Of a stretch of DNA of 64,000 nt, positions 1-64,000 are shown piece after piece. Source of the DNA: a virus. The notes below the pieces were generated by a model, which was given only the letters and a program-made list of their open reading frames with translations, did no database searches and had not been told where the DNA came from. The stretch is from positions 1-64,000 of the IMG/VR virus record IMGVR_UViG_3300025652_000043, one strand, 5' to 3'. The translations under genes and the position numbers were made by a program. The first letter of the stretch is position 1; the number at the start of each line of letters is the position of its first letter.

Positions 1-2
1 TG

Positions 3-98
3 CATGAAGTATATAGCATTGGATTAGGTGAGCTTATTGTGGCTTTGATTATTGCTTTTAATATCTGGTGGCACAGAAATAAGATAAAACAAAACTAA
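3..98 (+). CDS. 3' end of a membrane protein (holin candidate), truncated by window edge
   Basis: Frame from nt 3 reads HEVYSIGLGELIVALIIAFNIWWHRNKIKQN*: a hydrophobic helix plus basic tail. Its TAA overlaps the ATG of the next gene (TAATG). Confidence 0.45.
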   Translation, partial: HEVYSIGLGELIVALIIAFNIWWHRNKIKQN

Positions 99-508
99 TG
101 GTAAAAGCATTTCTTTTAAGACTTGAAAAAGATTCTAAACAGACTTTGAGTGCTATGCATTTTTATCTTGGATTAAAATTACTGTTATCCGTAAAGGCTT
201 TAGAATTAACAGATAGAAATAACCAAACATCAATAAGTAGAATACCTGCTGGAAGATATAAATGTATTTTACGTTGGTCAACTAAATACAAATGGCATTT
301 TATAGTATTAGATGTTGAGGGTAGAGAGTGGATTCTTGTGCATTTTGGAAATTTCTACCGAGATACTAGAGGTTGTATTTTAGTTGGAAATGATTTTTAT
401 GACATTAATAAAGATGGTTACAAAGATGTTACAAGTTCAAAGAAAACAATAAAAAGGATTCTTAACTTACCAGGAGATGAATTTGAATTAATAATTATAG
501 ATGAATAG
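98..508 (+). CDS. DUF5675-family putative endolysin / L,D-transpeptidase-like enzyme
   Basis: Motifs IPAGRY, ILVHFGN and DTRGCILVG (His...Cys) are typical of DUF5675. Lies between two membrane proteins. Confidence 0.75.
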   Translation: MVKAFLLRLEKDSKQTLSAMHFYLGLKLLLSVKALELTDRNNQTSISRIPAGRYKCILRWSTKYKWHFIVLDVEGREWILVHFGNFYRDTRGCILVGNDFYDINKDGYKDVTSSKKTIKRILNLPGDEFELIIIDE

Positions 509-1129
509 ATGTTAGCATTATTAAAAATAGAGAATTTAAAAGTATATGCTATTGTAGCAGGGATTCTTTTTGCAATATGGTTTTATAAAGATTGGCAGCA
601 TCAAAAAGCTGAGAATAAACGTCAAACTGAAAACATAGAACAGTTAAGATATTTTGACAGTCTTAAGTATGCTTCACAAACCTATAGTAAAAAAGAGCTT
701 AACGAATATTTAGAGTACAATAGACAGGACTTACAACAGTTTTTGAAAGACCAAAAAATTGCTACTCGTAAGATTGAAAGAATCATAACTCAAAAATTAA
801 CCTATCAAGACAATGTAGATAGGAGTGTTAATTTACAACCAATTTTAGATGCTATAAATAAAAGACAAGATATTAAGATACCTGTTGTAGACAGCACTGA
901 TTGTTTAATCATTAAAGGATATGTTGCATTTGAAAATGATACACTTAGCTTAAATATCACAGACCGTAAGTTTAAAAACAAATCTGATGTTGTTAGTTAT
1001 TGGCAAAGAAATCAATGGAAAATCTTAGGAATTAAAACTAGATTATTTGGGAGAAAAAAAGCAACAGTTATTATTAGAGATAATTGTGGAAACACAGAAA
1101 CATTTATAATAAATAAGAAGAAAAATTAA
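509..1129 (+). CDS. Membrane-anchored spanin-like lysis protein
   Basis: N-terminal TM (VYAIVAGILFAIWFY), coiled region and C-terminal WKILGIKTRLFG; follows the endolysin candidate. Confidence 0.5.
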   Translation: MLALLKIENLKVYAIVAGILFAIWFYKDWQHQKAENKRQTENIEQLRYFDSLKYASQTYSKKELNEYLEYNRQDLQQFLKDQKIATRKIERIITQKLTYQDNVDRSVNLQPILDAINKRQDIKIPVVDSTDCLIIKGYVAFENDTLSLNITDRKFKNKSDVVSYWQRNQWKILGIKTRLFGRKKATVIIRDNCGNTETFIINKKKN

Positions 1130-1185
1130 GATTAATATGTAATATAGTTAAGAGAAATGATTAACTATTTTTAATTATTTTTTAT

Positions 1186-1193
1186 TAACTTTG
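1186..1193 (+). promoter_or_regulatory. Bacteroidota sigma70 -7 element TAACTTTG
   Basis: Matches the TAnnTTTG consensus just upstream of the ATG at 1199, in an intergenic AT-rich gap. Confidence 0.5.
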
Positions 1194-1198
1194 TGTTC

Positions 1199-1981
1199 AT
1201 GGAACACAAGATACTTGGTAGAAGACTAATTAAACACTTTGATAAGATGGTTTTTGATGAACCATCTCATACTTATAAAGTAAGAGGAAATGGGTTAATG
1301 CCTGTTTCAACTTTTATTAAGAATTTTGTTAAACCTTTTGAGGCAAATAAAATTGCACCTTACACTGCAGCTAAAGAAGGAATAACTACACAACAAGTCC
1401 TAACTAATTGGGATACAATTAGAATTGAAGCATGTGCTAATGGAACAAGGGTACATGACTTTGGTGAAAGATATGTTATAGATAATTATAATGTATCATC
1501 TGATTTAAAGTTCAAGAGTGTCTTGCAACATTTAAAGAATGATGAAAAACTTCAACCTAAAGAACTAGCTTTAATAAAATTTTGGAAAAAGAAACCTGAA
1601 TATTATATTCCTGTAGCTTTAGAGCTTAGAATGTTTTGTGAGGAATTGGGTATAGCAGGTACAGCAGATATTATCTTACTTGATACAAGAGATAATACTT
1701 TGGTTATTGCTGATTATAAAACAAATAAAGATTTGTTTAAGCAATATAAAGACCAAAAATTATTAGGTATATTTAAGCATATGAATGACTGTCCTTATAG
1801 TAAGTACAAAATTCAATTGTCTATGTATCAAATTTTATTGGAATTGACAGGCTACAAAGTAAGTAGAAGATTCTTAGTATGGCTAAAAGAAGATGGAGAA
1901 TATGAAGTTTTTGATACAAAGAATATTACTGGAGAAATAATTAATTATTTTGCTTTAAGAAAGCAATATGCAAATTGGTAA
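1199..1981 (+). CDS. PD-(D/E)XK exonuclease-like protein
   Basis: FDEPSHTY, GTRVH, IAGTADII...IADYKTNK and YKIQLSMY motifs. The ATG at 1199 is preferred over the GTG at 1193, which lies in the promoter element. Confidence 0.8.
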   Translation: MEHKILGRRLIKHFDKMVFDEPSHTYKVRGNGLMPVSTFIKNFVKPFEANKIAPYTAAKEGITTQQVLTNWDTIRIEACANGTRVHDFGERYVIDNYNVSSDLKFKSVLQHLKNDEKLQPKELALIKFWKKKPEYYIPVALELRMFCEELGIAGTADIILLDTRDNTLVIADYKTNKDLFKQYKDQKLLGIFKHMNDCPYSKYKIQLSMYQILLELTGYKVSRRFLVWLKEDGEYEVFDTKNITGEIINYFALRKQYANW

Positions 1982-2729
1982 GACAATGAAAGTAGAAGAA
2001 CTTATACAAAGAGTACAATCTCTATATTCCAAAGGGGCACAGAGTAGAAGTACTAGATTGATGTCAAGACACATTTATAATAAGCTACTTAGTGTTAGGT
2101 CACTCTTAGTTTTTCAAAAAAGAAATAAGAAACAACTATTATCAAAATGGAATTATTCAGTAATACCATGTGTAGAACTAGAATTAGTTGATCCAAGTGA
2201 ATGTGATTGTTTTGTTTCTCCTGGATGTAATCTTCTTAGAAGTACATCCAAACTTCCAAAACCTATTAATGATATTGGTGGATATCTTATTGAATCTGTT
2301 ACCTCTGTAGATGGTGCAATACAAATTACTGAAACAACTTACTTAAAGAAAAATTGGCAAGTAGATGATAAGTACACTTCAAATAAACCTAAATGGTTTA
2401 TTAAAGATGACTATTTATATATAACTATAACTAGAAAATTAAAGGCAGTTACAATAGTAGGTATGTTTTCTGATTTTATGGAAGTAGAAAGTTTTGTTTC
2501 TGCATGTGCATCAGATTTAAATGAGACTTGTCCTATAAATCCATTTGAAGTAGAGTTCTCAATAGATGAAGAATTAATAGACCCTTTAATTGAATTAACA
2601 GCTAAAGAATTATCTGCAGGTTTCAGATTTGGTTATGAAGATAGAAGAAATGATTCTGTAGATAAAGTTGAAGGCAAAGGTGAACCACAACAACAACAGA
2701 GAGCACAACAACAGAGAAGAAGACAATGA
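1968..2729 (+). CDS. crAss-like tail/neck ring structural protein
   Basis: IPCVELELVD...C...C..LRS...LPKPI and YTSNKPKWFIKDDYLYI pattern; syntenic position before IHF, tail tube and muzzle. Start may be 1986. Confidence 0.65.
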   Translation: MQIGKTMKVEELIQRVQSLYSKGAQSRSTRLMSRHIYNKLLSVRSLLVFQKRNKKQLLSKWNYSVIPCVELELVDPSECDCFVSPGCNLLRSTSKLPKPINDIGGYLIESVTSVDGAIQITETTYLKKNWQVDDKYTSNKPKWFIKDDYLYITITRKLKAVTIVGMFSDFMEVESFVSACASDLNETCPINPFEVEFSIDEELIDPLIELTAKELSAGFRFGYEDRRNDSVDKVEGKGEPQQQQRAQQQRRRQ

Positions 2730-3193
2730 GACAAGCCTATAAATATTATAGACAAGCAGGTGGAGGTGCAGAAGTAGACAGAAAAACTTTTTGTAAAATC
2801 ACTAACAAGTTTAATAAATTTATAATGAGCTTGGTTTTTGAAGGAGATGAAGTTAAGTTACCTGAAAAATTAGGTACTATTTCTGTGAAAGGGAAGAAAA
2901 TAAAAACTGAATTTGATGAGGAGTTAGGGAGAATAGTTAATCAAGCTCCTGATTATCAAGAGACTAAAAAACTTTGGGCTAAATGTCCAGAATGTGAAGC
3001 TAACAAGCAAATGGTGTATCATCTTAATGAACATTCTGATGGTAATAGATATAAGTTCTTTTGGAGTAAAGAAAGAATGATAGTGGAGAATAAAATGTTT
3101 TACACTATGATTTTTACAAGAACAAATAAAAGACATGTATCTCAATTAATTCAAGATGGAAAAGACTATTATGTAGAGCCAGTAAAATATTAA
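2726..3193 (+). CDS. IHF/HU-like DNA-binding protein (crAss IHF family)
   Basis: LVFEGDEVKLPEKLGTISV HU-like motif, PDYQETKKLW, NEHSDGNRYKFFWSK; conserved crAss synteny. Confidence 0.7.
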   Translation: MRQAYKYYRQAGGGAEVDRKTFCKITNKFNKFIMSLVFEGDEVKLPEKLGTISVKGKKIKTEFDEELGRIVNQAPDYQETKKLWAKCPECEANKQMVYHLNEHSDGNRYKFFWSKERMIVENKMFYTMIFTRTNKRHVSQLIQDGKDYYVEPVKY

Positions 3194-3197
3194 AATT

Positions 3198-4166
3198 ATG
3201 AGTAAAGAATTAACTTATACAACTGTAAACAGAGTATTTTCTAAACTAAGTAGAGACTTAGGTACTGATGAATTTTCTGAAGATGATGTTATTGAATGGA
3301 CAGGTGAAGCATTAGAAGCAATTGATGCTGTAACTATGTTAGAAGAATGTGTTGAATTTATTGAAGTAAAAAATCATGTAGCACAATTACCTAAATTCAC
3401 TAACTCAATTATTCAGATAGCTGCACATACTGGAGACTACAGTACATTCACTCCTGAAGAAGTTATAGAAAGTCTATGTGAAGTAGATAGTTCTACAGCT
3501 TATGATCCAGATTGTAAATGTGATACAACAAATAAGTATATTCCTGTAGATGCTTCTGGACATCCTATTTTTGATAGTGATGTTTATGAATGGCAACCTA
3601 CTATTAATGTACAAGCTGAATATGTAAACTGGACTTCATGTAGTGCTTATGCAGCTTCTTGGGCTGTTGTAAGACTAGCTAATCATACTTTTTTTAATAG
3701 TATAGTTTGTAAAGAAAAAGATTCAGATTTACTTTACTCTAATTCTAAAGATGAATATACTATTATAGGAGATAATACTTTAAGACTTTCTTTTCAAGAT
3801 GGTTTTATAGCAGTGTCTTATGCAAGACAAAAATTAGACAATAGAATGTTTCCTATGATTCCTGACCATTTTGCTTACTTGACTGCAATAACTAAGTATT
3901 GTACATTAAAAATAATGGAAAGACTTTGGTTGATGGGTAGAGAAGGTTATGAAAGAAAGGTTATGAAACTTGAAGCTGATTGGCAATGGTATTGTAAGCA
4001 AGCAGGTAATAGAGCATTAATGCCTAAAGGTATAGATGCTTATCAAAATCTTTTGGACCAATCTCAATACTTGCTTCCTAGAAACTTTAGATATGACCAA
4101 TTCTTTAGAGACTTATCAAGACCTGAAAATAGACAATTTAATGACCCTGATAATAGAAATAACTAA
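3198..4166 (+). CDS. Tail tubular/ring protein (P22 gp4-like, crAss Ttub)
   Basis: DVIEWTGEALEAI, EVKNHVAQLP, PMIPD and WQWYCKQA motifs; directly upstream of the muzzle gene. Confidence 0.7.
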   Translation: MSKELTYTTVNRVFSKLSRDLGTDEFSEDDVIEWTGEALEAIDAVTMLEECVEFIEVKNHVAQLPKFTNSIIQIAAHTGDYSTFTPEEVIESLCEVDSSTAYDPDCKCDTTNKYIPVDASGHPIFDSDVYEWQPTINVQAEYVNWTSCSAYAASWAVVRLANHTFFNSIVCKEKDSDLLYSNSKDEYTIIGDNTLRLSFQDGFIAVSYARQKLDNRMFPMIPDHFAYLTAITKYCTLKIMERLWLMGREGYERKVMKLEADWQWYCKQAGNRALMPKGIDAYQNLLDQSQYLLPRNFRYDQFFRDLSRPENRQFNDPDNRNN

Positions 4167-7100
4167 TGGCTAAACAAGAGAAAACATCACCTAAAGTAAT
4201 TACTCCAATATCAGGCTTACACACTGACTCTTCTCCTATAAATCAACCTGTAGGAACTTATAGATTTGCTTTAAATGCAGTTAATCAAACTAAAAAAGGA
4301 AGTGAAAAGTTTAGATCAGCAGAAGAATCTAATGAAGAGTGTTATCAATTAACTACAGGATTTGTTCCAATAGGAGAAACTTATATAAGTAAAGGAAAAA
4401 CAATAATCTTTTCTACAGCTTTAGATAATTCTATATCTGAAATAGGGATTGTAGATGACCAATGTCAATATACTGTACATGTATCAGGAGATTTAGGATT
4501 TAAAGTTCAAAATCAAATTGATGCTACTTTTAGATTAAGAAGAGGATGTGAAGAAACTGTATATTGGGTAGATGGAGATAACAATAAACCTTTTTATTAT
4601 AATTTTAATAGTCCTGAGAGTTTCAAAGATAGCCTTGGAAATTTTGATAAAAAGAAATTTGAATTAGATAGAAGCTATACTGACATACCTTTATATGAAA
4701 GTGTTGAGGTTTTAGATTCTGGTGGTCAAATACTTCCAGGTTCAATTAATGTGGCTATACAATACTTAGATGAAGATTTAAATCCTACTGAATGGATTTC
4801 AACTTCTCCTACTATTAAAATTTATAATGACTTGTCTATCAAGGACTTTAGAGAGATTAGAGGAAGTATAACTTCAAATGAATCTTTTCTTAATTTTCCT
4901 CCTACAAGTAAGGCTATAAAAGTTAATATAGACCCTTCTAGTTTAGATAAAGATTTTGTCTACTACAGACTAGCATTTGTAGAAGCTACTGCAGGAACAG
5001 GTATAGTAAATAATGTAAATTTTACAAGTGTAATACCTACAAGCAAAGGTTTCTTTATTTATACGGGTCAAAATTTTGAGAGCCAAGGTACAGAAGCTGA
5101 AATAAGAGTTGTAGTAGATGCTATTGCTTCTGCAGGCTCTATTGAACAAATAGAAAATAGATTAATTTTAGCTAATACAAAAGGTGTAAAAGTTGATTTT
5201 TGTAAATTACAAGAGTATGCTTCAAGAATTAAAGCAGATTGTGAAACTAAAACAGTAATACTTACTGACTTAACTGACCCATCTAATCCTAAGAATCCTA
5301 CTCATGAGTTTGGTGGAAGAGGTTATATGCCAGGAGAACTATATTCCTTTGGAATAGTTTATGTTTTTGAAAATGGACTTTTATCTCCAGCATTTCATAT
5401 TCCAGGAAAATCTACTAAAGTTTTAGACACTTTAATATACTCTCCTGGTGTAGATATTTATCCTATGTACACTGATAATAAAGGTATTAGTACATATACA
5501 GAAAATGATGATTGTGGTAATTTACAGTATTGGGGATTAGATTCTGAAGGAGACTCTTTACTAGGTCAACCTATAAGACACCATAGATTTCCTTTAAGAA
5601 ATCAAATAAATTTACCTTTAATTACAGATGAAATACAGGAAGTTGCACAAGTTACTCCCTTCTATAATTTAATATTAAATATTGCAGGAGATTTAATAGT
5701 ACCTATAGATGATTTAGAAATAAATTATAAACCTCCTTTTGATATTAGAGTAAGCTATACAGTGAATGGACAAGATTTCTTTTTCTCAGAAAGTATTAAT
5801 CCTAATTATTTTATTAATGGAACAACTGAAACATATTTAGGAGCAACATTTTATGAAAAAAGTAAATTTCATAGTTCTAATGCTTTTACAGATATAATTA
5901 TTGAAATAATTGATGAAGATGGTAATACAATTGCAGATAATAGTGCAGTTACCACTGGTATTCCAGACATTAGTACTGTTTGGAGCACTTATTTCAGTAA
6001 TGCTTATGATTCTGCAGGTGCAGGTACATCAATATTTACAACTGATGAGACCTATAACTCTTCTGTACAAGGAAGAATAGTTGAAACACAAATATTAGGT
6101 ATTAAGTTTTCAGGTATAGACTTACCACCAGAGGATATTTTAAATGGTCAAAAAATAATAGGGTACTATATAGTTAGAAATGAAAGAACAGAGTTTGATA
6201 AGACTATTTTAGATTCTGCTGTAATGACACCAACCCTTGAAAATAGTAAATATATTTCACATGGATTATTACAACCTGAAGTAGGTGTTGTAGGCACATT
6301 AAATACTAGTGTCTATGGACTTATACATCCTGAAAATAAATTCAATAATAGAGAATATTTTCAATATGATGAACTCATACAAGAGGGAAACTTTAAGGTT
6401 GAACAAAGAAAATATGGTAAAGTAAATTATGATGATGTTTATGATGGTACTTCCTATAATTCAGATAAACAAAAAGATGGAAATGATGATGGACATTCTA
6501 AAGATGGTTCACCAACTTCAAGAGGATTAGATGGATGGAGTTTTAATTTAATAACAAGAGATACAATAGTCTCTTATGAAGATACAGAAGCTTTTACTTT
6601 AGATGTAGAAACTCAAGTTAAAGAAATTTTTTATTTAGAGGCTTTAGAAAGTAGAGCTATTAATGATAATGCTAATGATGTTTATAATATAAGTTCAGAT
6701 AACAAAGTGGGTATTTTACAACTGACTGATGGTTTAGTTTTACCTGCAGGAAACAACCTTCCTTATGTTGTATTTAAAAGAAAAAATCTTGATTCCTATT
6801 CTAATTTTAGAACACTTCCTTATTATAAAGAGACAGTAAACCCTTCTTTATTTCCTTTAGGAGTGACTACAGATGAAACAACTTGTTTTGGTGGAGACAC
6901 TTATGTATCTCCAATGAGATATGTAAATACTATGTTTTGGGATAATAGAATTGCAAAAAGAGCTGGACAAACTTCAGTTTTTAATATCATATTAGGTGCA
7001 GCTTTAATCATATTTGGTGGACTATTAGCAGGACTTACTTTAGGATTAGGTTCTATAGGCTCAACATTTGCTATTGGAGCAGGAGTAGCTTTACTTGGAG

Positions 7101-10100
7101 CTGGAGCTTTAATTGCTAATTCAGGAATTAAAATGGAAACCTACAATAAAGCTTATGGTCAAGAGTATGATAAAGGATTAAGGGAAACTGTTTTAGATGA
7201 TTGGGTAAGGGCTTTTTATAATTATAAAAATAATGCTTATACTCAATTATTTGATTTTGAAGGTAATGGAGAAACTGGACAAACTGGTCCATCTGATGAT
7301 ACAATACAATGGATAGGAGATTGTATTACAGACCTTTGGTTTGAATCTTCTGTCAATATGTCTTTAAGAACTAATATAACTTCTGATGTTTCTCCTTTCT
7401 TAAATTCTCCAGGAAAAATAGAATCTGGAAATGATACTAAAATTGGTACATGGGAGTATTTTGGTAAAAATTATACTAATAGTAATTCACAGAGATATCC
7501 AATATCTTCTTTAGAAAGACATATAGTTTCTAAACTATTAGCTTTTGATCCAGAAAGAGATGATGTTAGATATTATTTAGGATTAGCTTTAGGAGAATAT
7601 TATAATATTAATCCTGACTATACAAGACTTAATAATCAAAAAATATATTACTCCTTACCTTTAGAATATGATTGTTGTTCAGATTGTCAAGAAGAGTTTC
7701 CTAATAGATGGAGATGGTCAGAGCAATCTTTTCAAGAGGAGTTAACTGATAATTTTAGAGTTTTTCTTCCTTTAAATTATAGAGATGTTGAAGGACAAAA
7801 AGGTTCAATAACTAATCTTTATAGATGGCAAGGTGCATTGTATTTGCATACTGAGGAAGCTCTTTGGCATGCTCCACAAACTTTTCAAGAAAGAATTACT
7901 GGAGATATAGTGTCTTTTATAGGTACTGGTTCTTATTTTGAATTGCCTCCTAAAATTATATTAGATGAAGATAAATCATCTGCAGGTACTACTCATAAAT
8001 GGGGCTGTATTAAAACTAAACATGGTATTTTATTTCCTAGTCAAATAGAGAATAAAATTTATCTATTCAATGGAGAACTTAAACCTATAAGTGATATAGG
8101 TAATTCTCAATGGTTTAGAAAGCATATGGAATCTTTAGTGGCAAAACAATATTATCTATCTAATAATAGAGATTATCCTTATTTAGATAATCCTTCTAAT
8201 CTTTATGGAGAAGGTTTTGTATCAGTCTATGATACTGAAAAAGAAAGGCTTATAATTACTAAAAAAGATTTTACTTTAAATGATACTTTAGTTGCAACTA
8301 CAGACTATGAAATTTGTGAAAATGGAAGTAATGTAACAATCTTTGAAAATTTTGAACAGACTATTGCAGAGCAAGAAGATTTAGGTTGGAATTATATTGG
8401 AAATGTAAGTGCAGAAGATAGTACTATTGTTACAATAGATGACACTCCTATAGAAGTAAACACTTATATATTTAGTAATAATCCTTTTGGTACTGTTATT
8501 CTTAATCAAGTGAATAGTGCAGTTTCAAACTATTCAATTAAAGGTAAAAAGAATGGTGCTCCTGTCTTTAATCTTACTGCTCAAATTTATAGTTTAGCAG
8601 TAGGTACAAATTTTCCTGAAACTTTACTAGAGACTTCTTCAGATATATATGCTGTAGGAGATTTAACTACTGACTTTCAATGGTTAGATTTTAGTTTCTC
8701 TGGAATAGACTATGGCAATGTTGCTATTATAATAACAGAAATTGACAGTACAAATTCAACTAGTGGAGATTCTTTTGTAACTGCTTATGATACTGTAGGA
8801 TATAATCCTAATTTTATAGTAGTTAGCTCTTTTGACCAAGGAGTTACATGGAACAACCCTGCAGGTGCTTCTGTACAAACTAATATTACTTTTGCTCCTG
8901 TAGGAGTATGTAAGATGAAATTCAATAGAACTATTTTTACAGAGATAATTGAGCAAAGGGAAATCACTACAATTTTACCTAATAATGCAGATGTAGTTGT
9001 TCAATTAGATATGTCAGCATCTTTTGGTGACCCTGCTAGAACAAGTATAAGACTTGCAGCACTTCTTTGGGAACAAACTTTTATTGCTGATAATCCTACT
9101 TGGGAAGGGAATTTATATTTCCAAGAACATCAAGATGAAGGTATAAGTGAAAGATGGTTAAGAGGTTTAGAGTTTATTAGAAACAGAGTCCCTAATTACT
9201 TATTCTCAAGAGAATTAATAACTGCTGGTACTGAAGTAGGTCCTGCAACTCCTTTAGTAGGAGATGTAAGTGACAATATAGTTTTAGTTTCTTTTGTAAA
9301 TGAAAATGTAGGTACTTCTGCTTATCATGATGTGTCTATAGCTAATCCTATACCTGATGGTAATGCAGAATTTTATACTGATAAGGCTTCTTTTATAAGT
9401 GAATATGATTCTCTTATTGCTGCAGGAGGCTCTTTTTCAGGACTAATTTATCCTATAGTAATGACAGAAGACACATTACCATTACTTTCTGAACCTACTA
9501 GAGGATTTTTACAACATATTTTAGGTGCACTAAAAGATGGAGACTATACTACTGAAGAAATTGCTGTAATTAATGCACAACCAAACCCTTATATACAAGT
9601 TGCACCAGATGAGTGGGATTTATTAATGACTTCACTTGCAGGAGTTAATTCTTATACTTCTCCTGGATTAGAAACTTATGGATGGACAGGACTTTATAAT
9701 AGAGGATGGGGAGATACTAATTTACCTGTAATCACTCCTGAACAATTTCAATTAGATGTAGATACTTTTCTTCAAGGTATGACCTCAACAGAAATTATAG
9801 ATGTTACAATAAATGTGGCATCTACAGAATATCAAGAAATTTCAGGAGTGCCTTTAGTTGGGAACTTAAGAAATCTAGATAATAGTTGGACTATGAGTTT
9901 CTCTTTAAAAGATAAGTCTTGGACTTCTTGGCACTCTTATTTACCTAACTTTTATTTCTATACTTCTGATAAGTTTTATTCTTGGGGTGCAGGAAGTGCA
10001 TTTATGTATAAACATAATGTTGAAGGGTCTTATCAAAGATTCTATAAAGAAAGATTCCAATTTATTTTAGAATATGTTTCTTTATCTGATGGACTTCAAA

Positions 10101-10597
10101 CTCAAATTTGGGATAGTTTAGAACTTCATACTGAAGCCAGAAAATACTTTGAAGAATTTGATGAGTATGTAGACCAAAGATTTATTACATTCAATAGAGC
10201 TATTCTTTATAATACAAGACAATGTTCAGGAGAATTGATATTAGAGTGTAAAGACACTAAACTTAATCCTGAAGAATACTTAGAACAACAAATTACTAAT
10301 AGTAGTAACACTATTATAGTAGATAGAAATGAAAGAAACTGGACTCTTAATGACATTAGAGATATTAGAATAGACTATGAATTACCTATGTTTGATTCAA
10401 GTTTAGGTTCAGTTCAAACTGAATATTTTACAGATAAAGTACTTAATACTTCTACATTAGATACAGGTAAAAATTGGTATGAGTTAGAAAGTTTTAGAGA
10501 CAAATTTTTGATTGTGAGGTTAATTTTTGATAACTTTGAGGATGTTGAACTAATCATGCACCACTCAATTGAGAAAGATTACCCTTCTATGAGATAG
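4166..10597 (+). CDS. Tail stabilization/muzzle protein (P22 gp10-like, crAss Tstab) with inserted domains
   Basis: GLHTDSSPINQPVGTYRFALNAV, VYWVDG, NRLILAN, GYMPGELYSFGIVYVF, IRHHRFP, SWTMSFS..WTSWHSYLP and FRDKFLIVRL. Contains inserts including a VWA-like DMSAS motif. Confidence 0.8.
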   Translation: MAKQEKTSPKVITPISGLHTDSSPINQPVGTYRFALNAVNQTKKGSEKFRSAEESNEECYQLTTGFVPIGETYISKGKTIIFSTALDNSISEIGIVDDQCQYTVHVSGDLGFKVQNQIDATFRLRRGCEETVYWVDGDNNKPFYYNFNSPESFKDSLGNFDKKKFELDRSYTDIPLYESVEVLDSGGQILPGSINVAIQYLDEDLNPTEWISTSPTIKIYNDLSIKDFREIRGSITSNESFLNFPPTSKAIKVNIDPSSLDKDFVYYRLAFVEATAGTGIVNNVNFTSVIPTSKGFFIYTGQNFESQGTEAEIRVVVDAIASAGSIEQIENRLILANTKGVKVDFCKLQEYASRIKADCETKTVILTDLTDPSNPKNPTHEFGGRGYMPGELYSFGIVYVFENGLLSPAFHIPGKSTKVLDTLIYSPGVDIYPMYTDNKGISTYTENDDCGNLQYWGLDSEGDSLLGQPIRHHRFPLRNQINLPLITDEIQEVAQVTPFYNLILNIAGDLIVPIDDLEINYKPPFDIRVSYTVNGQDFFFSESINPNYFINGTTETYLGATFYEKSKFHSSNAFTDIIIEIIDEDGNTIADNSAVTTGIPDISTVWSTYFSNAYDSAGAGTSIFTTDETYNSSVQGRIVETQILGIKFSGIDLPPEDILNGQKIIGYYIVRNERTEFDKTILDSAVMTPTLENSKYISHGLLQPEVGVVGTLNTSVYGLIHPENKFNNREYFQYDELIQEGNFKVEQRKYGKVNYDDVYDGTSYNSDKQKDGNDDGHSKDGSPTSRGLDGWSFNLITRDTIVSYEDTEAFTLDVETQVKEIFYLEALESRAINDNANDVYNISSDNKVGILQLTDGLVLPAGNNLPYVVFKRKNLDSYSNFRTLPYYKETVNPSLFPLGVTTDETTCFGGDTYVSPMRYVNTMFWDNRIAKRAGQTSVFNIILGAALIIFGGLLAGLTLGLGSIGSTFAIGAGVALLGAGALIANSGIKMETYNKAYGQEYDKGLRETVLDDWVRAFYNYKNNAYTQLFDFEGNGETGQTGPSDDTIQWIGDCITDLWFESSVNMSLRTNITSDVSPFLNSPGKIESGNDTKIGTWEYFGKNYTNSNSQRYPISSLERHIVSKLLAFDPERDDVRYYLGLALGEYYNINPDYTRLNNQKIYYSLPLEYDCCSDCQEEFPNRWRWSEQSFQEELTDNFRVFLPLNYRDVEGQKGSITNLYRWQGALYLHTEEALWHAPQTFQERITGDIVSFIGTGSYFELPPKIILDEDKSSAGTTHKWGCIKTKHGILFPSQIENKIYLFNGELKPISDIGNSQWFRKHMESLVAKQYYLSNNRDYPYLDNPSNLYGEGFVSVYDTEKERLIITKKDFTLNDTLVATTDYEICENGSNVTIFENFEQTIAEQEDLGWNYIGNVSAEDSTIVTIDDTPIEVNTYIFSNNPFGTVILNQVNSAVSNYSIKGKKNGAPVFNLTAQIYSLAVGTNFPETLLETSSDIYAVGDLTTDFQWLDFSFSGIDYGNVAIIITEIDSTNSTSGDSFVTAYDTVGYNPNFIVVSSFDQGVTWNNPAGASVQTNITFAPVGVCKMKFNRTIFTEIIEQREITTILPNNADVVVQLDMSASFGDPARTSIRLAALLWEQTFIADNPTWEGNLYFQEHQDEGISERWLRGLEFIRNRVPNYLFSRELITAGTEVGPATPLVGDVSDNIVLVSFVNENVGTSAYHDVSIANPIPDGNAEFYTDKASFISEYDSLIAAGGSFSGLIYPIVMTEDTLPLLSEPTRGFLQHILGALKDGDYTTEEIAVINAQPNPYIQVAPDEWDLLMTSLAGVNSYTSPGLETYGWTGLYNRGWGDTNLPVITPEQFQLDVDTFLQGMTSTEIIDVTINVASTEYQEISGVPLVGNLRNLDNSWTMSFSLKDKSWTSWHSYLPNFYFYTSDKFYSWGAGSAFMYKHNVEGSYQRFYKERFQFILEYVSLSDGLQTQIWDSLELHTEARKYFEEFDEYVDQRFITFNRAILYNTRQCSGELILECKDTKLNPEEYLEQQITNSSNTIIVDRNERNWTLNDIRDIRIDYELPMFDSSLGSVQTEYFTDKVLNTSTLDTGKNWYELESFRDKFLIVRLIFDNFEDVELIMHHSIEKDYPSMR
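10507..10538 (+). promoter_or_regulatory. Putative Bacteroidota sigma70 promoter upstream of cargo genes
   Basis: TTTG (10507-10510), 20-nt spacer, TAACTTTG (10531-10538); about 90 nt before the ATG at 10630. Confidence 0.4.
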
Positions 10598-10629
10598 TAA
10601 GGTTCAACTTAAAAAACATTCATAATAAT

Positions 10630-12015
10630 ATGAAAAGAAAAAGAAAACAATATAGATTGGGTGGTACAATCAAAAGACATATAAAGTCTCCTGATGAGGC
10701 TATAAGAGAGAACCAAATTAGCATGGCTAAAGCTGATGAAAAGATTGCAAATAATCCTTTTATTCAAGGTATGGATATGTTTGGAGGGTTAGCTATGCAA
10801 GTAGGTATGAGTATGATGGGTGGAGCAGGAAAGGCTGAAATGATACCTGAAAATGAAATACAAGACCAATTGAATGAAGTTATAGGTGTTGATATAAATG
10901 CAATGAAAGCAGATGATTATGATACTGAATGGGTTGCTAAAGGTACAGGTGCTCAAGGTACTAAAGGTGTTCAAATCAATGCTGAAGATGGAGAGATGCT
11001 TGAGACACCTGATGGAGATGTTGCAGAAATAAAAGGTAAAAAGCATACTGAAGGTGGAGAAGACTTAACATTACAAGAAGGTACTTTAATATTTTCTGAC
11101 CAAATTAAAATTGCAGGTAAAACTCCTGCAGACAGAAAAAAAGATAGAGAGAGTAAAATGGACAAAGCTTTAAAGGCTTTAGAAAAAGACAGTACAGATG
11201 GGATAGCTAAAGAAACTTATGCAAGAATAAAAAAGATTAATGAGATTGAGCAAGAAGCTGATTTAAAAGTACAAGCCATGGCTAAAGGAATGGATGAAAT
11301 TTATAAAGCTACTTTTGGTACAGGAGGAGAAGGAATACAATCTTTTGCCAAAGGTACAGATGAAAAAGGTATTCTATGGGGAGGTATCAAAGATTTCTTT
11401 GGTGGCTTTACAGGTGGAGATGCTATGTCATTAGCAGGTAATCTTTATACTGGAATGTCTGCAGTAAAAAGTGCTAAAGCCAATGCAGCTACAAATCAAC
11501 TTAATGTTAATCACATGCAAAGTGTAGGAGATGAGTCAATAAGAACTATGGAAGATGCACAAGGAGCTTTAGCAGGACAACAAGAGATTGCAGGACAGAA
11601 GATAAAGAGAGCCAGAGACACCTCAGCAAAAGATGTTGCAGGAAGGTCTAGAAGTATAAGTACATATAATGCAAACATGTTTGGTGTAGATGAAAATGCT
11701 AATAAAGCTATGACAGATTTATATAGTAATTTTTCTAAAGTTATGATGGATAGTATGACGCAAAAAGCAGGTATGCAAGGTAAATATGATGCATTAGAAA
11801 GTCAAGGTGCAGAAAGAGCTGATATTGCAAATAGAATGGATAAAGATAATGCTCAAACTCAATTAGGTGTTGCAAAAGAAACTATGGGGAGAGCTATTCA
11901 AATGACAGGTAAAGACCTTAATCAGAACAAAGAGAGTAGATATTTAAATAACTTAGCACAACAACTATCTAAGTATGGTCTATCAATAGATAAGGATGGT
12001 AATATAAGCAGTTAA
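10630..12015 (+). CDS. Ejected cargo/internal virion protein
   Basis: INAEDGEM...KGKKHTEGG...IFSD motif, Gly/Ala/Met-rich membrane-like segments; first gene after the muzzle, as in crAss-like phages. Confidence 0.6.
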   Translation: MKRKRKQYRLGGTIKRHIKSPDEAIRENQISMAKADEKIANNPFIQGMDMFGGLAMQVGMSMMGGAGKAEMIPENEIQDQLNEVIGVDINAMKADDYDTEWVAKGTGAQGTKGVQINAEDGEMLETPDGDVAEIKGKKHTEGGEDLTLQEGTLIFSDQIKIAGKTPADRKKDRESKMDKALKALEKDSTDGIAKETYARIKKINEIEQEADLKVQAMAKGMDEIYKATFGTGGEGIQSFAKGTDEKGILWGGIKDFFGGFTGGDAMSLAGNLYTGMSAVKSAKANAATNQLNVNHMQSVGDESIRTMEDAQGALAGQQEIAGQKIKRARDTSAKDVAGRSRSISTYNANMFGVDENANKAMTDLYSNFSKVMMDSMTQKAGMQGKYDALESQGAERADIANRMDKDNAQTQLGVAKETMGRAIQMTGKDLNQNKESRYLNNLAQQLSKYGLSIDKDGNISS

Positions 12016-12026
12016 TACAAAAACAA

Positions 12027-13835
12027 ATGGGAAGATTTTATAAAGCCACTCCTGGTCAATTCATAGAGGACAAGATGTTTCAAGTTCCTTTTAAAGAAAT
12101 TGCAGCAGTGATTGGCAATATTGACAAGAATATTGATGAAACTTATGATGAAGGTAGGGAGATTCAAAACAGTTTAGATTCAGAAAAATTAGACATTGAT
12201 GACCCTGCAGTTTCAGCTAGATACCAGCACTATGATAATTTAGCTGAACAGAGTGCTATTGCTATGGACAAAGACCCATTAAGTTTTAGAAAACAAATAG
12301 GCAAACTTAGAAGGACTTCAAGGGAGTTAGCTACAGAAATGAAAACAGGTGTTATAGGTAGAGCAGAAGAGCAACACACTGATTACTCTAAAATCACTGC
12401 AGATACTAAAGAGAGAAAAGACTTAAAACAAGAGACTAAAGACTTATATGATAAAGTTTTATTGGAAGACTATGGTGGATTGCAGTATAATTCAAAAACA
12501 GGAGATTATAGAAAAGTTAAAGATTATGAAAGAGATTTAATTCCTGAGATTGTTGATGAAAATGCATTTATTAATGAAGTAGCAAATGGTTTTGAATTTC
12601 ATTCTCAAGGTGGAGGAGGTTCATGGGTAAGTAAAATTAAAGGTATTGATAGTGATGTCATTAAAACTAGTACTACTAATAAAACTGTTAGGAGTGCAAC
12701 AAGAGTTAGAAACGTAATGAAATCTTCACTAGCTGCTGTTAACTATAGAGGCAGTAGAGAACAATTTTATGAAATGCAACAAGACCTTGGAGAGTTAGAA
12801 CCTACTTATAATGAAGAAGGTGTATTACAGACTCCAGAAGATTTAGCTATAAAAGATGAAACTTCTTTAATAGAAAGAGCTGTGGATAAAATTGAAGGTA
12901 AAAGAGGGCATACAAATGTATCTGTTAAAAGTGTATCAAGTGTACGAGGATCTGATGACCCAAGCAAAATATATGATATTGATAAGAAAGTAAATAATAT
13001 TGGTGATTCTAAAACACAAGCTGAAACTAAAGCAATAAATACTAAACTTAGTGGATTAATGAATCAAGGGTTTATAGAGGGTGGATATGGTTCATTACAA
13101 GATTTAATTTTAGGTGCACAAGGAGAGGGTACAACTGACCCTACTACTGGAGAAGCAAGGACTTATACAACAGTGTTTAATGATCTACAGAAGTCAGGAG
13201 AATTTACAGGTGCTGGTGGATTAAATGCGTACAACACATGGATGAATAATATACTTGCATCAGAAACAAACAGAAATTCTGCAGATGCTTTACCTTACAT
13301 AGCTGCTTATAACAGCTCTGAACAATCTCAAGATGAACAGATTTATACAAGGGATTCTAATAACAACAGAGTACTTACTCCATATAAGAATAGAGCACAA
13401 TTTATTGAAGAAAATAGTAAGGGAGATTATGTAGTAGTACCTATCTCTGCCACAGAAACTTCTAAAATACCTACTTATACTCAAGACTCAAGTGGTGCTT
13501 ATCTTGATAAAGAAGGTAATCAAATTATGGTTGGAGGTGTTCCAGCAAGAGGAGAGGTGACAGATTATATTAGAGGAGAAGCAGGTAAAACTTATAAAAC
13601 TTCAGTAGCTCATAATATAGATGGTAATTCTTTTAAAGTTAAAACCCCTGAAGAGTTTAGTTTACAAACACAAAGGTCAGTTGACAATATGGGTGGATTT
13701 TCTAGTAAACAAAATCTTGTACATAACCCACAATGGGTAAGATTGAATACAAAAACAGGTGTATATGAAACTCTCTCTGTTGATATAGTAGTTCCTGCAG
13801 ATAGATTTACAATAGCAAATAAAAAAACAGAATAA
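12027..13835 (+). CDS. Ejected cargo/internal virion protein
   Basis: 602-aa ORF between the first cargo gene and the vRNAP; call rests mainly on synteny. Confidence 0.5.
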   Translation: MGRFYKATPGQFIEDKMFQVPFKEIAAVIGNIDKNIDETYDEGREIQNSLDSEKLDIDDPAVSARYQHYDNLAEQSAIAMDKDPLSFRKQIGKLRRTSRELATEMKTGVIGRAEEQHTDYSKITADTKERKDLKQETKDLYDKVLLEDYGGLQYNSKTGDYRKVKDYERDLIPEIVDENAFINEVANGFEFHSQGGGGSWVSKIKGIDSDVIKTSTTNKTVRSATRVRNVMKSSLAAVNYRGSREQFYEMQQDLGELEPTYNEEGVLQTPEDLAIKDETSLIERAVDKIEGKRGHTNVSVKSVSSVRGSDDPSKIYDIDKKVNNIGDSKTQAETKAINTKLSGLMNQGFIEGGYGSLQDLILGAQGEGTTDPTTGEARTYTTVFNDLQKSGEFTGAGGLNAYNTWMNNILASETNRNSADALPYIAAYNSSEQSQDEQIYTRDSNNNRVLTPYKNRAQFIEENSKGDYVVVPISATETSKIPTYTQDSSGAYLDKEGNQIMVGGVPARGEVTDYIRGEAGKTYKTSVAHNIDGNSFKVKTPEEFSLQTQRSVDNMGGFSSKQNLVHNPQWVRLNTKTGVYETLSVDIVVPADRFTIANKKTE

Positions 13836-13836
13836 C

Positions 13837-16800
13837 ATGGATGATATTTTTGAAGAAGAAAACCTATTAAAACATGGTTACAAAATTTCACCTTTTGGTG
13901 CTGCTTATTCTGATTTACAAGGTAATTATCTTGAAAGTATCACTATAGATGGACAAACTAAAAGTTCACTCATAGATAAAAAAGAATATACAAGACTTTA
14001 TGATGAGCACTATAACTTACAAAATTCAGGATATAAATTTGACCCTTATAGTGGAGTTCCAGAAAGCAATCAAAAACAACAAGGTTTAGCTAAAATGTAT
14101 GCTGAAGAGTTTAGAAAAGATGCTGCAAATGCTGTTATACCTATTGAAGTAAAAGAAAGTGAAGAGTTTAAAGAAACTTTTAAAGAAGAAAGTAAATTAA
14201 AAGAGGAACAAGGTGAAAAAGTTTACCCAACTGTAGAAGCACAAGAGGAAGCAGCAGAAAAGGGAACTATGTATGAAAGTTTCACTGAGGAAGATATGTC
14301 AAAAGAAGACAAATCAGACCTCAAATCTTTAATGGCACAAAAAGAAAAATTACTAGAAGAAGACCCTGATTTTGATGCAGAATCTGCACAATCTATTGAA
14401 GATAGAAATAAAGAGGCAGAGCAATATGGTAAATATAATCCTATACAAGTATTTGCAGGTCTTCAAAATATTATTGATTCAGCTATTGCACAAGTAGTTC
14501 CTACAGGAACAGGAATGAAATCTGAAGAAAATAAATTAAAACTAGAAGAATTAAATAAAGAAATAGCAAGTAAAAAAAGAGGATTTGTAGCTAATAGTAA
14601 ACAAAGACTTAAGGGTTCAATAGCAGATATTGAACAAAGAAGAGAAGAACTTAATACTTTAGCACATCCACAAAAATCTACTAGATTAGACTATGCACAA
14701 AAAATTCTTGAAGAAACTTTATGGACATTAGAAGACCATGAAAATAATTCTTGGATGCCACAAACTGTATTTTCTATGTACAATGCTATTGACCAAGGTA
14801 CTAGAGGTATTGTTGGATTAGTTTCTGAAGTTCCTACAATATTACATTTGAAATATGATGCAACTAATGATAATGATATTGATGAAAGTCAATTTCTTGT
14901 AGCTGATGCATTAAGAATGAGACAAAAAGTTACTAATGCCAATTTAAATCAAAGTGATGCTCATAAATTTATTATAGGAATAAATGAGTCTCTTAAATTT
15001 GTTGGCTTTTCTAAAGTAGGTAGAAATGCAGGTACAACAGTAGCTAATAACTTGTTAGCTAAAGGTCTTCCAAAAGTTACAACTAAATTAGGTAAAAAAG
15101 CAGTTAAATGGGGGTCTGATCTTGCAGGATTTGGTACTCAGTTAGTTATGCATCCTAGTACTTATTATTCCTCAGCAGATAGATATGCAGGAGATATTAC
15201 TCTTGATGAAGAAGGTAATATTATTACTGATTTAAAAACAACTAGGACTCTTTTAAGAGAGTTAAATGAAAGTCTTGAATTAATTGCTGATGAGCAAAGT
15301 AAAGGTGAAAACTCTGTTTACGATAAAACACAATTAGATATAAATAAAGGTATCATAGAAGATGCTATAGAAAAAGCAAAAGCTAATGCTCCTGCAGGGT
15401 TAGTTGAAGCTTTTGCATATGGTTTAACTGAAACAGGAAAAGAATTATTTTTTGAAACTCAATTAACTAAAGGTTTAAACTTTTTAGGGTCTAAACTTAA
15501 AAAAATTCCTAGTTTAAGTAAATTAGGAAAAAATATAGATGATATTTCTGCAGTAAGTAAATCTAAAGGAGCAATGGATGCTCAAAGAAGATTTGCAGGA
15601 GTGTCTAATACTGGTACTAGAGTTATTGGGAATTTACTTGAAGAAGATTTAGAAGAAGTTGCTGTACAATTAACACCTACAATTGGAGAACTCAATTGGG
15701 AAGATTATAAAAGACAAGCTAGTGAAGTTCTTACGTTTGATTTTCATGCTAAAGTATTAGCTCAAACTTTTGTGATGAATAAGGGTTTCCAAGCTTTAGG
15801 TAAAACTAATGAATTTTTAGATGACCATTCTTGGAGAAATAATTTTACTGCAATGATAGCTGCTGGTAAAAAGGGGGTCACTAAATTTGATTATGTTGCT
15901 GAAAGAAAAGCAGCTTATGATAGAAAGGTATTTCTAAAAACATCTTTCACTAAACTTGGAGATGCTTCTAGTAGAGTAATTGCAGAAGATATCTTAATGA
16001 AAACAGGTGAAGGCACAATCACCATACAAGATTATCATAATAAAATTTCTGAACTTAATAGAGCTGGAGACCCTATAGGTGCTATGGAACTTAAGAGAGA
16101 TTTATTACGTAAACAAGCTATACATGCAGCTAATTCTGGAGCTACTAAAGAATTCTCATTAGCCTTAAAAAAACTTTCTCTAAACACAAAAGTAGATGGG
16201 CAAACAAGACAGCTTGCAAAAGATATGTTGGAAGAAGCTAATGACATTCAAAATGATGTAAGTACCTATCCAAATTCAGAAGAAATTTTAGATTATAAAT
16301 CTAAATTAAAATATTCCTCCAAAACTTTAGAAGAAGTGGAAATGGCACAACTTAAAGTGCAATTTGATGATATGTATGAGAATACTAGAAATCTTGAAGA
16401 GGAGTTAGCCAAAGAAGATTTGACTTTACAAGACTTTTCTTCAAATGAAAAAGTAGAAGATTTTGATGCAAAAGTAAATAGAGTTGTTGAAAATTTAAGT
16501 GAACATGAGATTCAATTTCTTAAATTAGAAACTGTAAAAACCACTCTTAAAAATTCTCAAAAACAAGTAAATAAATTACTTAAAGATGCCACTTCTCCTG
16601 AAACTCAAGCTATTATACATGAGAGAGGTAAATATTTTAAAACTATTGATGAGGTTAATAGAAGATATTTTAATGGAAAAATGACTGCAAGTGAGTTTAA
16701 AAAACTTGTAGCTCCTACATTAGAAAAAAGAGGAGTAAGCGGAATTTTAAAAGGTGGAAAATTAGTTGAGATAAATAATAATATTTATAAGGCTAAAAAG

Positions 16801-19800
16801 AAAGGTGAAATACAGGCTCAAGCTATAAAAAGTCAAAGAACTAAACTTAGAAAACAAGCTGAACAAGAGGCTAAAGACCTTGCACAACCAGTAGAAGAGA
16901 AAATTGAAATAGTAAATGATGTAATTGAAGAACAAAGGGAAAATTTAAAAAAAGCACAGGAAGAGAATGATGTAGAGGGTATTAAAAAAGCAACAGACTT
17001 GTTAGAATATTGGGCTATAGAAGTAGCTAAATTAGAGAAAGAGGGAAGTACACCTGCTGAAGTTGAAACTAAGAAAGCTAAAATAGAGGCTGAAAGACAA
17101 GCTGAGTTAAAAAGAATGACTTTTAATGAACTTTTTGAACTTTTTAAAGGGCATCAAGTGGGACTTATAGGTAATAAAAAAGAATTAGAGGGTGATACTT
17201 TTAGGATAATAGACACAGTTAAAGAAGGAAAAGAAGTTGTAATAGAGAGACAAAAACCTGATGGCACTATTAGTTCTTTTGGAATACCAGTTGGAAAAGA
17301 TTTTAAGAAATTTGAAGAAAAATATAAAGATGTTGAATTATCTATAGAAGATATAAATAAAAAATATGATGCTGAAGTAGCTACTTTAGAATCTCAACCA
17401 ACACAACAAACTAGTGAGGTTAAAGTTACACCTGCTGAATCTATTGTACAACCAGTAGAACAAAAAACAGATGAACAAAAGAAGTATGAAGCTTCTTTAA
17501 ATAAAACTGCTGAAGTTATAGATACTGTAATATCTCAAGAAGCAGACAGTAAAATTCAAGTTAATGATAAGGATGAGATAGATTTTAATGACATACAAGA
17601 TTTTGATTTACCTATTGAACAGGAACATGAAGAAACTGTTGAAGCTCTTAAATTATTTGCACAAGAGTATGAAGCTGTTTACAAAGTAAAACCAACATTT
17701 AAAGATTGGTGGGAAGCTACTATTGAAGCAGAAGATGGTAATATTTATGTATTTGATAAGAACTTACTTGAGTGGACTGCTGCACAGTGGAATTTTGCTA
17801 AACTAGGAAATAGTAATTGGCAAAAAGTATGGAAAGACAATTATACAAATAATTCTAAAATAAGAGTTAGATTTAAAAGTATAAGAGAGGCTTATAGAAG
17901 TAATGAAGAACTTGCAAAAGTTAATACTGAAATAGTAAAAACTCCTATAGTGACTTCTAATACTCCAAAGTCCCCTGCAACTGGAAATCCTATGGCTCTT
18001 GTTTCAGGAGATGTCACTCCAAATGTTGGCAAGACAATGACAACAAATGTTAAAGGAAATTTTAGTGCTATTAAATATCAAAATGAAAAAGAAGAATCTG
18101 GAGAAATCACTGTATACACTAAAGAGGATAAAAATAAAGAGATTCCTCAATTAAATGAAAATACACCTTTAGAAATTAAAGAACTTTTACACCCTGATAA
18201 TCTTAATCCAGGGGATAAAGTTAACATTAGAGTAATTGATGAAAGTGAATGGTCTACTATTCTTGTGAATATATATAATGATAAAGGTATAATAGACAAG
18301 AGAATCTCTTTTCAAGAGTGGTATGACACTAATTCTAAAGAATGGTTGAAGGATAATAAAGGTAGTACACTTGAAGATTTTCAAAATAGTGAACTTTTTA
18401 TTTCTAGGATACCTATGTTTTATACTAATCCTGCTACCAACAATGATGTTATGTTTGTTGCTGATACAGCTTGGTATAATCAGTACAGTATGGGAGACCC
18501 TGATACTGATAATAAAGTAATAGATTTAAATAATCCATCTAGCACAGTACAAGAATCTGTAAAATTAGGTAAAAAGAATGCTTTACAGTTAAGACAAGAT
18601 GTTATAATAGGGGAAGTTACAGAAGGTATTATAGAAACCAAAACAAGTGGTTTTGCTCAAAAAATTCCTGGTAATTTACCAGTTAAAACTTTATGGGAAG
18701 TAGCTAGAGATAATCAAATAGTATTATTTGATGGTTCAGATTTTGTAGATTTAGAAGGTAATACTATAAATACCAATACTCATGTTATACTTAACATGGA
18801 TAAAGTTTTAGAAAATTTCCAAAATGCAGGATTTAATAATGGAACTAAATCTACTATGCAATCTATGTATTTATCTCCTGATCACAAGACTACAGAAAAT
18901 GGAGAAGTAATACAACACTACAAAGCTTTTATGGTTCTTAGAACAGATGAAGGTGGTAGGGAAAAACAAGCTATGCGGGAAGATGTAGAAACTGCAAAGC
19001 TTATATTAAGTGCACATGAAGCTTTAACTACTAAAGAGACAGTAAATGGTATAACTTATGAAAAAGCCTTAGAGCTTAGAGATATGTTATTAGACAACAG
19101 TGATGTTGCATTAAACATAGCTGAAGCTGAAGATGCATATGGAATGGTTAGAGGATTAGTTGCCTTAGAAACTACTAATGGATTAATTGATTATCCAAGT
19201 TCAGGAGGAAATAAAAAATATAAAAGTTTTTTAACTAAACTTCTTGAAGACAAGTTAAAGGTTATTCAAAACACTTCTAAAGATGTCCCAACTGCCAGAG
19301 GAATTTCAATTAAAAATAATGATGGTACTTTTAAAGTTGAAGTTAAACCTTATGTAGACTTCTTAAAAACTAGACTTTCTACTAATATTATGAGTTATAA
19401 TATGGGTACAGAAGAAAATTGGGCTTCTACCCATAATATTCAACCTATTATTAAAATTAATCCTGTTAGGTCTGAAGAGGTAAAATCTATACAAGAGAAT
19501 CAACAAGTTGTAAATGAAACTCCTACAGAAACTAAAGTAGAGGACATTAAAGAGGATGTTGCAAAAGCAAGAGAACTAGAACAGCTTAAGGAATTAGACA
19601 AGGAAAAAGACTCTTTCTTAGCAAGTATCAATGCTTTAAATGAGACTACCCCAAGTACAGATGAACTTTCAGATGAAAGTTTACCTGAAATGGATGATGT
19701 TACTTTAATAAGAGACTCTCTTAAAACTATAGGGGATCTTGCTGCTAAAGACCAAAGAGATATTATACAGTTTCTTAGAGATTCTCTTTCATTAGTTGTA

Positions 19801-22800
19801 GGAGTGTCTAAAAAAGATTATAAAAGAGCTGCAAATAAGTTTTTTAAAGATACTTATGTTCCTACACTTGAAAAATGTAAAGAATATATTGAAAAGTATG
19901 AAGGTTTTCATAAAACTTTTCCTGATGATAAAGGTGTACAAGCTACTTTATCTACCTTAAGGTCTCAAGAAATAAATTTTGAAAATATTCTAAAGAATGA
20001 AGAGGCATTTTTTGATAAAGCTTATGAAGAAGGATTAAAAAAAGGTAATATTAAAGATTTAGAGGACACTGATGACACTATTAAAAAGGAAGACTTAGAC
20101 CATAATGAAGAGGAGTCTTTAACTAGAAATTTCTATAGAAGTTCTAATGAAGATATACATAAAGAAAAAATAGGAGCTAAATTAAAAAGAGTTTTTACAG
20201 GAATACCTACAGGTGAAAAAGGTTTTATGGGTACACCTTTATATGAAGATTTTGATATGATTTACAATTTCATAGCTACTTATATCTCTAGTCCATTGCC
20301 TACTGATCCATCTTTTAATGAAATGGTTAAAAGACTTAAACTTATTGAAGCAAAAGTGCCATGGATGAAAGAAGTTATAAAAAGGTTAGAAGAGTCTCCA
20401 CAAGATACTAAAGCTAGTTTTGTTAGTAATATGTATAAATACTCTGCTAATGCAAAATTTGTAATGTTCAATAAAAACAAAGAAAAAGGTATTGAGTCTT
20501 CTTTATGGTTTAGTAATAGAAACAATCATATAAGAAAAATCAAAGAAAGTTGGAATGAAAATTTTAAAAGAAGTAAAATAGTTAAAGGCAATGTACTTGA
20601 TAAGAAAATATTAAGGGGTTTAGCAGAGCAATATGAATCTTGGAATCCACAAAATAAACATTCTGAATCTGATGAGGTATTAAAAGATTGGTTAGCTGCA
20701 TTTGGATTAGAGTTTTCAGATGGTACATGGGAAGACATAAAGCTTGGAAAACTAGTGTTAACTCATAAATCAGGTAGTAAGCCAATTAGTTTTGAGAACC
20801 TATTTAAACCTACATCAAAAGGTAGAAATTATCAATTATTTGATTCTTTATATAAATATGCTAGAGATAATTCTAAAAAAGAAGGAGATTTAGATTTTAC
20901 TGAAAATGCAAAACTCTATCCTTTAGAAGACTTAAGCACAACAATAAAAGGATTACTAGATTTAGAAGTGCTTTATAATACTTCTACAAAAAGTATTACA
21001 AGAAGAGATGGTGGAAAAACTGTTAGTGAACTGGTATATCCTAGTTTTTTCTTAGATACTATGAGAAATCTAATTAGTTCTGCAAATGATACTGAAGGTG
21101 GACATCAATATATTAAGGATTTGATGAATATACCTTTTAGTGAGAATTCAATGATACTTGAATTATTGCTTAAAAATAAAAACTTTAAAGATATCTTTTC
21201 TTATGGTGAAGTTGGATTAATGTCACTTAGAAATCAATATGAAAAACCTAATGACTATGCTAAAATAGAAGACTTATCTCCAATTGACTATGTATTTCAT
21301 CAGATGGCTATGTTTCAAGACATGAAAAATGAAGAAATTTCAGCTACTAGAAAAGGTTTTAAAATGAGAGTGGGAACAGTATCTACTCCTACCAGTTCAG
21401 ATAAAGGTAGAATGATGTTACTTAAAACTGCTGTATATGATTTTTTCAAAACTGATTTAGCTTTTGAGGGAGATGATTTTAAGTTTACTAAAAGGCTTAA
21501 AGAAGTCTTATATGCAGATTTAATTGAACCAGAATTAAATAGAAAAGTTCAACATACTACTCAAGATGTTAAGAAATATAATATAGGTGCAATGAGGTTT
21601 AATAATATGCCTTCACTTAATTATATGGTTAATTCTGAAGGACTTACTGTAGAGAAATTTTTTGAAAACATTGAAGTTCGTACTGAAAAAGGAGAAAATT
21701 TAAGTTCTGAAGAAATTAAAGCAGAATTTAAACTTCAATTTTTTACAGAAGCTACCAATATTCTTGAACAATCTATAAACTCAGAGGTAAATAGTGAATT
21801 AAAAGACATACAAGAATTTGAAGCCAGCAATGACATTAATTCAAGTAAAGACGGAATTAATAGTACAACTTATTTAAATAGAAAAGACCCATTAAATGAG
21901 AGTGACTCTGCTATGCAGAAGAAAAGAAGAGCAATGTTGGATTATGTAATAAATTCTAACATAAGTAATATGAATATTATGCAAACTATTTCAGGTGACC
22001 CTGCAGTTTACTATAATTCTAAGGTTACACCTTCAATAAAAGAGACACATGATTTATCTTCTAAAGAATTAGGAGTGAATATGGGTAAGAGACTTGCACT
22101 TATGATTGCTCCTGGTGTTGCTTTATCTAATTCACATAATGAACAGTATATTCAAATAATGTTAAAAGATAATGATATAGTAGCTCCAAATATAGAGTTA
22201 ATTGCAGGCTACCATTATGGAAAAAGTATACTTAAAAAAACTTATGAGAAAGAAACTTATAAGGTAATTATGGATAAGATTGCTACTGGAGAATATAAAA
22301 ATGATAGCCCTCAATATGAAGAAATAAAGAAAAAATTACCTAAAATAGCACCTTTTTTAAGTATTGAAAATACTGATGCACAGGAATATACAACTCTTGC
22401 AGAGCATTTAAGAGTACTTAAAGGTTTGGGTAGAATAAATAAAGAACAAGAAAAAAATATTTTAGATAACAAGGATAATTTATCTGAAGCTGATATGTCT
22501 TTAATTCTACAACCTATGAAACCTGTTTATACAGGGGAGATTATAGAAAGAGATGAAAAAGGTAAAGTAATGTTTAAGAGAATGGTTTATATTAAATCAT
22601 CTTCATTTCCTTTAATACCTGAATTAATTAATGGTACTCCTCTTGAAGGATTGATGAATACCATGAATGAGATTGAGAAAAAACAAACAAAATTTAATGG
22701 TGGTAAATATGTTGGAGTTAGAGCTTCCTATGGTAGTGCAAATAAATTAGGCTCTACTGAAAGAGAAATAAATCCTACATCTGAAACTGATTTGGCTACA

Positions 22801-25800
22801 CTACTTCAATCTAGAGAAGATGGTAAAGCACCTAAAAGAAGTGCTTTATTATTAAATAGATCAGGTTTTAAAATTCAACAAGATGTACCTAATAAATCAG
22901 CTAAAAATGGTAGTGACCAAGTATCTATGGGTACACAAATTTTTAAACTATTATTTGGTGATGGTCTTGCACAACATAGTACTAAAGAGTTTGATGGACC
23001 ACAATTATTAGAAGACTTTCATAGAGCTTTTTCTAAGATGATTAATATTAATAAAGATGCTCTTGTTGAAGAATTAGGTTTAGATGAAAATTATCAACCT
23101 AAAGATAAAGAGCAATATATGGAAAAGGTAAAAGCTTTACTTCTTAGAGAAGCTAAAGAAAGAAACTTTTCTGAAAATGATATGAAATCTTTTGACATTG
23201 ACTCTAGAAAAAACTCTAAAACTGGAGAGACAATTTACTATTTCAAACAACCTTTATGGTTGTCAGGCAATAGTAATAAGATTGAGGCAATGTTTAATGC
23301 TATTATAAACAATAAAATTTTTAAGCAAAAATTGCCAGGAAATTCATTTGTAGTAGCATCTAATAATGGTATCACTTTACAAACTCAAGAAAATTTTGAT
23401 AAAAAGAATAATAGTATAGTATACTTAGGAGATTATAAAGGTGGAGAATTACAAGGTAATGAAGTACTTGCACCATCTAGAATTAAACTTAATGGTACAC
23501 TTATAGACCTTTTTGAGGTAAGTGAAAGTGGAAACTATAAATATGTTATAAAAGATAAAGATGGTAGTTTTACTATAAATGAGAAAGCTATAGACCCTGC
23601 TTTATTTGAAAATTTTGTATTTAGAACTCCAACATCTTCACATGGTTCAGGTTCAGGTATTAAAATAGTAGGATTTATTCCTGCAGTATTAGGAGATTTA
23701 ATGATTACTCCTAGTAATTTTGTAACTCAAATGGGTCAGGATTTTGATGTAGATAAGCTTACTGCTTATCAGTATCATCATGTCTATAATGAGAAAACTA
23801 AAAGAATAGAAATCTTTAATAAAGGACATAAAGAAGCAAGATTAAGAAGTTTTAGAAATAAGTTATCTGAAATTGATAATAAAATAAAAAAAGAAGATGA
23901 GCTTTCTAAAGAAGAAAAAGATTCTGTAAATAATTTTCTTAAAGCTTTACTTGCAGATTTTAAAAGTTTTGATAATGCTGAAGAAGCTATAACACAAGTA
24001 GATGAGGTAGTTGATAAAATATTAGAAGATGAAGAAATTACTTTAGCAAAGAAAAGGGATTCTCTCTTAGAAAAATTAAGAACTATGCCTGCTAAACTTG
24101 ATATGAAGTTAGCACAAAATATGTTTATAGGTATACATAATAAAATTTACAATAGTACAGATCCTTTTATACAAGCTAAAATTAATAAAGTGCTTTCAAT
24201 GGATACTGCAACTGAACAAGCAGAAAACATTGATAATAAAGTGAGTAGCTCTAAAATAGTTAACTTAACTTCTCCTAAATATCAAAGAGAAAAATTAATT
24301 TCAGGCTCTACTGGTAATTCTGCTATTGGAGTTTATGCTAAAGGAATGACTCTTAATTCTCTTATACAACAACAAAAAGAAGGAGATAAACTTGAAATTT
24401 TAAATGCAGAAGGAGAGAAAAAAGTAAGATTTATAGGAGACTTAAAAACAGAAGGTGAATTTGGTTTACTTCAAAATTTAACTATTTCTCCTAAAAAAGA
24501 AAATGGAGAAAGAATTGAAGCTACAGAAGTTGAAAAATATTTTACCAGACCTTTAGTTGAATCTTTAGATGAAAGGGTGAACACTGCTACTGATAATGAA
24601 AAAGCTCAAATCTTAGGTAGAGTAGGTATTACTAATATCAAAAATGTTGCAGTAGATAATTTCTTAGCTTTACAAGGTATTGATGTTGAAGTAAGAGAAT
24701 TAGATATAGATAAGGGTGAATATGAGGAAGCTAACCCTTTTCATAAAATAGGTTATTTGCCAGGCACTACTGAGCCTGTATATTATAGTGAACATTCTAT
24801 TCCTTACTTATTACACTCTCAACCTATTATAAAAGAGTATTTTAAAAGGTTAAAGAATGGTAGAGCACAAGCAGGAAACTTAACTAAAGATTTAGAAAAA
24901 ACTATACTTGCTGAATTAATGGGAGACTACAAGATTCAACCTAAATTCAGTGAAAATTTTACAGGTAAAAAACTTTTTAATAGTCTGTCTAATAATATAG
25001 ATTCTGAATTTCAAAAAGAAGTTTTATTTCTATATGCAGATTTAATGAAAGATGCAGATAAGGTTAAAGAAATTCAAAGTTCTATTGACTTATCTAACTT
25101 GGGTAAATCTATGTGGGAAGCTAAAGATAAAATAGAAAAATTTAAAGATTTAGCAACTAATAAGGACTTCAAAAACTTAAGTAATCTTATAGGTGATTTT
25201 AATTATAAGGGTGAAGGGGTTTATTTAGGAGATATAAATATAGGAGATGTTAAGAATACTAAAATAGAGGGTCTTTATTTTAAACCCACTACTAATCAAG
25301 GTATAATGGTTAGTACAGCAGTGTCTCTTGCCAGAAACTTATTTTTAAATAACTTTTTTCCTTATTATGACTCTGCTATTGAGATAGCAATGCAAGATAT
25401 TATTACTGTTTCTGGTAAAAAAGATACTCCTCAATTTAGAGAAGAAGTTTTTAATAATATAAAGCAATTTATAACCTCTTCAGATAGTAATGGAATATTC
25501 TTAGACACTACTAAAAATGTTAGAGAAGACTTATTATTTGAAAAAGATGGTCCATCTTTATCTACTTATGTAGCAGACACATTAGGAGTTACTGATAAAG
25601 AATATTCAAAAGGTATCAATTTACTTGGCAAAAATATTCTTATTACTTCTTTTAGTTATGAGAAAGGAGTAAATGGTAAGCCTAGTTTAATAAAGTATGA
25701 TAATACTGCTGCAGGTAATACTAATGAAGAAGATTTTCATGTAGCTATGAAAGAATTGCTAGTAAGTGATTCTCCTTTACCACCTAGAAATGGTAGACCT

Positions 25801-27336
25801 TATACTACTAGAATGTTAGCTCAAGATTTAGTGTCTTATTCTTATGTATCAGGTGGTATAATTAGTGAAGCTATACAATTTCATAAATTTATTCCTTTAG
25901 AGTATTTTGACCAAATTACTGTAAAACAAGTATATAAAGGTGGCAGAGTCATAGAAATGCCTGTAACTAAAAAAATGCAAGGTTATGATACTAGGATAAT
26001 GAATTGGAGTGATATGGGCATTTTAGGTAATTTCACAACACAATTTATCCAAAATAATCCTACTTTTTCAAGAGCATTATCTAAAGAAGATATAAAATCT
26101 TTAAACTATTTAGACAAGACTAAAAGAAGTTTTGAATATTTTGTTAAAGAGGGAGAAATTTTACCAGAATTTGTAAGGTTATCTGGTAACAGTAGAGCTA
26201 AAAACAAACAAGGAAAAACAAGTCTTTATAAATTAGTTTTTGGAAATACTTATGAGCAAATAGATGTATTAGGTGAATTTGGAATGACTGAATATAGTGC
26301 AAAAGAGTCTGATCTAAAAACATCAATAGGAGTGGCTACCCCTAGAAAAGTATTTACTAAAAAGAATGGAGGATTTACTTATACTCAACCTAAGACTGCA
26401 CCTTTTGAAGCAAATACAGGAGATAGTGTACTTACATTACTTAAAAAAGTAAAAGCAGATAATGCATCTTCTAATCCTAATTTATCTGAAATAGCCTCTA
26501 CTTTAATAGACTTATTTGGAGATAAGGCAATGGAACTTCAAATAAAAGTTGAGGAGGATTTAGGACCTGCAGGAGTTTATAGCCCATCTAATAATACTAT
26601 AACACTCAAAAAAGGTTCTAAAAACTTGGGAGAAACTTTTGTACATGAATTTATACATGGAGTAACTTCAAAATACCTTAATCCTTATATAAATCACACT
26701 ACAGGGCAATTAAAAACTGATATTGAAATTCCTAAAGATATTCAAGAGATAAATAGTGTTTTTCTTGAGACTAGAAATTATATTATAGATACCTATAAAG
26801 AGGAATATGATAATTTTATGTTCAAATGGGAGACTTATAAAGATGCAAAAAAGAATAAAGAAGCTTCTGGTGTTATTTTTACTCCGAGAGAGAGAAATTT
26901 ATTCTATTCTACTGTAAATTTAAAAGAGTATCTTGCAATATCATTAGGAAATAATCAACTTTTATTAGAGGAAACTTCAAAAGTACCTTATAAATCTACT
27001 AAGATTACATTGTCAGAGAAATTGATGAAAGTCTTAAATAGAATATTTGAAAGTATGGCAGGAAAAGAGAATAGTTTAGCTGAACAAATTATAGGTAAAA
27101 ATCTTGATTTTATTCAAAAAAGAGCTAATACTTTAGAAAAATCTTCTGAGAAACTTCCATCTGAATTAGATATACAAAGGGATTTAGGTTCTTCTCCAAA
27201 TTTAGATAACTATTATAATGGAAATGCTCCTCCTCTTGACCAATATGGAGACTTATTTGGTAATGACCAAGATATTTCTTTTGAAAAATTAGTAGAAACA
27301 GTAATGTTACCTCTAGGAACAAAACCTTGTAAATAA
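13837..27336 (+). CDS. Giant virion-packaged DNA-dependent RNA polymerase polyprotein (crAss/phi14:2 gp66 type) with C-terminal zincin
   Basis: GQDFDVDK catalytic motif (nt 23740-23757), FRTPTSSHGS, TDAQEY, QPMKPVY.G, YIKSSSFPLIP, ATDNEK; FVHEFIH zincin at nt 26644-26658. Confidence 0.88.
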   Translation: MDDIFEEENLLKHGYKISPFGAAYSDLQGNYLESITIDGQTKSSLIDKKEYTRLYDEHYNLQNSGYKFDPYSGVPESNQKQQGLAKMYAEEFRKDAANAVIPIEVKESEEFKETFKEESKLKEEQGEKVYPTVEAQEEAAEKGTMYESFTEEDMSKEDKSDLKSLMAQKEKLLEEDPDFDAESAQSIEDRNKEAEQYGKYNPIQVFAGLQNIIDSAIAQVVPTGTGMKSEENKLKLEELNKEIASKKRGFVANSKQRLKGSIADIEQRREELNTLAHPQKSTRLDYAQKILEETLWTLEDHENNSWMPQTVFSMYNAIDQGTRGIVGLVSEVPTILHLKYDATNDNDIDESQFLVADALRMRQKVTNANLNQSDAHKFIIGINESLKFVGFSKVGRNAGTTVANNLLAKGLPKVTTKLGKKAVKWGSDLAGFGTQLVMHPSTYYSSADRYAGDITLDEEGNIITDLKTTRTLLRELNESLELIADEQSKGENSVYDKTQLDINKGIIEDAIEKAKANAPAGLVEAFAYGLTETGKELFFETQLTKGLNFLGSKLKKIPSLSKLGKNIDDISAVSKSKGAMDAQRRFAGVSNTGTRVIGNLLEEDLEEVAVQLTPTIGELNWEDYKRQASEVLTFDFHAKVLAQTFVMNKGFQALGKTNEFLDDHSWRNNFTAMIAAGKKGVTKFDYVAERKAAYDRKVFLKTSFTKLGDASSRVIAEDILMKTGEGTITIQDYHNKISELNRAGDPIGAMELKRDLLRKQAIHAANSGATKEFSLALKKLSLNTKVDGQTRQLAKDMLEEANDIQNDVSTYPNSEEILDYKSKLKYSSKTLEEVEMAQLKVQFDDMYENTRNLEEELAKEDLTLQDFSSNEKVEDFDAKVNRVVENLSEHEIQFLKLETVKTTLKNSQKQVNKLLKDATSPETQAIIHERGKYFKTIDEVNRRYFNGKMTASEFKKLVAPTLEKRGVSGILKGGKLVEINNNIYKAKKKGEIQAQAIKSQRTKLRKQAEQEAKDLAQPVEEKIEIVNDVIEEQRENLKKAQEENDVEGIKKATDLLEYWAIEVAKLEKEGSTPAEVETKKAKIEAERQAELKRMTFNELFELFKGHQVGLIGNKKELEGDTFRIIDTVKEGKEVVIERQKPDGTISSFGIPVGKDFKKFEEKYKDVELSIEDINKKYDAEVATLESQPTQQTSEVKVTPAESIVQPVEQKTDEQKKYEASLNKTAEVIDTVISQEADSKIQVNDKDEIDFNDIQDFDLPIEQEHEETVEALKLFAQEYEAVYKVKPTFKDWWEATIEAEDGNIYVFDKNLLEWTAAQWNFAKLGNSNWQKVWKDNYTNNSKIRVRFKSIREAYRSNEELAKVNTEIVKTPIVTSNTPKSPATGNPMALVSGDVTPNVGKTMTTNVKGNFSAIKYQNEKEESGEITVYTKEDKNKEIPQLNENTPLEIKELLHPDNLNPGDKVNIRVIDESEWSTILVNIYNDKGIIDKRISFQEWYDTNSKEWLKDNKGSTLEDFQNSELFISRIPMFYTNPATNNDVMFVADTAWYNQYSMGDPDTDNKVIDLNNPSSTVQESVKLGKKNALQLRQDVIIGEVTEGIIETKTSGFAQKIPGNLPVKTLWEVARDNQIVLFDGSDFVDLEGNTINTNTHVILNMDKVLENFQNAGFNNGTKSTMQSMYLSPDHKTTENGEVIQHYKAFMVLRTDEGGREKQAMREDVETAKLILSAHEALTTKETVNGITYEKALELRDMLLDNSDVALNIAEAEDAYGMVRGLVALETTNGLIDYPSSGGNKKYKSFLTKLLEDKLKVIQNTSKDVPTARGISIKNNDGTFKVEVKPYVDFLKTRLSTNIMSYNMGTEENWASTHNIQPIIKINPVRSEEVKSIQENQQVVNETPTETKVEDIKEDVAKARELEQLKELDKEKDSFLASINALNETTPSTDELSDESLPEMDDVTLIRDSLKTIGDLAAKDQRDIIQFLRDSLSLVVGVSKKDYKRAANKFFKDTYVPTLEKCKEYIEKYEGFHKTFPDDKGVQATLSTLRSQEINFENILKNEEAFFDKAYEEGLKKGNIKDLEDTDDTIKKEDLDHNEEESLTRNFYRSSNEDIHKEKIGAKLKRVFTGIPTGEKGFMGTPLYEDFDMIYNFIATYISSPLPTDPSFNEMVKRLKLIEAKVPWMKEVIKRLEESPQDTKASFVSNMYKYSANAKFVMFNKNKEKGIESSLWFSNRNNHIRKIKESWNENFKRSKIVKGNVLDKKILRGLAEQYESWNPQNKHSESDEVLKDWLAAFGLEFSDGTWEDIKLGKLVLTHKSGSKPISFENLFKPTSKGRNYQLFDSLYKYARDNSKKEGDLDFTENAKLYPLEDLSTTIKGLLDLEVLYNTSTKSITRRDGGKTVSELVYPSFFLDTMRNLISSANDTEGGHQYIKDLMNIPFSENSMILELLLKNKNFKDIFSYGEVGLMSLRNQYEKPNDYAKIEDLSPIDYVFHQMAMFQDMKNEEISATRKGFKMRVGTVSTPTSSDKGRMMLLKTAVYDFFKTDLAFEGDDFKFTKRLKEVLYADLIEPELNRKVQHTTQDVKKYNIGAMRFNNMPSLNYMVNSEGLTVEKFFENIEVRTEKGENLSSEEIKAEFKLQFFTEATNILEQSINSEVNSELKDIQEFEASNDINSSKDGINSTTYLNRKDPLNESDSAMQKKRRAMLDYVINSNISNMNIMQTISGDPAVYYNSKVTPSIKETHDLSSKELGVNMGKRLALMIAPGVALSNSHNEQYIQIMLKDNDIVAPNIELIAGYHYGKSILKKTYEKETYKVIMDKIATGEYKNDSPQYEEIKKKLPKIAPFLSIENTDAQEYTTLAEHLRVLKGLGRINKEQEKNILDNKDNLSEADMSLILQPMKPVYTGEIIERDEKGKVMFKRMVYIKSSSFPLIPELINGTPLEGLMNTMNEIEKKQTKFNGGKYVGVRASYGSANKLGSTEREINPTSETDLATLLQSREDGKAPKRSALLLNRSGFKIQQDVPNKSAKNGSDQVSMGTQIFKLLFGDGLAQHSTKEFDGPQLLEDFHRAFSKMININKDALVEELGLDENYQPKDKEQYMEKVKALLLREAKERNFSENDMKSFDIDSRKNSKTGETIYYFKQPLWLSGNSNKIEAMFNAIINNKIFKQKLPGNSFVVASNNGITLQTQENFDKKNNSIVYLGDYKGGELQGNEVLAPSRIKLNGTLIDLFEVSESGNYKYVIKDKDGSFTINEKAIDPALFENFVFRTPTSSHGSGSGIKIVGFIPAVLGDLMITPSNFVTQMGQDFDVDKLTAYQYHHVYNEKTKRIEIFNKGHKEARLRSFRNKLSEIDNKIKKEDELSKEEKDSVNNFLKALLADFKSFDNAEEAITQVDEVVDKILEDEEITLAKKRDSLLEKLRTMPAKLDMKLAQNMFIGIHNKIYNSTDPFIQAKINKVLSMDTATEQAENIDNKVSSSKIVNLTSPKYQREKLISGSTGNSAIGVYAKGMTLNSLIQQQKEGDKLEILNAEGEKKVRFIGDLKTEGEFGLLQNLTISPKKENGERIEATEVEKYFTRPLVESLDERVNTATDNEKAQILGRVGITNIKNVAVDNFLALQGIDVEVRELDIDKGEYEEANPFHKIGYLPGTTEPVYYSEHSIPYLLHSQPIIKEYFKRLKNGRAQAGNLTKDLEKTILAELMGDYKIQPKFSENFTGKKLFNSLSNNIDSEFQKEVLFLYADLMKDADKVKEIQSSIDLSNLGKSMWEAKDKIEKFKDLATNKDFKNLSNLIGDFNYKGEGVYLGDINIGDVKNTKIEGLYFKPTTNQGIMVSTAVSLARNLFLNNFFPYYDSAIEIAMQDIITVSGKKDTPQFREEVFNNIKQFITSSDSNGIFLDTTKNVREDLLFEKDGPSLSTYVADTLGVTDKEYSKGINLLGKNILITSFSYEKGVNGKPSLIKYDNTAAGNTNEEDFHVAMKELLVSDSPLPPRNGRPYTTRMLAQDLVSYSYVSGGIISEAIQFHKFIPLEYFDQITVKQVYKGGRVIEMPVTKKMQGYDTRIMNWSDMGILGNFTTQFIQNNPTFSRALSKEDIKSLNYLDKTKRSFEYFVKEGEILPEFVRLSGNSRAKNKQGKTSLYKLVFGNTYEQIDVLGEFGMTEYSAKESDLKTSIGVATPRKVFTKKNGGFTYTQPKTAPFEANTGDSVLTLLKKVKADNASSNPNLSEIASTLIDLFGDKAMELQIKVEEDLGPAGVYSPSNNTITLKKGSKNLGETFVHEFIHGVTSKYLNPYINHTTGQLKTDIEIPKDIQEINSVFLETRNYIIDTYKEEYDNFMFKWETYKDAKKNKEASGVIFTPRERNLFYSTVNLKEYLAISLGNNQLLLEETSKVPYKSTKITLSEKLMKVLNRIFESMAGKENSLAEQIIGKNLDFIQKRANTLEKSSEKLPSELDIQRDLGSSPNLDNYYNGNAPPLDQYGDLFGNDQDISFEKLVETVMLPLGTKPCK

Positions 27337-30300
27337 TGGATTGTAAAATAAAATTTAGAAAAGAAGCAGAAAAAGAAGCCTTTGACATTGCAAAATCTAA
27401 TGGAAAAATAGGTAGTGCAAAAACAAAAGGTCTTCTTGTATTTTATCCTGTAAATAAGGAAGGAAAAGTAACTAAAGGTAAAAGTGCAGGGGAAATTGCT
27501 AAAAGAAAAGTAAAAGAAATTAATGCACATTTTCAATCTGCAAGATTTGGAGCTAGTGTAACACTTAATAATGGATTTAATGATGGTGTTGGAATAGATA
27601 TTAAAATTTCTGAAGCTTATTTAGACTATTTAGTAGCTCAAAACGAAAAGGCTATTGATATGACTCTTTCAAGAGAAATACAAATTGAAGATGCAAAAAG
27701 GGCTGGTATTGAATATGATAATAGATATTTATTTGATGAAAATTTACCTGGCAATCAACCTCCAAGTAATACCAATTCTCCTCTTACTCAAAAAGGTATG
27801 GAATTTGGAGAATACTATAATAGAAGATTAAAAGCTAAAAACTTTATTGAACAAAGAGCTAAAGTTCTTAAAGAGATGAAGGGAAGTCAAAGTCTTCAAA
27901 AGAAAAGAGAAATAAAATTTTTTAATGACTTAAAAGATAAAGAGGAAAATTTATTAAAAAGAATATCAGGAGATATAGCTTCACTTAATACTGGGTCTTA
28001 TGTCTTAGATAATTTTTTTACTTATTTTAATAGTGATATTAGTACTATTAATGATATGCTTAATCAAAATCCTAGCCTTGAAAATTTGATGGCTGCTGAA
28101 GAGTATATGAAAACTTTAAGATGGGTGTTTAGTGCAGACATATTAGATAGTCCTTTCTTTGCTTATGGTATTGATAAACTAGAAGGAAGTACATTACAAA
28201 AATTTAATACGGCATTAAATAGTTTTAAAAAACTTGATAATAAATATGTTCAGAAGACCAATAGTATGGCTATGAAAGTATTTAAAGAAGCAGATGAAAA
28301 TGCAACAGATTTATCTGAAAAAGAAGAGGTACAAAAATTAATAGACCTTGTACATAACAGTGAGATAAGTATATTAGAAGAGTATTTTTTACCTTTAGAT
28401 GGGGATGGCTCTAAAGAAGACACTATTAGAGCTTTAGTTAGAAAAATATTTGATGACTCTATTTCAAAACAAGAAATAAGCTATCTACAAGATAGGATAC
28501 TTAATCATAAAGAAAGTTTAGAAAGAGAACTCCCAGTTAAAAAAAGATCAGGTTTTGGTTTATTATCTACTACATTTGACTATTCAATTTTAAAAAAAAC
28601 AGCTAAAGATGGTGCTTCAAGACTAATAAGTAAATATTCTTCTGTTTGGAATGGAGTATTAAAGAATTATAACTATAAAATAAATAGTATAAATTTAAAA
28701 CTCTCTAAACCAAATAAGACTAGAACTGATTATATAACTATAGACAAAATTAGAAAATCTCTTTTTAGAGAATTAAAGAATAATGGAGCTGCATTTATAG
28801 CTATAGAATCTTTACCTGAAATGCAAGATTCTGACATGTTGGAGTCTTTTGAAAGAATAGAAACTTTATTTGCAATACCTAAAGATAACCTTAGAGGGAG
28901 ATTAGAAGACACTAAAAAAGCTGAAGAATATAAAGAGAGAGTTATAAAACAACTCCAAGGTAAACATGGTACAAGATTAGTTGCAGAAAGAGAGTATAAT
29001 AATCTTATAGCAGAGCAAAAAGATAAGATGCTTGATCTTGAGATTGATTTAGAAAAGGAACTCAATACTGCTCTTGAAAAGGAAGCTAAAAATGTATATT
29101 CTGAACTATCAATAGAGAAAAAACAAGAACTAGCAAATTCTTATCTAAGCAAATCACCATTCTTTCTTTCAAAAAACTTAAAAGAAAAAGGCAATTCTAC
29201 TATAACTATTCCTCAATATGACCAATCAACTTTAGAGGTATCACATTCCTTAGAATATACTACTTTTATACCCTCAAAAGACAATCATTTTGATAAAGAT
29301 TTCTCTGATAATATTGAATCTAATCCTGTAATTTTAGAAGCCTGGGAAAATTTTAGTTCTGCACTAAAATATATCAATTCTAATAGAAAGTATATGGACA
29401 ATAATAAGAATAGAGATACTCTTGATTATATTGATTCATTAATTGATACTGCAAAAGAACATAACTTAGAGATAATGGCAAATGCAAGTGCCATAAAAAG
29501 GGCACTTAGACCTACTAAAAAATTCTTATATGATGCTTCAAGTGCTATTACTGAAGCTTTAGGATTAAGAGCACATTTAACTGGTACAACTCAATCTTTA
29601 AGAACTGTTTTAACTTCTGTAGATGAGAGAATAAGAGAAATTGCACAAGGTTCATATTCATTATTAACTGCAAATGAGATTAAACTCATGAGCAAATATA
29701 AAAATGGAATTTTATCAGACAAGGCATTTGAAATACTTCAAGAACAATTAGGAGTGACTTCAAATAGAATAGACCCTAATACTACTTTAAAAAGACATAT
29801 TCAAGATATTATAAGAGAAAGAGTCTATAAAAGTCAAGACAGTAATATGACTAAAGACCTTATAGCTCAACTTGGTATAGTACAAGAGTTTAAAGCTAAA
29901 AAAGAAGTTGAGACTAAACTTAAATTTTTAAGGGGATTAATTCAAAAAATTAAAGTAGGGTCTAGTATAACTGAAAAATCAAATGTTGCTGAACTTGTTG
30001 AAAATTTTATAAATACCCATTTATATGGACATTCTAGAAGACCTACAGACAAACTAAAATTATATAAAAGCTATACTGGAGAAGACAAAATGTATATTGA
30101 AGCCACTAGAAAGGCTATAGAAGACTTAGAGGAAGTTTTAGAAATGACTCAAAATGAGTCAGCTAGAAGAAAAATTGAAGCTGATATTAAATCTCTTCAA
30201 AAAAATATTGACAATAAGGGACATTTAGTTACAGGACAAAGTGTAATAGAAGCTATGTTTGTTAAAACTGCAATTTATGCAGGTTTAGGGTATAATTTTA

Positions 30301-32306
30301 CTTCTCAAATAATCAATAATGCTATAGGTAATTTTGCAGGTAGACAAAATGATGGTCTACTTTATTCTAGAGGCAATTATCCAAAAGCTCACTCTTATAT
30401 GAGAACTTGGAAAAGAGCACATATAAAAGGTATGGGCTTTAGAGGTAAAAAAGCTATTGAAAACAGAAAACTAACTTTGACATTTTTAGATGGACTAGCT
30501 TTATATCAAAATTCAGCTAATGATATACAAAATATTGTTAATGAGAAGAAATTTGACAGTAAACAGAGGTGGATTTCTCCACTTAAAGCAGTATCAATAA
30601 CTGAAAGAGAAATACAAAGACCTCAAATATTAGCTATGTTAGGTGATATGAAAATTACAGATTCACAAGGTAATATACAGCCTATTTTTGATGTAAATAA
30701 TCATAATAACCCTCATCCTGCTTTTGAATTAATTAATGGTAATCTCAAATTAAAAACTGATAAAGATGCACAAGGAAAAAGCATTCCAGGAACAGGATTT
30801 GATACTCAAGAAAATAGAGACACTTGGATAAACAAAGTTTCTAAAGAATATTTAGAATCCTTTAGTGAGTCAGGTACAGTACCTAAAAAAATAGCTGTAA
30901 TGAATGGTGATTATAGAGACACTTCTACAATCAAATTTAAAAGACACTTATTAGGTGCAATGGCTATGGTTTTTAAGACTTGGTATTCAGCATATATTTT
31001 AAGAAGATATGGAAACGCTTATGGGGTGTATACTAATATGGCTGATAATCATTCAATAAGGGTTTATACTAATTTAGCAATGAAAGGTGCATTGGCAGGT
31101 GCTTTATTAGGTACTGCAACAGCTTTTAGTCCTATTATAGGTGCAGGAATTGGAATATCAGTAGTGATGTTTAATAAAGCCCAAATGAAAACTAGGATAG
31201 AGGTTTTAATCACTAAGATTAAAAAAATGAATAGGACTCTTGAAGAAGATGTTCAAAAAGATATAGCTAAAATAGCTTTACTTAGTGATAAACTAGCTGA
31301 AATAAGTCTTTTATCTGGATTTAGATTGGGTGTCTTATCAGAAGTAGTTAAATCAACAGTGGGAACTGTTGCAGGAACAGGACTTAAATTAGCTCAATCA
31401 ACTGTTCAAACACTCACTCCTGGAGGAAAAGCTATACTCACTAATGAAATGATTGATAAGGCTCTGTGGATGAGTAAGAAGAAAGGAGAGACAGATGAAG
31501 AGTATGAGAAAAATTTAAATAGAGCACATTTCTTATTAGTTGAGTTGTCTACTACTTTAAAAATGTTAGGTATGAAAAGTTTAGCTCTTGTTTTTTTAAG
31601 TGATTTTGGAGATGATGAAGAAGATGAATTTGGGTCTGAAACTAATTTTATTAAAAGAATTTGGAATCATCCTAAAATGGCTGCTTATTATGCTGTTACT
31701 AATCTTGCTACAAGATTTTCACAAGATATAAATTTAGATGTAGACCTTGTGTCTAATATAGGACTTATTAATCCTGATATTTTTAAAACTTTAAAAGAGA
31801 ATTTAACAGCCGTTGGTAAAACAATGATAGGAGATACTAAAGTAAAAGGAGGTAAAAATGAAGGTAGATATAGAATGGCAGTTGAGTTTAATAAATATGT
31901 TCCTATGGGCATAAGAGAAATCACTACTGGTAATGTACCTTCTCTTGGATTTAAAGGTCTTACTGAAGAGAAAAAATACAATGAAAATTGGATGTCAGAA
32001 AGAAGGGATTCTGATGAAGAGCATTTTGATAATATTAAAAAGAAAACTAGAGCAAAGGAAAAACAAATATTCTTGGAGGATAAAATTGAAGAACATATAA
32101 AGAAATTTAAAAAAGAACCTGAAAAAGAAGATATAGAAACTTATGAAAAAAAGGCATTAAAATATATAAATGCAACATATCCCCCTCTTACTAACTATTT
32201 TAAAGAGGATGGGTCTGTTAAAACAGGTTTTGAAAATAAGTTAGTAAAATATGACACTGACAGAGTAGATGAAATTATAGAAAACAGAAAAAAGAAAAAA
32301 GAGTAA
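27336..32306 (+). CDS. Large ejected cargo protein with putative TM segments
   Basis: 1656 aa, helical. MNGDY...AMVFKTWY motif and hydrophobic GALAGALLGTATAFSPIIGAGIGISVVMF; follows the vRNAP. Confidence 0.6.
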   Translation: MDCKIKFRKEAEKEAFDIAKSNGKIGSAKTKGLLVFYPVNKEGKVTKGKSAGEIAKRKVKEINAHFQSARFGASVTLNNGFNDGVGIDIKISEAYLDYLVAQNEKAIDMTLSREIQIEDAKRAGIEYDNRYLFDENLPGNQPPSNTNSPLTQKGMEFGEYYNRRLKAKNFIEQRAKVLKEMKGSQSLQKKREIKFFNDLKDKEENLLKRISGDIASLNTGSYVLDNFFTYFNSDISTINDMLNQNPSLENLMAAEEYMKTLRWVFSADILDSPFFAYGIDKLEGSTLQKFNTALNSFKKLDNKYVQKTNSMAMKVFKEADENATDLSEKEEVQKLIDLVHNSEISILEEYFLPLDGDGSKEDTIRALVRKIFDDSISKQEISYLQDRILNHKESLERELPVKKRSGFGLLSTTFDYSILKKTAKDGASRLISKYSSVWNGVLKNYNYKINSINLKLSKPNKTRTDYITIDKIRKSLFRELKNNGAAFIAIESLPEMQDSDMLESFERIETLFAIPKDNLRGRLEDTKKAEEYKERVIKQLQGKHGTRLVAEREYNNLIAEQKDKMLDLEIDLEKELNTALEKEAKNVYSELSIEKKQELANSYLSKSPFFLSKNLKEKGNSTITIPQYDQSTLEVSHSLEYTTFIPSKDNHFDKDFSDNIESNPVILEAWENFSSALKYINSNRKYMDNNKNRDTLDYIDSLIDTAKEHNLEIMANASAIKRALRPTKKFLYDASSAITEALGLRAHLTGTTQSLRTVLTSVDERIREIAQGSYSLLTANEIKLMSKYKNGILSDKAFEILQEQLGVTSNRIDPNTTLKRHIQDIIRERVYKSQDSNMTKDLIAQLGIVQEFKAKKEVETKLKFLRGLIQKIKVGSSITEKSNVAELVENFINTHLYGHSRRPTDKLKLYKSYTGEDKMYIEATRKAIEDLEEVLEMTQNESARRKIEADIKSLQKNIDNKGHLVTGQSVIEAMFVKTAIYAGLGYNFTSQIINNAIGNFAGRQNDGLLYSRGNYPKAHSYMRTWKRAHIKGMGFRGKKAIENRKLTLTFLDGLALYQNSANDIQNIVNEKKFDSKQRWISPLKAVSITEREIQRPQILAMLGDMKITDSQGNIQPIFDVNNHNNPHPAFELINGNLKLKTDKDAQGKSIPGTGFDTQENRDTWINKVSKEYLESFSESGTVPKKIAVMNGDYRDTSTIKFKRHLLGAMAMVFKTWYSAYILRRYGNAYGVYTNMADNHSIRVYTNLAMKGALAGALLGTATAFSPIIGAGIGISVVMFNKAQMKTRIEVLITKIKKMNRTLEEDVQKDIAKIALLSDKLAEISLLSGFRLGVLSEVVKSTVGTVAGTGLKLAQSTVQTLTPGGKAILTNEMIDKALWMSKKKGETDEEYEKNLNRAHFLLVELSTTLKMLGMKSLALVFLSDFGDDEEDEFGSETNFIKRIWNHPKMAAYYAVTNLATRFSQDINLDVDLVSNIGLINPDIFKTLKENLTAVGKTMIGDTKVKGGKNEGRYRMAVEFNKYVPMGIREITTGNVPSLGFKGLTEEKKYNENWMSERRDSDEEHFDNIKKKTRAKEKQIFLEDKIEEHIKKFKKEPEKEDIETYEKKALKYINATYPPLTNYFKEDGSVKTGFENKLVKYDTDRVDEIIENRKKKKE

Positions 32307-32325
32307 GGTTTTACCCTTACTCTTT
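32298..32325. terminator. Bidirectional intrinsic terminator at the convergence of the two gene blocks
   Basis: AAAGAGTAAGG-loop-CCTTACTCTTT, 11-bp stem flanked by A and T tracts. Confidence 0.8.
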
Positions 32326-32329
32326 ATTT

Positions 32330-32587
32330 TTATGCCATATATCCATAAGTACTAAGATTCATTTCTAACATATTAAATAATTCTTTTAATATGATATTTA
32401 GTCCAATTTCTCCTTCAATGTCTAATAATTCATCTGCATAAGTGGCTTCTTGTCTATATAATTGACCATTAGTAGTTATAGATAATACTACTAAAGTTGC
32501 AAAGATGTTTTCTTGTTCAGCTTTTGCTATAGTTACATCTACTCCTCTTTCTTTTATTCTTAAAATAGTTTTAATTAAGTCTGACAT
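32330..32587 (-). CDS. Hypothetical protein
   Basis: 85-aa ORF on the coding strand. Confidence 0.65.
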   Translation of the reverse strand: MSDLIKTILRIKERGVDVTIAKAEQENIFATLVVLSITTNGQLYRQEATYADELLDIEGEIGLNIILKELFNMLEMNLSTYGYMA

Positions 32588-32665
32588 TTATTGTAAGTAT
32601 TAGAAATTAATTTTATATTTGAGTCTTGTTTATTTTTCTATAAATAATCTGCTATTATTCAATTC

Positions 32666-32698
32666 AAAAGCCCAAAAATTTGTCTTTTTTGGGCTTTT
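32666..32698. terminator. Intrinsic terminator
   Basis: AAAAGCCCAAAAA-loop-TTTTTGGGCTTTT inverted repeat. Confidence 0.75.
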
Positions 32699-32700
32699 AC

Positions 32701-32871
32701 TTATATACTAATTTCTAATTTTACACCTATCATATAATGAAAATTATTAGGTTTTAAATTGTAGGTCAATAAAATATAATCTATATAGTCAAAAGACTCT
32801 TCATCTCCTTTAGGATCTGGTGTACAAATAGTTCTACCTTCTATGTAGTCTAGTATTGTTAAGTATTTCAT
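32701..32871 (-). CDS. Small hypothetical protein (56 aa; not in ORF track)
   Basis: MKYLTILDYIEGRTICTPDPKGDEESFDYIDYILLTYNLKPNNFHYMIGVKLEISI*; ATGA overlap with the dut stop. Confidence 0.6.
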   Translation of the reverse strand: MKYLTILDYIEGRTICTPDPKGDEESFDYIDYILLTYNLKPNNFHYMIGVKLEISI

Positions 32872-33371
32872 TCTTCTCCTGTGCTACCAAATCCACCATC
32901 ACCTCTCTCAGTTATATCCAAGTTCTCCTGAACATTCCATAAAGCATGCTGAAATTTTGTTAATACTCCTTGAGCTAATCTGTCTCCTAAATTAATTTTA
33001 CAAAGAAAAGGACTATTATTAATAAGAATAAGTCCTATTTCTCCTCTGTAATCTGAATCAATTATTCCTGGAGCATTAGCAACTATTAATCCCCTTTTTA
33101 ATGTTAAGCCACTCCTAGAAACAATATTAAGGACATATCCTTCAGGGATTGCCATAGTAATGCCTGTTCCTATTAAAACTCTTTCAAACCCTCTTAAAGT
33201 GATATATCCCTCACTTGTAGATTGCTTTAATTTCTTATCTAAAGGAACTTCTTTATTTCCTTTAAATAATTTCTTAAAAGATTTAGCTCTCAAATCAAAT
33301 CCTGCTGAACCTTCACTTTCATATTGAGGAGGAAATACTCCTTCCTCACATTTAATTTTTACTTTTAACAT
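32868..33371 (-). CDS. dut: Trimeric dUTPase
   Basis: SAGFDLRA, SRSGL, GIIDSDYRGEI, RLAQ and RGDGGFGSTG (motifs I-V). Confidence 0.95.
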   Translation of the reverse strand: MLKVKIKCEEGVFPPQYESEGSAGFDLRAKSFKKLFKGNKEVPLDKKLKQSTSEGYITLRGFERVLIGTGITMAIPEGYVLNIVSRSGLTLKRGLIVANAPGIIDSDYRGEIGLILINNSPFLCKINLGDRLAQGVLTKFQHALWNVQENLDITERGDGGFGSTGEE

Positions 33372-33427
33372 ACTTTTGTTCTTTTAGTTTAATTTTACTT
33401 ATTCTGTAGGTATAAAAATACTATTTC

Positions 33428-33787
33428 CTATCCATTTAAATAAGGTTTAATTAGATTAGTTAGTTTTTGAATAGTGTCAAAAAGATGATTTAACACTTTA
33501 ATATTAGCTTCTGACTGTGGTTTCCATTCATATTTATACATATGATATCCCTCTTTACCATAAGTGTTTATGGACTTTTCTAGTGGAATTGTATCTGGAG
33601 TTATAATCATTATTGCATACACATTCTTTACAGTAAGGATTAAAGGTTTATTAATCTCTTTCATGTTTTTTATACTGTTTCCTCTAATAGATATGTATGT
33701 CTTATTAAAAGTATTATGTATTTCTAATCCTTTAGTTATTTCAGGATAAAAGAGGAATACACCCTCTTTAAAATCTGCTATCTTCAT
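33428..33787 (-). CDS. Hypothetical protein
   Basis: 119-aa ORF within the operon. Confidence 0.6.
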   Translation of the reverse strand: MKIADFKEGVFLFYPEITKGLEIHNTFNKTYISIRGNSIKNMKEINKPLILTVKNVYAIMIITPDTIPLEKSINTYGKEGYHMYKYEWKPQSEANIKVLNHLFDTIQKLTNLIKPYLNG

Positions 33788-34451
33788 TTTCTAAAATTTT
33801 AATTAATCTTTTTCTAAACCATAAACCTTTAGGTACATTGTGAACAATATTTAAGATATATTTTTTATATCTTGTTGAACTCTCTTCAAGTTTAACTATT
33901 TTTTTTCTAAGAAGTTTTATCTGATCTAAGTGTCCTGTAATTTCTTTATCTCTAATAACTAAAATTTTATTTGCTTTTTGAAGTTCTTCATTTCTAATTT
34001 GAAGCTCCTTTTTAATATCACTAAGAGTGTCTAAATCTCTTTTAGTATCTTCAGATAAAGATTTTTTAAGTTCCTTTTTAATGTCTCTGGTAACTTCATC
34101 TAAACCCTTTCTAGTTACAGTTCTATCTGTAGTAAATTCATGAGTTTTAGTTTCAAAGAAAGTGTCCAAAAAAGTATAAAAACTTTCTTTATTGTAAACA
34201 TGTTTTTCATTAGCCCTTAATCTTTGTAAAATTATATCAGGATTATGATAAGTTAATTTGGTTTCTGAAGTTCTTTTTAAAACTTCTATAGTTACCATTT
34301 TATCGTTACCTCTTAAGAGCTTTATTTTTTCATCTTTTAAAGCTAATATTTCTAAATTATAAGCTTCATTTCTTGATACTGCCTTTTCAAGTAATGAAGC
34401 TTTTTGCTCCATTAATTTATACTCAGTCATATCCATTTCTATTTTTGCCAT
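33768..34451 (-). CDS. Hypothetical coiled-coil protein
   Basis: 227-aa ORF, heptad-rich. Confidence 0.65.
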   Translation of the reverse strand: MAKIEMDMTEYKLMEQKASLLEKAVSRNEAYNLEILALKDEKIKLLRGNDKMVTIEVLKRTSETKLTYHNPDIILQRLRANEKHVYNKESFYTFLDTFFETKTHEFTTDRTVTRKGLDEVTRDIKKELKKSLSEDTKRDLDTLSDIKKELQIRNEELQKANKILVIRDKEITGHLDQIKLLRKKIVKLEESSTRYKKYILNIVHNVPKGLWFRKRLIKILENEDSRF

Positions 34452-34590
34452 TCTGTTATTCTTTTAAAATGTTATTTTTATTTTATAAAGTGTTCATTTA
34501 TTACTACTAACAGAATAATACCTATTAATATTAGTATAATATAAAATGAAACTTTAGCTTTTTGTTCGTACCTTTTTTCTTCTTTTGAGG

Positions 34591-34815
34591 TCACAATTTC
34601 TCTATTTCTTGTTTAACTTCTTCTAATTCTTCCATTCTATCAATTATAAATGACAGTTGAACTCTATCAGATTTTAATTCATCCCAAAATTTATATTCTC
34701 TATCCACACAAATCAATGCACATTTTTTAGTTCTATCAAATCTAATAATAGTTCCATCTACTTTTCTAAATGTAAACCTATCAATTAACTCTTTTGCTTC
34801 TTCTTTTGGTGTCAT
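34591..34815 (-). CDS. Hypothetical phage protein
   Basis: MTPKEEAKELID...KKCALICVD...EVKQEIEKL. The track start at 34851 lies inside a terminator, so the ATG at 34815 is preferred. Confidence 0.65.
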   Translation of the reverse strand: MTPKEEAKELIDRFTFRKVDGTIIRFDRTKKCALICVDREYKFWDELKSDRVQLSFIIDRMEELEEVKQEIEKL

Positions 34816-34830
34816 AATTTCTATTATATT

Positions 34831-34858
34831 AAAAAAGGGGTAGCTTTTCAACTACCCC
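34831..34858 (-). terminator. Intrinsic terminator after groEL
   Basis: GGGGTAG-loop-CTACCCC stem, followed by a T-tract on the minus strand. Confidence 0.75.
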
Positions 34859-34900
34859 TAAAAACATTATCTAAAATTGAAGAGTTCCTAAATCAACCAT

Positions 34901-36526
34901 TTAGAATAATGAACCACCTTGACCTTGTGGCATAGGTGGATTTTTCTCCATGAGTGTAGTAATAGTGCACTCTGTAGTTAACAGCATACCTGCTGCTGAA
35001 GCTGCATTTTCCAATGCAATTCTAGTTACCTTTACAGGGTCTATAATTCCAGCCTCTATCATATCAGCTTCATAAGAATTATTCCTTGCATTAAAACCAG
35101 AATTTTTCTTTCTTGATTTTAATACATTAGCAATAACTACAGAACCTTCTGCTCCTGCATTCTCTGCTATACATCTAATAGGGCTTTCAACAGCTTTTAG
35201 CACTAACTGTGCTCCAAGCAATAGAGTGCCTGTTAGAGGACTTAAATCAACTTTGGCTCTAGCTTGTAAATAAGCTACACCACCACCAGAAACAATACCC
35301 TCTTCTAAAGCAGCCTTAGTTGCATTTTTAGAATCTTCTACTCTGTCCATTTTCTCTTTCATTTCAGTCTCAGTAGGTGCTCCTACATAAATTACTCCTA
35401 CACCACCTTTAAGAGAAGCTATTCTTTTTTTAAAGTCATTGGTTTCATAGTCATTTTCTGCACTTACCATTAAAGATTCAATTTCTTCTACTCTAAAGTT
35501 AATAATTTCAGGTTCACCTTTACCTCCTATTAAAATAGTGTCATGAAAATCAATCCTAACAGAGTCACATTTTCCAAAATCATCAGAAGTTACTTTATTC
35601 AAGTATTTACCTCTTTCTTTTGATACAATTTTACCTCCTAAAACAGTTTGAATATCTTCTAAATAGGCTTTTCTTCTTTCTCCAAATGCAGGTGGCTTTA
35701 CTATAGCTACTTTCATTTGTCCTTCATAAGCATTAACCACTAAAGTTTCTAATGCTTGTCCTTCTACATCTCCTATAATCAACAAGGATTTTCCTTGTCC
35801 TATAGACTTATCTAAAATGTTTTTTAAAGGTGTACCAAAACTATTAAGTTTATCTTCACACATAAGTACATATACATCTTCAAGGTGTACTTCACCTTTC
35901 TTTTTGTCATTGACAAAATAAGGAGAGATGTATCCTGAACCAAATTTCATACCTTCAGCAAGGTCTACATGAGTTGTAGTATCTTTAGATTGTTCTACAG
36001 ATATAACACCTTCTTTACCTACTTTGGCATAAGCCATACCAACTAATTCTCCTATTTCTTCATCATTATTAGAAGAAATAAAAGCAATTTGATTTAGTTC
36101 TTCATCTTCATTTCCTATTTCTACTGATAGTTTTTTAAGCTCATCAATAAGAAGTTCAGCTCCAATTTTAATACCTCTCTGTACTGCTACAGGGTTATGT
36201 CCATTAGAAATTAACCTCATACCTAGCTTAATAAGGGATTGAGTAAGTACTGAAGCAGTAGTAGTTCCATCTCCTGCTTTTTCATTAGTTTTAGATGCTG
36301 CAGCTTTTACAAATTGTGCACCCATATTTTGTAATCTATTAGGGAGTACAACCTCTCTAGCTACAGAAATACCATCTTTAGTAATTCCTGGATCACCAAA
36401 AGCTCTTTCAATCATTACATTTCTACCTTGTGGTCCTAAAGTCACTTTTACTGCATTTGCTAGGGCATCAACCCCTTTTTTCAATTGCTTCTTGGCTTTT
36501 TGTCCATGTACAATTTTTTTACTCAT
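34901..36526 (-). CDS. groL: Chaperonin GroEL
   Basis: VTLGPQGRNV, ITKDGISVA, AGDGTTTA, EEGIVSGGG and GIIDPVKVTRIALENAAS. Confidence 0.97.
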   Translation of the reverse strand: MSKKIVHGQKAKKQLKKGVDALANAVKVTLGPQGRNVMIERAFGDPGITKDGISVAREVVLPNRLQNMGAQFVKAAASKTNEKAGDGTTTASVLTQSLIKLGMRLISNGHNPVAVQRGIKIGAELLIDELKKLSVEIGNEDEELNQIAFISSNNDEEIGELVGMAYAKVGKEGVISVEQSKDTTTHVDLAEGMKFGSGYISPYFVNDKKKGEVHLEDVYVLMCEDKLNSFGTPLKNILDKSIGQGKSLLIIGDVEGQALETLVVNAYEGQMKVAIVKPPAFGERRKAYLEDIQTVLGGKIVSKERGKYLNKVTSDDFGKCDSVRIDFHDTILIGGKGEPEIINFRVEEIESLMVSAENDYETNDFKKRIASLKGGVGVIYVGAPTETEMKEKMDRVEDSKNATKAALEEGIVSGGGVAYLQARAKVDLSPLTGTLLLGAQLVLKAVESPIRCIAENAGAEGSVVIANVLKSRKKNSGFNARNNSYEADMIEAGIIDPVKVTRIALENAASAAGMLLTTECTITTLMEKNPPMPQGQGGSLF

Positions 36527-36791
36527 CTTCTTTTAGTTTACAAATTAAATTATCTTCTGTTGTATGGATGTATTCTACACCCTCAATTGATACTTTAGAA
36601 AAGTCATACTGACCATATACTACTATATCTCCTATAGAGGTATTTATAACCTCTTCACCTATTCCTACTACTTTACCTGCTAACTTTACAGTATCAGGTT
36701 CAACAGTATCAGGAATGATGTAGTCCTCATTTTCAGAGGACTCATCTTCCATTTCTATGAGAATTCTTTTCCCATAAATACTTTCAATCAT
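36519..36791 (-). CDS. groS: Co-chaperonin GroES
   Basis: 90 aa; GKRILIE, IIPD, GKVVGIG..GDIVVY and IEGVEY; adjacent to groEL. Confidence 0.85.
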   Translation of the reverse strand: MIESIYGKRILIEMEDESSENEDYIIPDTVEPDTVKLAGKVVGIGEEVINTSIGDIVVYGQYDFSKVSIEGVEYIHTTEDNLICKLKEDE

Positions 36792-37389
36792 ATTTTGTTT
36801 TCTTTTTAGAATTAATAAATAATTTCAAATTAAAATACTCTTCTTCATCTTTCAAAGGAAGGTCTAATTCTCCAGTCCAATCATTATGTCCAACATTAGT
36901 TTTAAACATTTTGTTAATTTTTTCAACAAAAGGTTCAACAAGATTTGGATTTTTTAATAAAACATTTAACTCTTCTGGTCTGCTACTGAAAAGTTCAGAT
37001 GCAACTTCAGAATCATACATTTTACTATAACTACTGATTTGGAAAAATTCATAAGTTTCTTTAAATTTTTCAGGTACTTTAATGACTATCATATGTAAAT
37101 GTCCTTTGTGAATATCATCAAAAGGATAATCAAACTCATAATAAGGTTGATGTCTCATCCACTGAATAGTAGCATTAAAATTTCTTCTTGAAAATTTAGT
37201 ATCAATTAAAATGAAAATACTGTGTTCTATGAGTATGCCCATATCTATAAGGGCAAAATCTCCTATACCTAAAGCTAACTTAAATAGATTGGTGAACTTC
37301 TTTTCAAAAGTTTCACCATAATCTATCAAAGTTGAAAGTAAATATTTCTTAGTTTTATTGGTATAGATACTTCCTAACTGTATTTTCAT
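36784..37389 (-). CDS. Hypothetical protein (crAss-like conserved type)
   Basis: 201 aa; NKTKKYL and SYSKMY motifs. Confidence 0.6.
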   Translation of the reverse strand: MKIQLGSIYTNKTKKYLLSTLIDYGETFEKKFTNLFKLALGIGDFALIDMGILIEHSIFILIDTKFSRRNFNATIQWMRHQPYYEFDYPFDDIHKGHLHMIVIKVPEKFKETYEFFQISSYSKMYDSEVASELFSSRPEELNVLLKNPNLVEPFVEKINKMFKTNVGHNDWTGELDLPLKDEEEYFNLKLFINSKKKTKYD

Positions 37390-37395
37390 TTCTAT

Positions 37396-38565
37396 TTAAA
37401 TGATTAGGTCTCCATTATTTTCCATGACTACCTTATCCACTTCATATCCATTTTCCTCATGCCATTTATATAGCTCAAGAGCATATTCAAAACCTATAAT
37501 AGGTTTATACTTAATAGGATGAAAAGGAGAATGAATTTGTCCTTTTTCTAAATCTGCTCTACTATGTGAAATTAAATATATTTCTGGTCTTCCATATTTA
37601 CCTAAATCTAATTGTTCTTCAGATAGTGTAAACATTAGAGGTGACCCTTGAAAATATTGTGTTTCACCTGTCAACTTATTAGTTTTATACTTAGTAGTTT
37701 CAACCATAAACTTAAAAGGTAGTATTTCAAATTCTTCATTTACTATTTCTTTTAATTCTATGAGTGTTTCCACATTTTCAGGGTTACTTAACAATGCATT
37801 AAGACCTTCTGTATAAAAAGAACCTTGGAAATTATATCCAAATTTCTTAACTGCATCAGGGAATTCAACTGGAAATCCTGATGTTGTTTTAAGGTCAATT
37901 GGTAATATAGTTTCATTTAGAGTATCAACAATAACTATATCCAATAAAACTTTACATTCTACATCATCGTAGGTAAAGTATATTGGAACTTGAAAGAAGA
38001 AATTAACACCTAATGTACCTACTGTTTTAAGGTATTTACTGGTATACTTATTAGTTTCTAAAGACATAATAATATTACTTATGATATTTGATTCTACATC
38101 AGACAAAATCTGCTTTCCAAAAGCTAATTTTAAATCTTCAAAATAATCAAATCCCATTTCTGCAATTTTATTAATCCTAGTTTCTTCTTTCCATCTTGTC
38201 TGGTATTTATGGTCATCTGCAGAAGCTAGTATTGCATCAGACCAACTATGTAGAGTTCCCACATCAATTGAACCTGAAACTTCAACAGCATGATCAAATA
38301 CTTGATTAATCATACTCATAACTGTATCAGAGGGTTTTATAATTCTAGACACATGATATTGCTCATTAAAAGCTTCCTTTCCTTGAGTTATCTGATAATC
38401 CACTGCTGAACCTATTACTAGATGTCCTTTTTCTTCATAGTACATCTCTTGTTCAGTCTTTGCTAGAAAAGCTATTCCTCTTCTTAAATTCTTTAAATAA
38501 GAATTAGATGCTGCTTTTCTTTCAAAATAATCTATTACTTCTTCTTGTTTTCCTAATCTATACAT
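37396..38565 (-). CDS. PD-(D/E)XK nuclease (RecE/exonuclease VIII-like)
   Basis: SNSYLK, IGSAVD, CKVLLDIV...PIDLKTT and YNFQGSFY. Confidence 0.75.
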   Translation of the reverse strand: MYRLGKQEEVIDYFERKAASNSYLKNLRRGIAFLAKTEQEMYYEEKGHLVIGSAVDYQITQGKEAFNEQYHVSRIIKPSDTVMSMINQVFDHAVEVSGSIDVGTLHSWSDAILASADDHKYQTRWKEETRINKIAEMGFDYFEDLKLAFGKQILSDVESNIISNIIMSLETNKYTSKYLKTVGTLGVNFFFQVPIYFTYDDVECKVLLDIVIVDTLNETILPIDLKTTSGFPVEFPDAVKKFGYNFQGSFYTEGLNALLSNPENVETLIELKEIVNEEFEILPFKFMVETTKYKTNKLTGETQYFQGSPLMFTLSEEQLDLGKYGRPEIYLISHSRADLEKGQIHSPFHPIKYKPIIGFEYALELYKWHEENGYEVDKVVMENNGDLII

Positions 38566-38993
38566 AAATCTGCTAGTTTTAAAAGTTCTTTAAAATCATT
38601 TAAAGTCATACTGACTATTTCATCAAATTCATTTCTTTTTCTTCCTCTACCAGTATCCTTTTTATGAATTAGAATATTCATATTCTTTAATTCAGGATAA
38701 TGTGATGGAAAATTCTTCTTTACTTCTTCTTTAATTTTAGCCAACTCTTTGCTAACTATAAGACCTCTCTGTTTTCCAGCTTTAATCTGAATATTAAATG
38801 GTTCAGTAAAACATAAATCTATGCCTGAATCATCATGCAGCCTACTAGCTGCTCTTGAGGTTTTACATTTTTCAAATGCTGGTCCTAGTGCCCGAAACAA
38901 AGCAGCATAGTGCCTTTCAGCATCATGCCCCTTTGTTCTATTCCTACTGCCTTGTGATCTAACTTTTCTCACAGGCTTATTCTCTTCTGCCAT
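38553..38993 (-). CDS. Holliday junction resolvase-like PD-(D/E)XK endonuclease
   Basis: NRTKGHDAER, SRLHDDSGIDL and NIQIK motifs. Confidence 0.7.
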   Translation of the reverse strand: MAEENKPVRKVRSQGSRNRTKGHDAERHYAALFRALGPAFEKCKTSRAASRLHDDSGIDLCFTEPFNIQIKAGKQRGLIVSKELAKIKEEVKKNFPSHYPELKNMNILIHKKDTGRGRKRNEFDEIVSMTLNDFKELLKLADLCID

Positions 38994-39659
38994 TTATATT
39001 GCCTTATTAAAAGCAAATAAATACTCTTTCATTTCTGTAATAGACTTAAATTTAAGCCTTTTCAAGTTACTCTTAAAGCACCTATTCACTATATTATTAG
39101 TAATAATAACATCTACACCTTTATTAGAGTGAGGTAAAATTATCTCTCTATAAAATTTATTGTAAATGGTTTTGTATTGTGCAGAGGTACAAAATTTATT
39201 TGACACAAGAATTGCAAATTTAGAATAGTCTAAGGGTCTACCTTCCCTATCTTCTTCATGCATTTGCTTTGTATATTCAGTCTTAACAACAACAGAAAAT
39301 AATATTTCTATATCTTCTTCAATTTTTCTAAAAAGAATACCTTTCATTGCAAACAATGGCTCTTCCATTGATTTAGTTTTGAAAGCATTAGGAACAGAAT
39401 TTAAGTCTAAAAATTTATAAAGTAATTTATAACCTTTAGCTACATTCTGTCCAGGAAGATAGTTTGGAACTCCATAATGAATTATTTTACCACTGTAGAT
39501 ACCCATATTTATAGTGGATGCCGTAATAGGTATATATTCATTATCAGAGGAAATTCCAACAGCATTGCTATAAAACTCCACTGCTTCTCCTGCTCTTTCT
39601 TGTCTTTTTTTTAAATTAGAAAAATATTTGTCTCTTTTTAATGTTATTAAGTCTATCAT
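38994..39659 (-). CDS. Hypothetical protein, translationally coupled downstream of E1
   Basis: 221 aa; ATGA overlap with the E1 stop. Confidence 0.65.
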   Translation of the reverse strand: MIDLITLKRDKYFSNLKKRQERAGEAVEFYSNAVGISSDNEYIPITASTINMGIYSGKIIHYGVPNYLPGQNVAKGYKLLYKFLDLNSVPNAFKTKSMEEPLFAMKGILFRKIEEDIEILFSVVVKTEYTKQMHEEDREGRPLDYSKFAILVSNKFCTSAQYKTIYNKFYREIILPHSNKGVDVIITNNIVNRCFKSNLKRLKFKSITEMKEYLFAFNKAI

Positions 39660-40330
39660 GATGTCAAATTTATTGGTATAAAATACTCATGATAAAATGG
39701 AACTTGTCTTACTACACTACCTACTTTAATATTAGTCATATGATTGGTAAAAAATCCAACCATTAGACTAGCTATCATAGTAGCTGAGTGAGAAGTCTGT
39801 TTCATAGTACAATTTTCTTCTTCTACCTCTGAATCATCAAATAAATGTTCATCAAAATATTCTCTAGCATTAGTAGGAGTGACACAAAAAATCTGCATTT
39901 GCTCCATTAATAGTCTACCGTCTATTAATATTGCATTAGGATTTTCACTGTTATCTCTCCACCATACCTCAAACATTTCTTTTCTAGCTTTCATATTATC
40001 AAAAGCTGCAAACATGTATTCATGTCCCATTGACTCTAAAGTGAATGGTTCATTAAATATTGTGATATAGCTGTCAGAGTACTCTAACACAATATTTTTC
40101 AAAGCCTCAACTTTGTCTAGTCCTATATGTTTTTTTCCAAATAATTGTCCACCTAAATTGTGCTGTTCAATTATATCAAAATCATATACAACAGGACTAA
40201 ACCCTGCTCTGGCTAATAAGAAAGTTAACCAACTTCCTATTCCTCCTGCACCACCAATTAAGGTATTAATTTCCTCTTCAGGAAACCATGGTGCATCTTT
40301 AAATCTACTTCTTATTTCTGTCTTATTCAT
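39656..40330 (-). CDS. E1-like ubiquitin-activating enzyme (ThiF/MoeB superfamily)
   Basis: IGGAGGIGS nucleotide-binding loop, YDFDIIEQHNLGGQ, K..ALK, FDNMKAR, IDGRL; candidate catalytic Cys in ENCTMKQT. Confidence 0.88.
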   Translation of the reverse strand: MNKTEIRSRFKDAPWFPEEEINTLIGGAGGIGSWLTFLLARAGFSPVVYDFDIIEQHNLGGQLFGKKHIGLDKVEALKNIVLEYSDSYITIFNEPFTLESMGHEYMFAAFDNMKARKEMFEVWWRDNSENPNAILIDGRLLMEQMQIFCVTPTNAREYFDEHLFDDSEVEEENCTMKQTSHSATMIASLMVGFFTNHMTNIKVGSVVRQVPFYHEYFIPINLTS

Positions 40331-41498
40331 GTACTGCTAATTTTGTAAGCATTGCTTCTAAAGACATTTTAAGTGGTGCACATATTGGATACACACCCTC
40401 AAAATCCTCTAATATTGCCATTACTCCTATTGTTGTATCAATAAAAACTTCTGTGTTAATCTCTCCAAATACATCCCAAAACTTTTCAAATAGTGCTGGA
40501 TACATTATTAGAACTTTATTAATATATTCTTCTGAATGTACCATGCCTAAAGTATTTTCAAGTGTATCCTCTAAATCTTCTCTATCATTTATAGGAAGAT
40601 TACCTAGATTTATTACATTTTGTAAAAAACTTTCCATTCTTTTTTCTTTAATTTGTACATCAGGTGTCATGGAAAAAGAGTTGTTCCACATATCAGCATC
40701 TAAATCTTCCATTTCTTTATCCATCATAGCATCATTAGATCTAAACCCATTAAAATTACCTGGACTTACATAAGGATTTACTTTTGAAAATGGATTTAAA
40801 AGCTTTTGACTTTCAAATTGTTTTACATTTTTTTTAAAAACTTTTTGCTTTAAATTAGAAGCATTAATAATCTCTAAAGTTCTATCAGCAAAATCTTTAG
40901 GAACTTTAACAAATGTCTTAGGTTCACTAATTTTACAATCAAAATGAAACATAACTTGTCTTTCTTTTTTCAAAGTTAAATCCCATGGTTGTCCTGCTTC
41001 ATCTTTACATTCATAAGCTTTTATAGTACCTCTAAAAGCAACTTTTGCTACTTTCTCTCCTCTATTATTCACTACTAATGATAGATAATAATTGTGAAAT
41101 TCAGTATTATCATCTAATTCATCCATATCAGTTCCAGAAAAATAACTTTTCATATTATGATGGGAGTGAATCATTCCAATTTTCCAAGCTAAAGTTTCAG
41201 GATTATCCATTCTATATGAAATAAAATTTTCTCCTAATTCATATCCTGTTGCACCTGTAGTACCTTTATCCATAGGGTATACATCTTGTACAACAAGTTT
41301 CATCTTACTAAAATTGGTTATACTACCCTCTACAGTATAAAATAAAACTCCTGACCATTCTACTTTATTAATTTTCTGGCATAAATAGTCTATTTTTTCT
41401 TGTACTTTCTTTGGTATTTTCAATGGTATCAAGTTGTTCAATAATATATCTTCTAATTCTACTTTTTTGAATTTTTGATTCAATTCTTTTTGTGACAT
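40323..41498 (-). CDS. JAB/MPN+ (JAMM) metallopeptidase
   Basis: Catalytic Glu in KVEWSG plus IHSHHNMKSYFSGTD (HxH-x7-S-x2-D JAMM motif). Confidence 0.88.
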   Translation of the reverse strand: MSQKELNQKFKKVELEDILLNNLIPLKIPKKVQEKIDYLCQKINKVEWSGVLFYTVEGSITNFSKMKLVVQDVYPMDKGTTGATGYELGENFISYRMDNPETLAWKIGMIHSHHNMKSYFSGTDMDELDDNTEFHNYYLSLVVNNRGEKVAKVAFRGTIKAYECKDEAGQPWDLTLKKERQVMFHFDCKISEPKTFVKVPKDFADRTLEIINASNLKQKVFKKNVKQFESQKLLNPFSKVNPYVSPGNFNGFRSNDAMMDKEMEDLDADMWNNSFSMTPDVQIKEKRMESFLQNVINLGNLPINDREDLEDTLENTLGMVHSEEYINKVLIMYPALFEKFWDVFGEINTEVFIDTTIGVMAILEDFEGVYPICAPLKMSLEAMLTKLAVHE

Positions 41499-42540
41499 AA
41501 TCTTTTATTGTTTTAGTTATGAAGAAAGGTTTAACTGTTTCTTCATTTGGAATTACTTTAAATTTTTTTATTTCTCCTTTAAATATGAAATCAAAATTTC
41601 TATATTCTTCTTCTTCAGACATGTAATAAGAAAGGTCTTTAGGTATATTTCTATAAGTATAGTAATTACCTTTACTGTCTTTTTGTGCAATATGATCAGG
41701 TGGATAATCACCATTATGGTCATATATTTTAAGATACTCTTCAAAAGCAGTATCTTGAGCTATTTTAACATTATCTCTTGTGATTATAAAGTTAATATTA
41801 GATGTTCCTTTCTTTTCAATAAGGTCTATATAATATTTTCTTATATGTTGTGGAGAAACATTTCTACATTCTCCTCCACCTATTACATTAGCAATTTTTA
41901 TATGTGGTGTACCTTCTAAAGATTCCCAATTTAAATACTCTTCTAATTGCATTAGAAATAATTTAAATATGTCTGGTTTAAAACCAGAAGACAACATTGT
42001 TAATACTTGTCTAATTTCACTTGTACCTAAACAAAATGAATTAAATGTTAATCCACTCTTACCTTCTAAAGGAAAGTAACTTTTATAGTTTCTTGATGGT
42101 AAATGGCTGTGCTGATAAGAAGAAAATATTTCTCCTTCTGTAGCTGTCATTCTTTTACCTTGAAAACTATGAAAAGTAAATCCGTTATTATGACTATAAG
42201 GTAAAAGCTTAATATATAAATCAACAATTTTATGTCTCATTCCAGGAGAATTAGTAATATTAATCTCAGGAAAATATAAAATAAAATCTAAAGTAAAATA
42301 CCTTTCTTTGTCAACTATTAAACCCTCATTTGCATTGACTTTTTTATTGTACCTTAACAAGATATCCCATTTTTCAGGATATACAGCATCTAAACAAGAT
42401 GCTATTGAGTCAATTTTCTCATTGACTCCTTTATAATTTAAACTAAGTTTACCATATTTCTCTATGGCTTTAACAGACCTAATCTTTTTCTCAATAGAAG
42501 ACCTGTTAAATGCTTCTATATAAATATCTTTTCTGTTCAT
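41368..42540 (-). CDS. Putative E2-like ubiquitin-conjugating protein
   Basis: YQHSHLPS...FCLGT resembles the E2 HPN/HPH...CL core, followed by helix and WESLEGTPH; located between Ubl and JAB. Confidence 0.6.
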   Translation of the reverse strand: MNRKDIYIEAFNRSSIEKKIRSVKAIEKYGKLSLNYKGVNEKIDSIASCLDAVYPEKWDILLRYNKKVNANEGLIVDKERYFTLDFILYFPEINITNSPGMRHKIVDLYIKLLPYSHNNGFTFHSFQGKRMTATEGEIFSSYQHSHLPSRNYKSYFPLEGKSGLTFNSFCLGTSEIRQVLTMLSSGFKPDIFKLFLMQLEEYLNWESLEGTPHIKIANVIGGGECRNVSPQHIRKYYIDLIEKKGTSNINFIITRDNVKIAQDTAFEEYLKIYDHNGDYPPDHIAQKDSKGNYYTYRNIPKDLSYYMSEEEEYRNFDFIFKGEIKKFKVIPNEETVKPFFITKTIKDYVTKRIESKIQKSRIRRYIIEQLDTIENTKESTRKNRLFMPEN

Positions 42541-42556
42541 TTTTTTATTTTAAATA

Positions 42557-42587
42557 AAAAGCCAAAGACACTATATCTTTGGCTTTT
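42557..42587 (-). terminator. Intrinsic terminator/attenuator between the Ubl gene and the E2 gene
   Basis: AAAAGCCAAAGA-loop-TCTTTGGCTTTT, 12-bp inverted repeat. Confidence 0.75.
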
Positions 42588-42604
42588 ATGAGTTATAAAT
42601 ATTT

Positions 42605-43585
42605 CTATCTAACATCATTAAATTGACTTCTCATGTCTTGCAACTTTTGATTCAATTCATTTTGTTTTTTCTCTTCAGCTTCAGCTTTTTTTCTTTCTTC
42701 TTTTTCAGCTTTAGCTTTTAATTCAGCCTCCTCTTTAGCTAAAGCTTCTTTTAAAGCTATTGCAGCTTTTTCTTTAATCTTTTTAGCTTTCTTAGCTTCT
42801 TTTGCTAACTGTTTGGTCCAAATTTTAGTAGCCTTATTAAGCTTTTTTTCTAGTCTTTTAGTAATAGCTTCTATATCTTCATGTAAGTCTTCATCTAACT
42901 CACTAAAATTAACTACTCTAAGTAAAGAAATTGCATCAACTAAAGAGTCTAAACTAATATGAGAATTATCTTTAAAATGAGCTAAATTAACCTCCTTCTC
43001 TTCAGTTGTAGAAATTTTTTGAGCATTTTCCTTTACAGACTTAACAATATTAACAACTTTTTGAGCTTTTTCAATAATATTATTAATCCTAGTTTCTTCA
43101 ATATCATCTTTTTTAGGCTTTTCAGCTTTCACCTTTTTAACAGGTGTTTTCTTTACTTTTGGTGTAACTGATGTCATACCTAAATCTTCTAAAGCTGGTA
43201 TTGTACCAGTATAGTTGCTTAATAATGCTCTTAAGATTTCTGTACCTTTAATGGTGTAATTTTTACCACCTCCATTAAAGTAGTCTTTAGCAGTTCCATC
43301 ACCAGCCACAAGCTCTTTAATTGTAGCCCTAAGTTGCTTATAACTATAAGCTGATACATCTGCACCAGCTTTAGTTTTTTTGTTCATTAGAAATAAGGTA
43401 AAACCTTCAGTAGGTAATACAGCTCCATCAGCTTCTAATGTTAACTTATTCTCTCCAATAACAGCTTTCATCTTGTTATAAGAAACATTATTTGCATCTA
43501 AATCATTTTGTAACTCACCCCAATTTTTGGCATCAGTGGTCACTTCTTTTTCACCCATTTGGGTGGAGAAAACTTTTACTATCAT
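42605..43585 (-). CDS. Ubiquitin-like (beta-grasp) domain fused to a helical, Lys-rich coiled-coil region
   Basis: Residues 1-74 show a beta-beta-alpha-beta-beta pattern ending FTLFLMNKKTKAG; operon with E2-like, JAB and E1 genes. Confidence 0.6.
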   Translation of the reverse strand: MIVKVFSTQMGEKEVTTDAKNWGELQNDLDANNVSYNKMKAVIGENKLTLEADGAVLPTEGFTLFLMNKKTKAGADVSAYSYKQLRATIKELVAGDGTAKDYFNGGGKNYTIKGTEILRALLSNYTGTIPALEDLGMTSVTPKVKKTPVKKVKAEKPKKDDIEETRINNIIEKAQKVVNIVKSVKENAQKISTTEEKEVNLAHFKDNSHISLDSLVDAISLLRVVNFSELDEDLHEDIEAITKRLEKKLNKATKIWTKQLAKEAKKAKKIKEKAAIALKEALAKEEAELKAKAEKEERKKAEAEEKKQNELNQKLQDMRSQFNDVR

Positions 43586-43606
43586 CTATAAAATTTTTGT
43601 TTGTTA

Positions 43607-44665
43607 TTATTTTATTAATTTATTCTCTAACAAGAAGTTTGTTAGAGGTACTTTACCTTTATTTTTTATAAGGTCTGCAGGATCAGAAATTTTATCTCTT
43701 AATAGACTTGTTTTAAGATGAATACCCCTTGATTTTTTAGGGTAAACACTATTAATTTTATCTACTAATTTTTCTGAAGCAATTATTCCTGCTCTATCAT
43801 TATCAAAAAATACTATAATCTCCTTAAATCTCTCTAGGAGTGGATACAATATTTCATCATTTGGGTACATTCCTTCATTTTGAAAAGCTATAACATTTAA
43901 TCCTTGATTTTTAAGAATTCTCCAATCCTTATAAGATTTAGTTATTATTAATTGCTTTCCTTTTAAGGGTAAATTATTTAGTCCCCAAATATCATTTGCA
44001 CAACAATTTGTAGCCCATTTACCTTTTCCTTTTTTATCAGGTGTATATATTTTAACTCTAGGATTAAAATTACCCACTAGATAAGACCTAGTTTGAGGTC
44101 TTATTACTACATGAGACCTTAATCTTTTAGAAAAAACTTTATACCAAATTATAGGGAAGACATTATCTTCTATAAGGTCACTCCTACTAATTTCTAAAGG
44201 AGACCAGAAATCCTTATCTCCAAGAGAGTTAAACATTCTGACTTTAAATGGCATTTCATGTGAGATTTTCTTTTTACTTTTTACTTGAATAATCTCTTTC
44301 TTTTTATTGGCAACATAATCAGAGTCATCATGATGACCTGCTAATAAATTTAGTTTAAAATGGTCATTAACTATTTCTAAAGATTTATAAAAAGATACTT
44401 CAAAATGGTCTTGTACCATATTAAAACAATCTCTATGTTTTCTTTTTTGAATAGGTTCTGCCCAATCTATAAACCAAAAAGTATTTTTATACCATTCAAA
44501 ATAGCAATCAGGTAGGTTATCTTTTCTAAAAGGAGAATGAACATATTGATGTTCTGTAGGCATATAACCTAATATCATTTTAAAAATGTCTTGTTGTGAA
44601 ATTTTAGCTAATATATCCTCTTTAGATATATAAACTCTTGCTTCTCTATAACCATATCCACCCAT
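43607..44665 (-). CDS. DNA primase (TOPRIM)
   Basis: SPFRKDNLPDC, LIITKSYKD, AFQNEG, FFDNDRAG and SDPAD. Confidence 0.85.
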   Translation of the reverse strand: MGGYGYREARVYISKEDILAKISQQDIFKMILGYMPTEHQYVHSPFRKDNLPDCYFEWYKNTFWFIDWAEPIQKRKHRDCFNMVQDHFEVSFYKSLEIVNDHFKLNLLAGHHDDSDYVANKKKEIIQVKSKKKISHEMPFKVRMFNSLGDKDFWSPLEISRSDLIEDNVFPIIWYKVFSKRLRSHVVIRPQTRSYLVGNFNPRVKIYTPDKKGKGKWATNCCANDIWGLNNLPLKGKQLIITKSYKDWRILKNQGLNVIAFQNEGMYPNDEILYPLLERFKEIIVFFDNDRAGIIASEKLVDKINSVYPKKSRGIHLKTSLLRDKISDPADLIKNKGKVPLTNFLLENKLIK

Positions 44666-44694
44666 TATTGTCTTTGCTATTTATGTTAATATAA

Positions 44695-44724
44695 AAAGAG
44701 GTCAAGTATTAACTCAACCTCTTT
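44695..44724 (-). terminator. Intrinsic terminator after SSB
   Basis: AAAGAGGT...ACCTCTTT stem with a T-tract on the minus strand. Confidence 0.6.
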
Positions 44725-44736
44725 CTACTTATTTTA

Positions 44737-45516
44737 TTACCAATCTCCACCATCAGAAGCTGATGCAGAACTTTGCATAGCAGCACCACCTGCTGATTGA
44801 GCTTCTTTTTGCTGATGAGCAAAATTAGATTCCATAAACCATCCATTTCTAGTGAAAGGATGCTTATTTCCATCTGTGTCAACATACCTCAATGCAACTT
44901 CATTTAAAGCTGCTGCTGGGTTTTGTTGTTTCTCCCATTTACCTACAGGAGCAATAGATGCTTGTAACCATCTACCATGCTTCATGTTCTTTGGAAACTC
45001 TAAATAAGTGTTCTTAGCTTCTCCACCAATTTGCCATTGCCATACTCCAAAGCCATCAAGAGGCTTTGTAGCAAAGTCTTCAGGTAAAAGATTAGCTAAA
45101 ATGTCACAAAAGTGTTTGAATCCACTTATTTGTGTTTGCAAAGCAGCTTGAATATCTGCTTTAGGTACAAAACAACCAACAATGTGAGTCAAAATTTGAC
45201 TTAACAATTGTTTCTCTGCTGCAATAGCAGGATGATTAGGGTCAGTAACTTCTACTTGTCCCCCTGTAGCTTCATCTTTCACATAAGCTCTTGTGATAGG
45301 AAACTTTCTGTATCCTCTATCATTTCCATCAATAGTGAACATGATGTCCATTGCTTCTAAATCTGCTCCATCTTTTCCACCATGCATAGTGTGTTGAAAC
45401 TTGGTAAGTCTTACATTACCTGCATTTAAACCAAAGACAAATGAACTCTCTTTAGCTTTATGCTCTGAAAAGCCATACCCTGACTGTGCAGGAGCTTTTG
45501 CGTTTGTATTATCCAT
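44737..45516 (-). CDS. Putative single-stranded DNA-binding protein
   Basis: Lies between the Sak4-like ATPase and primase; flexible tail ending acidic-aromatic (SDGGDW). Confidence 0.55.
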   Translation of the reverse strand: MDNTNAKAPAQSGYGFSEHKAKESSFVFGLNAGNVRLTKFQHTMHGGKDGADLEAMDIMFTIDGNDRGYRKFPITRAYVKDEATGGQVEVTDPNHPAIAAEKQLLSQILTHIVGCFVPKADIQAALQTQISGFKHFCDILANLLPEDFATKPLDGFGVWQWQIGGEAKNTYLEFPKNMKHGRWLQASIAPVGKWEKQQNPAAALNEVALRYVDTDGNKHPFTRNGWFMESNFAHQQKEAQSAGGAAMQSSASASDGGDW

Positions 45517-45572
45517 AAATTTTATTGAATTTATAAAGTTATAAAATTATTTTTTACCAGTCTAATAGATGA

Positions 45573-45890
45573 TTAAAATTCATCTGAAATTTCTGGATCT
45601 TGAGCTATAAGTTCTGGTATTTCCATTACCTCTTCCATTATTGGTTGTGGGTCTGTAAGCTCTGCTGTTCCAACTTCTTCAGTATCATCTATTAAGACAA
45701 ATCCTGGGGCAGGAGTAGTTTTTCTTCCTTTCAATTTTTCATGAGAAAATAAAGCTTTCATATCTTTTCCTGAAAGCTTGTACTTTGCTTGAATCATTGC
45801 TCTTGTTAGCCCATTTCCTAAATCAGCTAATACTCCACTTACTGTTAACTGCACTGTTGTTGGTGCAGTATTTTCACTTAAATCTGACAT
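45573..45890 (-). CDS. Hypothetical protein (HTH-like, acidic tail)
   Basis: VLADLGNGLTRAMIQAKYKLS...LFSHEKLKG, with an acidic C-terminus. Confidence 0.6.
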   Translation of the reverse strand: MSDLSENTAPTTVQLTVSGVLADLGNGLTRAMIQAKYKLSGKDMKALFSHEKLKGRKTTPAPGFVLIDDTEEVGTAELTDPQPIMEEVMEIPELIAQDPEISDEF

Positions 45891-45920
45891 ATCTGTCTAT
45901 TTTTAATATTAATTAATAAA

Positions 45921-46670
45921 TTATTGTTTTACTACTTCCTTTTTTGTTTCAACTCCATGGTTGTAGTTATGTAGAGCTTTTGCCACTGCACCTAAATCAT
46001 TAAGAATATAAACATCCTCAAACATTCCAACAGGGGACTTTGCAGGGAATTGTCCATCAAAGTTGGTTACAAATGATTTTGTAACTTTCTTTTCTTTATC
46101 ATCCCATTCTTGTTTCCCATAAAGAACTATTGTAAACAGTCCTTCTAAGGTCACTTTACTATCTAGCATTTTACCAATAGTTTTCATTTTATAGCTAGTT
46201 TGAAAACTATTCTCAATCACTTCTGAATGAGTAAGTACAAAGAAGTTTAAATCTTCTCTTCCCATAATTCCAGCATTGATTACATCATAAGCATTTTTGG
46301 CAAGTTTATTAAACTTATCAAAACCTGCTTTTAATGCATTAGCCATAAATTCTTCAGACATTAAATATTGATAATCATCAATAACAATGTTTTGAATATC
46401 AGGTCTATTTGCATTAACAAAGTTTATTACTTTGATAATGTCATAAGGATTAGAACTTCCTAAATAGTTTCCTATTTTAGGTGGTCCTTTACTTATGTCT
46501 ACTGGTGTGTACTTATTTTTCCATCCTCTAAATGGAAGTGGTTTACTCTTTACATTAATTAGAAAAGTCTCTTCAGGCTTTAGACCCATAATACCTAGTT
46601 CAGGTATATGTCCTAAAGATGTGGTTTTTCCAAATCCACTCTCTGTTACTACTGCTACTGCATTTGACAT
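45921..46670 (-). CDS. AAA ATPase, Sak4-like recombinase
   Basis: ESGFGKTTS Walker A, IVIDDYQY Walker B, KTIGKMLD, TLEGLFTIVL and AKSPVGMF. Confidence 0.8.
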   Translation of the reverse strand: MSNAVAVVTESGFGKTTSLGHIPELGIMGLKPEETFLINVKSKPLPFRGWKNKYTPVDISKGPPKIGNYLGSSNPYDIIKVINFVNANRPDIQNIVIDDYQYLMSEEFMANALKAGFDKFNKLAKNAYDVINAGIMGREDLNFFVLTHSEVIENSFQTSYKMKTIGKMLDSKVTLEGLFTIVLYGKQEWDDKEKKVTKSFVTNFDGQFPAKSPVGMFEDVYILNDLGAVAKALHNYNHGVETKKEVVKQ

Positions 46671-46684
46671 AAAATTTGTCTCTT

Positions 46685-47863
46685 TTAATAATCTCCATAT
46701 CCATCTCTCTCTACCAATTCTTCAAACATATTAATGTTTCCTTTCATGATAGTTCTAAAGTGTATAGGACATTCAGTATCTCTACTTTCTACAAGGTGTA
46801 TTGAGATATAATTTGGATATAATTCATCATTAGCTGTATTCTTAATCTGCAAACCAAAGTGCTTAGTAAGACCATATTTATCATCATTAGGATTCATCAT
46901 TGTAAAGATATAATCTGCCTCCTCTGAAAGGTTTCCTGTCTCTTTAATGTCATCTCCTGTTGGATAAATAAACTCACTATTATACTTTAATCTTTGCACA
47001 TCACTCATACCTCTGTTAAGGTGAATAATATCAATAAATGTGAAACCACACCAATTCCTAAATTCCACTTGATATTCAATCATTTTATCTACAGTCTGCT
47101 TCTTGTGAAAATTTCTTTCAGCTTTGAGCTTCCTTAAATGGTCTGTAATAATAATGGTGAATTTATTGGGGTTATTAGGTATCCAGGATTCTCTTTTCTC
47201 TTTCATCTCATAGAGTGGAGAGCCATCATGGTCTTTACCAACTTCAATTTTGTAATGGGTTTTATTCCATGTACCATGTTGAGATGAGTATCTTCCTAGA
47301 TAGTTTCTGATTCCTGTTGGATTATCTCTGACTTCTACAAATTCAATTAAACCTTTTTCTAGTTGTTTGCCTTTTTGATCGTACTTACCAAAAAGAGGGA
47401 TAATTTTATTATTGTATATTTCAAGGACAATTCTTTGATGCTCTTCTGATGGTATAATAACTTTATCTTCATTATCTCTCATTTTACCCTCAAGGTAATT
47501 TGGAGTTAAATCATATACTTCATTTTTCCAATCAAAAGTTGTAATTCCATAATCTCTTGCCATGAAGAAAGTTACATACTTAAACTCCTTCTTAACTCTA
47601 CTTATTTCAAATGAAAAATATATCCATTCTACTTCTAAGTTTTTAGGGTTCCCCCTGTTCAATTCTTCTAGATAATATTCTGATGGACTTATAACAAAAC
47701 CAAAATCAGTAAAGGTAGTTTTACCTACTTTTGGACCTGCTGCAATTCCATAGATTGCTTCTCTTTGAATACCTCCAACTAATCTATCTATTTTAGATAT
47801 TCCTGTAGGTAAACCAAAGTTTAGACCTTTCAGTCCTTGTTGAAATCTATATTCAAAGTTCAT
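46685..47863 (-). CDS. DnaB-like replicative helicase
   Basis: GLPTG, AAGPKVGKT, YFSFEIS, IITDHL, HLNR and DIKETGNLSEEADY. Confidence 0.8.
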   Translation of the reverse strand: MNFEYRFQQGLKGLNFGLPTGISKIDRLVGGIQREAIYGIAAGPKVGKTTFTDFGFVISPSEYYLEELNRGNPKNLEVEWIYFSFEISRVKKEFKYVTFFMARDYGITTFDWKNEVYDLTPNYLEGKMRDNEDKVIIPSEEHQRIVLEIYNNKIIPLFGKYDQKGKQLEKGLIEFVEVRDNPTGIRNYLGRYSSQHGTWNKTHYKIEVGKDHDGSPLYEMKEKRESWIPNNPNKFTIIITDHLRKLKAERNFHKKQTVDKMIEYQVEFRNWCGFTFIDIIHLNRGMSDVQRLKYNSEFIYPTGDDIKETGNLSEEADYIFTMMNPNDDKYGLTKHFGLQIKNTANDELYPNYISIHLVESRDTECPIHFRTIMKGNINMFEELVERDGYGDY

Positions 47864-47864
47864 A

Positions 47865-48419
47865 TTATCTCATTTTACTACTTCTACCATCCACTGTACC
47901 TGAAACTTTAACTAGCTCAACATACTGTTCCAATAAACTCACTCTACTAACTCCTGTACCCTCATAAATAAATTTATGAGCAGATTTTAAATATTGTGGG
48001 TCTGAAACAGTTTTGATATAGGCTTCAGTTGCAGCTTTTACATCTTGCATCCTTATTTCAGGGTTTTCTGCAAAAAACTTTTTCATTCTACTTACTACAG
48101 CAGATTTAGTTCCTTTTCTATCAGGATTTATCCTTCCAAAAGTTTCTCTAAATCCCTCAGTCCAAGCAAATGCTTCTTCTTTCTCTTCATTAAACAATGG
48201 AACTTTCCATTTTAAGGTATGTGGCTGTGAAGAGTTATCTTTATAAATTCTTTCCACTATACCTAAAGCATTAACTTGCTTTCTAGTTACTTCTGATATA
48301 CTCTCTGTGTCTATGCCAAAATAAATGCCTAATAGATAAAGCTTTGCTTCACCTTTGTTGACTTTATATGAGCTTAAACTAGCAAGTATATCAGAGTTAA
48401 TTGTTACTATTTTTGCCAT
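47865..48419 (-). CDS. Hypothetical replication protein (possible initiator/helicase loader)
   Basis: 184 aa directly upstream of the helicase; YLKSAHKFIY motif. Confidence 0.5.
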   Translation of the reverse strand: MAKIVTINSDILASLSSYKVNKGEAKLYLLGIYFGIDTESISEVTRKQVNALGIVERIYKDNSSQPHTLKWKVPLFNEEKEEAFAWTEGFRETFGRINPDRKGTKSAVVSRMKKFFAENPEIRMQDVKAATEAYIKTVSDPQYLKSAHKFIYEGTGVSRVSLLEQYVELVKVSGTVDGRSSKMR

Positions 48420-48864
48420 TTATTATTTTTATTAAAGGTTCAGGACTACAAATTCCATATCCTGCAGACATTACATCATTAATAGATAAACAAGGTTTAT
48501 CCATTAAAACATATTCTTTAGCTTTTTCTACTGTTGAAAATGCTTTATAAACACCAGGTTTCCTTTTTATCAAGTTAACATGACTTTTAGAAAAAGGTAT
48601 ACAATATTGATATTTAGCATTAATAACCCATGCAATCTTATCACCTTCAAACACATCAACACCATCTTCTGTTATAAGTAATGGTTTTTCAGATATTTTA
48701 TCATCGTCTTCTGAGCCTAAATGTAATTCAACTTCTGTTATTTTTCCTTTCTTGTTAGTGTATGTCCAAGTATTCCAGAGTCCTTGTTCTTTATAAAAGG
48801 ACTCTTTCATATCTTCTAAATCCTCTTCTGAAAAATATATTTTAACTTTCATCCTCTTCATCAT
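48397..48864 (-). CDS. Hypothetical protein
   Basis: TEDGVDVFEGD...FSTVEKAKEYVLMDKPCLSINDV. Confidence 0.65.
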   Translation of the reverse strand: MMKRMKVKIYFSEEDLEDMKESFYKEQGLWNTWTYTNKKGKITEVELHLGSEDDDKISEKPLLITEDGVDVFEGDKIAWVINAKYQYCIPFSKSHVNLIKRKPGVYKAFSTVEKAKEYVLMDKPCLSINDVMSAGYGICSPEPLIKIINGKNSNN

Positions 48865-48976
48865 ATCCTACTGGATTTTTAATTATTTCTCCACATTCAC
48901 ATTCTACTCTTGTTGGATTTTCTTTGTCTTTACCAAAATTATCTCCACATGTGGGACATCTTAAATCTACTGCCAT
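48842..48976 (-). CDS. Small zinc-ribbon protein (44 aa; not in track)
   Basis: MAVDLRCPTCGDNFGKDKENPTRVECECGEIIKNPVGYDEEDES*, with CxxC...CxC. Confidence 0.6.
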   Translation of the reverse strand: MAVDLRCPTCGDNFGKDKENPTRVECECGEIIKNPVGYDEEDES

Positions 48977-48987
48977 ATCTCTTGTTT

Positions 48988-49167
48988 TTAATTGGTTATA
49001 ATATAAGCCCTGTCATTAGGCTCAATTGTTATTGATAAATTTAATGGAATACCTTCAGCTCTTACCCTAACTCTATTTTTCCTGTCTATTCCATCTTCTA
49101 CAACTACAGCTTTTCTTATAAGACCGTTGTCATTTACTTCTACTAAATCTCCTTTTTTAAACTCCAT
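48988..49167 (-). CDS. Small SH3/KOW-like protein (59 aa; not in track)
   Basis: MEFKKGDLVEVNDNGLIRKAVVVEDG...; fills the gap in the operon. Confidence 0.6.
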   Translation of the reverse strand: MEFKKGDLVEVNDNGLIRKAVVVEDGIDRKNRVRVRAEGIPLNLSITIEPNDRAYIITN

Positions 49168-49169
49168 GT

Positions 49170-49463
49170 TTATTTTTTCTTTTTTAATTTTGGTTTGTCC
49201 ATTAAACTATTATACCACTTAACATATCTTACTAAGACTTCATAAGTGTTTTTTAACATGCTATTTTCAGTGTCTACACACCATATCATGTCATTTTTCC
49301 TAATTTGTGATTCAAGGGAATTAACTGTCAGTTCACAATTGATTTTTTCAACTATTAACATTAGATACTCCCATGATTCATCAAATTGCATGTAATTCTT
49401 AGAATCAACATATTTCTTAGTCTGAATATCTCCTAAGTAGTCCATTAATAAGACATTGCTCAT
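49170..49463 (-). CDS. Hypothetical phage protein
   Basis: FDESWEYLMLIVEKIN...YVKWYN. Confidence 0.65.
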   Translation of the reverse strand: MSNVLLMDYLGDIQTKKYVDSKNYMQFDESWEYLMLIVEKINCELTVNSLESQIRKNDMIWCVDTENSMLKNTYEVLVRYVKWYNSLMDKPKLKKKK

Positions 49464-50587
49464 ACTTCAGATTGATTTAACATATTCTTAAATCTTAGAT
49501 ATTCAATTTTAGCTTTATCAAAATTCTCTAAAGTAGATTTTATCCAACTTTCATCTTGAGTGCCAATTAATGAAACAATCCAAATGGTTGCTTGATAATC
49601 TTTTTGATCTAAGAGTGTTCTAGCTATCTTTTGAGATGTTAACCCATTTTTATCTGAATCACATTGAGTTAAAATAAGGTGGTCTATTGCTCTATAAGTA
49701 AAGCCTGTTCCACCAGCATTAACCATGGCTATTTCATCAATCTCTCCTGCCTGAAACTTCTTTAAATCTATATTATCAGTTTTACTATGATAAGTATGTT
49801 CACATAAAAGTTCTGCTTGTGCAATTGTAGCTGAAAAAATCAATTTTCTACCTATTAAATGTTCTTTAATCAACCACTGTGCAGCTTCAGTTTTAGCAGG
49901 AGAGTTCTTAATTGCCCTCATCCTAGCTAAAATTCTAAATGTCATATCTGACCTTCTTTGAAAAATAGATTGTTGAGCCATATTATGTAAATAAGTATAT
50001 TGTTTCTGTTCAGAGGTCAAAAACTTTTTATCCTTATTACCTGCTTCAATCTCCTTCTTAGTGCCCATATCAACTTCTACAACTTTAATACTATAGTTAG
50101 CTAAAAGCTTAAGATTCACTGCATTAGTGATACTTATGTTAACTAATACTTCAAGGTTTAACTTCTTATAAAGTTCTTTCTTATGGTCATGCTTACTAGC
50201 TGTACCTGTCATAGAGATAATATTGACATAATCAATACTTCTATTTAACAGGTTTTCAAGATTATTTTCAGTTGCAAATTGCTCCTCATCAAGAATAATC
50301 ATATCAAAAAATCCTACTATTTTATTAAGTGACATCCAAGTCACAGTAGTAAGTTTTTTCAAATATCTTTTAGCTCCCCAATTTTCAAATTCTGCAGGTA
50401 TATCTTTCTCAGCTAATTCTGAGGAAGGTGTTACCCATAAAATAGATTCTGGTTTTTCTCTCTTAATAATATCAATTCCTATTTTAGTTTTACCTACTCT
50501 AGGAGCTAATATTAATCTTCCATGTGGCTTGTGTTCAAGACCATCCACAATTTCTTTCTGTATTCTACTTTTTTCTTTGTTGTTCAT
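49460..50587 (-). CDS. Superfamily 2 helicase/ATPase
   Basis: APRVGKT, IILDEEQ, SMTGT and QKIART. Confidence 0.8.
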   Translation of the reverse strand: MNNKEKSRIQKEIVDGLEHKPHGRLILAPRVGKTKIGIDIIKREKPESILWVTPSSELAEKDIPAEFENWGAKRYLKKLTTVTWMSLNKIVGFFDMIILDEEQFATENNLENLLNRSIDYVNIISMTGTASKHDHKKELYKKLNLEVLVNISITNAVNLKLLANYSIKVVEVDMGTKKEIEAGNKDKKFLTSEQKQYTYLHNMAQQSIFQRRSDMTFRILARMRAIKNSPAKTEAAQWLIKEHLIGRKLIFSATIAQAELLCEHTYHSKTDNIDLKKFQAGEIDEIAMVNAGGTGFTYRAIDHLILTQCDSDKNGLTSQKIARTLLDQKDYQATIWIVSLIGTQDESWIKSTLENFDKAKIEYLRFKNMLNQSEV

Positions 50588-50790
50588 GATTCTTTTAATT
50601 CTAATTCTCTATGTTTATCTGATTTATGTGCTACCATTAGTGTAGCCAAACTAGAATCATCAAAAATCTTAATGTGATTTACAATAAGATTCATACAAAT
50701 TTTTGTTTGCTCATGAGTTTTACAACTAGATATTATTCTAAGTATCCATTGAGCCACTTTATATTTATTCATAATTTTAAGGTTAGTGAA
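50584..50790 (-). CDS. Hypothetical protein
   Basis: Small ORF (WILRIISSCKTHEQ) downstream of PolA; start uncertain (50790 or 50772 more likely than 50820). Confidence 0.5.
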   Translation of the reverse strand, partial: FTNLKIMNKYKVAQWILRIISSCKTHEQTKICMNLIVNHIKIFDDSSLATLMVAHKSDKHRELELKES

Positions 50791-52723
50791 CATCTGCATA
50801 TGAATGTCCAAATTGGACATCTATATCTAGTGCTCTGTTTAATTTTAATTCTTCATTTACTTTTGCTACTGCATTTTTTAAGATATTGGTTGTTACAGTT
50901 CTATGTAATATATCATCTACAACAGGGGCAACCACTTCATCATGAAATTGTCCACACATCTTAACTCCTTCATCTCTACAGTTTTTAACCCATCTATCAA
51001 AGGCATACACTCCTGTTCCTTGATTAAGAGTAGAAAACCTATCCTTATAGAACCTTAGTGAATACCAAAATTTAGATACTGGATTATATAGCCACATTTG
51101 AGTGCCAACTTCTTTAGTTATACAAGCTTTTGCTATTTCTTTTACAGACCAATTCTTTTTCCAATAAATCTTTAATAAAGTAGCACACTGTCTAACTGGC
51201 ATACCTGTTGTTCTAGACATAGTAAGCTCTCCAACACCATAAACTGCTCCATAATTAACAGTTTTAAAATTTGACCTTTCTTTATTTATGATAGTATGTT
51301 TAGTAATATCATGCTCAGAATATTCTGCATCATGATTCCAAAGCTTAAACCATTCTATATTCTCAATTGAAAGTCCCATTTCTCCATTAGTCACTTCATA
51401 ACCAAGTTCTGCTAAATCTAAATGGGGATCAAATCCAGGAACATTCATCACTTCAACATATTCAGGGTCAAAGAAATATATATAGTGTTGTTTAGTTCTA
51501 TCTTCTAATGAAGACATATCTGAACCACATAATACATAACCTTCTTCAGCTACCAAGCACCCTCTAATATGTACACCATCTCTCCAATCATTTTTACCTG
51601 TTGGTTTTGGTAAGTTTACAATTATAGAATGTTTAAATCTTAAAGTATTTGTTATTCCTGCTATTTTAGCTTGTAAAAAACCTTCTTCATCTACATCTCT
51701 TAGAAAACCTTTTAAAAGTCCTATTCTATGTTTAATGACATAGTACATATCTAACTGTTCTAAAGTTGGTTCTACCTCATATAATAGCTTAATTGAAGGA
51801 CATAATCCCTCTCCTCTAGGTAAAGACATTTGTTCTATCTTCCTAATGCTACCATCATCTTCTTTTTCATATTTAAAAGTTACAGGAATCCAACCTAAAC
51901 TATAGAACCAATTTTTAAGTTGTAAAGGAGAATTAGGATTACCAGGCTCTCTATTTTTCTCTATTTTTAGAGGTCCTTCAAAGTCTTCATCTAACCCTAA
52001 TTCATCTAATAAAGATAACCAATTCTCTCCTAATTTACTAACAGTATTATCTCTCTTTAGAAACTTTTTTGGCTTGTGAATAGATTTATAATTGATTTTT
52101 TCAGGCATAATATCTACTAGAATTTCTTTTCTAGTTTCAAATTCTGTTTCAAATAAATTTAAGTTACTATTACACAATGGAATATCAAGTTTCCATCTCA
52201 TTTCTTCTTGCTCTCTTGCACAGTCCATTTTATACATCAAGTATCCAATAAACCTTTTAATTTGCTTATCATCATTGTCATAAATAACTCTAAGATGAGT
52301 TATTTGCATATTAAACAGTGAAAGATTAATTTTTACATCTTCTCTTACTCTATTAATATAAACTTCAATAGGTTGTGTAGTCCAATCTGTTACCTTTGGC
52401 TTGGGGATGCCAAACATAGCACCATAATTATCAAGACCATGGCTGTTTCTTTCAGGCTCTAAGTACCAAGACAAAATAAGAGTATCAATTAATCTAATGT
52501 CTTTGTTCACTCCTAAAATCTTTTTCCACACAACACTATCAAATCTTGAAATGTTATGACAAATTAAAGTTAAATCATCTTGTAAAAGAAATCTCTTCAT
52601 TTGCTCATAATCAGTAATTTCACCTGATTTTCCTGTATCTAAATTATGCCAACCTAATACATGAATTTTAGTAATAGTATCTAATAAACCATCAGTTTCT
52701 AAATCAATTATATATTTTCCCAT
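50783..52723 (-). CDS. Family A DNA polymerase, T7-like, with 3'-5' exonuclease
   Basis: IDLETDGL (ExoI), HNISRFD (ExoII), GSDMSSLEDR (motif A), RSNFKTVNYG (motif B, Tyr at the 762-equivalent position), QFHDE (motif C). Confidence 0.93.
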   Translation of the reverse strand: MGKYIIDLETDGLLDTITKIHVLGWHNLDTGKSGEITDYEQMKRFLLQDDLTLICHNISRFDSVVWKKILGVNKDIRLIDTLILSWYLEPERNSHGLDNYGAMFGIPKPKVTDWTTQPIEVYINRVREDVKINLSLFNMQITHLRVIYDNDDKQIKRFIGYLMYKMDCAREQEEMRWKLDIPLCNSNLNLFETEFETRKEILVDIMPEKINYKSIHKPKKFLKRDNTVSKLGENWLSLLDELGLDEDFEGPLKIEKNREPGNPNSPLQLKNWFYSLGWIPVTFKYEKEDDGSIRKIEQMSLPRGEGLCPSIKLLYEVEPTLEQLDMYYVIKHRIGLLKGFLRDVDEEGFLQAKIAGITNTLRFKHSIIVNLPKPTGKNDWRDGVHIRGCLVAEEGYVLCGSDMSSLEDRTKQHYIYFFDPEYVEVMNVPGFDPHLDLAELGYEVTNGEMGLSIENIEWFKLWNHDAEYSEHDITKHTIINKERSNFKTVNYGAVYGVGELTMSRTTGMPVRQCATLLKIYWKKNWSVKEIAKACITKEVGTQMWLYNPVSKFWYSLRFYKDRFSTLNQGTGVYAFDRWVKNCRDEGVKMCGQFHDEVVAPVVDDILHRTVTTNILKNAVAKVNEELKLNRALDIDVQFGHSYADVH

Positions 52724-53005
52724 TTATTTTTCTTGATTAAGTTTAAAAATTTTCTCTAATAGTTTATTGTTCTCTGCTTGAAGCATCTTATTCTTTTTGT
52801 GTGCTCCTATCATTTCTTGTCTATAAGAAACTAACCTAGAAAATCTTGAACTATATGTTTTGAAATCTTTTATGAATTTTAATTTATTATCATTTATGAT
52901 TTTAACATTTTGTTCTTGTCTTCTAAGTTGTTTCTTGAGTTCTTTTATATAAGAGTTAGCTATTATTAGCTTCTCATAGTCTGTAAGTCTATTATACTTA
53001 AACAT
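52724..53005 (-). CDS. Hypothetical coiled-coil protein
   Basis: 93-aa ORF coupled between the helicase and polymerase genes. Confidence 0.6.
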   Translation of the reverse strand: MFKYNRLTDYEKLIIANSYIKELKKQLRRQEQNVKIINDNKLKFIKDFKTYSSRFSRLVSYRQEMIGAHKKNKMLQAENNKLLEKIFKLNQEK

Positions 53006-54275
53006 TATACAAAATCACTAAATTAGATGCTCTAGTCACTGCAGTGTATAAAAGTCTATTTCTTTCTTCTAATACTCTGTTTCTCATAACATCTTTAATA
53101 TTAATCACAACATCTTTATAAGTTGAACCTTGACTCTTATGCACTGTAATTGCATGGTTGTATTTATAACTTAAAAACTGTTCTGAAAATTCATAATACT
53201 GTCTCCAATCAATAGCTCTACTAATCGCCATAGCTTTTAGTTTTCTTACATTATTATGGTGAAGTCCTATAAAATTTTCATGTATAGCATAAATATTACC
53301 ATTCACAACATAAACTTCATATTCAAAAGCCTCTTGAGCACAATAGAAATTTCTAATAGTAGTCTCTAGTGTCTCCACTTTAATCTCTTGATTATTGTGT
53401 AAAATATCATCTTCAGATATAATATAAGGTGCATTAAGTACAAGAGTCTCTCCCCTTTCAATTAAAGCAGGAGTGCCATATATAGTAGCCCTTACTGAAA
53501 AGTTAATAGAATCAACTTCAGCATTAGTCCAAGCTAAATATTTAAGATTGTCAGTACCATTTTCTTCAGCAAGTTTATAAATAATTTTTTGCCTATCATT
53601 GGAGTATAAATATCCTCTTCTTTGGTCTGCTTCCCCCACTACATCCTCTTTTTTACTTTGAATAAGAGGTAAATTTCTACTCAAATCAATAATAGAATTT
53701 CCTTCTGCTTGTCTAATTATTTCAGTAAGTTCAATAGTAAACCAGTTTTGATGAAATACAGGTGAATGTACTTCCTTAACAGGATTAACTTGTTTCTCAT
53801 CTCCAATAAAAATAACAGGAAAATTATATTGTTCTAGTAACCCCAATTGATAGTCATTAAGCATAGAAGCTTCATCAATAACTAATAAACTACATCTAGC
53901 AAAAGGTGGATCACTTTTTCTAAAACTCTGTACAAATCTTTTGACTCCTGTTCTCTTATCAATTTGAGGTTTAAGCTTTAAACCTGCATGAACAGTACAA
54001 AAAACTACAGGGTCTTTATCCTCTTCCATAGCAATTTTAGTCTTTAAAACTGATAATGCTTTATGAGTAGGTGCTGAAATATAAACATAACCCCTATTTT
54101 GTGGGCTTTTCATAAACTCATCTAATAGAAAGTTTACTAAAGTAGTTTTACCTACTCCTGCAGAACCAGTAAGAACTATTCTTTTTCTCTGGTCTGATAA
54201 TTCAAATAGTACTTTTTCTAACCTTTCTTTTTGATGGTCAGTTAAAGTAATATTAATTAGTTTTCTTGTCTCCAT
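52998..54275 (-). CDS. SF1B helicase, T4 Dda/RecD-like
   Basis: GSAGVGKT, SAPTHKA, IDEASM, IGDEKQVNPV, LTEIIRQ, AITVHKSQGST and YTAVTRA. Confidence 0.92.
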   Translation of the reverse strand: METRKLINITLTDHQKERLEKVLFELSDQRKRIVLTGSAGVGKTTLVNFLLDEFMKSPQNRGYVYISAPTHKALSVLKTKIAMEEDKDPVVFCTVHAGLKLKPQIDKRTGVKRFVQSFRKSDPPFARCSLLVIDEASMLNDYQLGLLEQYNFPVIFIGDEKQVNPVKEVHSPVFHQNWFTIELTEIIRQAEGNSIIDLSRNLPLIQSKKEDVVGEADQRRGYLYSNDRQKIIYKLAEENGTDNLKYLAWTNAEVDSINFSVRATIYGTPALIERGETLVLNAPYIISEDDILHNNQEIKVETLETTIRNFYCAQEAFEYEVYVVNGNIYAIHENFIGLHHNNVRKLKAMAISRAIDWRQYYEFSEQFLSYKYNHAITVHKSQGSTYKDVVINIKDVMRNRVLEERNRLLYTAVTRASNLVILYNV

Positions 54276-54288
54276 GTTTTAAGTGTTA

Positions 54289-54320
54289 AAAACCCTAAAC
54301 TAGACACAGTTTAGGGTTTT
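54289..54320. terminator. Intrinsic terminator
   Basis: AAAACCCTAAACT-loop-AGTTTAGGGTTTT, 13-bp stem. Confidence 0.75.
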
Positions 54321-54340
54321 ATTTATAATAAAAGAGACAA

Positions 54341-54721
54341 TTATTCCTCTTCTTCTGTTGGCTTATTGAGAGCACTATCACCTGAAGCAATAGCATCTCT
54401 AGTTAATAGCATAAGAGTTTCTACTTGAATTTCTTTTTTCTTTAAGTCTTCAATAAGTTTTTCAATATGGTTTTGATACATATTACTTCTGCTTTTAGCA
54501 TTAATAGCTAAAAACATTAATTGATAAGCACTAAGGGCATGTGAATTATAAAATTCAATAGCTTCCACTATGTTAGTGATTTTTGATGCGGGATTAGCTG
54601 AGGTTTTTTCTACTCTTATTGCTTGATCTAAATCTTTTTTCAATAATCCAAACTTACTCTCTAATTGTTCTAGTACAAAAGCCTCTTTTGGGTCTAGTGT
54701 ATCTTCTTCTACTTTTTTCAT
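54341..54721 (-). CDS. Hypothetical protein
   Basis: 126-aa ORF. Confidence 0.6.
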   Translation of the reverse strand: MKKVEEDTLDPKEAFVLEQLESKFGLLKKDLDQAIRVEKTSANPASKITNIVEAIEFYNSHALSAYQLMFLAINAKSRSNMYQNHIEKLIEDLKKKEIQVETLMLLTRDAIASGDSALNKPTEEEE

Positions 54722-54735
54722 TAATTACTTTAAAT

Positions 54736-55269
54736 TTATATGGTTTTTACTAGTTTACTATGGATATGGTATCTTTTTTCTACTGAAGGAAAATATACTA
54801 CTAAATTAGAGTGGTGGTCATGTTCACAATGTCCACAATTAAAAGTAAAATCTTCTTTTGCAACTACAATTCCTGGTACTTCTAAAAAAGACTTTTCAGG
54901 TAAGTCATGATTCTTACTTAACTGATTTTTACTTAGATATTCATGCATGTAACATCCTGCAAATTCATCTATCAAAATTACAGAATCTCCAATTTCTTTA
55001 TCTTCTCTATTAAATTGTGTTTCTGTTGCTATAGAATTTTTAAGTGCTTTTAAAATTCTCTGCATTTCTTTTTGAGTATTTTCTTTACTAAAACCTATAT
55101 GATTTACTTCAACACCAATGCCTACTTTAGCTAGAGCATCTTTAAATACTTCCATAAATCCATCAATCTTGAATTTTTTCTGTTCTTTTGACAAATAATC
55201 TTTTAATTGATTATCAAGAAAGTTTTTTAATTTCTTCTTACTCTCTTCAAATTCTTCTGTGCTTTCCAT
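54736..55269 (-). CDS. Hypothetical protein with CxxC/His metal-binding motif
   Basis: CGHCEHDHH near the C-terminus. Confidence 0.6.
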   Translation of the reverse strand: MESTEEFEESKKKLKNFLDNQLKDYLSKEQKKFKIDGFMEVFKDALAKVGIGVEVNHIGFSKENTQKEMQRILKALKNSIATETQFNREDKEIGDSVILIDEFAGCYMHEYLSKNQLSKNHDLPEKSFLEVPGIVVAKEDFTFNCGHCEHDHHSNLVVYFPSVEKRYHIHSKLVKTI

Positions 55270-55270
55270 A

Positions 55271-55459
55271 TCAATTAAAATGATTAATATCCTCTTGGAT
55301 AGATTCTAAGTCTTTTTGAAGCTGAATTTCTCTTTCAGTTTTTTGTCTCTTCTCTTTCTTTTTTAGCTTTATTTGTAGAATAAAAACTACTAAAGCCACT
55401 ATTATACCACATAAAAGTGCTATAATATTTATACTAGTTATTAGTAAGTCTGTTTTCAT
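55271..55459 (-). CDS. Small membrane protein
   Basis: N-terminal TM helix followed by a charged tail. Confidence 0.55.
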   Translation of the reverse strand: MKTDLLITSINIIALLCGIIVALVVFILQIKLKKKEKRQKTEREIQLQKDLESIQEDINHFN

Positions 55460-55722
55460 TGTTTTCTGTTTTAAAATATTTGCTTTTAACTATAATTCTT
55501 CTACCTTTTCTTTTTAGATTGGTAGTAAACTGTTGTACTAGTACTGGAACTCTTTTTCTCATGGTCTTTTATATGTTAGTATTTGCATTGTAAAAACTAA
55601 AAAGGATATATTTAATACCCACTTTAGTCTAGGATTGAAATTGTATTTAACTGCTGATATTGATGGTGTAAAATAGAAAGCTTGTATTCTATAATTATAC
55701 ATTGTATATTTAAATGATATTT

Positions 55723-56394
55723 TCATAATAAGTTTTCTTTAATCCAATCTATGTTATCAATAGAGGCTTGAATACTACGAGTATTTGGAACCCATCTGTC
55801 ATCTTCTAACATTTCAAAATCTTCTTTTAAGTTAGATAACCTTCTCAATATTTCTTCTCTATCGTACACCTTCTCTTCAATTGCACTAAGTATAATACAG
55901 TTGTTTGAGTCTAGTTTAAGTATATCATTTCCTTCAAAGTATCCTAAACAATTAGATGATGTATTAATACAGTCCTCTTCAAGCTTACCACATTTATAAC
56001 ATTTAATTATTTCTTCACACTCAACTTCCCAATCTTCCTTACCACCTGATTCAACAAATGCTTTAAGAAATGATTGTGATACATTAGATAATGATGTATA
56101 AGGGATAATATCTTCTTTAGTAAATAAATTATCATCACTAGTTGCTATGATTTTTAACCAATCTACCCAACTATTAGTAAGTACACACTTGACTTTTTTA
56201 ACTTTGTTTAGATGATATTTATGTACCATCCAATCCCCCTCTTCAATATTTTCATCTGATGTGATGTAGATATGTTGATATTTTAAACCAAATCCTATTA
56301 AATTATTACTGTAATGTAAATGTTGAAAATTAGTTTGAAATATATGTGTCTTATCTTTTGTTGGCAATAATATTGCCTTTACTTGTTTTTTCAT
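55723..56394 (-). CDS. Hypothetical phage protein
   Basis: QHIYITSDENIEEGDW...KIIATSD pattern; CxxC insert. Confidence 0.65.
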   Translation of the reverse strand: MKKQVKAILLPTKDKTHIFQTNFQHLHYSNNLIGFGLKYQHIYITSDENIEEGDWMVHKYHLNKVKKVKCVLTNSWVDWLKIIATSDDNLFTKEDIIPYTSLSNVSQSFLKAFVESGGKEDWEVECEEIIKCYKCGKLEEDCINTSSNCLGYFEGNDILKLDSNNCIILSAIEEKVYDREEILRRLSNLKEDFEMLEDDRWVPNTRSIQASIDNIDWIKENLL

Positions 56395-56435
56395 TCTATT
56401 AGTTTTTCTATACTTTTGGATATATATGTATCATA

Positions 56436-56478
56436 ATCGTATCACTATCGTATATTATCGTGTCTTATCGTATCTCGT
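56436..56478. repeat. Short ATCGT direct repeats with 10-11 bp period
   Basis: ATCGT at 56436, 56447, 56457 and 56467, plus TCGT at 56475. Confidence 0.7.
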
Positions 56479-56582
56479 TACCAAGCACGAAACCCATATA
56501 AGTTAATCATAATAGCAAACAACGTTATAATTATAATTGTTGCTACTATTAATACTTTTACTTGTAAGCTCATATTTTTCAT
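56478..56582 (-). CDS. Small membrane peptide (34 aa; not in track)
   Basis: MKNMSLQVKVLIVATIIIITLFAIMINLYGFRAW*. Confidence 0.45.
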   Translation of the reverse strand: MKNMSLQVKVLIVATIIIITLFAIMINLYGFRAW

Positions 56583-56584
56583 AA

Positions 56585-57304
56585 TCAAGGTATTTTAAAT
56601 AAATAAATTCTAACTCCTACTCTAACATCCCATCGTAATGCTTTCATTTCATTACCAAAGTTATCAAATTTTTCTGCTGTAAATACATTAGTATTTGCTA
56701 TAAGAGTGGCATAACTATTTAAATGATATCCAAATGTAAGATTAGTACCAATAGATAAATTTGTCTCTGGTCCAAAATAACTATTATCTCTACTATATGG
56801 TCTTGAATCTACTCTGTTAATAACAGATAATTCTATACCAATAGAAGTTTCAAATAAATGGTTAATAATATTAGGTTTATAATCTATACCTAAATATGTA
56901 TATTTTTGATATTCAATTTCTTTTAGGTATTCATATCCAGCCCATATATTTACATCTAAATTAGGAATTGTAACACCAAATATAAATTCAGGATTAAATA
57001 CTCCTCCTTCTCCATGTGGTCCTTCAATTACCATTTTCATATCTACTGCTCCAGATACAAAGAATGTTGGTACTCTTTCATGTTTTAACTGTGCTTGTAC
57101 ATTAAAAGAGAATGCAAGAAATAAAATTAGTAATTTAATTATTTTAGCTCTTTTGGCATATCTTATAAGATTCTTTATCTCATTTTCTTCCATATAAATT
57201 ACTTTATTTTCATGGTGATTTACTGCTAGACATATTCTGTACCCTTCATCATGAATGTACACACCATCTCCAAGGTGTTCAGGTTTTAATAATTCTTCTG
57301 CCAT
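56585..57304 (-). CDS. Outer-membrane beta-barrel-like protein with internal signal peptide, fused to a small N-terminal phage domain
   Basis: KLLILFLAFSFNVQA|Q signal-like segment at about aa 57-71, amphipathic beta strands, and terminal WDVRVGVRIYLF. Confidence 0.55.
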   Translation of the reverse strand: MAEELLKPEHLGDGVYIHDEGYRICLAVNHHENKVIYMEENEIKNLIRYAKRAKIIKLLILFLAFSFNVQAQLKHERVPTFFVSGAVDMKMVIEGPHGEGGVFNPEFIFGVTIPNLDVNIWAGYEYLKEIEYQKYTYLGIDYKPNIINHLFETSIGIELSVINRVDSRPYSRDNSYFGPETNLSIGTNLTFGYHLNSYATLIANTNVFTAEKFDNFGNEMKALRWDVRVGVRIYLFKIP

Positions 57305-57332
57305 TGTTTTTTGTTTTTAATTAATTAATATA

Positions 57333-57650
57333 ACCCTCTTTCTTATTAGCTGTATCCCTTTTAAGTTCAACATTAAAGGCTAATAAGAGTAGGGTCACGT
57401 AGTTGCTATTCATTACTAGTTCATTTGTATGAACCTTAACTACTTAACATACTACTAGGATTCCTCCAAACTTTGTTTATAGGTTGCATTCAACCACCAG
57501 GAATATTATTGAGAGCTTCCTGAAGTTTTTTCTCTCTAGTTTACCCTGTCAATTCAGGATTAGTATCTTTATGTGAATATTACTCAGGTTCCAACCACTT
57601 AGGTAACCAATCAATAGATTGATAGCCCTACTGAGCTAGTAAGTGTCATG
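57333..57650 (-). ncRNA. Putative structured non-coding RNA
   Basis: ORF-free about 375-nt gap with multiple nested inverted repeats; see findings. Confidence 0.4.
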
Positions 57651-57679
57651 TCTATTCTAAATTCACAAAGGTTCAATGT

Positions 57680-57922
57680 TTAGCCATTATTTTTAATTCC
57701 TTTTAATAAAGTAGCACCTGTAATATTTAATTTATATCTTCTAATATCACTAGGATAACCTTTGAATGTTATATCAACCAAAGGTGTCCATCTACTACTC
57801 CAGACACAACCATCTTTATCAGTATCTTTTATCCAATTATATATTTCTATACACTCTTCAGCATCTTGTTGGTGCTCAGGGTCTTTTAATTGTCTGGTTA
57901 AGTGGTTCATTAATTTTCCCAT
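57680..57922 (-). CDS. Hypothetical protein
   Basis: MGKLMNHLTRQ... The internal ATG at 57922 has an A-rich leader and is preferred over the GTG at 58033. Confidence 0.55.
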   Translation of the reverse strand: MGKLMNHLTRQLKDPEHQQDAEECIEIYNWIKDTDKDGCVWSSRWTPLVDITFKGYPSDIRRYKLNITGATLLKGIKNNG

Positions 57923-58122
57923 ATTTTCTATTTTATTAAAAACTCTTTGCCCAAATTTCAGTAGGATATTGATTTGGCAAGGATGAAAGTCCTCTCTTGT
58001 ACCCATAAGCACCAACACATCTACAATAAACACAACTGCTGATACAGTTTGTATAATATTGTAAGAGCATTTATAGTCTTACATTATATCGTTTATCTTC
58101 AAATCAAAGAGTTTAATTATTG

Positions 58123-58222
58123 GACCCTTGTATCTCATTAGTTTAGTGCACAAAATAATTGGCTATTGCTATTTCAAAAGCTTAGTGCAAAAGTTGAGGC
58201 TATCACTAATGAGAGTAGGGTC
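58123..58222 (-). other. Conserved RNA stem element, copy 2 (copy 1 at 57333-57395)
   Basis: GACCCT..TCTCATTAGT pairs with ACTAATGAGA-GT-AGGGTC. Confidence 0.55.
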
Positions 58223-58247
58223 ACTATTATTGAAGTAATTATACTAA

Positions 58248-58283
58248 AAATCTAAAAGGCTTTGTGTCTCGTTTCACTCTACC
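58248..58283 (-). terminator. Possible intrinsic terminator
   Basis: AAATCTAAAAGG...CCTTTTAGATTT inverted repeat. Confidence 0.45.
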
Positions 58284-58358
58284 TTTTAGATTTAATACTC
58301 ATGACTAATAAACTAACCAAACCAAATTTAAACATGAGCATATAACAAATATAATTAA

Positions 58359-58619
58359 TTAATCAATATAATTTGATGCATTCTCTAAAACATACCATTG
58401 TTTAGGTCTACCATCATCATATTTAAAAGCTTTCCATTCTCTTTCATCAAATGCATATCCTGCTGCTGCAAAATGTCCATTATCTACTACTACTACCATT
58501 CCAGGTAGGAATTTCTCATCTGTCACTTTTACTGCTCCTGCAGCTTCTAAATTGTGACATTTTGATGCAAATGAAGCACCAATATGTACTCCATTAATAA
58601 CATTAATATACTTTCCCAT
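58359..58619 (-). CDS. Hypothetical phage protein
   Basis: MGKYIN...VVVVDNGHFAAAGYAFDEREW...DGRPKQW. Confidence 0.7.
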   Translation of the reverse strand: MGKYINVINGVHIGASFASKCHNLEAAGAVKVTDEKFLPGMVVVVDNGHFAAAGYAFDEREWKAFKYDDGRPKQWYVLENASNYID

Positions 58620-58621
58620 TT

Positions 58622-58936
58622 TTATTTGGTTTTAAGCTTAAACTTTTGATGAAATTCATGAGACTCTCTCACAAACATTAGTCCGTTTCTTTTATATGCC
58701 ACCATGGTGCTATCATCTTCACATCCATTTGTTGCATTAATTACTTGAAGATTAACAAGAGTGTATTCATCTCCTGTCTTCTCATGTATATATTTTACCA
58801 TTTCTTTTTGGTTTTGCAATAAGGATATTTTATTCTTTTTATTAATATTTCTCCTTACTTGTGCTTTAAACATTAATAATATTAATATGACTACTAATGT
58901 TGACATCACAATGTTTACTATTTTACTTGTATCCAT
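58622..58936 (-). CDS. Membrane-anchored DUF1653-like protein
   Basis: N-terminal TM, then YIHEKTGDEY...INATN...MVAY...MFVRESHEFHQKF. Confidence 0.55.
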   Translation of the reverse strand: MDTSKIVNIVMSTLVVILILLMFKAQVRRNINKKNKISLLQNQKEMVKYIHEKTGDEYTLVNLQVINATNGCEDDSTMVAYKRNGLMFVRESHEFHQKFKLKTK

Positions 58937-59044
58937 TACTATTTGGTTTTATTATTAAAGAACAATATGATTATTAAAATCCATATCATCATAAGATAAT
59001 CCCATATATTAAAAAAACTATCTGCATGCATAATTTAGCTATAT

Positions 59045-59272
59045 TTAATTGTTATCAAAATCATCTTCTAAGGCAGATTCAGGGAACATTTTATCCCAAT
59101 CTTCTTTGGTATTTCCTGTCATTATGAACTCCCTTTGTTCTGCATTTAAATTAGGGAATACATCTTGAATACATTTGACTCCTTTAGCATACTCATATAA
59201 TTGAGCTTGAGTTACTGGTAAGTCCATTACATTGGCTTTCCCCGTTATAGGGGATACTTTACTTACTTTCAT
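59045..59272 (-). CDS. Hypothetical phage protein
   Basis: SPITGKANVMDLPVT...IQDVFPNLNAEQREFIMTG...W. Confidence 0.7.
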   Translation of the reverse strand: MKVSKVSPITGKANVMDLPVTQAQLYEYAKGVKCIQDVFPNLNAEQREFIMTGNTKEDWDKMFPESALEDDFDNN

Positions 59273-59469
59273 TTGATTAAAATTTAACAGTTATTATTTG
59301 GATTTGTGCTTGAGAACTTGTAATATTGATATCTCAATATCACTTTGTTGGGCTACTAACTATGTTTTAGACCACAAGGGTCTAAAAGTCTTTTGAAGGT
59401 GCAGGAAACTTTGCTTTATAAAAGCTAAATTTAGAGTAAAAAAAAAGAATTAGTTAGGGTAAAATAATA

Positions 59470-59505
59470 ATAAGAGTAAGTACAGTTATTTGTACTTACT
59501 CTTAT
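59470..59505 (-). terminator. Intrinsic terminator
   Basis: ATAAGAGTAAGTACA-loop-TGTACTTACTCTTAT, 15-bp perfect stem just after the stop of 59521..60138. Confidence 0.75.
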
Positions 59506-59520
59506 GTATTATAGAGGAAA

Positions 59521-60138
59521 CTAGTTTCCTACTAATGCTTGACCTGCAACTACATTTTCTCCTGTCATTTCTGATTGGATAACTTGTGAAGCATAGAAAT
59601 CATCTGCTACAGAGTTTCTATTGTCAACATCTTCTTTTGCAACCATTGAAAAGAATACTGATCTATACTGAGGCTTATTGTTATCATCTAAGATAAGCTG
59701 ACCTTCCTTTGCATGATTTTCACCATATCTCACAACTTGTGAGTCTGCAAATTCATCCATTGTTCTTAGTCCTTCTTGTATAGCATAAGCTTGGTTAGAA
59801 GTTAAGATTGGATGATTAGACATTATTCTATATAAACATGAAGTAGAAGGAATTTTCCCTATTACGTCATCTATTGATGCTACTGCAAAAGGAACATCAA
59901 TCCAACATACTCTGTTTTCTTCATTTGTGAACTCTTGTTCAGCAAATCCGAAATCAGCAAGTGCAAATGGGTTATCTTGCAAATCATTCTTGATTTGTTT
60001 AGATGGGTAATAACTGACAGTTTTAATAACTTGTCTCAATTGGGCAGTTTTAGTGCCTTCTTTTTGGTACTCTCCTACATAAAGTTTGTCAACACTAATA
60101 GGTGTTGCATTTGTAGTTTTTCTAATTGAATTTTCCAT
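59521..60138 (-). CDS. Hypothetical early protein
   Basis: 205-aa ORF with A-rich leader. Confidence 0.7.
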   Translation of the reverse strand: MENSIRKTTNATPISVDKLYVGEYQKEGTKTAQLRQVIKTVSYYPSKQIKNDLQDNPFALADFGFAEQEFTNEENRVCWIDVPFAVASIDDVIGKIPSTSCLYRIMSNHPILTSNQAYAIQEGLRTMDEFADSQVVRYGENHAKEGQLILDDNNKPQYRSVFFSMVAKEDVDNRNSVADDFYASQVIQSEMTGENVVAGQALVGN

Positions 60139-60374
60139 GGTCTTTGTTTTAGATGGAATTAATAAAAATGTGTTTTGGTCTCTAGTTTTACAAGTGAGAA
60201 GCTTGGCATATTAGGCTATGTTACAAAATGTATTTGAATTTTGGTATTGCTAAATATAGTGGTTATTTGGTGACTGTGTTCTATTGCACACATTATCAGC
60301 CTGTTAGCCTTAATACTTGAAGTAATACTTTAACCAATTACATTCTACTTAACAGCTTAACTTTTACTGCTTGA

Positions 60375-60390
60375 ATTAGTGAGGGTATTG
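60375..60390 (-). promoter_or_regulatory. Putative phage early promoter motif, copy 1
   Basis: + strand ATTAGTGAGGGTATTG (consensus WHTAGTnnnGGTnTTG). Confidence 0.65.
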
Positions 60391-60417
60391 CATTGGGAAA
60401 AACAAATTGATTAAAAA

Positions 60418-60456
60418 ACCACTCCTATTTAGTTATTCAACTAATATAAGAGTGGT
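60418..60456 (-). terminator. Intrinsic terminator
   Basis: ACCACTC..TTAGTT-loop-AACTAA..GAGTGGT, followed by a T-tract on the minus strand. Confidence 0.65.
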
Positions 60457-60644
60457 CTGAGTCATTTTTCCATTTTTATTTAATAGGTACAAAGAAAGCT
60501 ACCAATAAACTCAATTCTATTTACACACATCAGGATGTTAAATAGTATGGTAGTAAACCAAATCCCTAACAAGCTATGTAGCCTGATCTGAATTAAATAC
60601 ATATATGCAAGGACTACATTAAGTTAGTACTTTGCCTTGCTTAA

Positions 60645-60660
60645 ATTAGTGAGGGTTTTG
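60645..60660 (-). promoter_or_regulatory. Putative phage early promoter motif, copy 2
   Basis: ATTAGTGAGGGTTTTG. Confidence 0.65.
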
Positions 60661-60706
60661 AACTGGGAGTTAATAAATAAATAATCCTTTATACCTTTAA
60701 TAGAGT

Positions 60707-60722
60707 ATAAGTTGGGGTATTG
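60707..60722 (-). promoter_or_regulatory. Degenerate early promoter motif, copy 3
   Basis: ATAAGTTGGGGTATTG. Confidence 0.45.
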
Positions 60723-60744
60723 AATAAAAAATAAAATAGAAAAG

Positions 60745-60776
60745 AAACAAGATGTCTAATTAAAGACACCTTGTTT
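60745..60776 (-). terminator. Intrinsic terminator
   Basis: AAACAAGATGTCT-loop-AGACACCTTGTTT directly after a stop codon. Confidence 0.65.
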
Positions 60777-60779
60777 ATT

Positions 60780-61088
60780 TTAAAGCTCTTGTTCATACTT
60801 AGCAAGAGCTACTTTATCTATTGATTCTTCTGATGCAAATAAAACATTATGTACTTGCATAGATGATTTAATATCTTTAGTAATCTTGTTTATTAATACT
60901 TCAAATGTATTAATATGGTTTTCCAAAAGAATAACTCTTGACTTTTTGTGTGATGGTGTGTTTACCTCCATCTCCACAAATGCCATAGTTAATTCATCCC
61001 ATTGGTCTCTGATTGCTATTAATTCTTGAGTTGACAAGTCAACTGTTTTGCCTACAATGGCATCTGCTCTTCTAAGTTTTAAGTCCAT
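60780..61088 (-). CDS. Hypothetical early protein
   Basis: 102 aa, TAAATACAT leader. Confidence 0.7.
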   Translation of the reverse strand: MDLKLRRADAIVGKTVDLSTQELIAIRDQWDELTMAFVEMEVNTPSHKKSRVILLENHINTFEVLINKITKDIKSSMQVHNVLFASEESIDKVALAKYEQEL

Positions 61089-61124
61089 ATTTATATGTAT
61101 TTATGAATGACAATGTTGTCTATA

Positions 61125-61140
61125 ATTAGTGGGGGTCTTG
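61125..61140 (-). promoter_or_regulatory. Putative phage early promoter motif, copy 4
   Basis: ATTAGTGGGGGTCTTG. Confidence 0.65.
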
Positions 61141-61160
61141 AATTGAGATTAAAAGAAAAA

Positions 61161-61190
61161 GAATCCAGGTACATTGCTGTACCCAGATTC
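61161..61190 (-). terminator. Intrinsic terminator
   Basis: GAATCCAGGTACA-loop-TGTACCCAGATTC with a T-tract on the minus strand. Confidence 0.65.
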
Positions 61191-61197
61191 TAACATG

Positions 61198-61452
61198 CTA
61201 AAACTCTGCTACTGTATTAGAGTCTTTGATGTTTATCATACATGCTTCCATGTAATCCCCATCCTCTACTAGAAATGCTATTTCAGCATTTATATCAAGG
61301 TCTCCTTGAGCTTTGTAGGTTTTCCCACTTGCTCCTACTACGAAGAACTTACCATTTTTAGGGTTTTTCTTCAACTTCATGCTTGGCTCATTAGCCAATG
61401 ATTTGAACTCACTAATTGTTAGGAATTCAATGTTACCTGATGTATTTTCCAT
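61198..61452 (-). CDS. Hypothetical early protein
   Basis: 84 aa (KNPKNGKFFV), TAAATACAT leader. Confidence 0.7.
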   Translation of the reverse strand: MENTSGNIEFLTISEFKSLANEPSMKLKKNPKNGKFFVVGASGKTYKAQGDLDINAEIAFLVEDGDYMEACMINIKDSNTVAEF

Positions 61453-61493
61453 AATATATGTATTTAGACGACTTTTAGTTTATATCGTCATAA

Positions 61494-61509
61494 ACTAGTA
61501 AGGGTTTTG
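61494..61509 (-). promoter_or_regulatory. Putative phage early promoter motif, copy 5
   Basis: ACTAGTAAGGGTTTTG. Confidence 0.65.
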
Positions 61510-61596
61510 AATTGGGAAATGAAGAAAAAATAAACAATATACCTCCACTACTACACTATATTATTATCAACTAATAACCTTATAAAGGTTTAAAAA

Positions 61597-61628
61597 ATAA
61601 CCCAAGTGTATCTCTACACTCAGGTTAT
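61597..61628 (-). terminator. Intrinsic terminator (near-duplicate of 62131-62162)
   Basis: ATAACCCAAGTGTA-TCTC-TACACTCAGGTTAT. Confidence 0.65.
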
Positions 61629-61634
61629 TAGTTA

Positions 61635-62051
61635 CTACATTTTGTCTATGACCTTAGAGGCTTTATGAGATATAGCTTTGTCCTTGAACATCTCTCTCTT
61701 CTCATCAACAGACAACAAGTCTTCACACTCATAGTACAGTTCTCTTTCCTTAGCAAGGTCATTCATTAAGTTTATAATGACAGACTGATGCTTATAAGCT
61801 TTGATAAACTCTGCCAAGTCTTTATCACAAGACTCTATAAGGTCTTCACTTTCCAATAGTTTAGCACCTACTAATCTAGATTGTAAGATACTAATAAGGA
61901 AAACAGATTGACTATCACTAACTGTTTGACCAAAGTCAAGTCTAGTGTTACCAACATTGAATACTGTTCTGAGTTCAACAGCTCTAGCTTCTTGTAGATT
62001 AACATTGATAGTGTCTACACTCAATTTCAACTCAATAAATAATTCTAACAT
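61635..62051 (-). CDS. Hypothetical early protein
   Basis: 138 aa, TAAATACAT leader. Confidence 0.7.
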   Translation of the reverse strand: MLELFIELKLSVDTINVNLQEARAVELRTVFNVGNTRLDFGQTVSDSQSVFLISILQSRLVGAKLLESEDLIESCDKDLAEFIKAYKHQSVIINLMNDLAKERELYYECEDLLSVDEKREMFKDKAISHKASKVIDKM

Positions 62052-62093
62052 AATACATGTATTTAAGATAGTAAATTCAGCTTACTATCTCAA

Positions 62094-62109
62094 ACTAGTC
62101 TGGGTATTG
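62094..62109 (-). promoter_or_regulatory. Putative phage early promoter motif, copy 6
   Basis: ACTAGTCTGGGTATTG. Confidence 0.65.
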
Positions 62110-62130
62110 AAATATGTAAAAAACATAAAA

Positions 62131-62162
62131 ATAACCTAAGTATATCTCTATACTTAGGTTAT
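62131..62162 (-). terminator. Intrinsic terminator
   Basis: Perfect 14-bp stem ATAACCTAAGTATA-TCTC-TATACTTAGGTTAT. Confidence 0.75.
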
Positions 62163-62168
62163 TAGTTA

Positions 62169-62528
62169 CTACTTTTCAATATCAAAGCTCTTATGAACTT
62201 TGTTTAAAGTCTTCTTCATACCTATAGTAGGTATAATTGCAAAGACAACACCTGAAGAGTAGAATGTCAACATGTCTTTTTCAGGTGTACCATGCATACA
62301 CTTAGGATAGAGACCAATACCTGAAGTAGAAGTATGTCCATCTTTCTCTTCAAGATGTACTACCATAGAATATCCTTCCTGATTCTCCATCCACTCTATG
62401 TCAGTAGATATGCCAACTACAGTTTCACCATAGTTATCTCCTCCAAATAGGAAAGCAGAGATGACTAGTTTCTCTAAATCAGAATAGTAAGTTGCTGTTT
62501 CCTTGTTAATGTCAATAAGATTCTTCAT
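62169..62528 (-). CDS. Hypothetical early protein
   Basis: 119 aa, TAAATACAT leader. Confidence 0.7.
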   Translation of the reverse strand: MKNLIDINKETATYYSDLEKLVISAFLFGGDNYGETVVGISTDIEWMENQEGYSMVVHLEEKDGHTSTSGIGLYPKCMHGTPEKDMLTFYSSGVVFAIIPTIGMKKTLNKVHKSFDIEK

Positions 62529-62570
62529 AATATATGTATTTAAGATAGCTTTTAGATTATACTATCATAA

Positions 62571-62586
62571 ACTAGTGAAGGTATTG
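62571..62586 (-). promoter_or_regulatory. Putative phage early promoter motif, copy 7
   Basis: ACTAGTGAAGGTATTG. Confidence 0.65.
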
Positions 62587-62603
62587 AAATATGTAAAAAA
62601 GAA

Positions 62604-62628
62604 AAGAGTAAGCCAGAAGCCTACTCTT
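62604..62628 (-). terminator. Intrinsic terminator
   Basis: AAGAGTA.GC-loop-GC.TACTCTT with a T-tract on the minus strand. Confidence 0.6.
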
Positions 62629-62634
62629 GTTCTC

Positions 62635-62958
62635 TTAGATACCATGTGTTGTGTAACATGTATCCATCATCTCATTTAATGTCCACTCTACTTCATGTTG
62701 AAGTTCTTCTTCAGGTGTATAGTCTTCATCAGGATATTCCACTTCTGCTAGAGTTTCATAAGACTCTCCAGTTTCATGGTCTTTCCAAGTTAAGACATAC
62801 TGGTCTTCACTTATTCTATTAACAGTGATAGAACAACATCCTCTCTTACTTTGTAAGATGTAATGGTCATTTGATGGTTTGCTTAGGAGAGTCAGTCCAA
62901 CTAGGACTGCAACAACTAAGACTAGTACGGGCAATATATATTTGTCTTTCATATTCAT
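62635..62958 (-). CDS. Membrane-anchored acidic early protein
   Basis: N-terminal TM (ILPVLVLVVAVLVGLTLL) and acidic C-terminal half. Confidence 0.65.
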   Translation of the reverse strand: MNMKDKYILPVLVLVVAVLVGLTLLSKPSNDHYILQSKRGCCSITVNRISEDQYVLTWKDHETGESYETLAEVEYPDEDYTPEEELQHEVEWTLNEMMDTCYTTHGI

Positions 62959-62960
62959 AA

Positions 62961-62976
62961 ATTAGTTAAGGTATTG
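62961..62976 (-). promoter_or_regulatory. Putative phage early promoter motif, copy 8
   Basis: ATTAGTTAAGGTATTG, abutting the ATG (possibly a leaderless mRNA). Confidence 0.6.
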
Positions 62977-62989
62977 AGTGATAGTTAAA

Positions 62990-63013
62990 GGGAGGTGATA
63001 CTATACCACCCCC
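62990..63013 (-). terminator. Possible intrinsic terminator
   Basis: GGGAGGTG...CACCCCC stem after the stop of 63023..63325. Confidence 0.45.
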
Positions 63014-63022
63014 CTATTGGTA

Positions 63023-63325
63023 TTATGTACAGTTATGTACCCAATACTTATGTCCACATATAGGACATTGATGATACTCCAACCAAGCATAGTATGGAGT
63101 GCTATCTAAACCAAGTAGTACTGTCTCAGTTCTATGAATAGCTTCCATCATCTCAGGTACAGGAGCATCACATTGTACACAATGAGTATGAGCATTCACC
63201 TCAATGTTTTCTATCTTGTCTGTACTACAGTCAACAAGATCTCTCCAATCTCTACTGATATGGTCTATAGCATGTATAGTACCATCTATACTCCATATAA
63301 GAGTATAACTTCTTCTTGTGTTCAT
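63023..63325 (-). CDS. Early protein with zinc finger
   Basis: CVQC...CPIC; TAAATACAT leader. Confidence 0.7.
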   Translation of the reverse strand: MNTRRSYTLIWSIDGTIHAIDHISRDWRDLVDCSTDKIENIEVNAHTHCVQCDAPVPEMMEAIHRTETVLLGLDSTPYYAWLEYHQCPICGHKYWVHNCT

Positions 63326-63380
63326 TACACATATGTATTTAATATGGCTCTCACTTGTGGGCAGAGAGCCTACTCCCTTA

Positions 63381-63396
63381 CTTAGTCAAGGTGTTG
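63381..63396 (-). promoter_or_regulatory. Putative phage early promoter motif, copy 9
   Basis: CTTAGTCAAGGTGTTG. Confidence 0.55.
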
Positions 63397-63400
63397 TCAC

Positions 63401-63628
63401 CTAGAATGGCAGGTCATCATACAATTCCCTGTCATCTAGATTACAATCATCCTCTACATCATACCAGTCCTCACATTCAATGTCTTCTGGTATATCATTC
63501 CCTATGTAGTAATAGTCTACATAGTGATACACATCAGATAGACACTCTCCTGTTGAGAAAGTCTGACCATGATAAGTGTCACACTCCTTGGTGTCACACA
63601 TAGATTGATAGATAAATACTAGATCCAT
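63401..63628 (-). CDS. Very acidic small early protein ending in DDLPF
   Basis: 75 aa, Asp/Glu/Tyr/Cys-rich; first gene after promoter copy 10. Confidence 0.65.
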   Translation of the reverse strand: MDLVFIYQSMCDTKECDTYHGQTFSTGECLSDVYHYVDYYYIGNDIPEDIECEDWYDVEDDCNLDDRELYDDLPF

Positions 63629-63724
63629 GTCTCTATAGGTTAATACTCTCCACCATAATATATATTCATGGCTGAGAATACTTGGTTATCTCCCAATTCA
63701 AGGGGGGAGTTTCCCTTTCCTAAA

Positions 63725-63740
63725 ACTAGTGGGGGTGTTG
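63725..63740 (-). promoter_or_regulatory. Putative phage early promoter motif, copy 10 (first of the early block)
   Basis: ACTAGTGGGGGTGTTG. Confidence 0.65.
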
Positions 63741-63838
63741 TTATAATAGGCATACATATTCCATAACCCTACAAAAATTTTTTTCTAAATAATTTTTAGA
63801 TATTTCACTTAATACTTAAATTGTATTAATATTTTTCT

Positions 63839-63846
63839 TAACTTTG
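63839..63846 (+). promoter_or_regulatory. Bacteroidota sigma70 -7 element of a divergent promoter
   Basis: TAACTTTG, 5 nt before the ATG at 63851. Confidence 0.5.
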
Positions 63847-63850
63847 ATTT

Positions 63851-64000
63851 ATGATGACACCAGAAAAACAAAAAAGAGAATTAGACCGTTGTAAAAATGG
63901 TCATAAGGATATGACAGGAGAAGAGTACTTTTTCTATAATTATTTTAAGATAGGTGGACAGTTGCCTAATCCTAGAACATATACCAAAGAAAGGTTCAAA
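63851..64000 (+). CDS. 5' end of an ORF resembling the N-terminal segment of crAss-like large terminase (truncated by window)
   Basis: MMTPEKQKRELDRCKNGHKDMTGEEYFFYNYFKI..., open to the window end. Confidence 0.4.
   Translation, partial: MMTPEKQKRELDRCKNGHKDMTGEEYFFYNYFKIGGQLPNPRTYTKERFK

Follow-up and report, generated by a model that had tools for sequence, protein, structure and literature searches.

A phage-encoded gene cassette with the predicted components of a ubiquitin-like conjugation pathway

The freshwater phage represented by IMG/VR record IMGVR_UViG_3300025652_000043, which is related to the Flavobacterium phage FpV4 and to crAss001 from the gut, has a cassette of four minus-strand genes (39656-43585) adjoining the DNA primase gene. 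With moderate confidence, we interpret this cassette as a virus-owned ubiquitin-like conjugation pathway; no biochemical evidence exists for any step, and the target is unknown. The phage probably tags proteins with its own modifier; no such tagging has been shown. In this study, we describe the genes of the cassette, their motifs, predicted folds, conservation and synteny. Throughout a large lineage of 90-100-kb phages (approximate sizes), FpV4-like and crAss001-like phages among them, the cassette is a constant element of the replication module. A sequence-only reading of the window (the whole stretch of 64,000 nucleotides analysed) had proposed conjugation, and this proposal is supported by two fold checks, the intact JAMM and E1 residues, the absence of sulfur-pathway genes and the location in the replication block.

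Organization and conservation of the cassette

The features of the locus, all on the minus strand, are as follows.

42605-43585, minus strand: ubiquitin-like protein (Ubl) precursor gene, 326 aa
43364-43585, minus strand: predicted Ubl beta-grasp domain, residues 1-74 (AF2 model and Foldseek)
42605-43363, minus strand: C-terminal extension of the Ubl precursor, residues 75-326 (AF2 secondary structure and pLDDT, conservation)
42549-42587, minus strand: hairpin and trailing U-run, within the 64 nt that separate the Ubl and E2-like genes
41368-42540, minus strand: E2-like gene, 390 aa; predicted UBC/UEV-like domain at residues about 13-225 (AF2 and VIA-align), then a C-terminal domain whose fold is unknown
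41368-41498, minus strand: dual-coding stretch, shared by the end of the E2-like gene (last 43 codons and stop) and the start of the JAB gene (first 43 codons, in the +1 frame)
40323-41498, minus strand: JAB/JAMM gene, 391 aa
39656-40330, minus strand: E1/ThiF gene, 224 aa
38994-39659, minus strand: unknown protein, 221 aa, directly after E1

The four co-oriented open reading frames were recovered at the coordinates that the sequence-only reading had given, and every motif it quoted was present when positions were recomputed. Its description of the genes as contiguous and co-oriented holds for orientation and not for simple contiguity, since the E2-like and JAB genes overlap out of frame by 131 nt, the JAB Glu47 codon (41358-41360) beginning 8 nt past the E2-like stop. 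The longest JAB open reading frame overlaps the E2-like gene in 74 of the 76 related loci tested, and the JAB frame is +1 relative to E2-like in 71. The hairpin between the Ubl and E2-like genes has an RNA fold of -17.9 kcal/mol (z -4.08; 2 of 200 shuffles fold equally well or better) and is a candidate terminator or attenuator; it was missing from the output of a simple terminator scan. The 221-aa protein has no match in PHROG or Pfam, and a homologue lies next after E1 in 49/80 related loci. It is a possible fifth partner of the cassette, with its function not established.

The Ubl-E2-JAB-E1 order on one strand, nearly always right after the primase gene, was found in 70 of 80 related viral contigs; the remaining 10 loci have split genes or are cut off by a contig end. 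These loci were picked via the E2-like protein and include many close relatives, and the counts are not independent events. The order also occurs in half (6/12) of the MAG contigs found via E1, in FpV4 and in crAss001 (gp79-gp76). In relatives, group I introns split JAB and E1 at conserved motifs. The motif residues are at least 95% conserved among related phage loci (65 E1, 66 JAB and 67 E2 sequences, window included) and the Ubl glycine is kept in all 72 aligned rows, so the motifs of the cassette are more than chance occurrences. The neighbouring genes serve DNA replication and recombination, which confirms the placement in a replication block. The nearest cultured relative, FpV4, is not in Crassvirales in the NCBI taxonomy, but the cassette and its neighbours are common to the Crassvirales member crAss001. 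As had been suspected, public records of FpV4 and crAss001 already name such ThiF and MPN genes one by one: the E1 gene is labelled 'thiamine biosynthesis protein' in both, and the JAB gene 'metalloprotease domain containing protein' in crAss001. Our literature search found no description of the cassette.

Predicted functions of the four proteins

The AF2 model of Ubl residues 1-74 is a beta-grasp (strands 2-7, 11-16, 39-43 and 62-68; helix 22-31), with pLDDT of 86-95 in ten-residue blocks to residue 70 and below 50 in the tail (71-74). The top Foldseek rows in PDB were ubiquitin, NEDD8, RUB1 and SUMO (TM by target 0.57-0.69), with E-values that start at 3.1e-3, short of the tool's 0.001 bar. 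These 74 residues are nearly invariant across 25 homologues. The tail reads K69-K70-T71-K72-A73-G74, and Gly74 (43364-43366) is the predicted site of processing and activation. In the extension, a low-confidence linker rich in Lys lies between a small conserved helical region (residues about 80-125) and a long helix (232-321) with an F-x-D-V end. It is missing or different in relatives, the Ubl open reading frames of which range from 75 to 369 aa. Stand-alone forms of 75-89 aa all have 1-6 residues past the glycine (13/13 aligned rows), suggesting that every Ubl form needs trimming, like ubiquitin precursors.

On sequence evidence, without a predicted fold, the 391-aa protein is identified as a JAB/JAMM metallopeptidase. 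Its motif (E..HSH-x7-S-x2-D; E47, H111, H113, S121 and D124) is intact and conserved, in agreement with the sequence-only reading, and its C-terminal half is poorly conserved. Profile matches were weak and below curated cut-offs (Pfam Prok-JAB, 4.6e-4, 20.5 bits, cut-off 25; NCBIfam PRTRC_A, 8.8e-4; PADLOC JAB, 7.2e-3), and a profile search found no solved JAB chain.

The E1 consists of a single ThiF domain, without a ubiquitin-fold domain or a separate Cys domain, and matches Pfam ThiF at 9.9e-15 (54.8 bits, cut-off 28.1). The GxGGxG motif and cysteine reported earlier are indeed present (GGAGGIG at residues 26-32; Cys149 and Cys174), and the ATP-site residues are intact (key residues R9, G27/G29/G30, D50, K73, D111-N112 and R116). 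The ATP and Mg residues and Cys174 (39809-39811), the candidate catalytic cysteine, are conserved in relatives. The E1 profile matched UBA5, MccB, TcdA, Uba1, NAE1, MoeB and ThiF at 4e-13 to 2e-10, the non-conjugating MccB, TcdA, MoeB and ThiF about as well as UBA5.

The assignment of the 390-aa protein as E2-like draws on structural scores that are modest and on conserved His and Cys residues, without sequence-level support. The protein had no Pfam, NCBIfam or PADLOC match, and neither the single sequence nor the profile matched any E2 family or E2 chain. Its own family comprises 3177 members at E<=1e-3. The AF2 model is confident (pLDDT 91.6, pTM 0.86). VIA-align matched it best to UEV domains (Tsg101 UEV, Z 5.4-6.0, 129-138 residues aligned) and further to Ubc9, UbcH5, RWD, UFC1 and Cap2, with alignments spanning almost the entire target domain. 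At least 37 of 50 rows of an unbiased VIA search, and 45 of 50 at a second look, name UEV, UBC/E2, RWD, UFC1, Atg3 or Cap2. The scores (Z 4-6) lie under the tool's caution line of 8, and Foldseek against PDB returned nothing at E<=0.001. Neither the UBC fold expected for this protein, the N-terminal half of which aligns chiefly with UEV/UBC/RWD domains, nor the beta-grasp expected for the Ubl was refuted. H144-S145-H146 (42103-42111) and Cys170, encoded by the Cys codon at 42031-42033 singled out earlier, are conserved in relatives, and S145, H146, C170, G172, E206 and S207 do not vary across 150 sequences. That Cys170 sits at an E2 active site is only inferred from the order of secondary-structure elements, because the residues were not superposed.

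Proposed pathway and alternative explanations

In the proposed pathway, the JAMM peptidase would cut the 326-aa precursor after Gly74 to yield a 74-residue beta-grasp modifier, and perhaps also strip the modifier from targets. The minimal ThiF-type E1, probably a homodimer, would adenylate Gly74 with ATP, and its Cys174 may carry the modifier before transfer to Cys170 of the E2-like protein, in which His144-Ser145-His146 would stand in place of the classical E2 HPN motif. The E2-like protein, perhaps via its C-terminal domain, would then move the modifier onto a lysine residue in a phage or host protein that is unknown, without an encoded E3. Precursor cleavage, adenylation, thioester formation and conjugation are all inferred, as is the existence of a protein target.

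UEV domains are catalytically dead E2 variants. The Tsg101 and Vps23 UEV domains at the top of the structural matches would therefore also fit a cassette for processing and binding only, in which the E2-like protein is a non-catalytic Ubl-binding adaptor, the E1 has another substrate, and JAB merely frees the Ubl domain or its C-terminal partner, as proposed for lambda tail proteins I and K. The frequent fusion of the Ubl to varied C-terminal domains agrees with this, as does a phage Ubl and JAB pair without E1 or E2, described for tail assembly (PMC1779556). However, the active-site Cys is missing from UEV domains, while in the 150 sequences Cys170 never varies, nor do Ser145 and His146; 77/80 loci include a linked E1, the ATP-site residues of which are intact; and stand-alone Ubl forms have no partner domain to free. 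We consider the explanation unlikely. A non-protein acceptor (nucleotide, lipid, cell-wall precursor or DNA) for the Ubl or for its C-terminal residue alone, on the model of MccB/PaaA-type E1-like enzymes or Atg8 lipidation, appears very unlikely. MccB (6.8e-13) and PaaA (1.4e-10) match the E1 profile as well as UBA5 (4e-13), Atg3 turned up in the structural search with the E2-like model (Z 3.3), and the cassette lies amid replication and recombination genes. Nevertheless, MccB and PaaA use short peptides without a beta-grasp partner or E2, the cassette always includes a folded Ubl, the tail of which is conserved, and the neighbour genes showed no recognisable partner that handles nucleotides or lipids.

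A Ubl, a JAB and a ThiF-type E1 also make up known sulfur-carrier systems, according to Iyer et al. (2006, PMC1779556). By analogy with ThiS/MoaD, CysO-Mec and QbsE-QbsD, the trimmed and adenylated Ubl could form a thiocarboxylate donating sulfur to a small molecule, tRNA or DNA modification, the Cys protein relaying a persulfide. The E1 matches MoeB and ThiF at about 1e-10, its top NCBIfam match is a ThiF model, and public records name it after thiamine biosynthesis; yet all NCBIfam ThiF/MoeB scores are far under cut-offs, the Ubl tail is [SA]-G rather than G-G, and the always-linked fourth protein models as UBC/UEV-like, not rhodanese-like. The earlier statement that no sulfur-carrier genes lie nearby was borne out across the 83-kb phage record, in which no rhodanese, cysteine desulfurase, PP-loop ATPase, ThiG, MoaE or ThiS-family match was found, while the same searches were positive in 11-14 of 14 control genomes. 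The record is 88% complete, and the host could supply sulfur-pathway functions. We regard a sulfur-carrier role as improbable and retain protein conjugation as the preferred reading.

Comparison with known systems

The cassette failed the tests of membership in Bil, Bub, type II CBASS and PRTRC, though its gene order resembles that of Bil. Bil operons (BilA-BilB-BilC-BilD) are bacterial anti-phage ubiquitination systems which, according to Ye et al. (2024, PMC11601596), likewise comprise four separate proteins in the same Ubl, E2, JAB/JAMM and E1 order and lack an E3 gene, the E2 being proposed to choose the target itself. In contrast to Bil, a bacterial defence, the cassette is phage-encoded in a replication module; its E1 has 224 aa and a single ThiF domain, and its E2-like protein has no sequence match to a known E2 family (Bil proteins were not compared directly). 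Type I Bub (6E.1; BubAB, BubCD and BubE), as described in the same source (PMC11601596), shares the need for JAB to free the Ubl before use, a small E1 without a separate Cys domain and diverse Ubl architectures. It differs in using oxyester (Ser) intermediates, whereas the nucleophile candidates here are conserved cysteines, in having Ubl-E2 and JAB-E1 fusions instead of four separate proteins, and in its DUF6527 serine protease, which was searched for in the phage and not found. A chain of the Citrobacter Bub complex (9eav_D) matches the E2-like model (Z 4.6, 118 residues aligned, rmsd 3.9).

Type II CBASS Cap2/Cap3 also combines E1-like, E2-like and JAB activities; PADLOC 'E1-E2' (Cap2) models match the cassette E1 (best 3.3e-8), and the Cap2 E2 domain (7tqd_B) matches the E2-like model (Z 3.9). 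However, Cap2 is an E2-E1 fusion that conjugates the CD-NTase C-terminus, not a Ubl, whereas the cassette has a dedicated Ubl, and a search for a CD-NTase (SMODS) in the phage found none. PRTRC, the ParB-related, ThiF-related cassette found on plasmids and conjugative elements, likewise resides on mobile elements and includes two small proteins, one of the ThiF family (about 250 aa) and one of Ubl size (PRTRC_C, 72 aa). Weak matches to NCBIfam PRTRC_A and PRTRC_ThiF were obtained with the phage JAB and E1, but the scores are far under cut-offs (18.9 vs 101.8 bits and 22.7 vs 144.75 bits), and when the phage E2, JAB and Ubl profiles were aligned by hhalign with three proteins of a single Bacteroidota PRTRC locus (the 464-aa protein, PRTRC_B and PRTRC_C), the probabilities stayed below 2%. 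Finally, the lambda/T1 tail proteins I (Ubl) and K (JAB and NlpC/P60), as presented by Iyer et al. (2006, PMC1779556), resemble the cassette in that the phage encodes a Ubl whose C-terminal Gly is conserved, with a C-terminal domain fused to it and a partner JAB predicted to cleave at this Gly; they belong to a tail module without E1 or E2, whereas the cassette has both and belongs to the replication module.

Gene layout and predicted folds of the four proteins

The source record is an 83-kb linear IMG/VR virus with an estimated completeness of 88%, and the public runs that contain at least half of the sampled words of the window are freshwater metagenomes. The sequence-only reading had proposed a complete ubiquitin-like conjugation operon of four contiguous, co-oriented genes encoding a ubiquitin-like protein (Ubl), an E2-like protein, a JAB peptidase and a ThiF-type E1. 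All the motifs it quoted were found in place, including the Cys codon at 42031-42033, and the four ORFs are indeed co-oriented, but they are not strictly contiguous: the second and third overlap by 131 nt out of frame, and a 64-nt gap follows the first. The cassette comes right after a DNA primase gene, and the genes are arranged as follows.

43607-44665, minus strand: DNA primase gene (PHROG 'DNA primase', 8.1e-61)
42605-43585, minus strand: Ubl precursor ORF, 326 aa
41368-42540, minus strand: E2-like ORF, 390 aa
40323-41498, minus strand: JAB ORF, 391 aa
39656-40330, minus strand: E1-like ORF, 224 aa
38994-39659, minus strand: 221-aa protein with no family match, directly 3' of the E1 gene

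In 49 of 80 related viral loci, the gene after E1 encodes a homologue of the 221-aa protein, and gp75 of the gut phage crAss001 holds the corresponding place; this protein may be a fifth component of the cassette. Downstream of the module is a GroES-GroEL pair (34901-36791, minus strand; PHROG 'chaperonin groEL', 1.9e-150), whose homologues were present in only 3 of the 80 loci within the flanks examined.

Residues 1-74 of the Ubl precursor, for which a beta-grasp fold had been expected, are almost invariant among 25 homologues retrieved by a word-indexed search and end in K-T-K-A-G, beyond which conservation drops sharply. This expectation agrees with an AlphaFold2 model (mean pLDDT 80.5) that has the order strand-strand-helix-strand-strand, with pLDDT values of 86-95 to residue 70 and below 50 in the tail (residues 71-74); beyond residue 74, the model continues with helices, a Lys-rich linker that is disordered, and a helix of 90 residues. 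It also agrees with Foldseek searches of the PDB using the whole 326-aa model, in which the top matches were ubiquitin, RUB1, NEDD8, SUMO and ISG15 (TM by target 0.57-0.69, probability 1.00), with E-values from 3.1e-3 up, i.e., above the 0.001 bar. We aligned the window's protein with 71 distinct ORFs from related viral contigs and found Gly in 72 of the 72 rows, inside the motif K-[TVN]-K-[SA]-G. Stand-alone Ubls of 75-89 aa account for 13 of these rows, each with 1-6 residues past the Gly. Since at least one residue follows the Gly in all rows, every form of the Ubl is a capped precursor, as are ubiquitin and the majority of eukaryotic Ubls. In the window's Ubl, the long C-terminal part is an optional passenger. 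Judging from the alignment and the model, the Ubl would end in a flexible tail whose conserved terminal Gly becomes exposed on processing, although the cleavage itself is inferred and has not been shown. In one related locus (L063, 4760-5751), two tandem Ubl-precursor genes (148 and 157 aa) stand ahead of the E2-like gene.

At E≤1, searches of Pfam, NCBIfam and PADLOC gave no family for the E2-like protein, and thus neither UQ_con nor Prok-E2; PHROGs placed it only in a family whose function is unknown. When 1.84 billion representatives were searched with a profile built from 13 homologues, 3177 proteins were retrieved at E≤0.001, including 2891 at E≤1e-10. In an alignment of 150 of these proteins, which was the basis of our structure model, Ser145, His146, Cys170, Gly172, Glu206 and Ser207 are invariant, and Asn97, Gly128, Arg130, Glu137, Tyr142, His144, Phe169, Gly210 and Pro212 are nearly so. 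The model (pLDDT 91.6, pTM 0.86) comprises N-terminal helices (helix 39-53), a four-strand meander (58-64, 82-96, 102-117 and 120-130), a long loop with H-S-H and Cys170, and then helices 175-184 and 189-203. The conserved H144-S145-H146 sits 10 residues past strand 4, and the conserved Cys170 lies just ahead of helix 175-184. The His motif and Cys170 are 24 residues apart, a spacing longer than the approximately 8 residues of classical E2s.

Foldseek against the PDB gave nothing at E≤0.001 for this model, with weak rows that include Tsg101 UEV, Ubc9 and Cap2. VIA-align, which is independent of Foldseek, ranked Tsg101 UEV first among 48,161 chains (Z 5.6, 137 residues, rmsd 4.2), and at least 37 of the 50 matches listed name a UBC/E2, UEV or RWD protein; a further match was to one chain from the Bub complex of Citrobacter (Z 4.6). 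In a second look, Tsg101 UEV scored Z 5.4-6.0 over 129-138 of about 140 residues (rmsd 3.7-4.3), Ubc9 and UbcH5 scored Z 4.0-4.4, and 45 of the 50 matches listed were UEV, UBC, RWD, UFC1, Atg3 or Cap2. The UBC fold expected for the product of 41368-42540 was therefore borne out in its helix, four-strand meander and C-terminal helices, with support that is only moderate because the Z values lie under the tool's caution line of 8. A profile of the 150 sequences found no E2 chain among PDB sequences, so that the predicted UBC/UEV-type fold is consistent in direction and without sequence backing. Because residues were not superposed, the placement of Cys170 at an E2 active site rests on the order of structural elements. 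A viral structure library gave 11 matches to the model at E≤0.001, all either uncharacterized (crAss-like or podovirus contigs) or nameless, and the ESM Atlas's own model of the protein was poor (pLDDT 0.29) and thus uninformative for its domain. We also considered a beta-clamp-binding tail (Q-x-x-L-F) at the C-terminus and rejected it as a family feature, since no more than 9 of 150 sequences of the family, and a single one of the 67 proteins from viral loci, have it; in the window's protein, K replaces the Q.

The JAMM signature noticed earlier in the third protein is intact (Glu47, His111, His113, Ser121 and Asp124; E...H-x-H-x7-S-x2-D). Among 54 relatives, H111, H113, S121 and D124 are invariant and E47 is at least 90% conserved, and the motif is kept across 54-66 relatives in two alignments. 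Profile matches stayed below curated cut-offs, with Pfam Prok-JAB at 20.5 versus 25 bits over residues 107-141 only; further weak matches were NCBIfam PRTRC_A (8.8e-4) and PADLOC JAB (7.2e-3). A profile of the 54 relatives recovered no solved JAB chain from the PDB, only helical designs that matched the C-terminal half. The out-of-frame overlap (41368-41498, minus strand, 131 nt) places JAB residues 1-43 within the 3' end of the E2-like gene, and the codon of the catalytic Glu47 begins 8 nt past the E2-like stop. This arrangement was followed in 76 of the 80 related loci, excluding one without a JAB match and three (L004, L069 and L073) without the E-W-S-G pattern: JAB is in the +1 frame relative to E2 in 71 of the 76, and the longest JAB ORF overlaps E2 in 74 (median, 89 nt). 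The conserved overlap might reflect a fused E2-JAB enzyme made by +1 frameshifting, translational coupling or an enforced stoichiometry.

The fourth protein had been read as a ThiF/E1 enzyme, and Pfam PF00899 matched it with 54.8 bits against a cut-off of 28.1 (E 9.9e-15), over residues 22-191, the one ThiF domain of the 224-aa protein. A profile of 56 relatives matched UBA5 at 4e-13, and MccB, TcdA, Uba1, NEDD8 E1, MoeB and ThiF at similar levels. On this ThiF-family profile evidence, we regard the protein as an E1-type adenylating core without a ubiquitin-fold, separate Cys or rhodanese domain. Residues G27, G29, G30, D50, K73, D111, N112 and R116 are at least 90% conserved, Arg9 is also conserved, and the stretch 'saFDNmkaR' aligns with 'scvDNfeaR' of UBA5. 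We take these residues, by analogy with the E1 literature, to be the Gly-rich nucleotide loop, the acidic residue after strand 2, the Lys and the D-N Asp for Mg-ATP. Cys174 is present in at least 95% of 65 sequences and at least 90% of 56 sequences; it is a conserved candidate for the thioester-forming catalytic Cys, a chemistry inferred from sequence alone.

Linkage, phage distribution and message signals

An IMG/VR scan with the E2-like alignment yielded the 80 related loci. By iterated HMM search of their ORFs, all 80 have the E2-like protein, 79 have JAB, 78 have Ubl and 77 have E1. The single-strand order Ubl-E2-JAB-E1 is kept in 70 loci. The other 10 comprise three with a two-piece E1, two without E1, one with a two-piece JAB, one without Ubl and with a two-piece JAB, one with only Ubl and E2, one with two Ubl genes and a split JAB, and one without Ubl; some absent genes are due to contigs ending within the cassette. 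A primase homologue occurs in 76 of the 80 loci and stands ahead of the Ubl gene, mostly directly, in 40 of the 40 gene orders listed. Helicase and Sak4 genes are located further upstream, and RusA-like and PD-(D/E)XK nuclease genes downstream. These counts are not independent, because the loci were selected via the E2-like protein and several are near-identical.

Among named or cultured phages, tblastn with the E2-like protein retrieved 71 records, namely 29 Flavobacterium FpV4-type, 29 Bacteroides crAss-type (including crAss001, DAC15, DAC17 and PhiCrAssBcn), 10 'uncultured' and 3 others; E1 retrieved 74 phage records. FpV4, the nearest cultured relative, carries the same four genes. In crAss001, the order is primase gp80, gp79, gp78, gp77 and gp76, in which gp79 is a Ubl precursor with ...KKIKSG and more residues. 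Its gp77 and gp76 are annotated as 'metalloprotease domain containing protein' and 'thiamine biosynthesis protein, ThiF', respectively, which bears out the suspicion that ThiF and MPN genes had already been labelled singly in related phages.

When species-representative bacterial genomes were searched with an E2 peptide pattern, no relative was found among 5 candidate stretches. An E1 pattern against species-representative genomes gave 12 MAG contigs: six with the full cassette in a phage context, four that were too short, one with JAB-E1 only and one with only a weak E1-like match (L095). Because 11 of the 12 carry the same phage replication-module genes, we interpret these 11 as phage contigs or prophages and not a cellular version. 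The search patterns were narrow, and absence from cells is thus not shown. Contigs with the module and the cassette (L084, L088 and L091) are also found in MAGs labelled Nitrososphaerota and Promethearchaeia archaeon, probably through mis-binning. One such stretch spans 282-297 kb within a Puia sp. contig of 373 kb and may be a prophage or a chimera.

Some relatives have an interrupted JAB gene, with the break exactly at the H-x-H motif, and an interrupted E1 gene; group I introns and LAGLIDADG-like ORFs occupy the gaps. The interrupted-gene gaps, by related locus, are as follows.

L021, 7435-7970: Rfam RF00028 group I intron, 85.2 and 61.9 bits
L037, 6592-6873: Rfam RF00028 group I intron, 46.4 bits (just under the 50-bit gathering score)
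L029, 1224-2188: ORF with a LAGLIDADG-like motif
L063, 7264-8220: ORF with a LAGLIDADG-like motif
L022, 8717-9708: ORF with a LAGLIDADG-like motif

Rfam run on whole loci at the gathering threshold missed these group I introns.

The 64-nt gap between the Ubl and E2-like genes can form a 14-bp hairpin followed by a U-run (42549-42587, minus strand; -17.9 kcal/mol, z -4.08 by RNA folding), and a simple terminator scan reported no minus-strand site between the two genes. Three exactly matching contigs from two metatranscriptome runs of two studies (43088-43326, 43400-43550 and 42728-42991) all map within the Ubl gene, on the upstream side of the hairpin; the remaining RNA-library pieces are short and imperfect. 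These data are only a weak hint that the Ubl message is more abundant than the enzyme message, because RNA libraries may include DNA and expression levels cannot be ranked from contigs.

Possible function and its alternatives

The anatomy of the cassette fits a cycle of processing, activation and transfer, in which all chemical steps are inferred and none has been shown. The JAMM peptidase would process the capped Ubl at its invariant Gly, the E1, whose ATP-site residues are intact, would activate it, and the UBC-like protein with its invariant His and Cys would transfer it; the four parts always occur as a set. A sulfur-carrier pathway is the main rival, as Ubl, JAB and E1 are common to both kinds of system. 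We found no match to rhodanese, Aminotran_5 (cysteine desulfurase), ATP_bind_3 (PP-loop ATPase), ThiG, MoaE or ThiS in the 83-kb record, although the same profile searches matched 11-14 of 14 control genomes. The remark that no sulfur-carrier partner genes lie nearby thus stands for ThiS/MoaD-type partners, within a record that is 88% complete and with the reservation that host enzymes are not excluded and could still serve. Together with the constant presence of a UBC-like protein, the failure to find partner genes weakens this rival.

Conjugation by the cassette can be doubted at its second protein as well: the best structural matches suggest a non-catalytic, UEV-like role, against which the invariant Cys170 argues. 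Nor can ligation of the Ubl to a non-protein acceptor be excluded. Within the protein-conjugation reading, we advance only tentatively, and as an unlikely rather than a favored proposal, that the cassette is a vertically inherited core of the replication/recombination module of crAss-like phages and not an accessory counter-defence, and that its own Ubl modifier, new E2 family and adenylation-core E1 tag a replication, recombination or host-takeover protein. If this were true, the cassette would be a prokaryotic-virus counterpart of the ubiquitin/SUMO control of the eukaryotic replisome.

Our search of full-text literature, which did not cover supplements and subscription papers, found no paper describing the cassette in phages. 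Look-ups of a set of terms including ThiF, ubiquitin and metalloprotease gave no occurrence in the main text of Yutin et al. 2021 (PMC7886860) or of Shkoporov et al. 2018 (PMC6235969); supplementary tables may include ThiF or MPN in lists of conserved crAss-like genes. A 2026 preprint (10.64898/2026.03.05.709809), in its accessible portion, describes a phage protein family resembling UBA5, and that alone. According to the accessible part of a further source (PMC11601596), prokaryotic ubiquitin-like conjugation has so far been described as a cellular function, recently one of antiphage defence (Bil, CBASS type II and Bub). Here, the same kind of kit belongs to a virus and is fixed beside the primase across a very large lineage including crAss001-type gut phages, and viral structure tables still label its E2-like family, which counts 3177 representative-library members at E≤1e-3, as 'uncharacterized'. 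Protein conjugation by this pathway, if it occurs, would be a new layer of phage biology, and the history of the ubiquitin system would gain a minimal E1 and a fourth E2 lineage that is very divergent. Direct tests are within reach, as the cassette is present in cultured phage-host pairs: crAss001/Bacteroides intestinalis, DAC15/B. thetaiotaomicron and FpV4/Flavobacterium psychrophilum.

Comparison with known systems

Among bacterial operons that combine E1, E2-like, JAB and Ubl parts, Iyer et al. 2006 (PMC1779556), in the portion available, distinguish five types, and no phage replication module houses any of these. According to the same paper (PMC1779556), neither E1 nor E2 accompanies the lambda tail I/K pair, whereas the present cassette has both. 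Membership in the PRTRC system was rejected, as PRTRC_A scored 18.9 versus 101.8 bits, PRTRC_ThiF scored 22.7 versus 144.75, and PRTRC_B and PRTRC_C gave no match. Alignment of the phage profiles by hhalign to one true PRTRC locus gave probabilities below 2%, a weak test with single-sequence templates. A true PRTRC cassette in a Bacteroidota genome (L111, 3954-9036) consists of PRTRC_E, PRTRC_C, a 464-aa unknown protein, PRTRC_B and PRTRC ThiF, and a DnaN-like sliding-clamp gene (TIGR00663, 8.5e-37, below cut-off) lies directly upstream of it.

Type II CBASS has an E2-E1 fusion, a CD-NTase substrate and no Ubl, whereas the E1 and E2-like proteins of the phage cassette are separate and a Ubl is present; SMODS (CD-NTase) was not found in the phage record. 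The cassette resembles Bub in precursor cutting by JAB and in a compact E1, as far as the available text of the source describes that system (PMC11601596). Bub differs in its Ser oxyesters, its DUF6527 protease and its Ubl-E2 and JAB-E1 (or E2-E1) fusions, whereas the cassette has four separate ORFs; DUF6527 was not found in the phage record by a search that matched 1 of 14 control genomes. With respect to Bil, the E1 does not conform: in the part of the source available, the E1 of Bil combines tandem adenylation domains with a Cys domain (PMC11601596), whereas that of the cassette is a 224-aa protein with a single ThiF domain. In gene content and order, the cassette is the same as Bil, in which separate Ubl, E2, JAB and E1 genes follow one another in that order according to the same partial text (PMC11601596), as they do in 70 of the 80 phage loci.

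Follow-up and report, generated by a model that had tools for sequence, protein, structure and literature searches.

A co-oriented 16-nt element heads the first small leftward genes of a freshwater crAss-like phage and may be a virion RNA polymerase promoter

Small cassettes at the start of the leftward arm

The window analysed here is a 64,000-nt stretch of an 83,041-bp viral contig. Near its right-hand end lies a run of minus-strand genes in which each copy of a short element forms the head of a small unit, usually right after the hairpin-plus-T-run terminator that closes the preceding one. An initial annotation of the sequence had described about ten copies of this element and proposed that it is the promoter of a virion RNA polymerase (vRNAP) encoded in the same window. 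The features of the region are as follows.

59521..63628, minus strand: cassette genes, ORFs of 75, 100, 107, 119, 138, 84, 102 and 205 aa
63725..63740, minus strand: copy 1 (CAACACCCCCACTAGT), first leftward-arm unit, adjoining the divergent junction, no same-strand gene upstream
63381..63396, minus strand: copy 2 (CAACACCTTGACTAAG), final letter G where the other copies have T
62961..62976, minus strand: copy 3, ATG 2 or 8 nt downstream
62571..62586, minus strand: copy 4, pattern match
62094..62109, minus strand: copy 5, pattern match
61494..61509, minus strand: copy 6, pattern match
61125..61140, minus strand: copy 7, pattern match
60707..60722, minus strand: copy 8 (CAATACCCCAACTTAT), tandem with copy 9 and 46 nt upstream of it
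60645..60660, minus strand: copy 9 (CAAAACCCTCACTAAT), the form that relatives carry most often
60375..60390, minus strand: copy 10, head of the 205-aa gene, with a leader of 236 nt between them
59449..59464, minus strand: partial copy (TTTTACCCTAACTAAT), first three letters different, after the terminator at 59470-59505 and 176 nt before a 75-aa ORF
62990..63014, minus strand: G/C-rich hairpin after the 100-aa ORF, weak T-run, read by eye
62604..62628, minus strand: terminator of the 107-aa unit, terminator scan
62130..62163, minus strand: terminator of the 119-aa unit, terminator scan
61593..61630, minus strand: terminator of the 138-aa unit, sharing 90% identity with the one at 62127-62176
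61160..61191, minus strand: terminator of the 84-aa unit, terminator scan
60745..60776, minus strand: terminator of the 102-aa unit, terminator scan
60411..60456, minus strand: hairpin and T-run ending the short unit of copies 8 and 9, read by eye, not called by the scan
59470..59505, minus strand: intrinsic terminator of the 205-aa unit, 15-pair stem and T-run, terminator scan

None of the eight cassette ORFs matched a Pfam family, and their only PHROG matches are to groups of unknown function (the 205-aa ORF to phrog_16309, the 84-aa ORF to phrog_15744 and, borderline at E 0.00096, the 119-aa ORF to phrog_34230). The 107-aa ORF has a hydrophobic N-terminal start. A terminator scan of 56–64 kb called 13 terminator-like sites, compared with 2.8 ± 1.6 in shuffled sequence. 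Hairpins stand before eight of the eleven element sites, five called by the scan and three read by eye; 63381 and 63725 have no terminator before them, and 60645 follows the copy at 60707.

The next ATG lies 36–55 nt downstream of five copies and 96 nt downstream of copy 1, with the distances for copies 3 and 10 and the partial copy as listed; an mRNA from copy 3 would be leaderless or nearly so. Copy 1 sits at a junction with an A/T palindrome about 45 nt upstream and a C-run downstream, a context that recurs in relatives. Copy 2 lies 4 nt past the stop codon of the preceding ORF, and no terminator intervenes. Copy 8 is one letter off the pattern first proposed but, through an ACTTAT that Flavobacterium phage FpV4 also has, matches the family pattern. 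The unit of copy 9 spans about 200 nt, has no ORF other than one of 40 aa and runs to the terminator at 60411-60456.

Occurrence, RNA coverage and conservation of the element

A search of the 83-kb genome returned nine exact minus-strand matches to CAAnACCnnnACTA, all co-oriented and spanning 60377-63740, where about 0.06–0.08 would be expected by chance; across both strands of the full contig there was no further exact copy, and none at all on the other strand, in line with the initial annotation, which had noticed no full copy elsewhere. Its own 16-nt plus-strand pattern, WHTAGTNNNGGTNTTG, has eight exact matches in the window, all on the plus strand (60375, 60645, 61125, 61494, 62094, 62571, 62961 and 63725); the 100 dinucleotide-preserving shuffles averaged 0.06 matches, and not one of them reached eight. 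The 14-nt core TAGTNNNGGTNTTG has nine exact matches, the additional one being 63383, and allowing one mismatch gains 60709 together with six sites scattered over both strands, in keeping with the chance level of 4.49. A family-level pattern, CAANACCNNNACTNRT, occurs at nine sites on the minus strand and none on the plus strand, compared with a mean of 0.08 and a maximum of 2 in 200 first-order Markov simulations. The array thus comprises nine exact copies and two degenerate ones (60707 and 59449). All 11 sites are intergenic and every exact copy lies on the gene strand, which bears out the single orientation first reported. The triplet between ACC and ACT varies freely in this phage. An alignment of 53 copies yielded an empty consensus structure on both strands, and the mean folding energy of the element was −1.48, compared with −1.04 ± 1.15 in shuffles.

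Contigs from four freshwater metatranscriptome runs, matched at an identity of at least 99%, cover one unit only, from 59499 to 60342-60356:

59499..60356, minus strand (assumed from the gene): RNA-run coverage, the 205-aa gene and its leader
59499-59801 and 59821-60342: X13 contigs
59545-60348: X14 contig
59499-59805 and 59969-60356: X16 contigs
59564-60348: X17 contig

On one side these contigs end 19–33 nt downstream of the copy at 60375 and on the other within the terminator at 59470-59505, with zero loose ends at the boundaries of 59499..60356; they are assembled contigs, which cannot reveal the start, strand or level of a transcript, and the four runs come from one year and habitat, possibly from one campaign.

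The element recurs in related phages. FpV4, whose proteins are 37–46% identical to those of the phage under study, carries five copies within two mismatches of CAAAACCCTCACTTAT, all on the minus strand at the syntenic start of the leftward arm, and a reversed-motif control gave no match there. Two to six co-oriented copies were found in 14 of 24 near-complete uncultured relatives with a virion protein of about 4,400 aa, and five complete relatives together gave 17 matches (control, 0), of which 16 fall into a single co-oriented cluster in each genome. A match was also present in 17 of 33 further records with a vRNAP homologue (control, one match in total); the 19 of these 33 that are at least 90% complete divide into nine with at least two co-oriented copies, two with one and eight with none. 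More distant records keep a 3′ core, AACCCnCACTAAT, in co-oriented clusters of four (G016) and three (G023) copies. In diverged relatives the element stays at its syntenic place while its flanks drift, where only a t at −1 and a t..tAG following the motif are conserved; AG stands at +5/+6 past the motif in 36 of 44 relatives' copies, at positions left free in the search pattern. All five motif-bearing relatives that were checked encode a 4374–4400-aa homologue of the 4499-aa protein described below. The link between motif and vRNAP similarity across the 33 further records would follow just as well from common descent.

A candidate enzyme and competing readings

Position, orientation, statistics, conservation and the RNA-run contigs all point to a promoter, and we hold that reading with high confidence. 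This part of the original proposal stands, as does the gene context; the pairing with an enzyme draws on exclusion and analogy. The candidate is encoded at the following position.

13837..27336, plus strand: 4499-aa virion protein, candidate enzyme, crAss-type RNAP catalytic motif (DFDVD) at residue 3302

We took as crAss-type virion RNAPs two-barrel enzymes with DFDxD carrying I or V at the fourth place. The genome encodes such an enzyme by its DFDVD and by a match of the catalytic segment to the 2184-aa ORF of phage phi14:2 (E 2.6e-12), in agreement with the initial annotation. D[FY]DxD is present in one of the five giant ORFs checked. The 4499-aa protein has no sequence match in the PDB, and a Pfam scan of 75 ORFs found neither a T7-like RNAP (PF00940-type) nor any other RNA polymerase. 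By exclusion and by analogy with phi14:2, we somewhat favour the view that the element is the promoter of this injected enzyme. The fuller proposition seems to us evenly poised: a contiguous, hairpin-free, T3-like element of 16–20 nt would serve in double-stranded form as the promoter of a Crassvirales-type virion RNAP, with a start 4–6 nt downstream, and the pair would be conserved across a clade of flavobacterial phages of about 83–105 kb that includes FpV4.

The preprint text on phi14:2 supports the background invoked in the initial annotation: gp66, the homologous enzyme, makes rifampicin-resistant early transcripts (bioRxiv 10.1101/2020.03.07.982082). Both phages place small genes and long non-coding gaps before their replication genes. 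They differ in that, according to the same text, its authors found no motif common to the regions upstream of gp66-made transcripts, and our element forms no cluster in phi14:2, where scattered matches occur at chance level on both strands. In phi14:2 the entire replication arm is rifampicin-resistant, whereas the array here is confined to the first 3.4–4.3 kb. Purified gp66 is reported in the preprint to prefer single-stranded DNA and barely to transcribe double-stranded phage DNA, so promoter-specific initiation by the crAss-type vRNAP family is unproven. The analogy with phi14:2 brings no promoter along. A literature search for transcription studies of this phage or of FpV4 (time course, rifampicin or 5′-end map) found none.

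Another parallel is Thermus phage P23-45, whose pre-early promoters are assigned to the virion two-barrel RNAP gp96 in PMC10770324. As described there, it shares with our proposal a single-chain two-barrel RNAP delivered in the virion, a conserved short motif ahead of the first small genes and the presence of that motif in enzyme-bearing relatives. Its motif is described as AT-rich and its genes lie at the first-entering genome end, whereas the element here has a C-rich core.

The early promoters of coliphage N4 are DNA hairpins read by an injected virion RNAP, which is a T7-like and not a two-barrel enzyme. Both systems would have a giant polymerase that enters by injection, together with a small number of co-oriented promoters that head the first genes and are followed by terminators. 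The phage under study has no conserved hairpin on either strand (53 copies) and its candidate enzyme is two-barrel, and we reject an N4-type promoter.

A doubtful alternative is that host RNA polymerase reads the element with an alternative or phage-modified sigma factor. The ACTA(A/G)TTT part loosely resembles TA..TTT of the −7 box, the units finish at ordinary intrinsic terminators, and the text of PMC9723704 gives motifs for only some of the seven F. psychrophilum ECF sigma factors. That text places the Bacteroidota primary-sigma consensus at a −7 box TAnnTTTG (−12 to −5) with TTG about 19 nt upstream. No exact copy (0 of 9) carries TAnnTTTG at or after the motif, which excludes a primary-sigma promoter, agrees with the difference from TAnnTTTG first noted and counts against the host enzyme more generally; genome-wide, 10 of 103 TAnnTTTG sites are intergenic and none adjoins a copy. 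The element resembles none of the six F. psychrophilum sigma motifs published in that source, and sigma-70-like sites are unenriched (44 compared with 46.8 ± 7.4). Also against a host sigma factor, conservation covers a single uninterrupted stretch of about 20 nt instead of two boxes 17–19 nt apart, and this stretch is kept near letter-for-letter across phages with the low protein identity given above.

It is quite unlikely that the element is no promoter at all and instead a regulator binding site, an RNA-end or termination signal of the preceding unit, or a joint at which gene cassettes recombine. There is precedent for a termination signal in P23-45, where a conserved 26-nt motif marks virion-RNAP termination sites near the genome end (PMC10770324). 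The cassette boundaries here have 43–66 nt in common and two terminators are 90% identical, as expected of recombining cassettes. The promoter-early stem-loop (PeSL) cassettes of T4-type phages likewise enclose small orphan genes, with a promoter on one side and a stem-loop terminator on the other, and their repeated boundaries could allow cassettes to be exchanged; they differ in that T4 uses host sigma-70 early promoters. A recombination joint would add to a promoter role, not replace it. Against these readings, the motif lacks symmetry and in every case points the same way as the gene that follows it, and the RNA-run contigs end short of it at both ends of the covered unit. It is not a 3′-end signal, because the first copy has no same-strand gene upstream and thus nothing to terminate.

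The T3/T7 group offers a further comparison, as a contiguous element of about 20 nt with an A/T-rich end before a purine start. T7-group promoters conserve the middle triplet, which is free here between ACC and ACT, and the Pfam scan of 75 ORFs found no cognate T7-like single-subunit RNAP; a T7-group promoter is therefore unlikely, and the likeness to the T3 promoter is most simply chance or convergence. Very improbable, finally, is another phage-supplied reader, such as a second polymerase domain in one of the giant virion proteins or a packaged specificity factor: 12 nt of the copy at 60645 (AACCCTCACTAA) also occur in the standard T3 promoter string, which 67 papers give alongside the words 'T3 promoter', ATTAACCCTCACTAAT is found in one distant relative, and no function is assigned to some 3,000 residues of the 4499-aa protein or to any part of a 1656-aa protein, set against the free triplet and the empty Pfam and PDB searches for such an enzyme.

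Proposed mechanism and significance

The full minus-strand signal reads approximately (t)tCAAnACCnnnACTAnT, followed by three or four A/T-rich bases and a purine pair at which transcription probably begins, 4–6 nt past the motif. The transcript would pass a short leader, often with a 5′ stem–loop, then one small gene, and end at a hairpin-plus-T-run terminator 10–20 nt before the next copy. The first 3.4–4.3 kb of the leftward arm would thus be an array of 8–10 separate promoter–gene–terminator units, which we call early from gene order. The likeliest enzyme would be the injected 4499-aa two-barrel virion RNAP, at work before synthesis of phage proteins begins. Three parts of this scheme are inferred: where exactly transcription starts, that it is early, and which polymerase is responsible.

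Our literature search found no promoter for a crAss-type virion RNAP, with phi14:2 covered by preprint text without supplements or journal version, and the word 'promoter' is absent from the 2023 Crassvirales review. For the crAss-like enzyme the structure has been solved and a role in early transcription shown, and the preprint text of its one study gives no promoter motif and reports initiation by the purified enzyme on single-stranded DNA only. In this freshwater crAss-like phage, the same 16-base signal stands before each of the first small genes, at a place kept in relatives. A clade-wide signal with a cultured member, FpV4 (host F. psychrophilum), opens the question of how the enzyme finds its genes to direct experiment, and the motif would serve to flag early genes across hundreds of the clade's uncultured genomes.

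Organization of the motif array

The 83,041-bp contig (30.5% G+C; the window is its first 64 kb) is identified as crAss-like by Pfam matches to the Crassvirus major capsid protein, tail ring proteins 1, 2 and 3/4, and the muzzle protein. The rightward arm, from 63851 past the contig end and on as far as 32306, contains the structural and cargo genes, and leftward genes run from about 63750 to 32330, with small genes first and replication genes after them. Its closest cultured relatives are the FpV4 group phages of Flavobacterium psychrophilum (37% identity in the virion RNA polymerase (vRNAP) segment, 46% in a 205-aa protein of the leftward arm). A phage collection search returned no near-identical DNA, and DNA matching the studied stretch was found mainly in freshwater metagenome runs. 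In the window, neither Rfam at gathering threshold nor a tRNA scan gave a match. The phage also encodes a GroEL- and GroES-like chaperonin pair and a ThiF-like protein beside a protein with a weak JAB-domain match (side loci 34901–36791 and 39656–41498).

The initial annotation had proposed an array of 16-nt elements of the CAANACC-NNN-ACTART type, named here by their plus-strand start. The array is real: the proposed pattern matches eight times in the window against 0.06 expected, and its 14-nt core nine times exactly, always on the plus strand, between 60377 and 63740. These are the sole exact core matches in the whole contig, in agreement with the earlier remark that no full copy lay elsewhere, and the copies at 60707 (degenerate) and 59449 (partial) are as originally described. 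The gene-strand reading of the element is CAAnACCnnnACTA(A/G)T. With a broader pattern, one that accommodates the relatives too, there are nine minus-strand sites and no plus-strand site; simulated sequences averaged 0.08 sites and never exceeded 2.

Along the minus strand, each unit boundary consists of a stop codon, a hairpin with a T-run, a gap of about 10–20 nt and the motif. The motif is often preceded by tcccaatt or acatattt and is followed by three to four A/T-rich bases and then a purine pair; at six copies a stem–loop begins 5–8 nt past it. Terminator-like sites are enriched in 56–64 kb (13 versus 2.8 ± 1.6). Boundaries of separate units have 43–66 nt in common and two terminators are 90% identical, so the array arose partly by duplication, or its units exchange sequence. 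In five to six cassette genes, the small minus-strand genes of the array, a block near TAAATACATATATT abuts the ATG. This block is not conserved among relatives; it probably reflects either a common translation-start context or past duplication of cassettes.

TAAATACATATATT-like blocks before the ATGs of minus-strand cassette genes
61089–61105
61453–61466
62052–62065
62529–62542
63326–63345

Pfam assigned no family to any of the eight cassette ORFs. Clear PHROG families were found for the 205-aa and 84-aa products alone, both of unknown function, and a 119-aa ORF gave a borderline PHROG match (E 0.00096). The 205-aa protein (59521–60138), a member of phrog_16309, is conserved in the FpV4 group; its unit, headed by copy 60375, has a 236-nt leader. 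The unit of copies 60707 and 60645 spans about 200 nt, with a 40-aa ORF as its only one.

Conservation of the motif among relatives

FpV4 carries five copies with at most two mismatches to CAAAACCCTCACTTAT, all at the start of its leftward arm and adjoining the divergent junction; one further three-mismatch site elsewhere looks like chance.

Motif copies in FpV4 (circular record)
380, minus strand
263, minus strand
4, minus strand
87795, minus strand
83697, minus strand

Scanning IMG/VR for exact matches to CAAAACCCTCACTNAT gave 116 loci, and about 20 contigs (hand count from the scan tables) have at least two exact copies. In the DNA retrieved for these loci, at least two same-strand copies of a looser pattern occur in 22 of the 116, and 44 distinct instances were collected from these loci. 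Five complete records hold 17 matches, 16 of them in one co-oriented cluster per genome, against none for the control; all five encode a vRNAP homologue (4374–4400 aa, 40–44% identity). The 'direct terminal repeats' that IMG/VR assigns to relatives may be just marks of circular assembly.

When viral contigs were scanned with one protein at a time, neither the 205-aa protein nor the vRNAP segment retrieved a relative; an alignment query with the vRNAP segment reached 80 loci. Among the 33 of these records that were scanned (the longest and the closest relatives of the window), 17 contain a motif match, and the reversed control gave a single match in total. Nineteen records are at least 90% complete: nine have two to six co-oriented copies, two have one and eight have none. 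All nine array-bearing records share at least 37% identity with the vRNAP segment of the window, and nine of the other ten share at most 36%, the exception being one uncultured relative (G031) with 40% identity across just 177 residues.

Two distant uncultured relatives, G016 and G023, have four and three co-oriented, clustered AACCCCCACTAAT-like sites that differ in the 5′ triplet, so the signal drifts with lineage. Such drift is expected of a phage-specific signal and equally from plain common descent. Phage phi14:2 shows no clustering, only scattered motif matches on both strands. Positions that the search left unconstrained are conserved as well: the motif is flanked by a T on either side, and an AG stands at +5/+6 past it in 36 of the 44 copies from relatives. 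Judged from the sequence pattern, this AG is likely to be the transcription start region.

RNA contigs and neighbouring elements

Part of the stretch is present in four freshwater metatranscriptome runs, from four studies of one year that may be one campaign. When positions 50000–64000 were compared, contigs of at least 99% identity covered 59499–60356 in all four runs. This interval comprises the 205-aa gene and its long leader, and the gene is the only one in the compared range present almost whole in every run. The contigs stop upstream at 60342, 60348, 60356 and 60348, 19–33 nt short of the motif 3′ end at 60375, and downstream at 59499 (twice), 59545 and 59564, with 59499 lying inside the terminator stem 59470–59505; neither limit has loose contig ends. 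A promoter at this position would predict such a transcript, one that includes a 220-nt leader and whose upstream limit lies close to the motif. The coincident stops are a weak hint of it, and assembled contigs reveal neither strand nor true ends. Elsewhere, the pieces listed include two short exact ones (54541–54691 and 57702–57909); no contig of the four runs covers the remaining cassette units or the greater part of 50–59 kb, which is uninformative either way. Short pieces at 58017–58050, 57544–57574 and a few other places have loose ends and derive from other organisms or a shared element. The roughly 34 nt at 58017–58050, common to several unrelated contigs in all four runs and loose-ended on both sides, are a conserved or mobile short element.

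The leftward arm contains four long non-coding gaps of 248–641 nt (57305–57679, 58007–58358, 59273–59520 and 60139–60779) that match no Rfam family, and at the corresponding place FpV4 leaves 2.3 kb unannotated. From such long gaps, phi14:2 is described as producing abundant early non-coding RNAs (bioRxiv 10.1101/2020.03.07.982082). Two intergenic minus-strand copies of GACCCTACTCT(C/T)ATTAG, with highest coordinates 58222 and 57396, sit in the gaps 58007–58358 and 57305–57679, upstream of 108-aa and 239-aa ORFs. This sequence resembles the motif minus one base on either side of ACT and may represent another class of promoter, serving the genes that come next in the arm.

A near-perfect palindrome, TTAATAC-N7-GTATTAA, is present twice: at 63809–63829 it lies in the divergent junction, some 20 nt ahead of the first gene of the rightward arm (ATG at 63851), and at 60893–60913 it falls within the 102-aa cassette gene. 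A half-related form, AATACTTAAAT, precedes the gene at 72362. The palindrome may be an operator or a piece of a rightward promoter. Host-type TAACTTTG boxes at 63839–63846 and 1186–1193 are separated from the ATGs that follow (63851 and 1199) by just 4–5 nt, and would make the rightward mRNAs leaderless or nearly so.

Candidate polymerases for the motif

The vRNAP candidate, a 4499-aa ORF (13837–27336, plus strand), has DFDVD at residue 3302; the catalytic motif of crAss-like virion RNAPs is described as having I or V in its fourth position (bioRxiv 10.1101/2020.03.07.982082). Its residues 3001–3600 match the 2184-aa ORF of phi14:2 (E 2.6e-12) and a 4289-aa ORF of FpV4 (E 3.3e-86), and the protein has no match among PDB sequences at E ≤0.01. 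In phi14:2, rifampicin-resistant early RNAs are attributed to the virion polymerase in the same preprint.

Reading by the host polymerase is the less likely alternative. TAnnTTTG is absent at or after the motif in all nine copies, bearing out the contrast with the host promoter drawn at the outset; TAnnTTTG sites in intergenic DNA are few and none adjoins a motif copy, and sigma-70-like pairs occur at chance level. The contiguous C-rich block of 16–20 nt resembles none of the six motif classes described for F. psychrophilum, namely three TAnnTTTG variants, a sigma-54 type, TAnnTTGY and an ECF type with CGT (PMC9723704). A sigma-70-like arrangement of TTCAAA as −35 with a −10 in the leader was discarded, since the two boxes would be 8 or 21 nt apart and the hexamers downstream vary among copies. 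Much less probably, a second polymerase domain hidden in phage proteins reads the motif; Pfam searches of 75 ORFs detected no second polymerase. Atlas look-ups with the 1656-aa protein and residues 1–2000 of the 4499-aa protein gave just large-polyvalent-protein-type leads, scoring at most 0.92, and no polymerase family, and were given no weight.

Among known systems, no conserved hairpin was found at the motif, which is thus not an N4-type promoter. The standard T3 promoter string has 12 contiguous letters (AACCCTCACTAA, copy 60645) in common with the commonest motif form, and one distant relative has ATTAACCCTCACTAAT; that string appears alongside the words 'T3 promoter' in 67 papers. In this phage the middle triplet varies and no T7-like polymerase was found, so the likeness is regarded as chance or convergence. 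The nearest precedent is P23-45: the published account assigns its virion two-barrel RNAP an AT-rich motif that lies ahead of the pre-early genes (PMC10770324). No early promoter motif is reported in the main text of the phi14:2 preprint (bioRxiv 10.1101/2020.03.07.982082), the word 'promoter' is absent from a 2023 Crassvirales review, and no description came up in literature searches on crAss-like early promoters, start-site mapping or cappable-seq.

With no host-type box, no N4-type hairpin and no second polymerase among the 75 ORFs searched with Pfam, the virion polymerase is the only phage-specific candidate in view. By exclusion and by analogy with phi14:2, we somewhat favour the injected virion polymerase as the enzyme that would read the motif, the best available reading. 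The element itself is conserved and lineage-specific, and is very probably a promoter that heads an array of small units, presumably the earliest to be transcribed.
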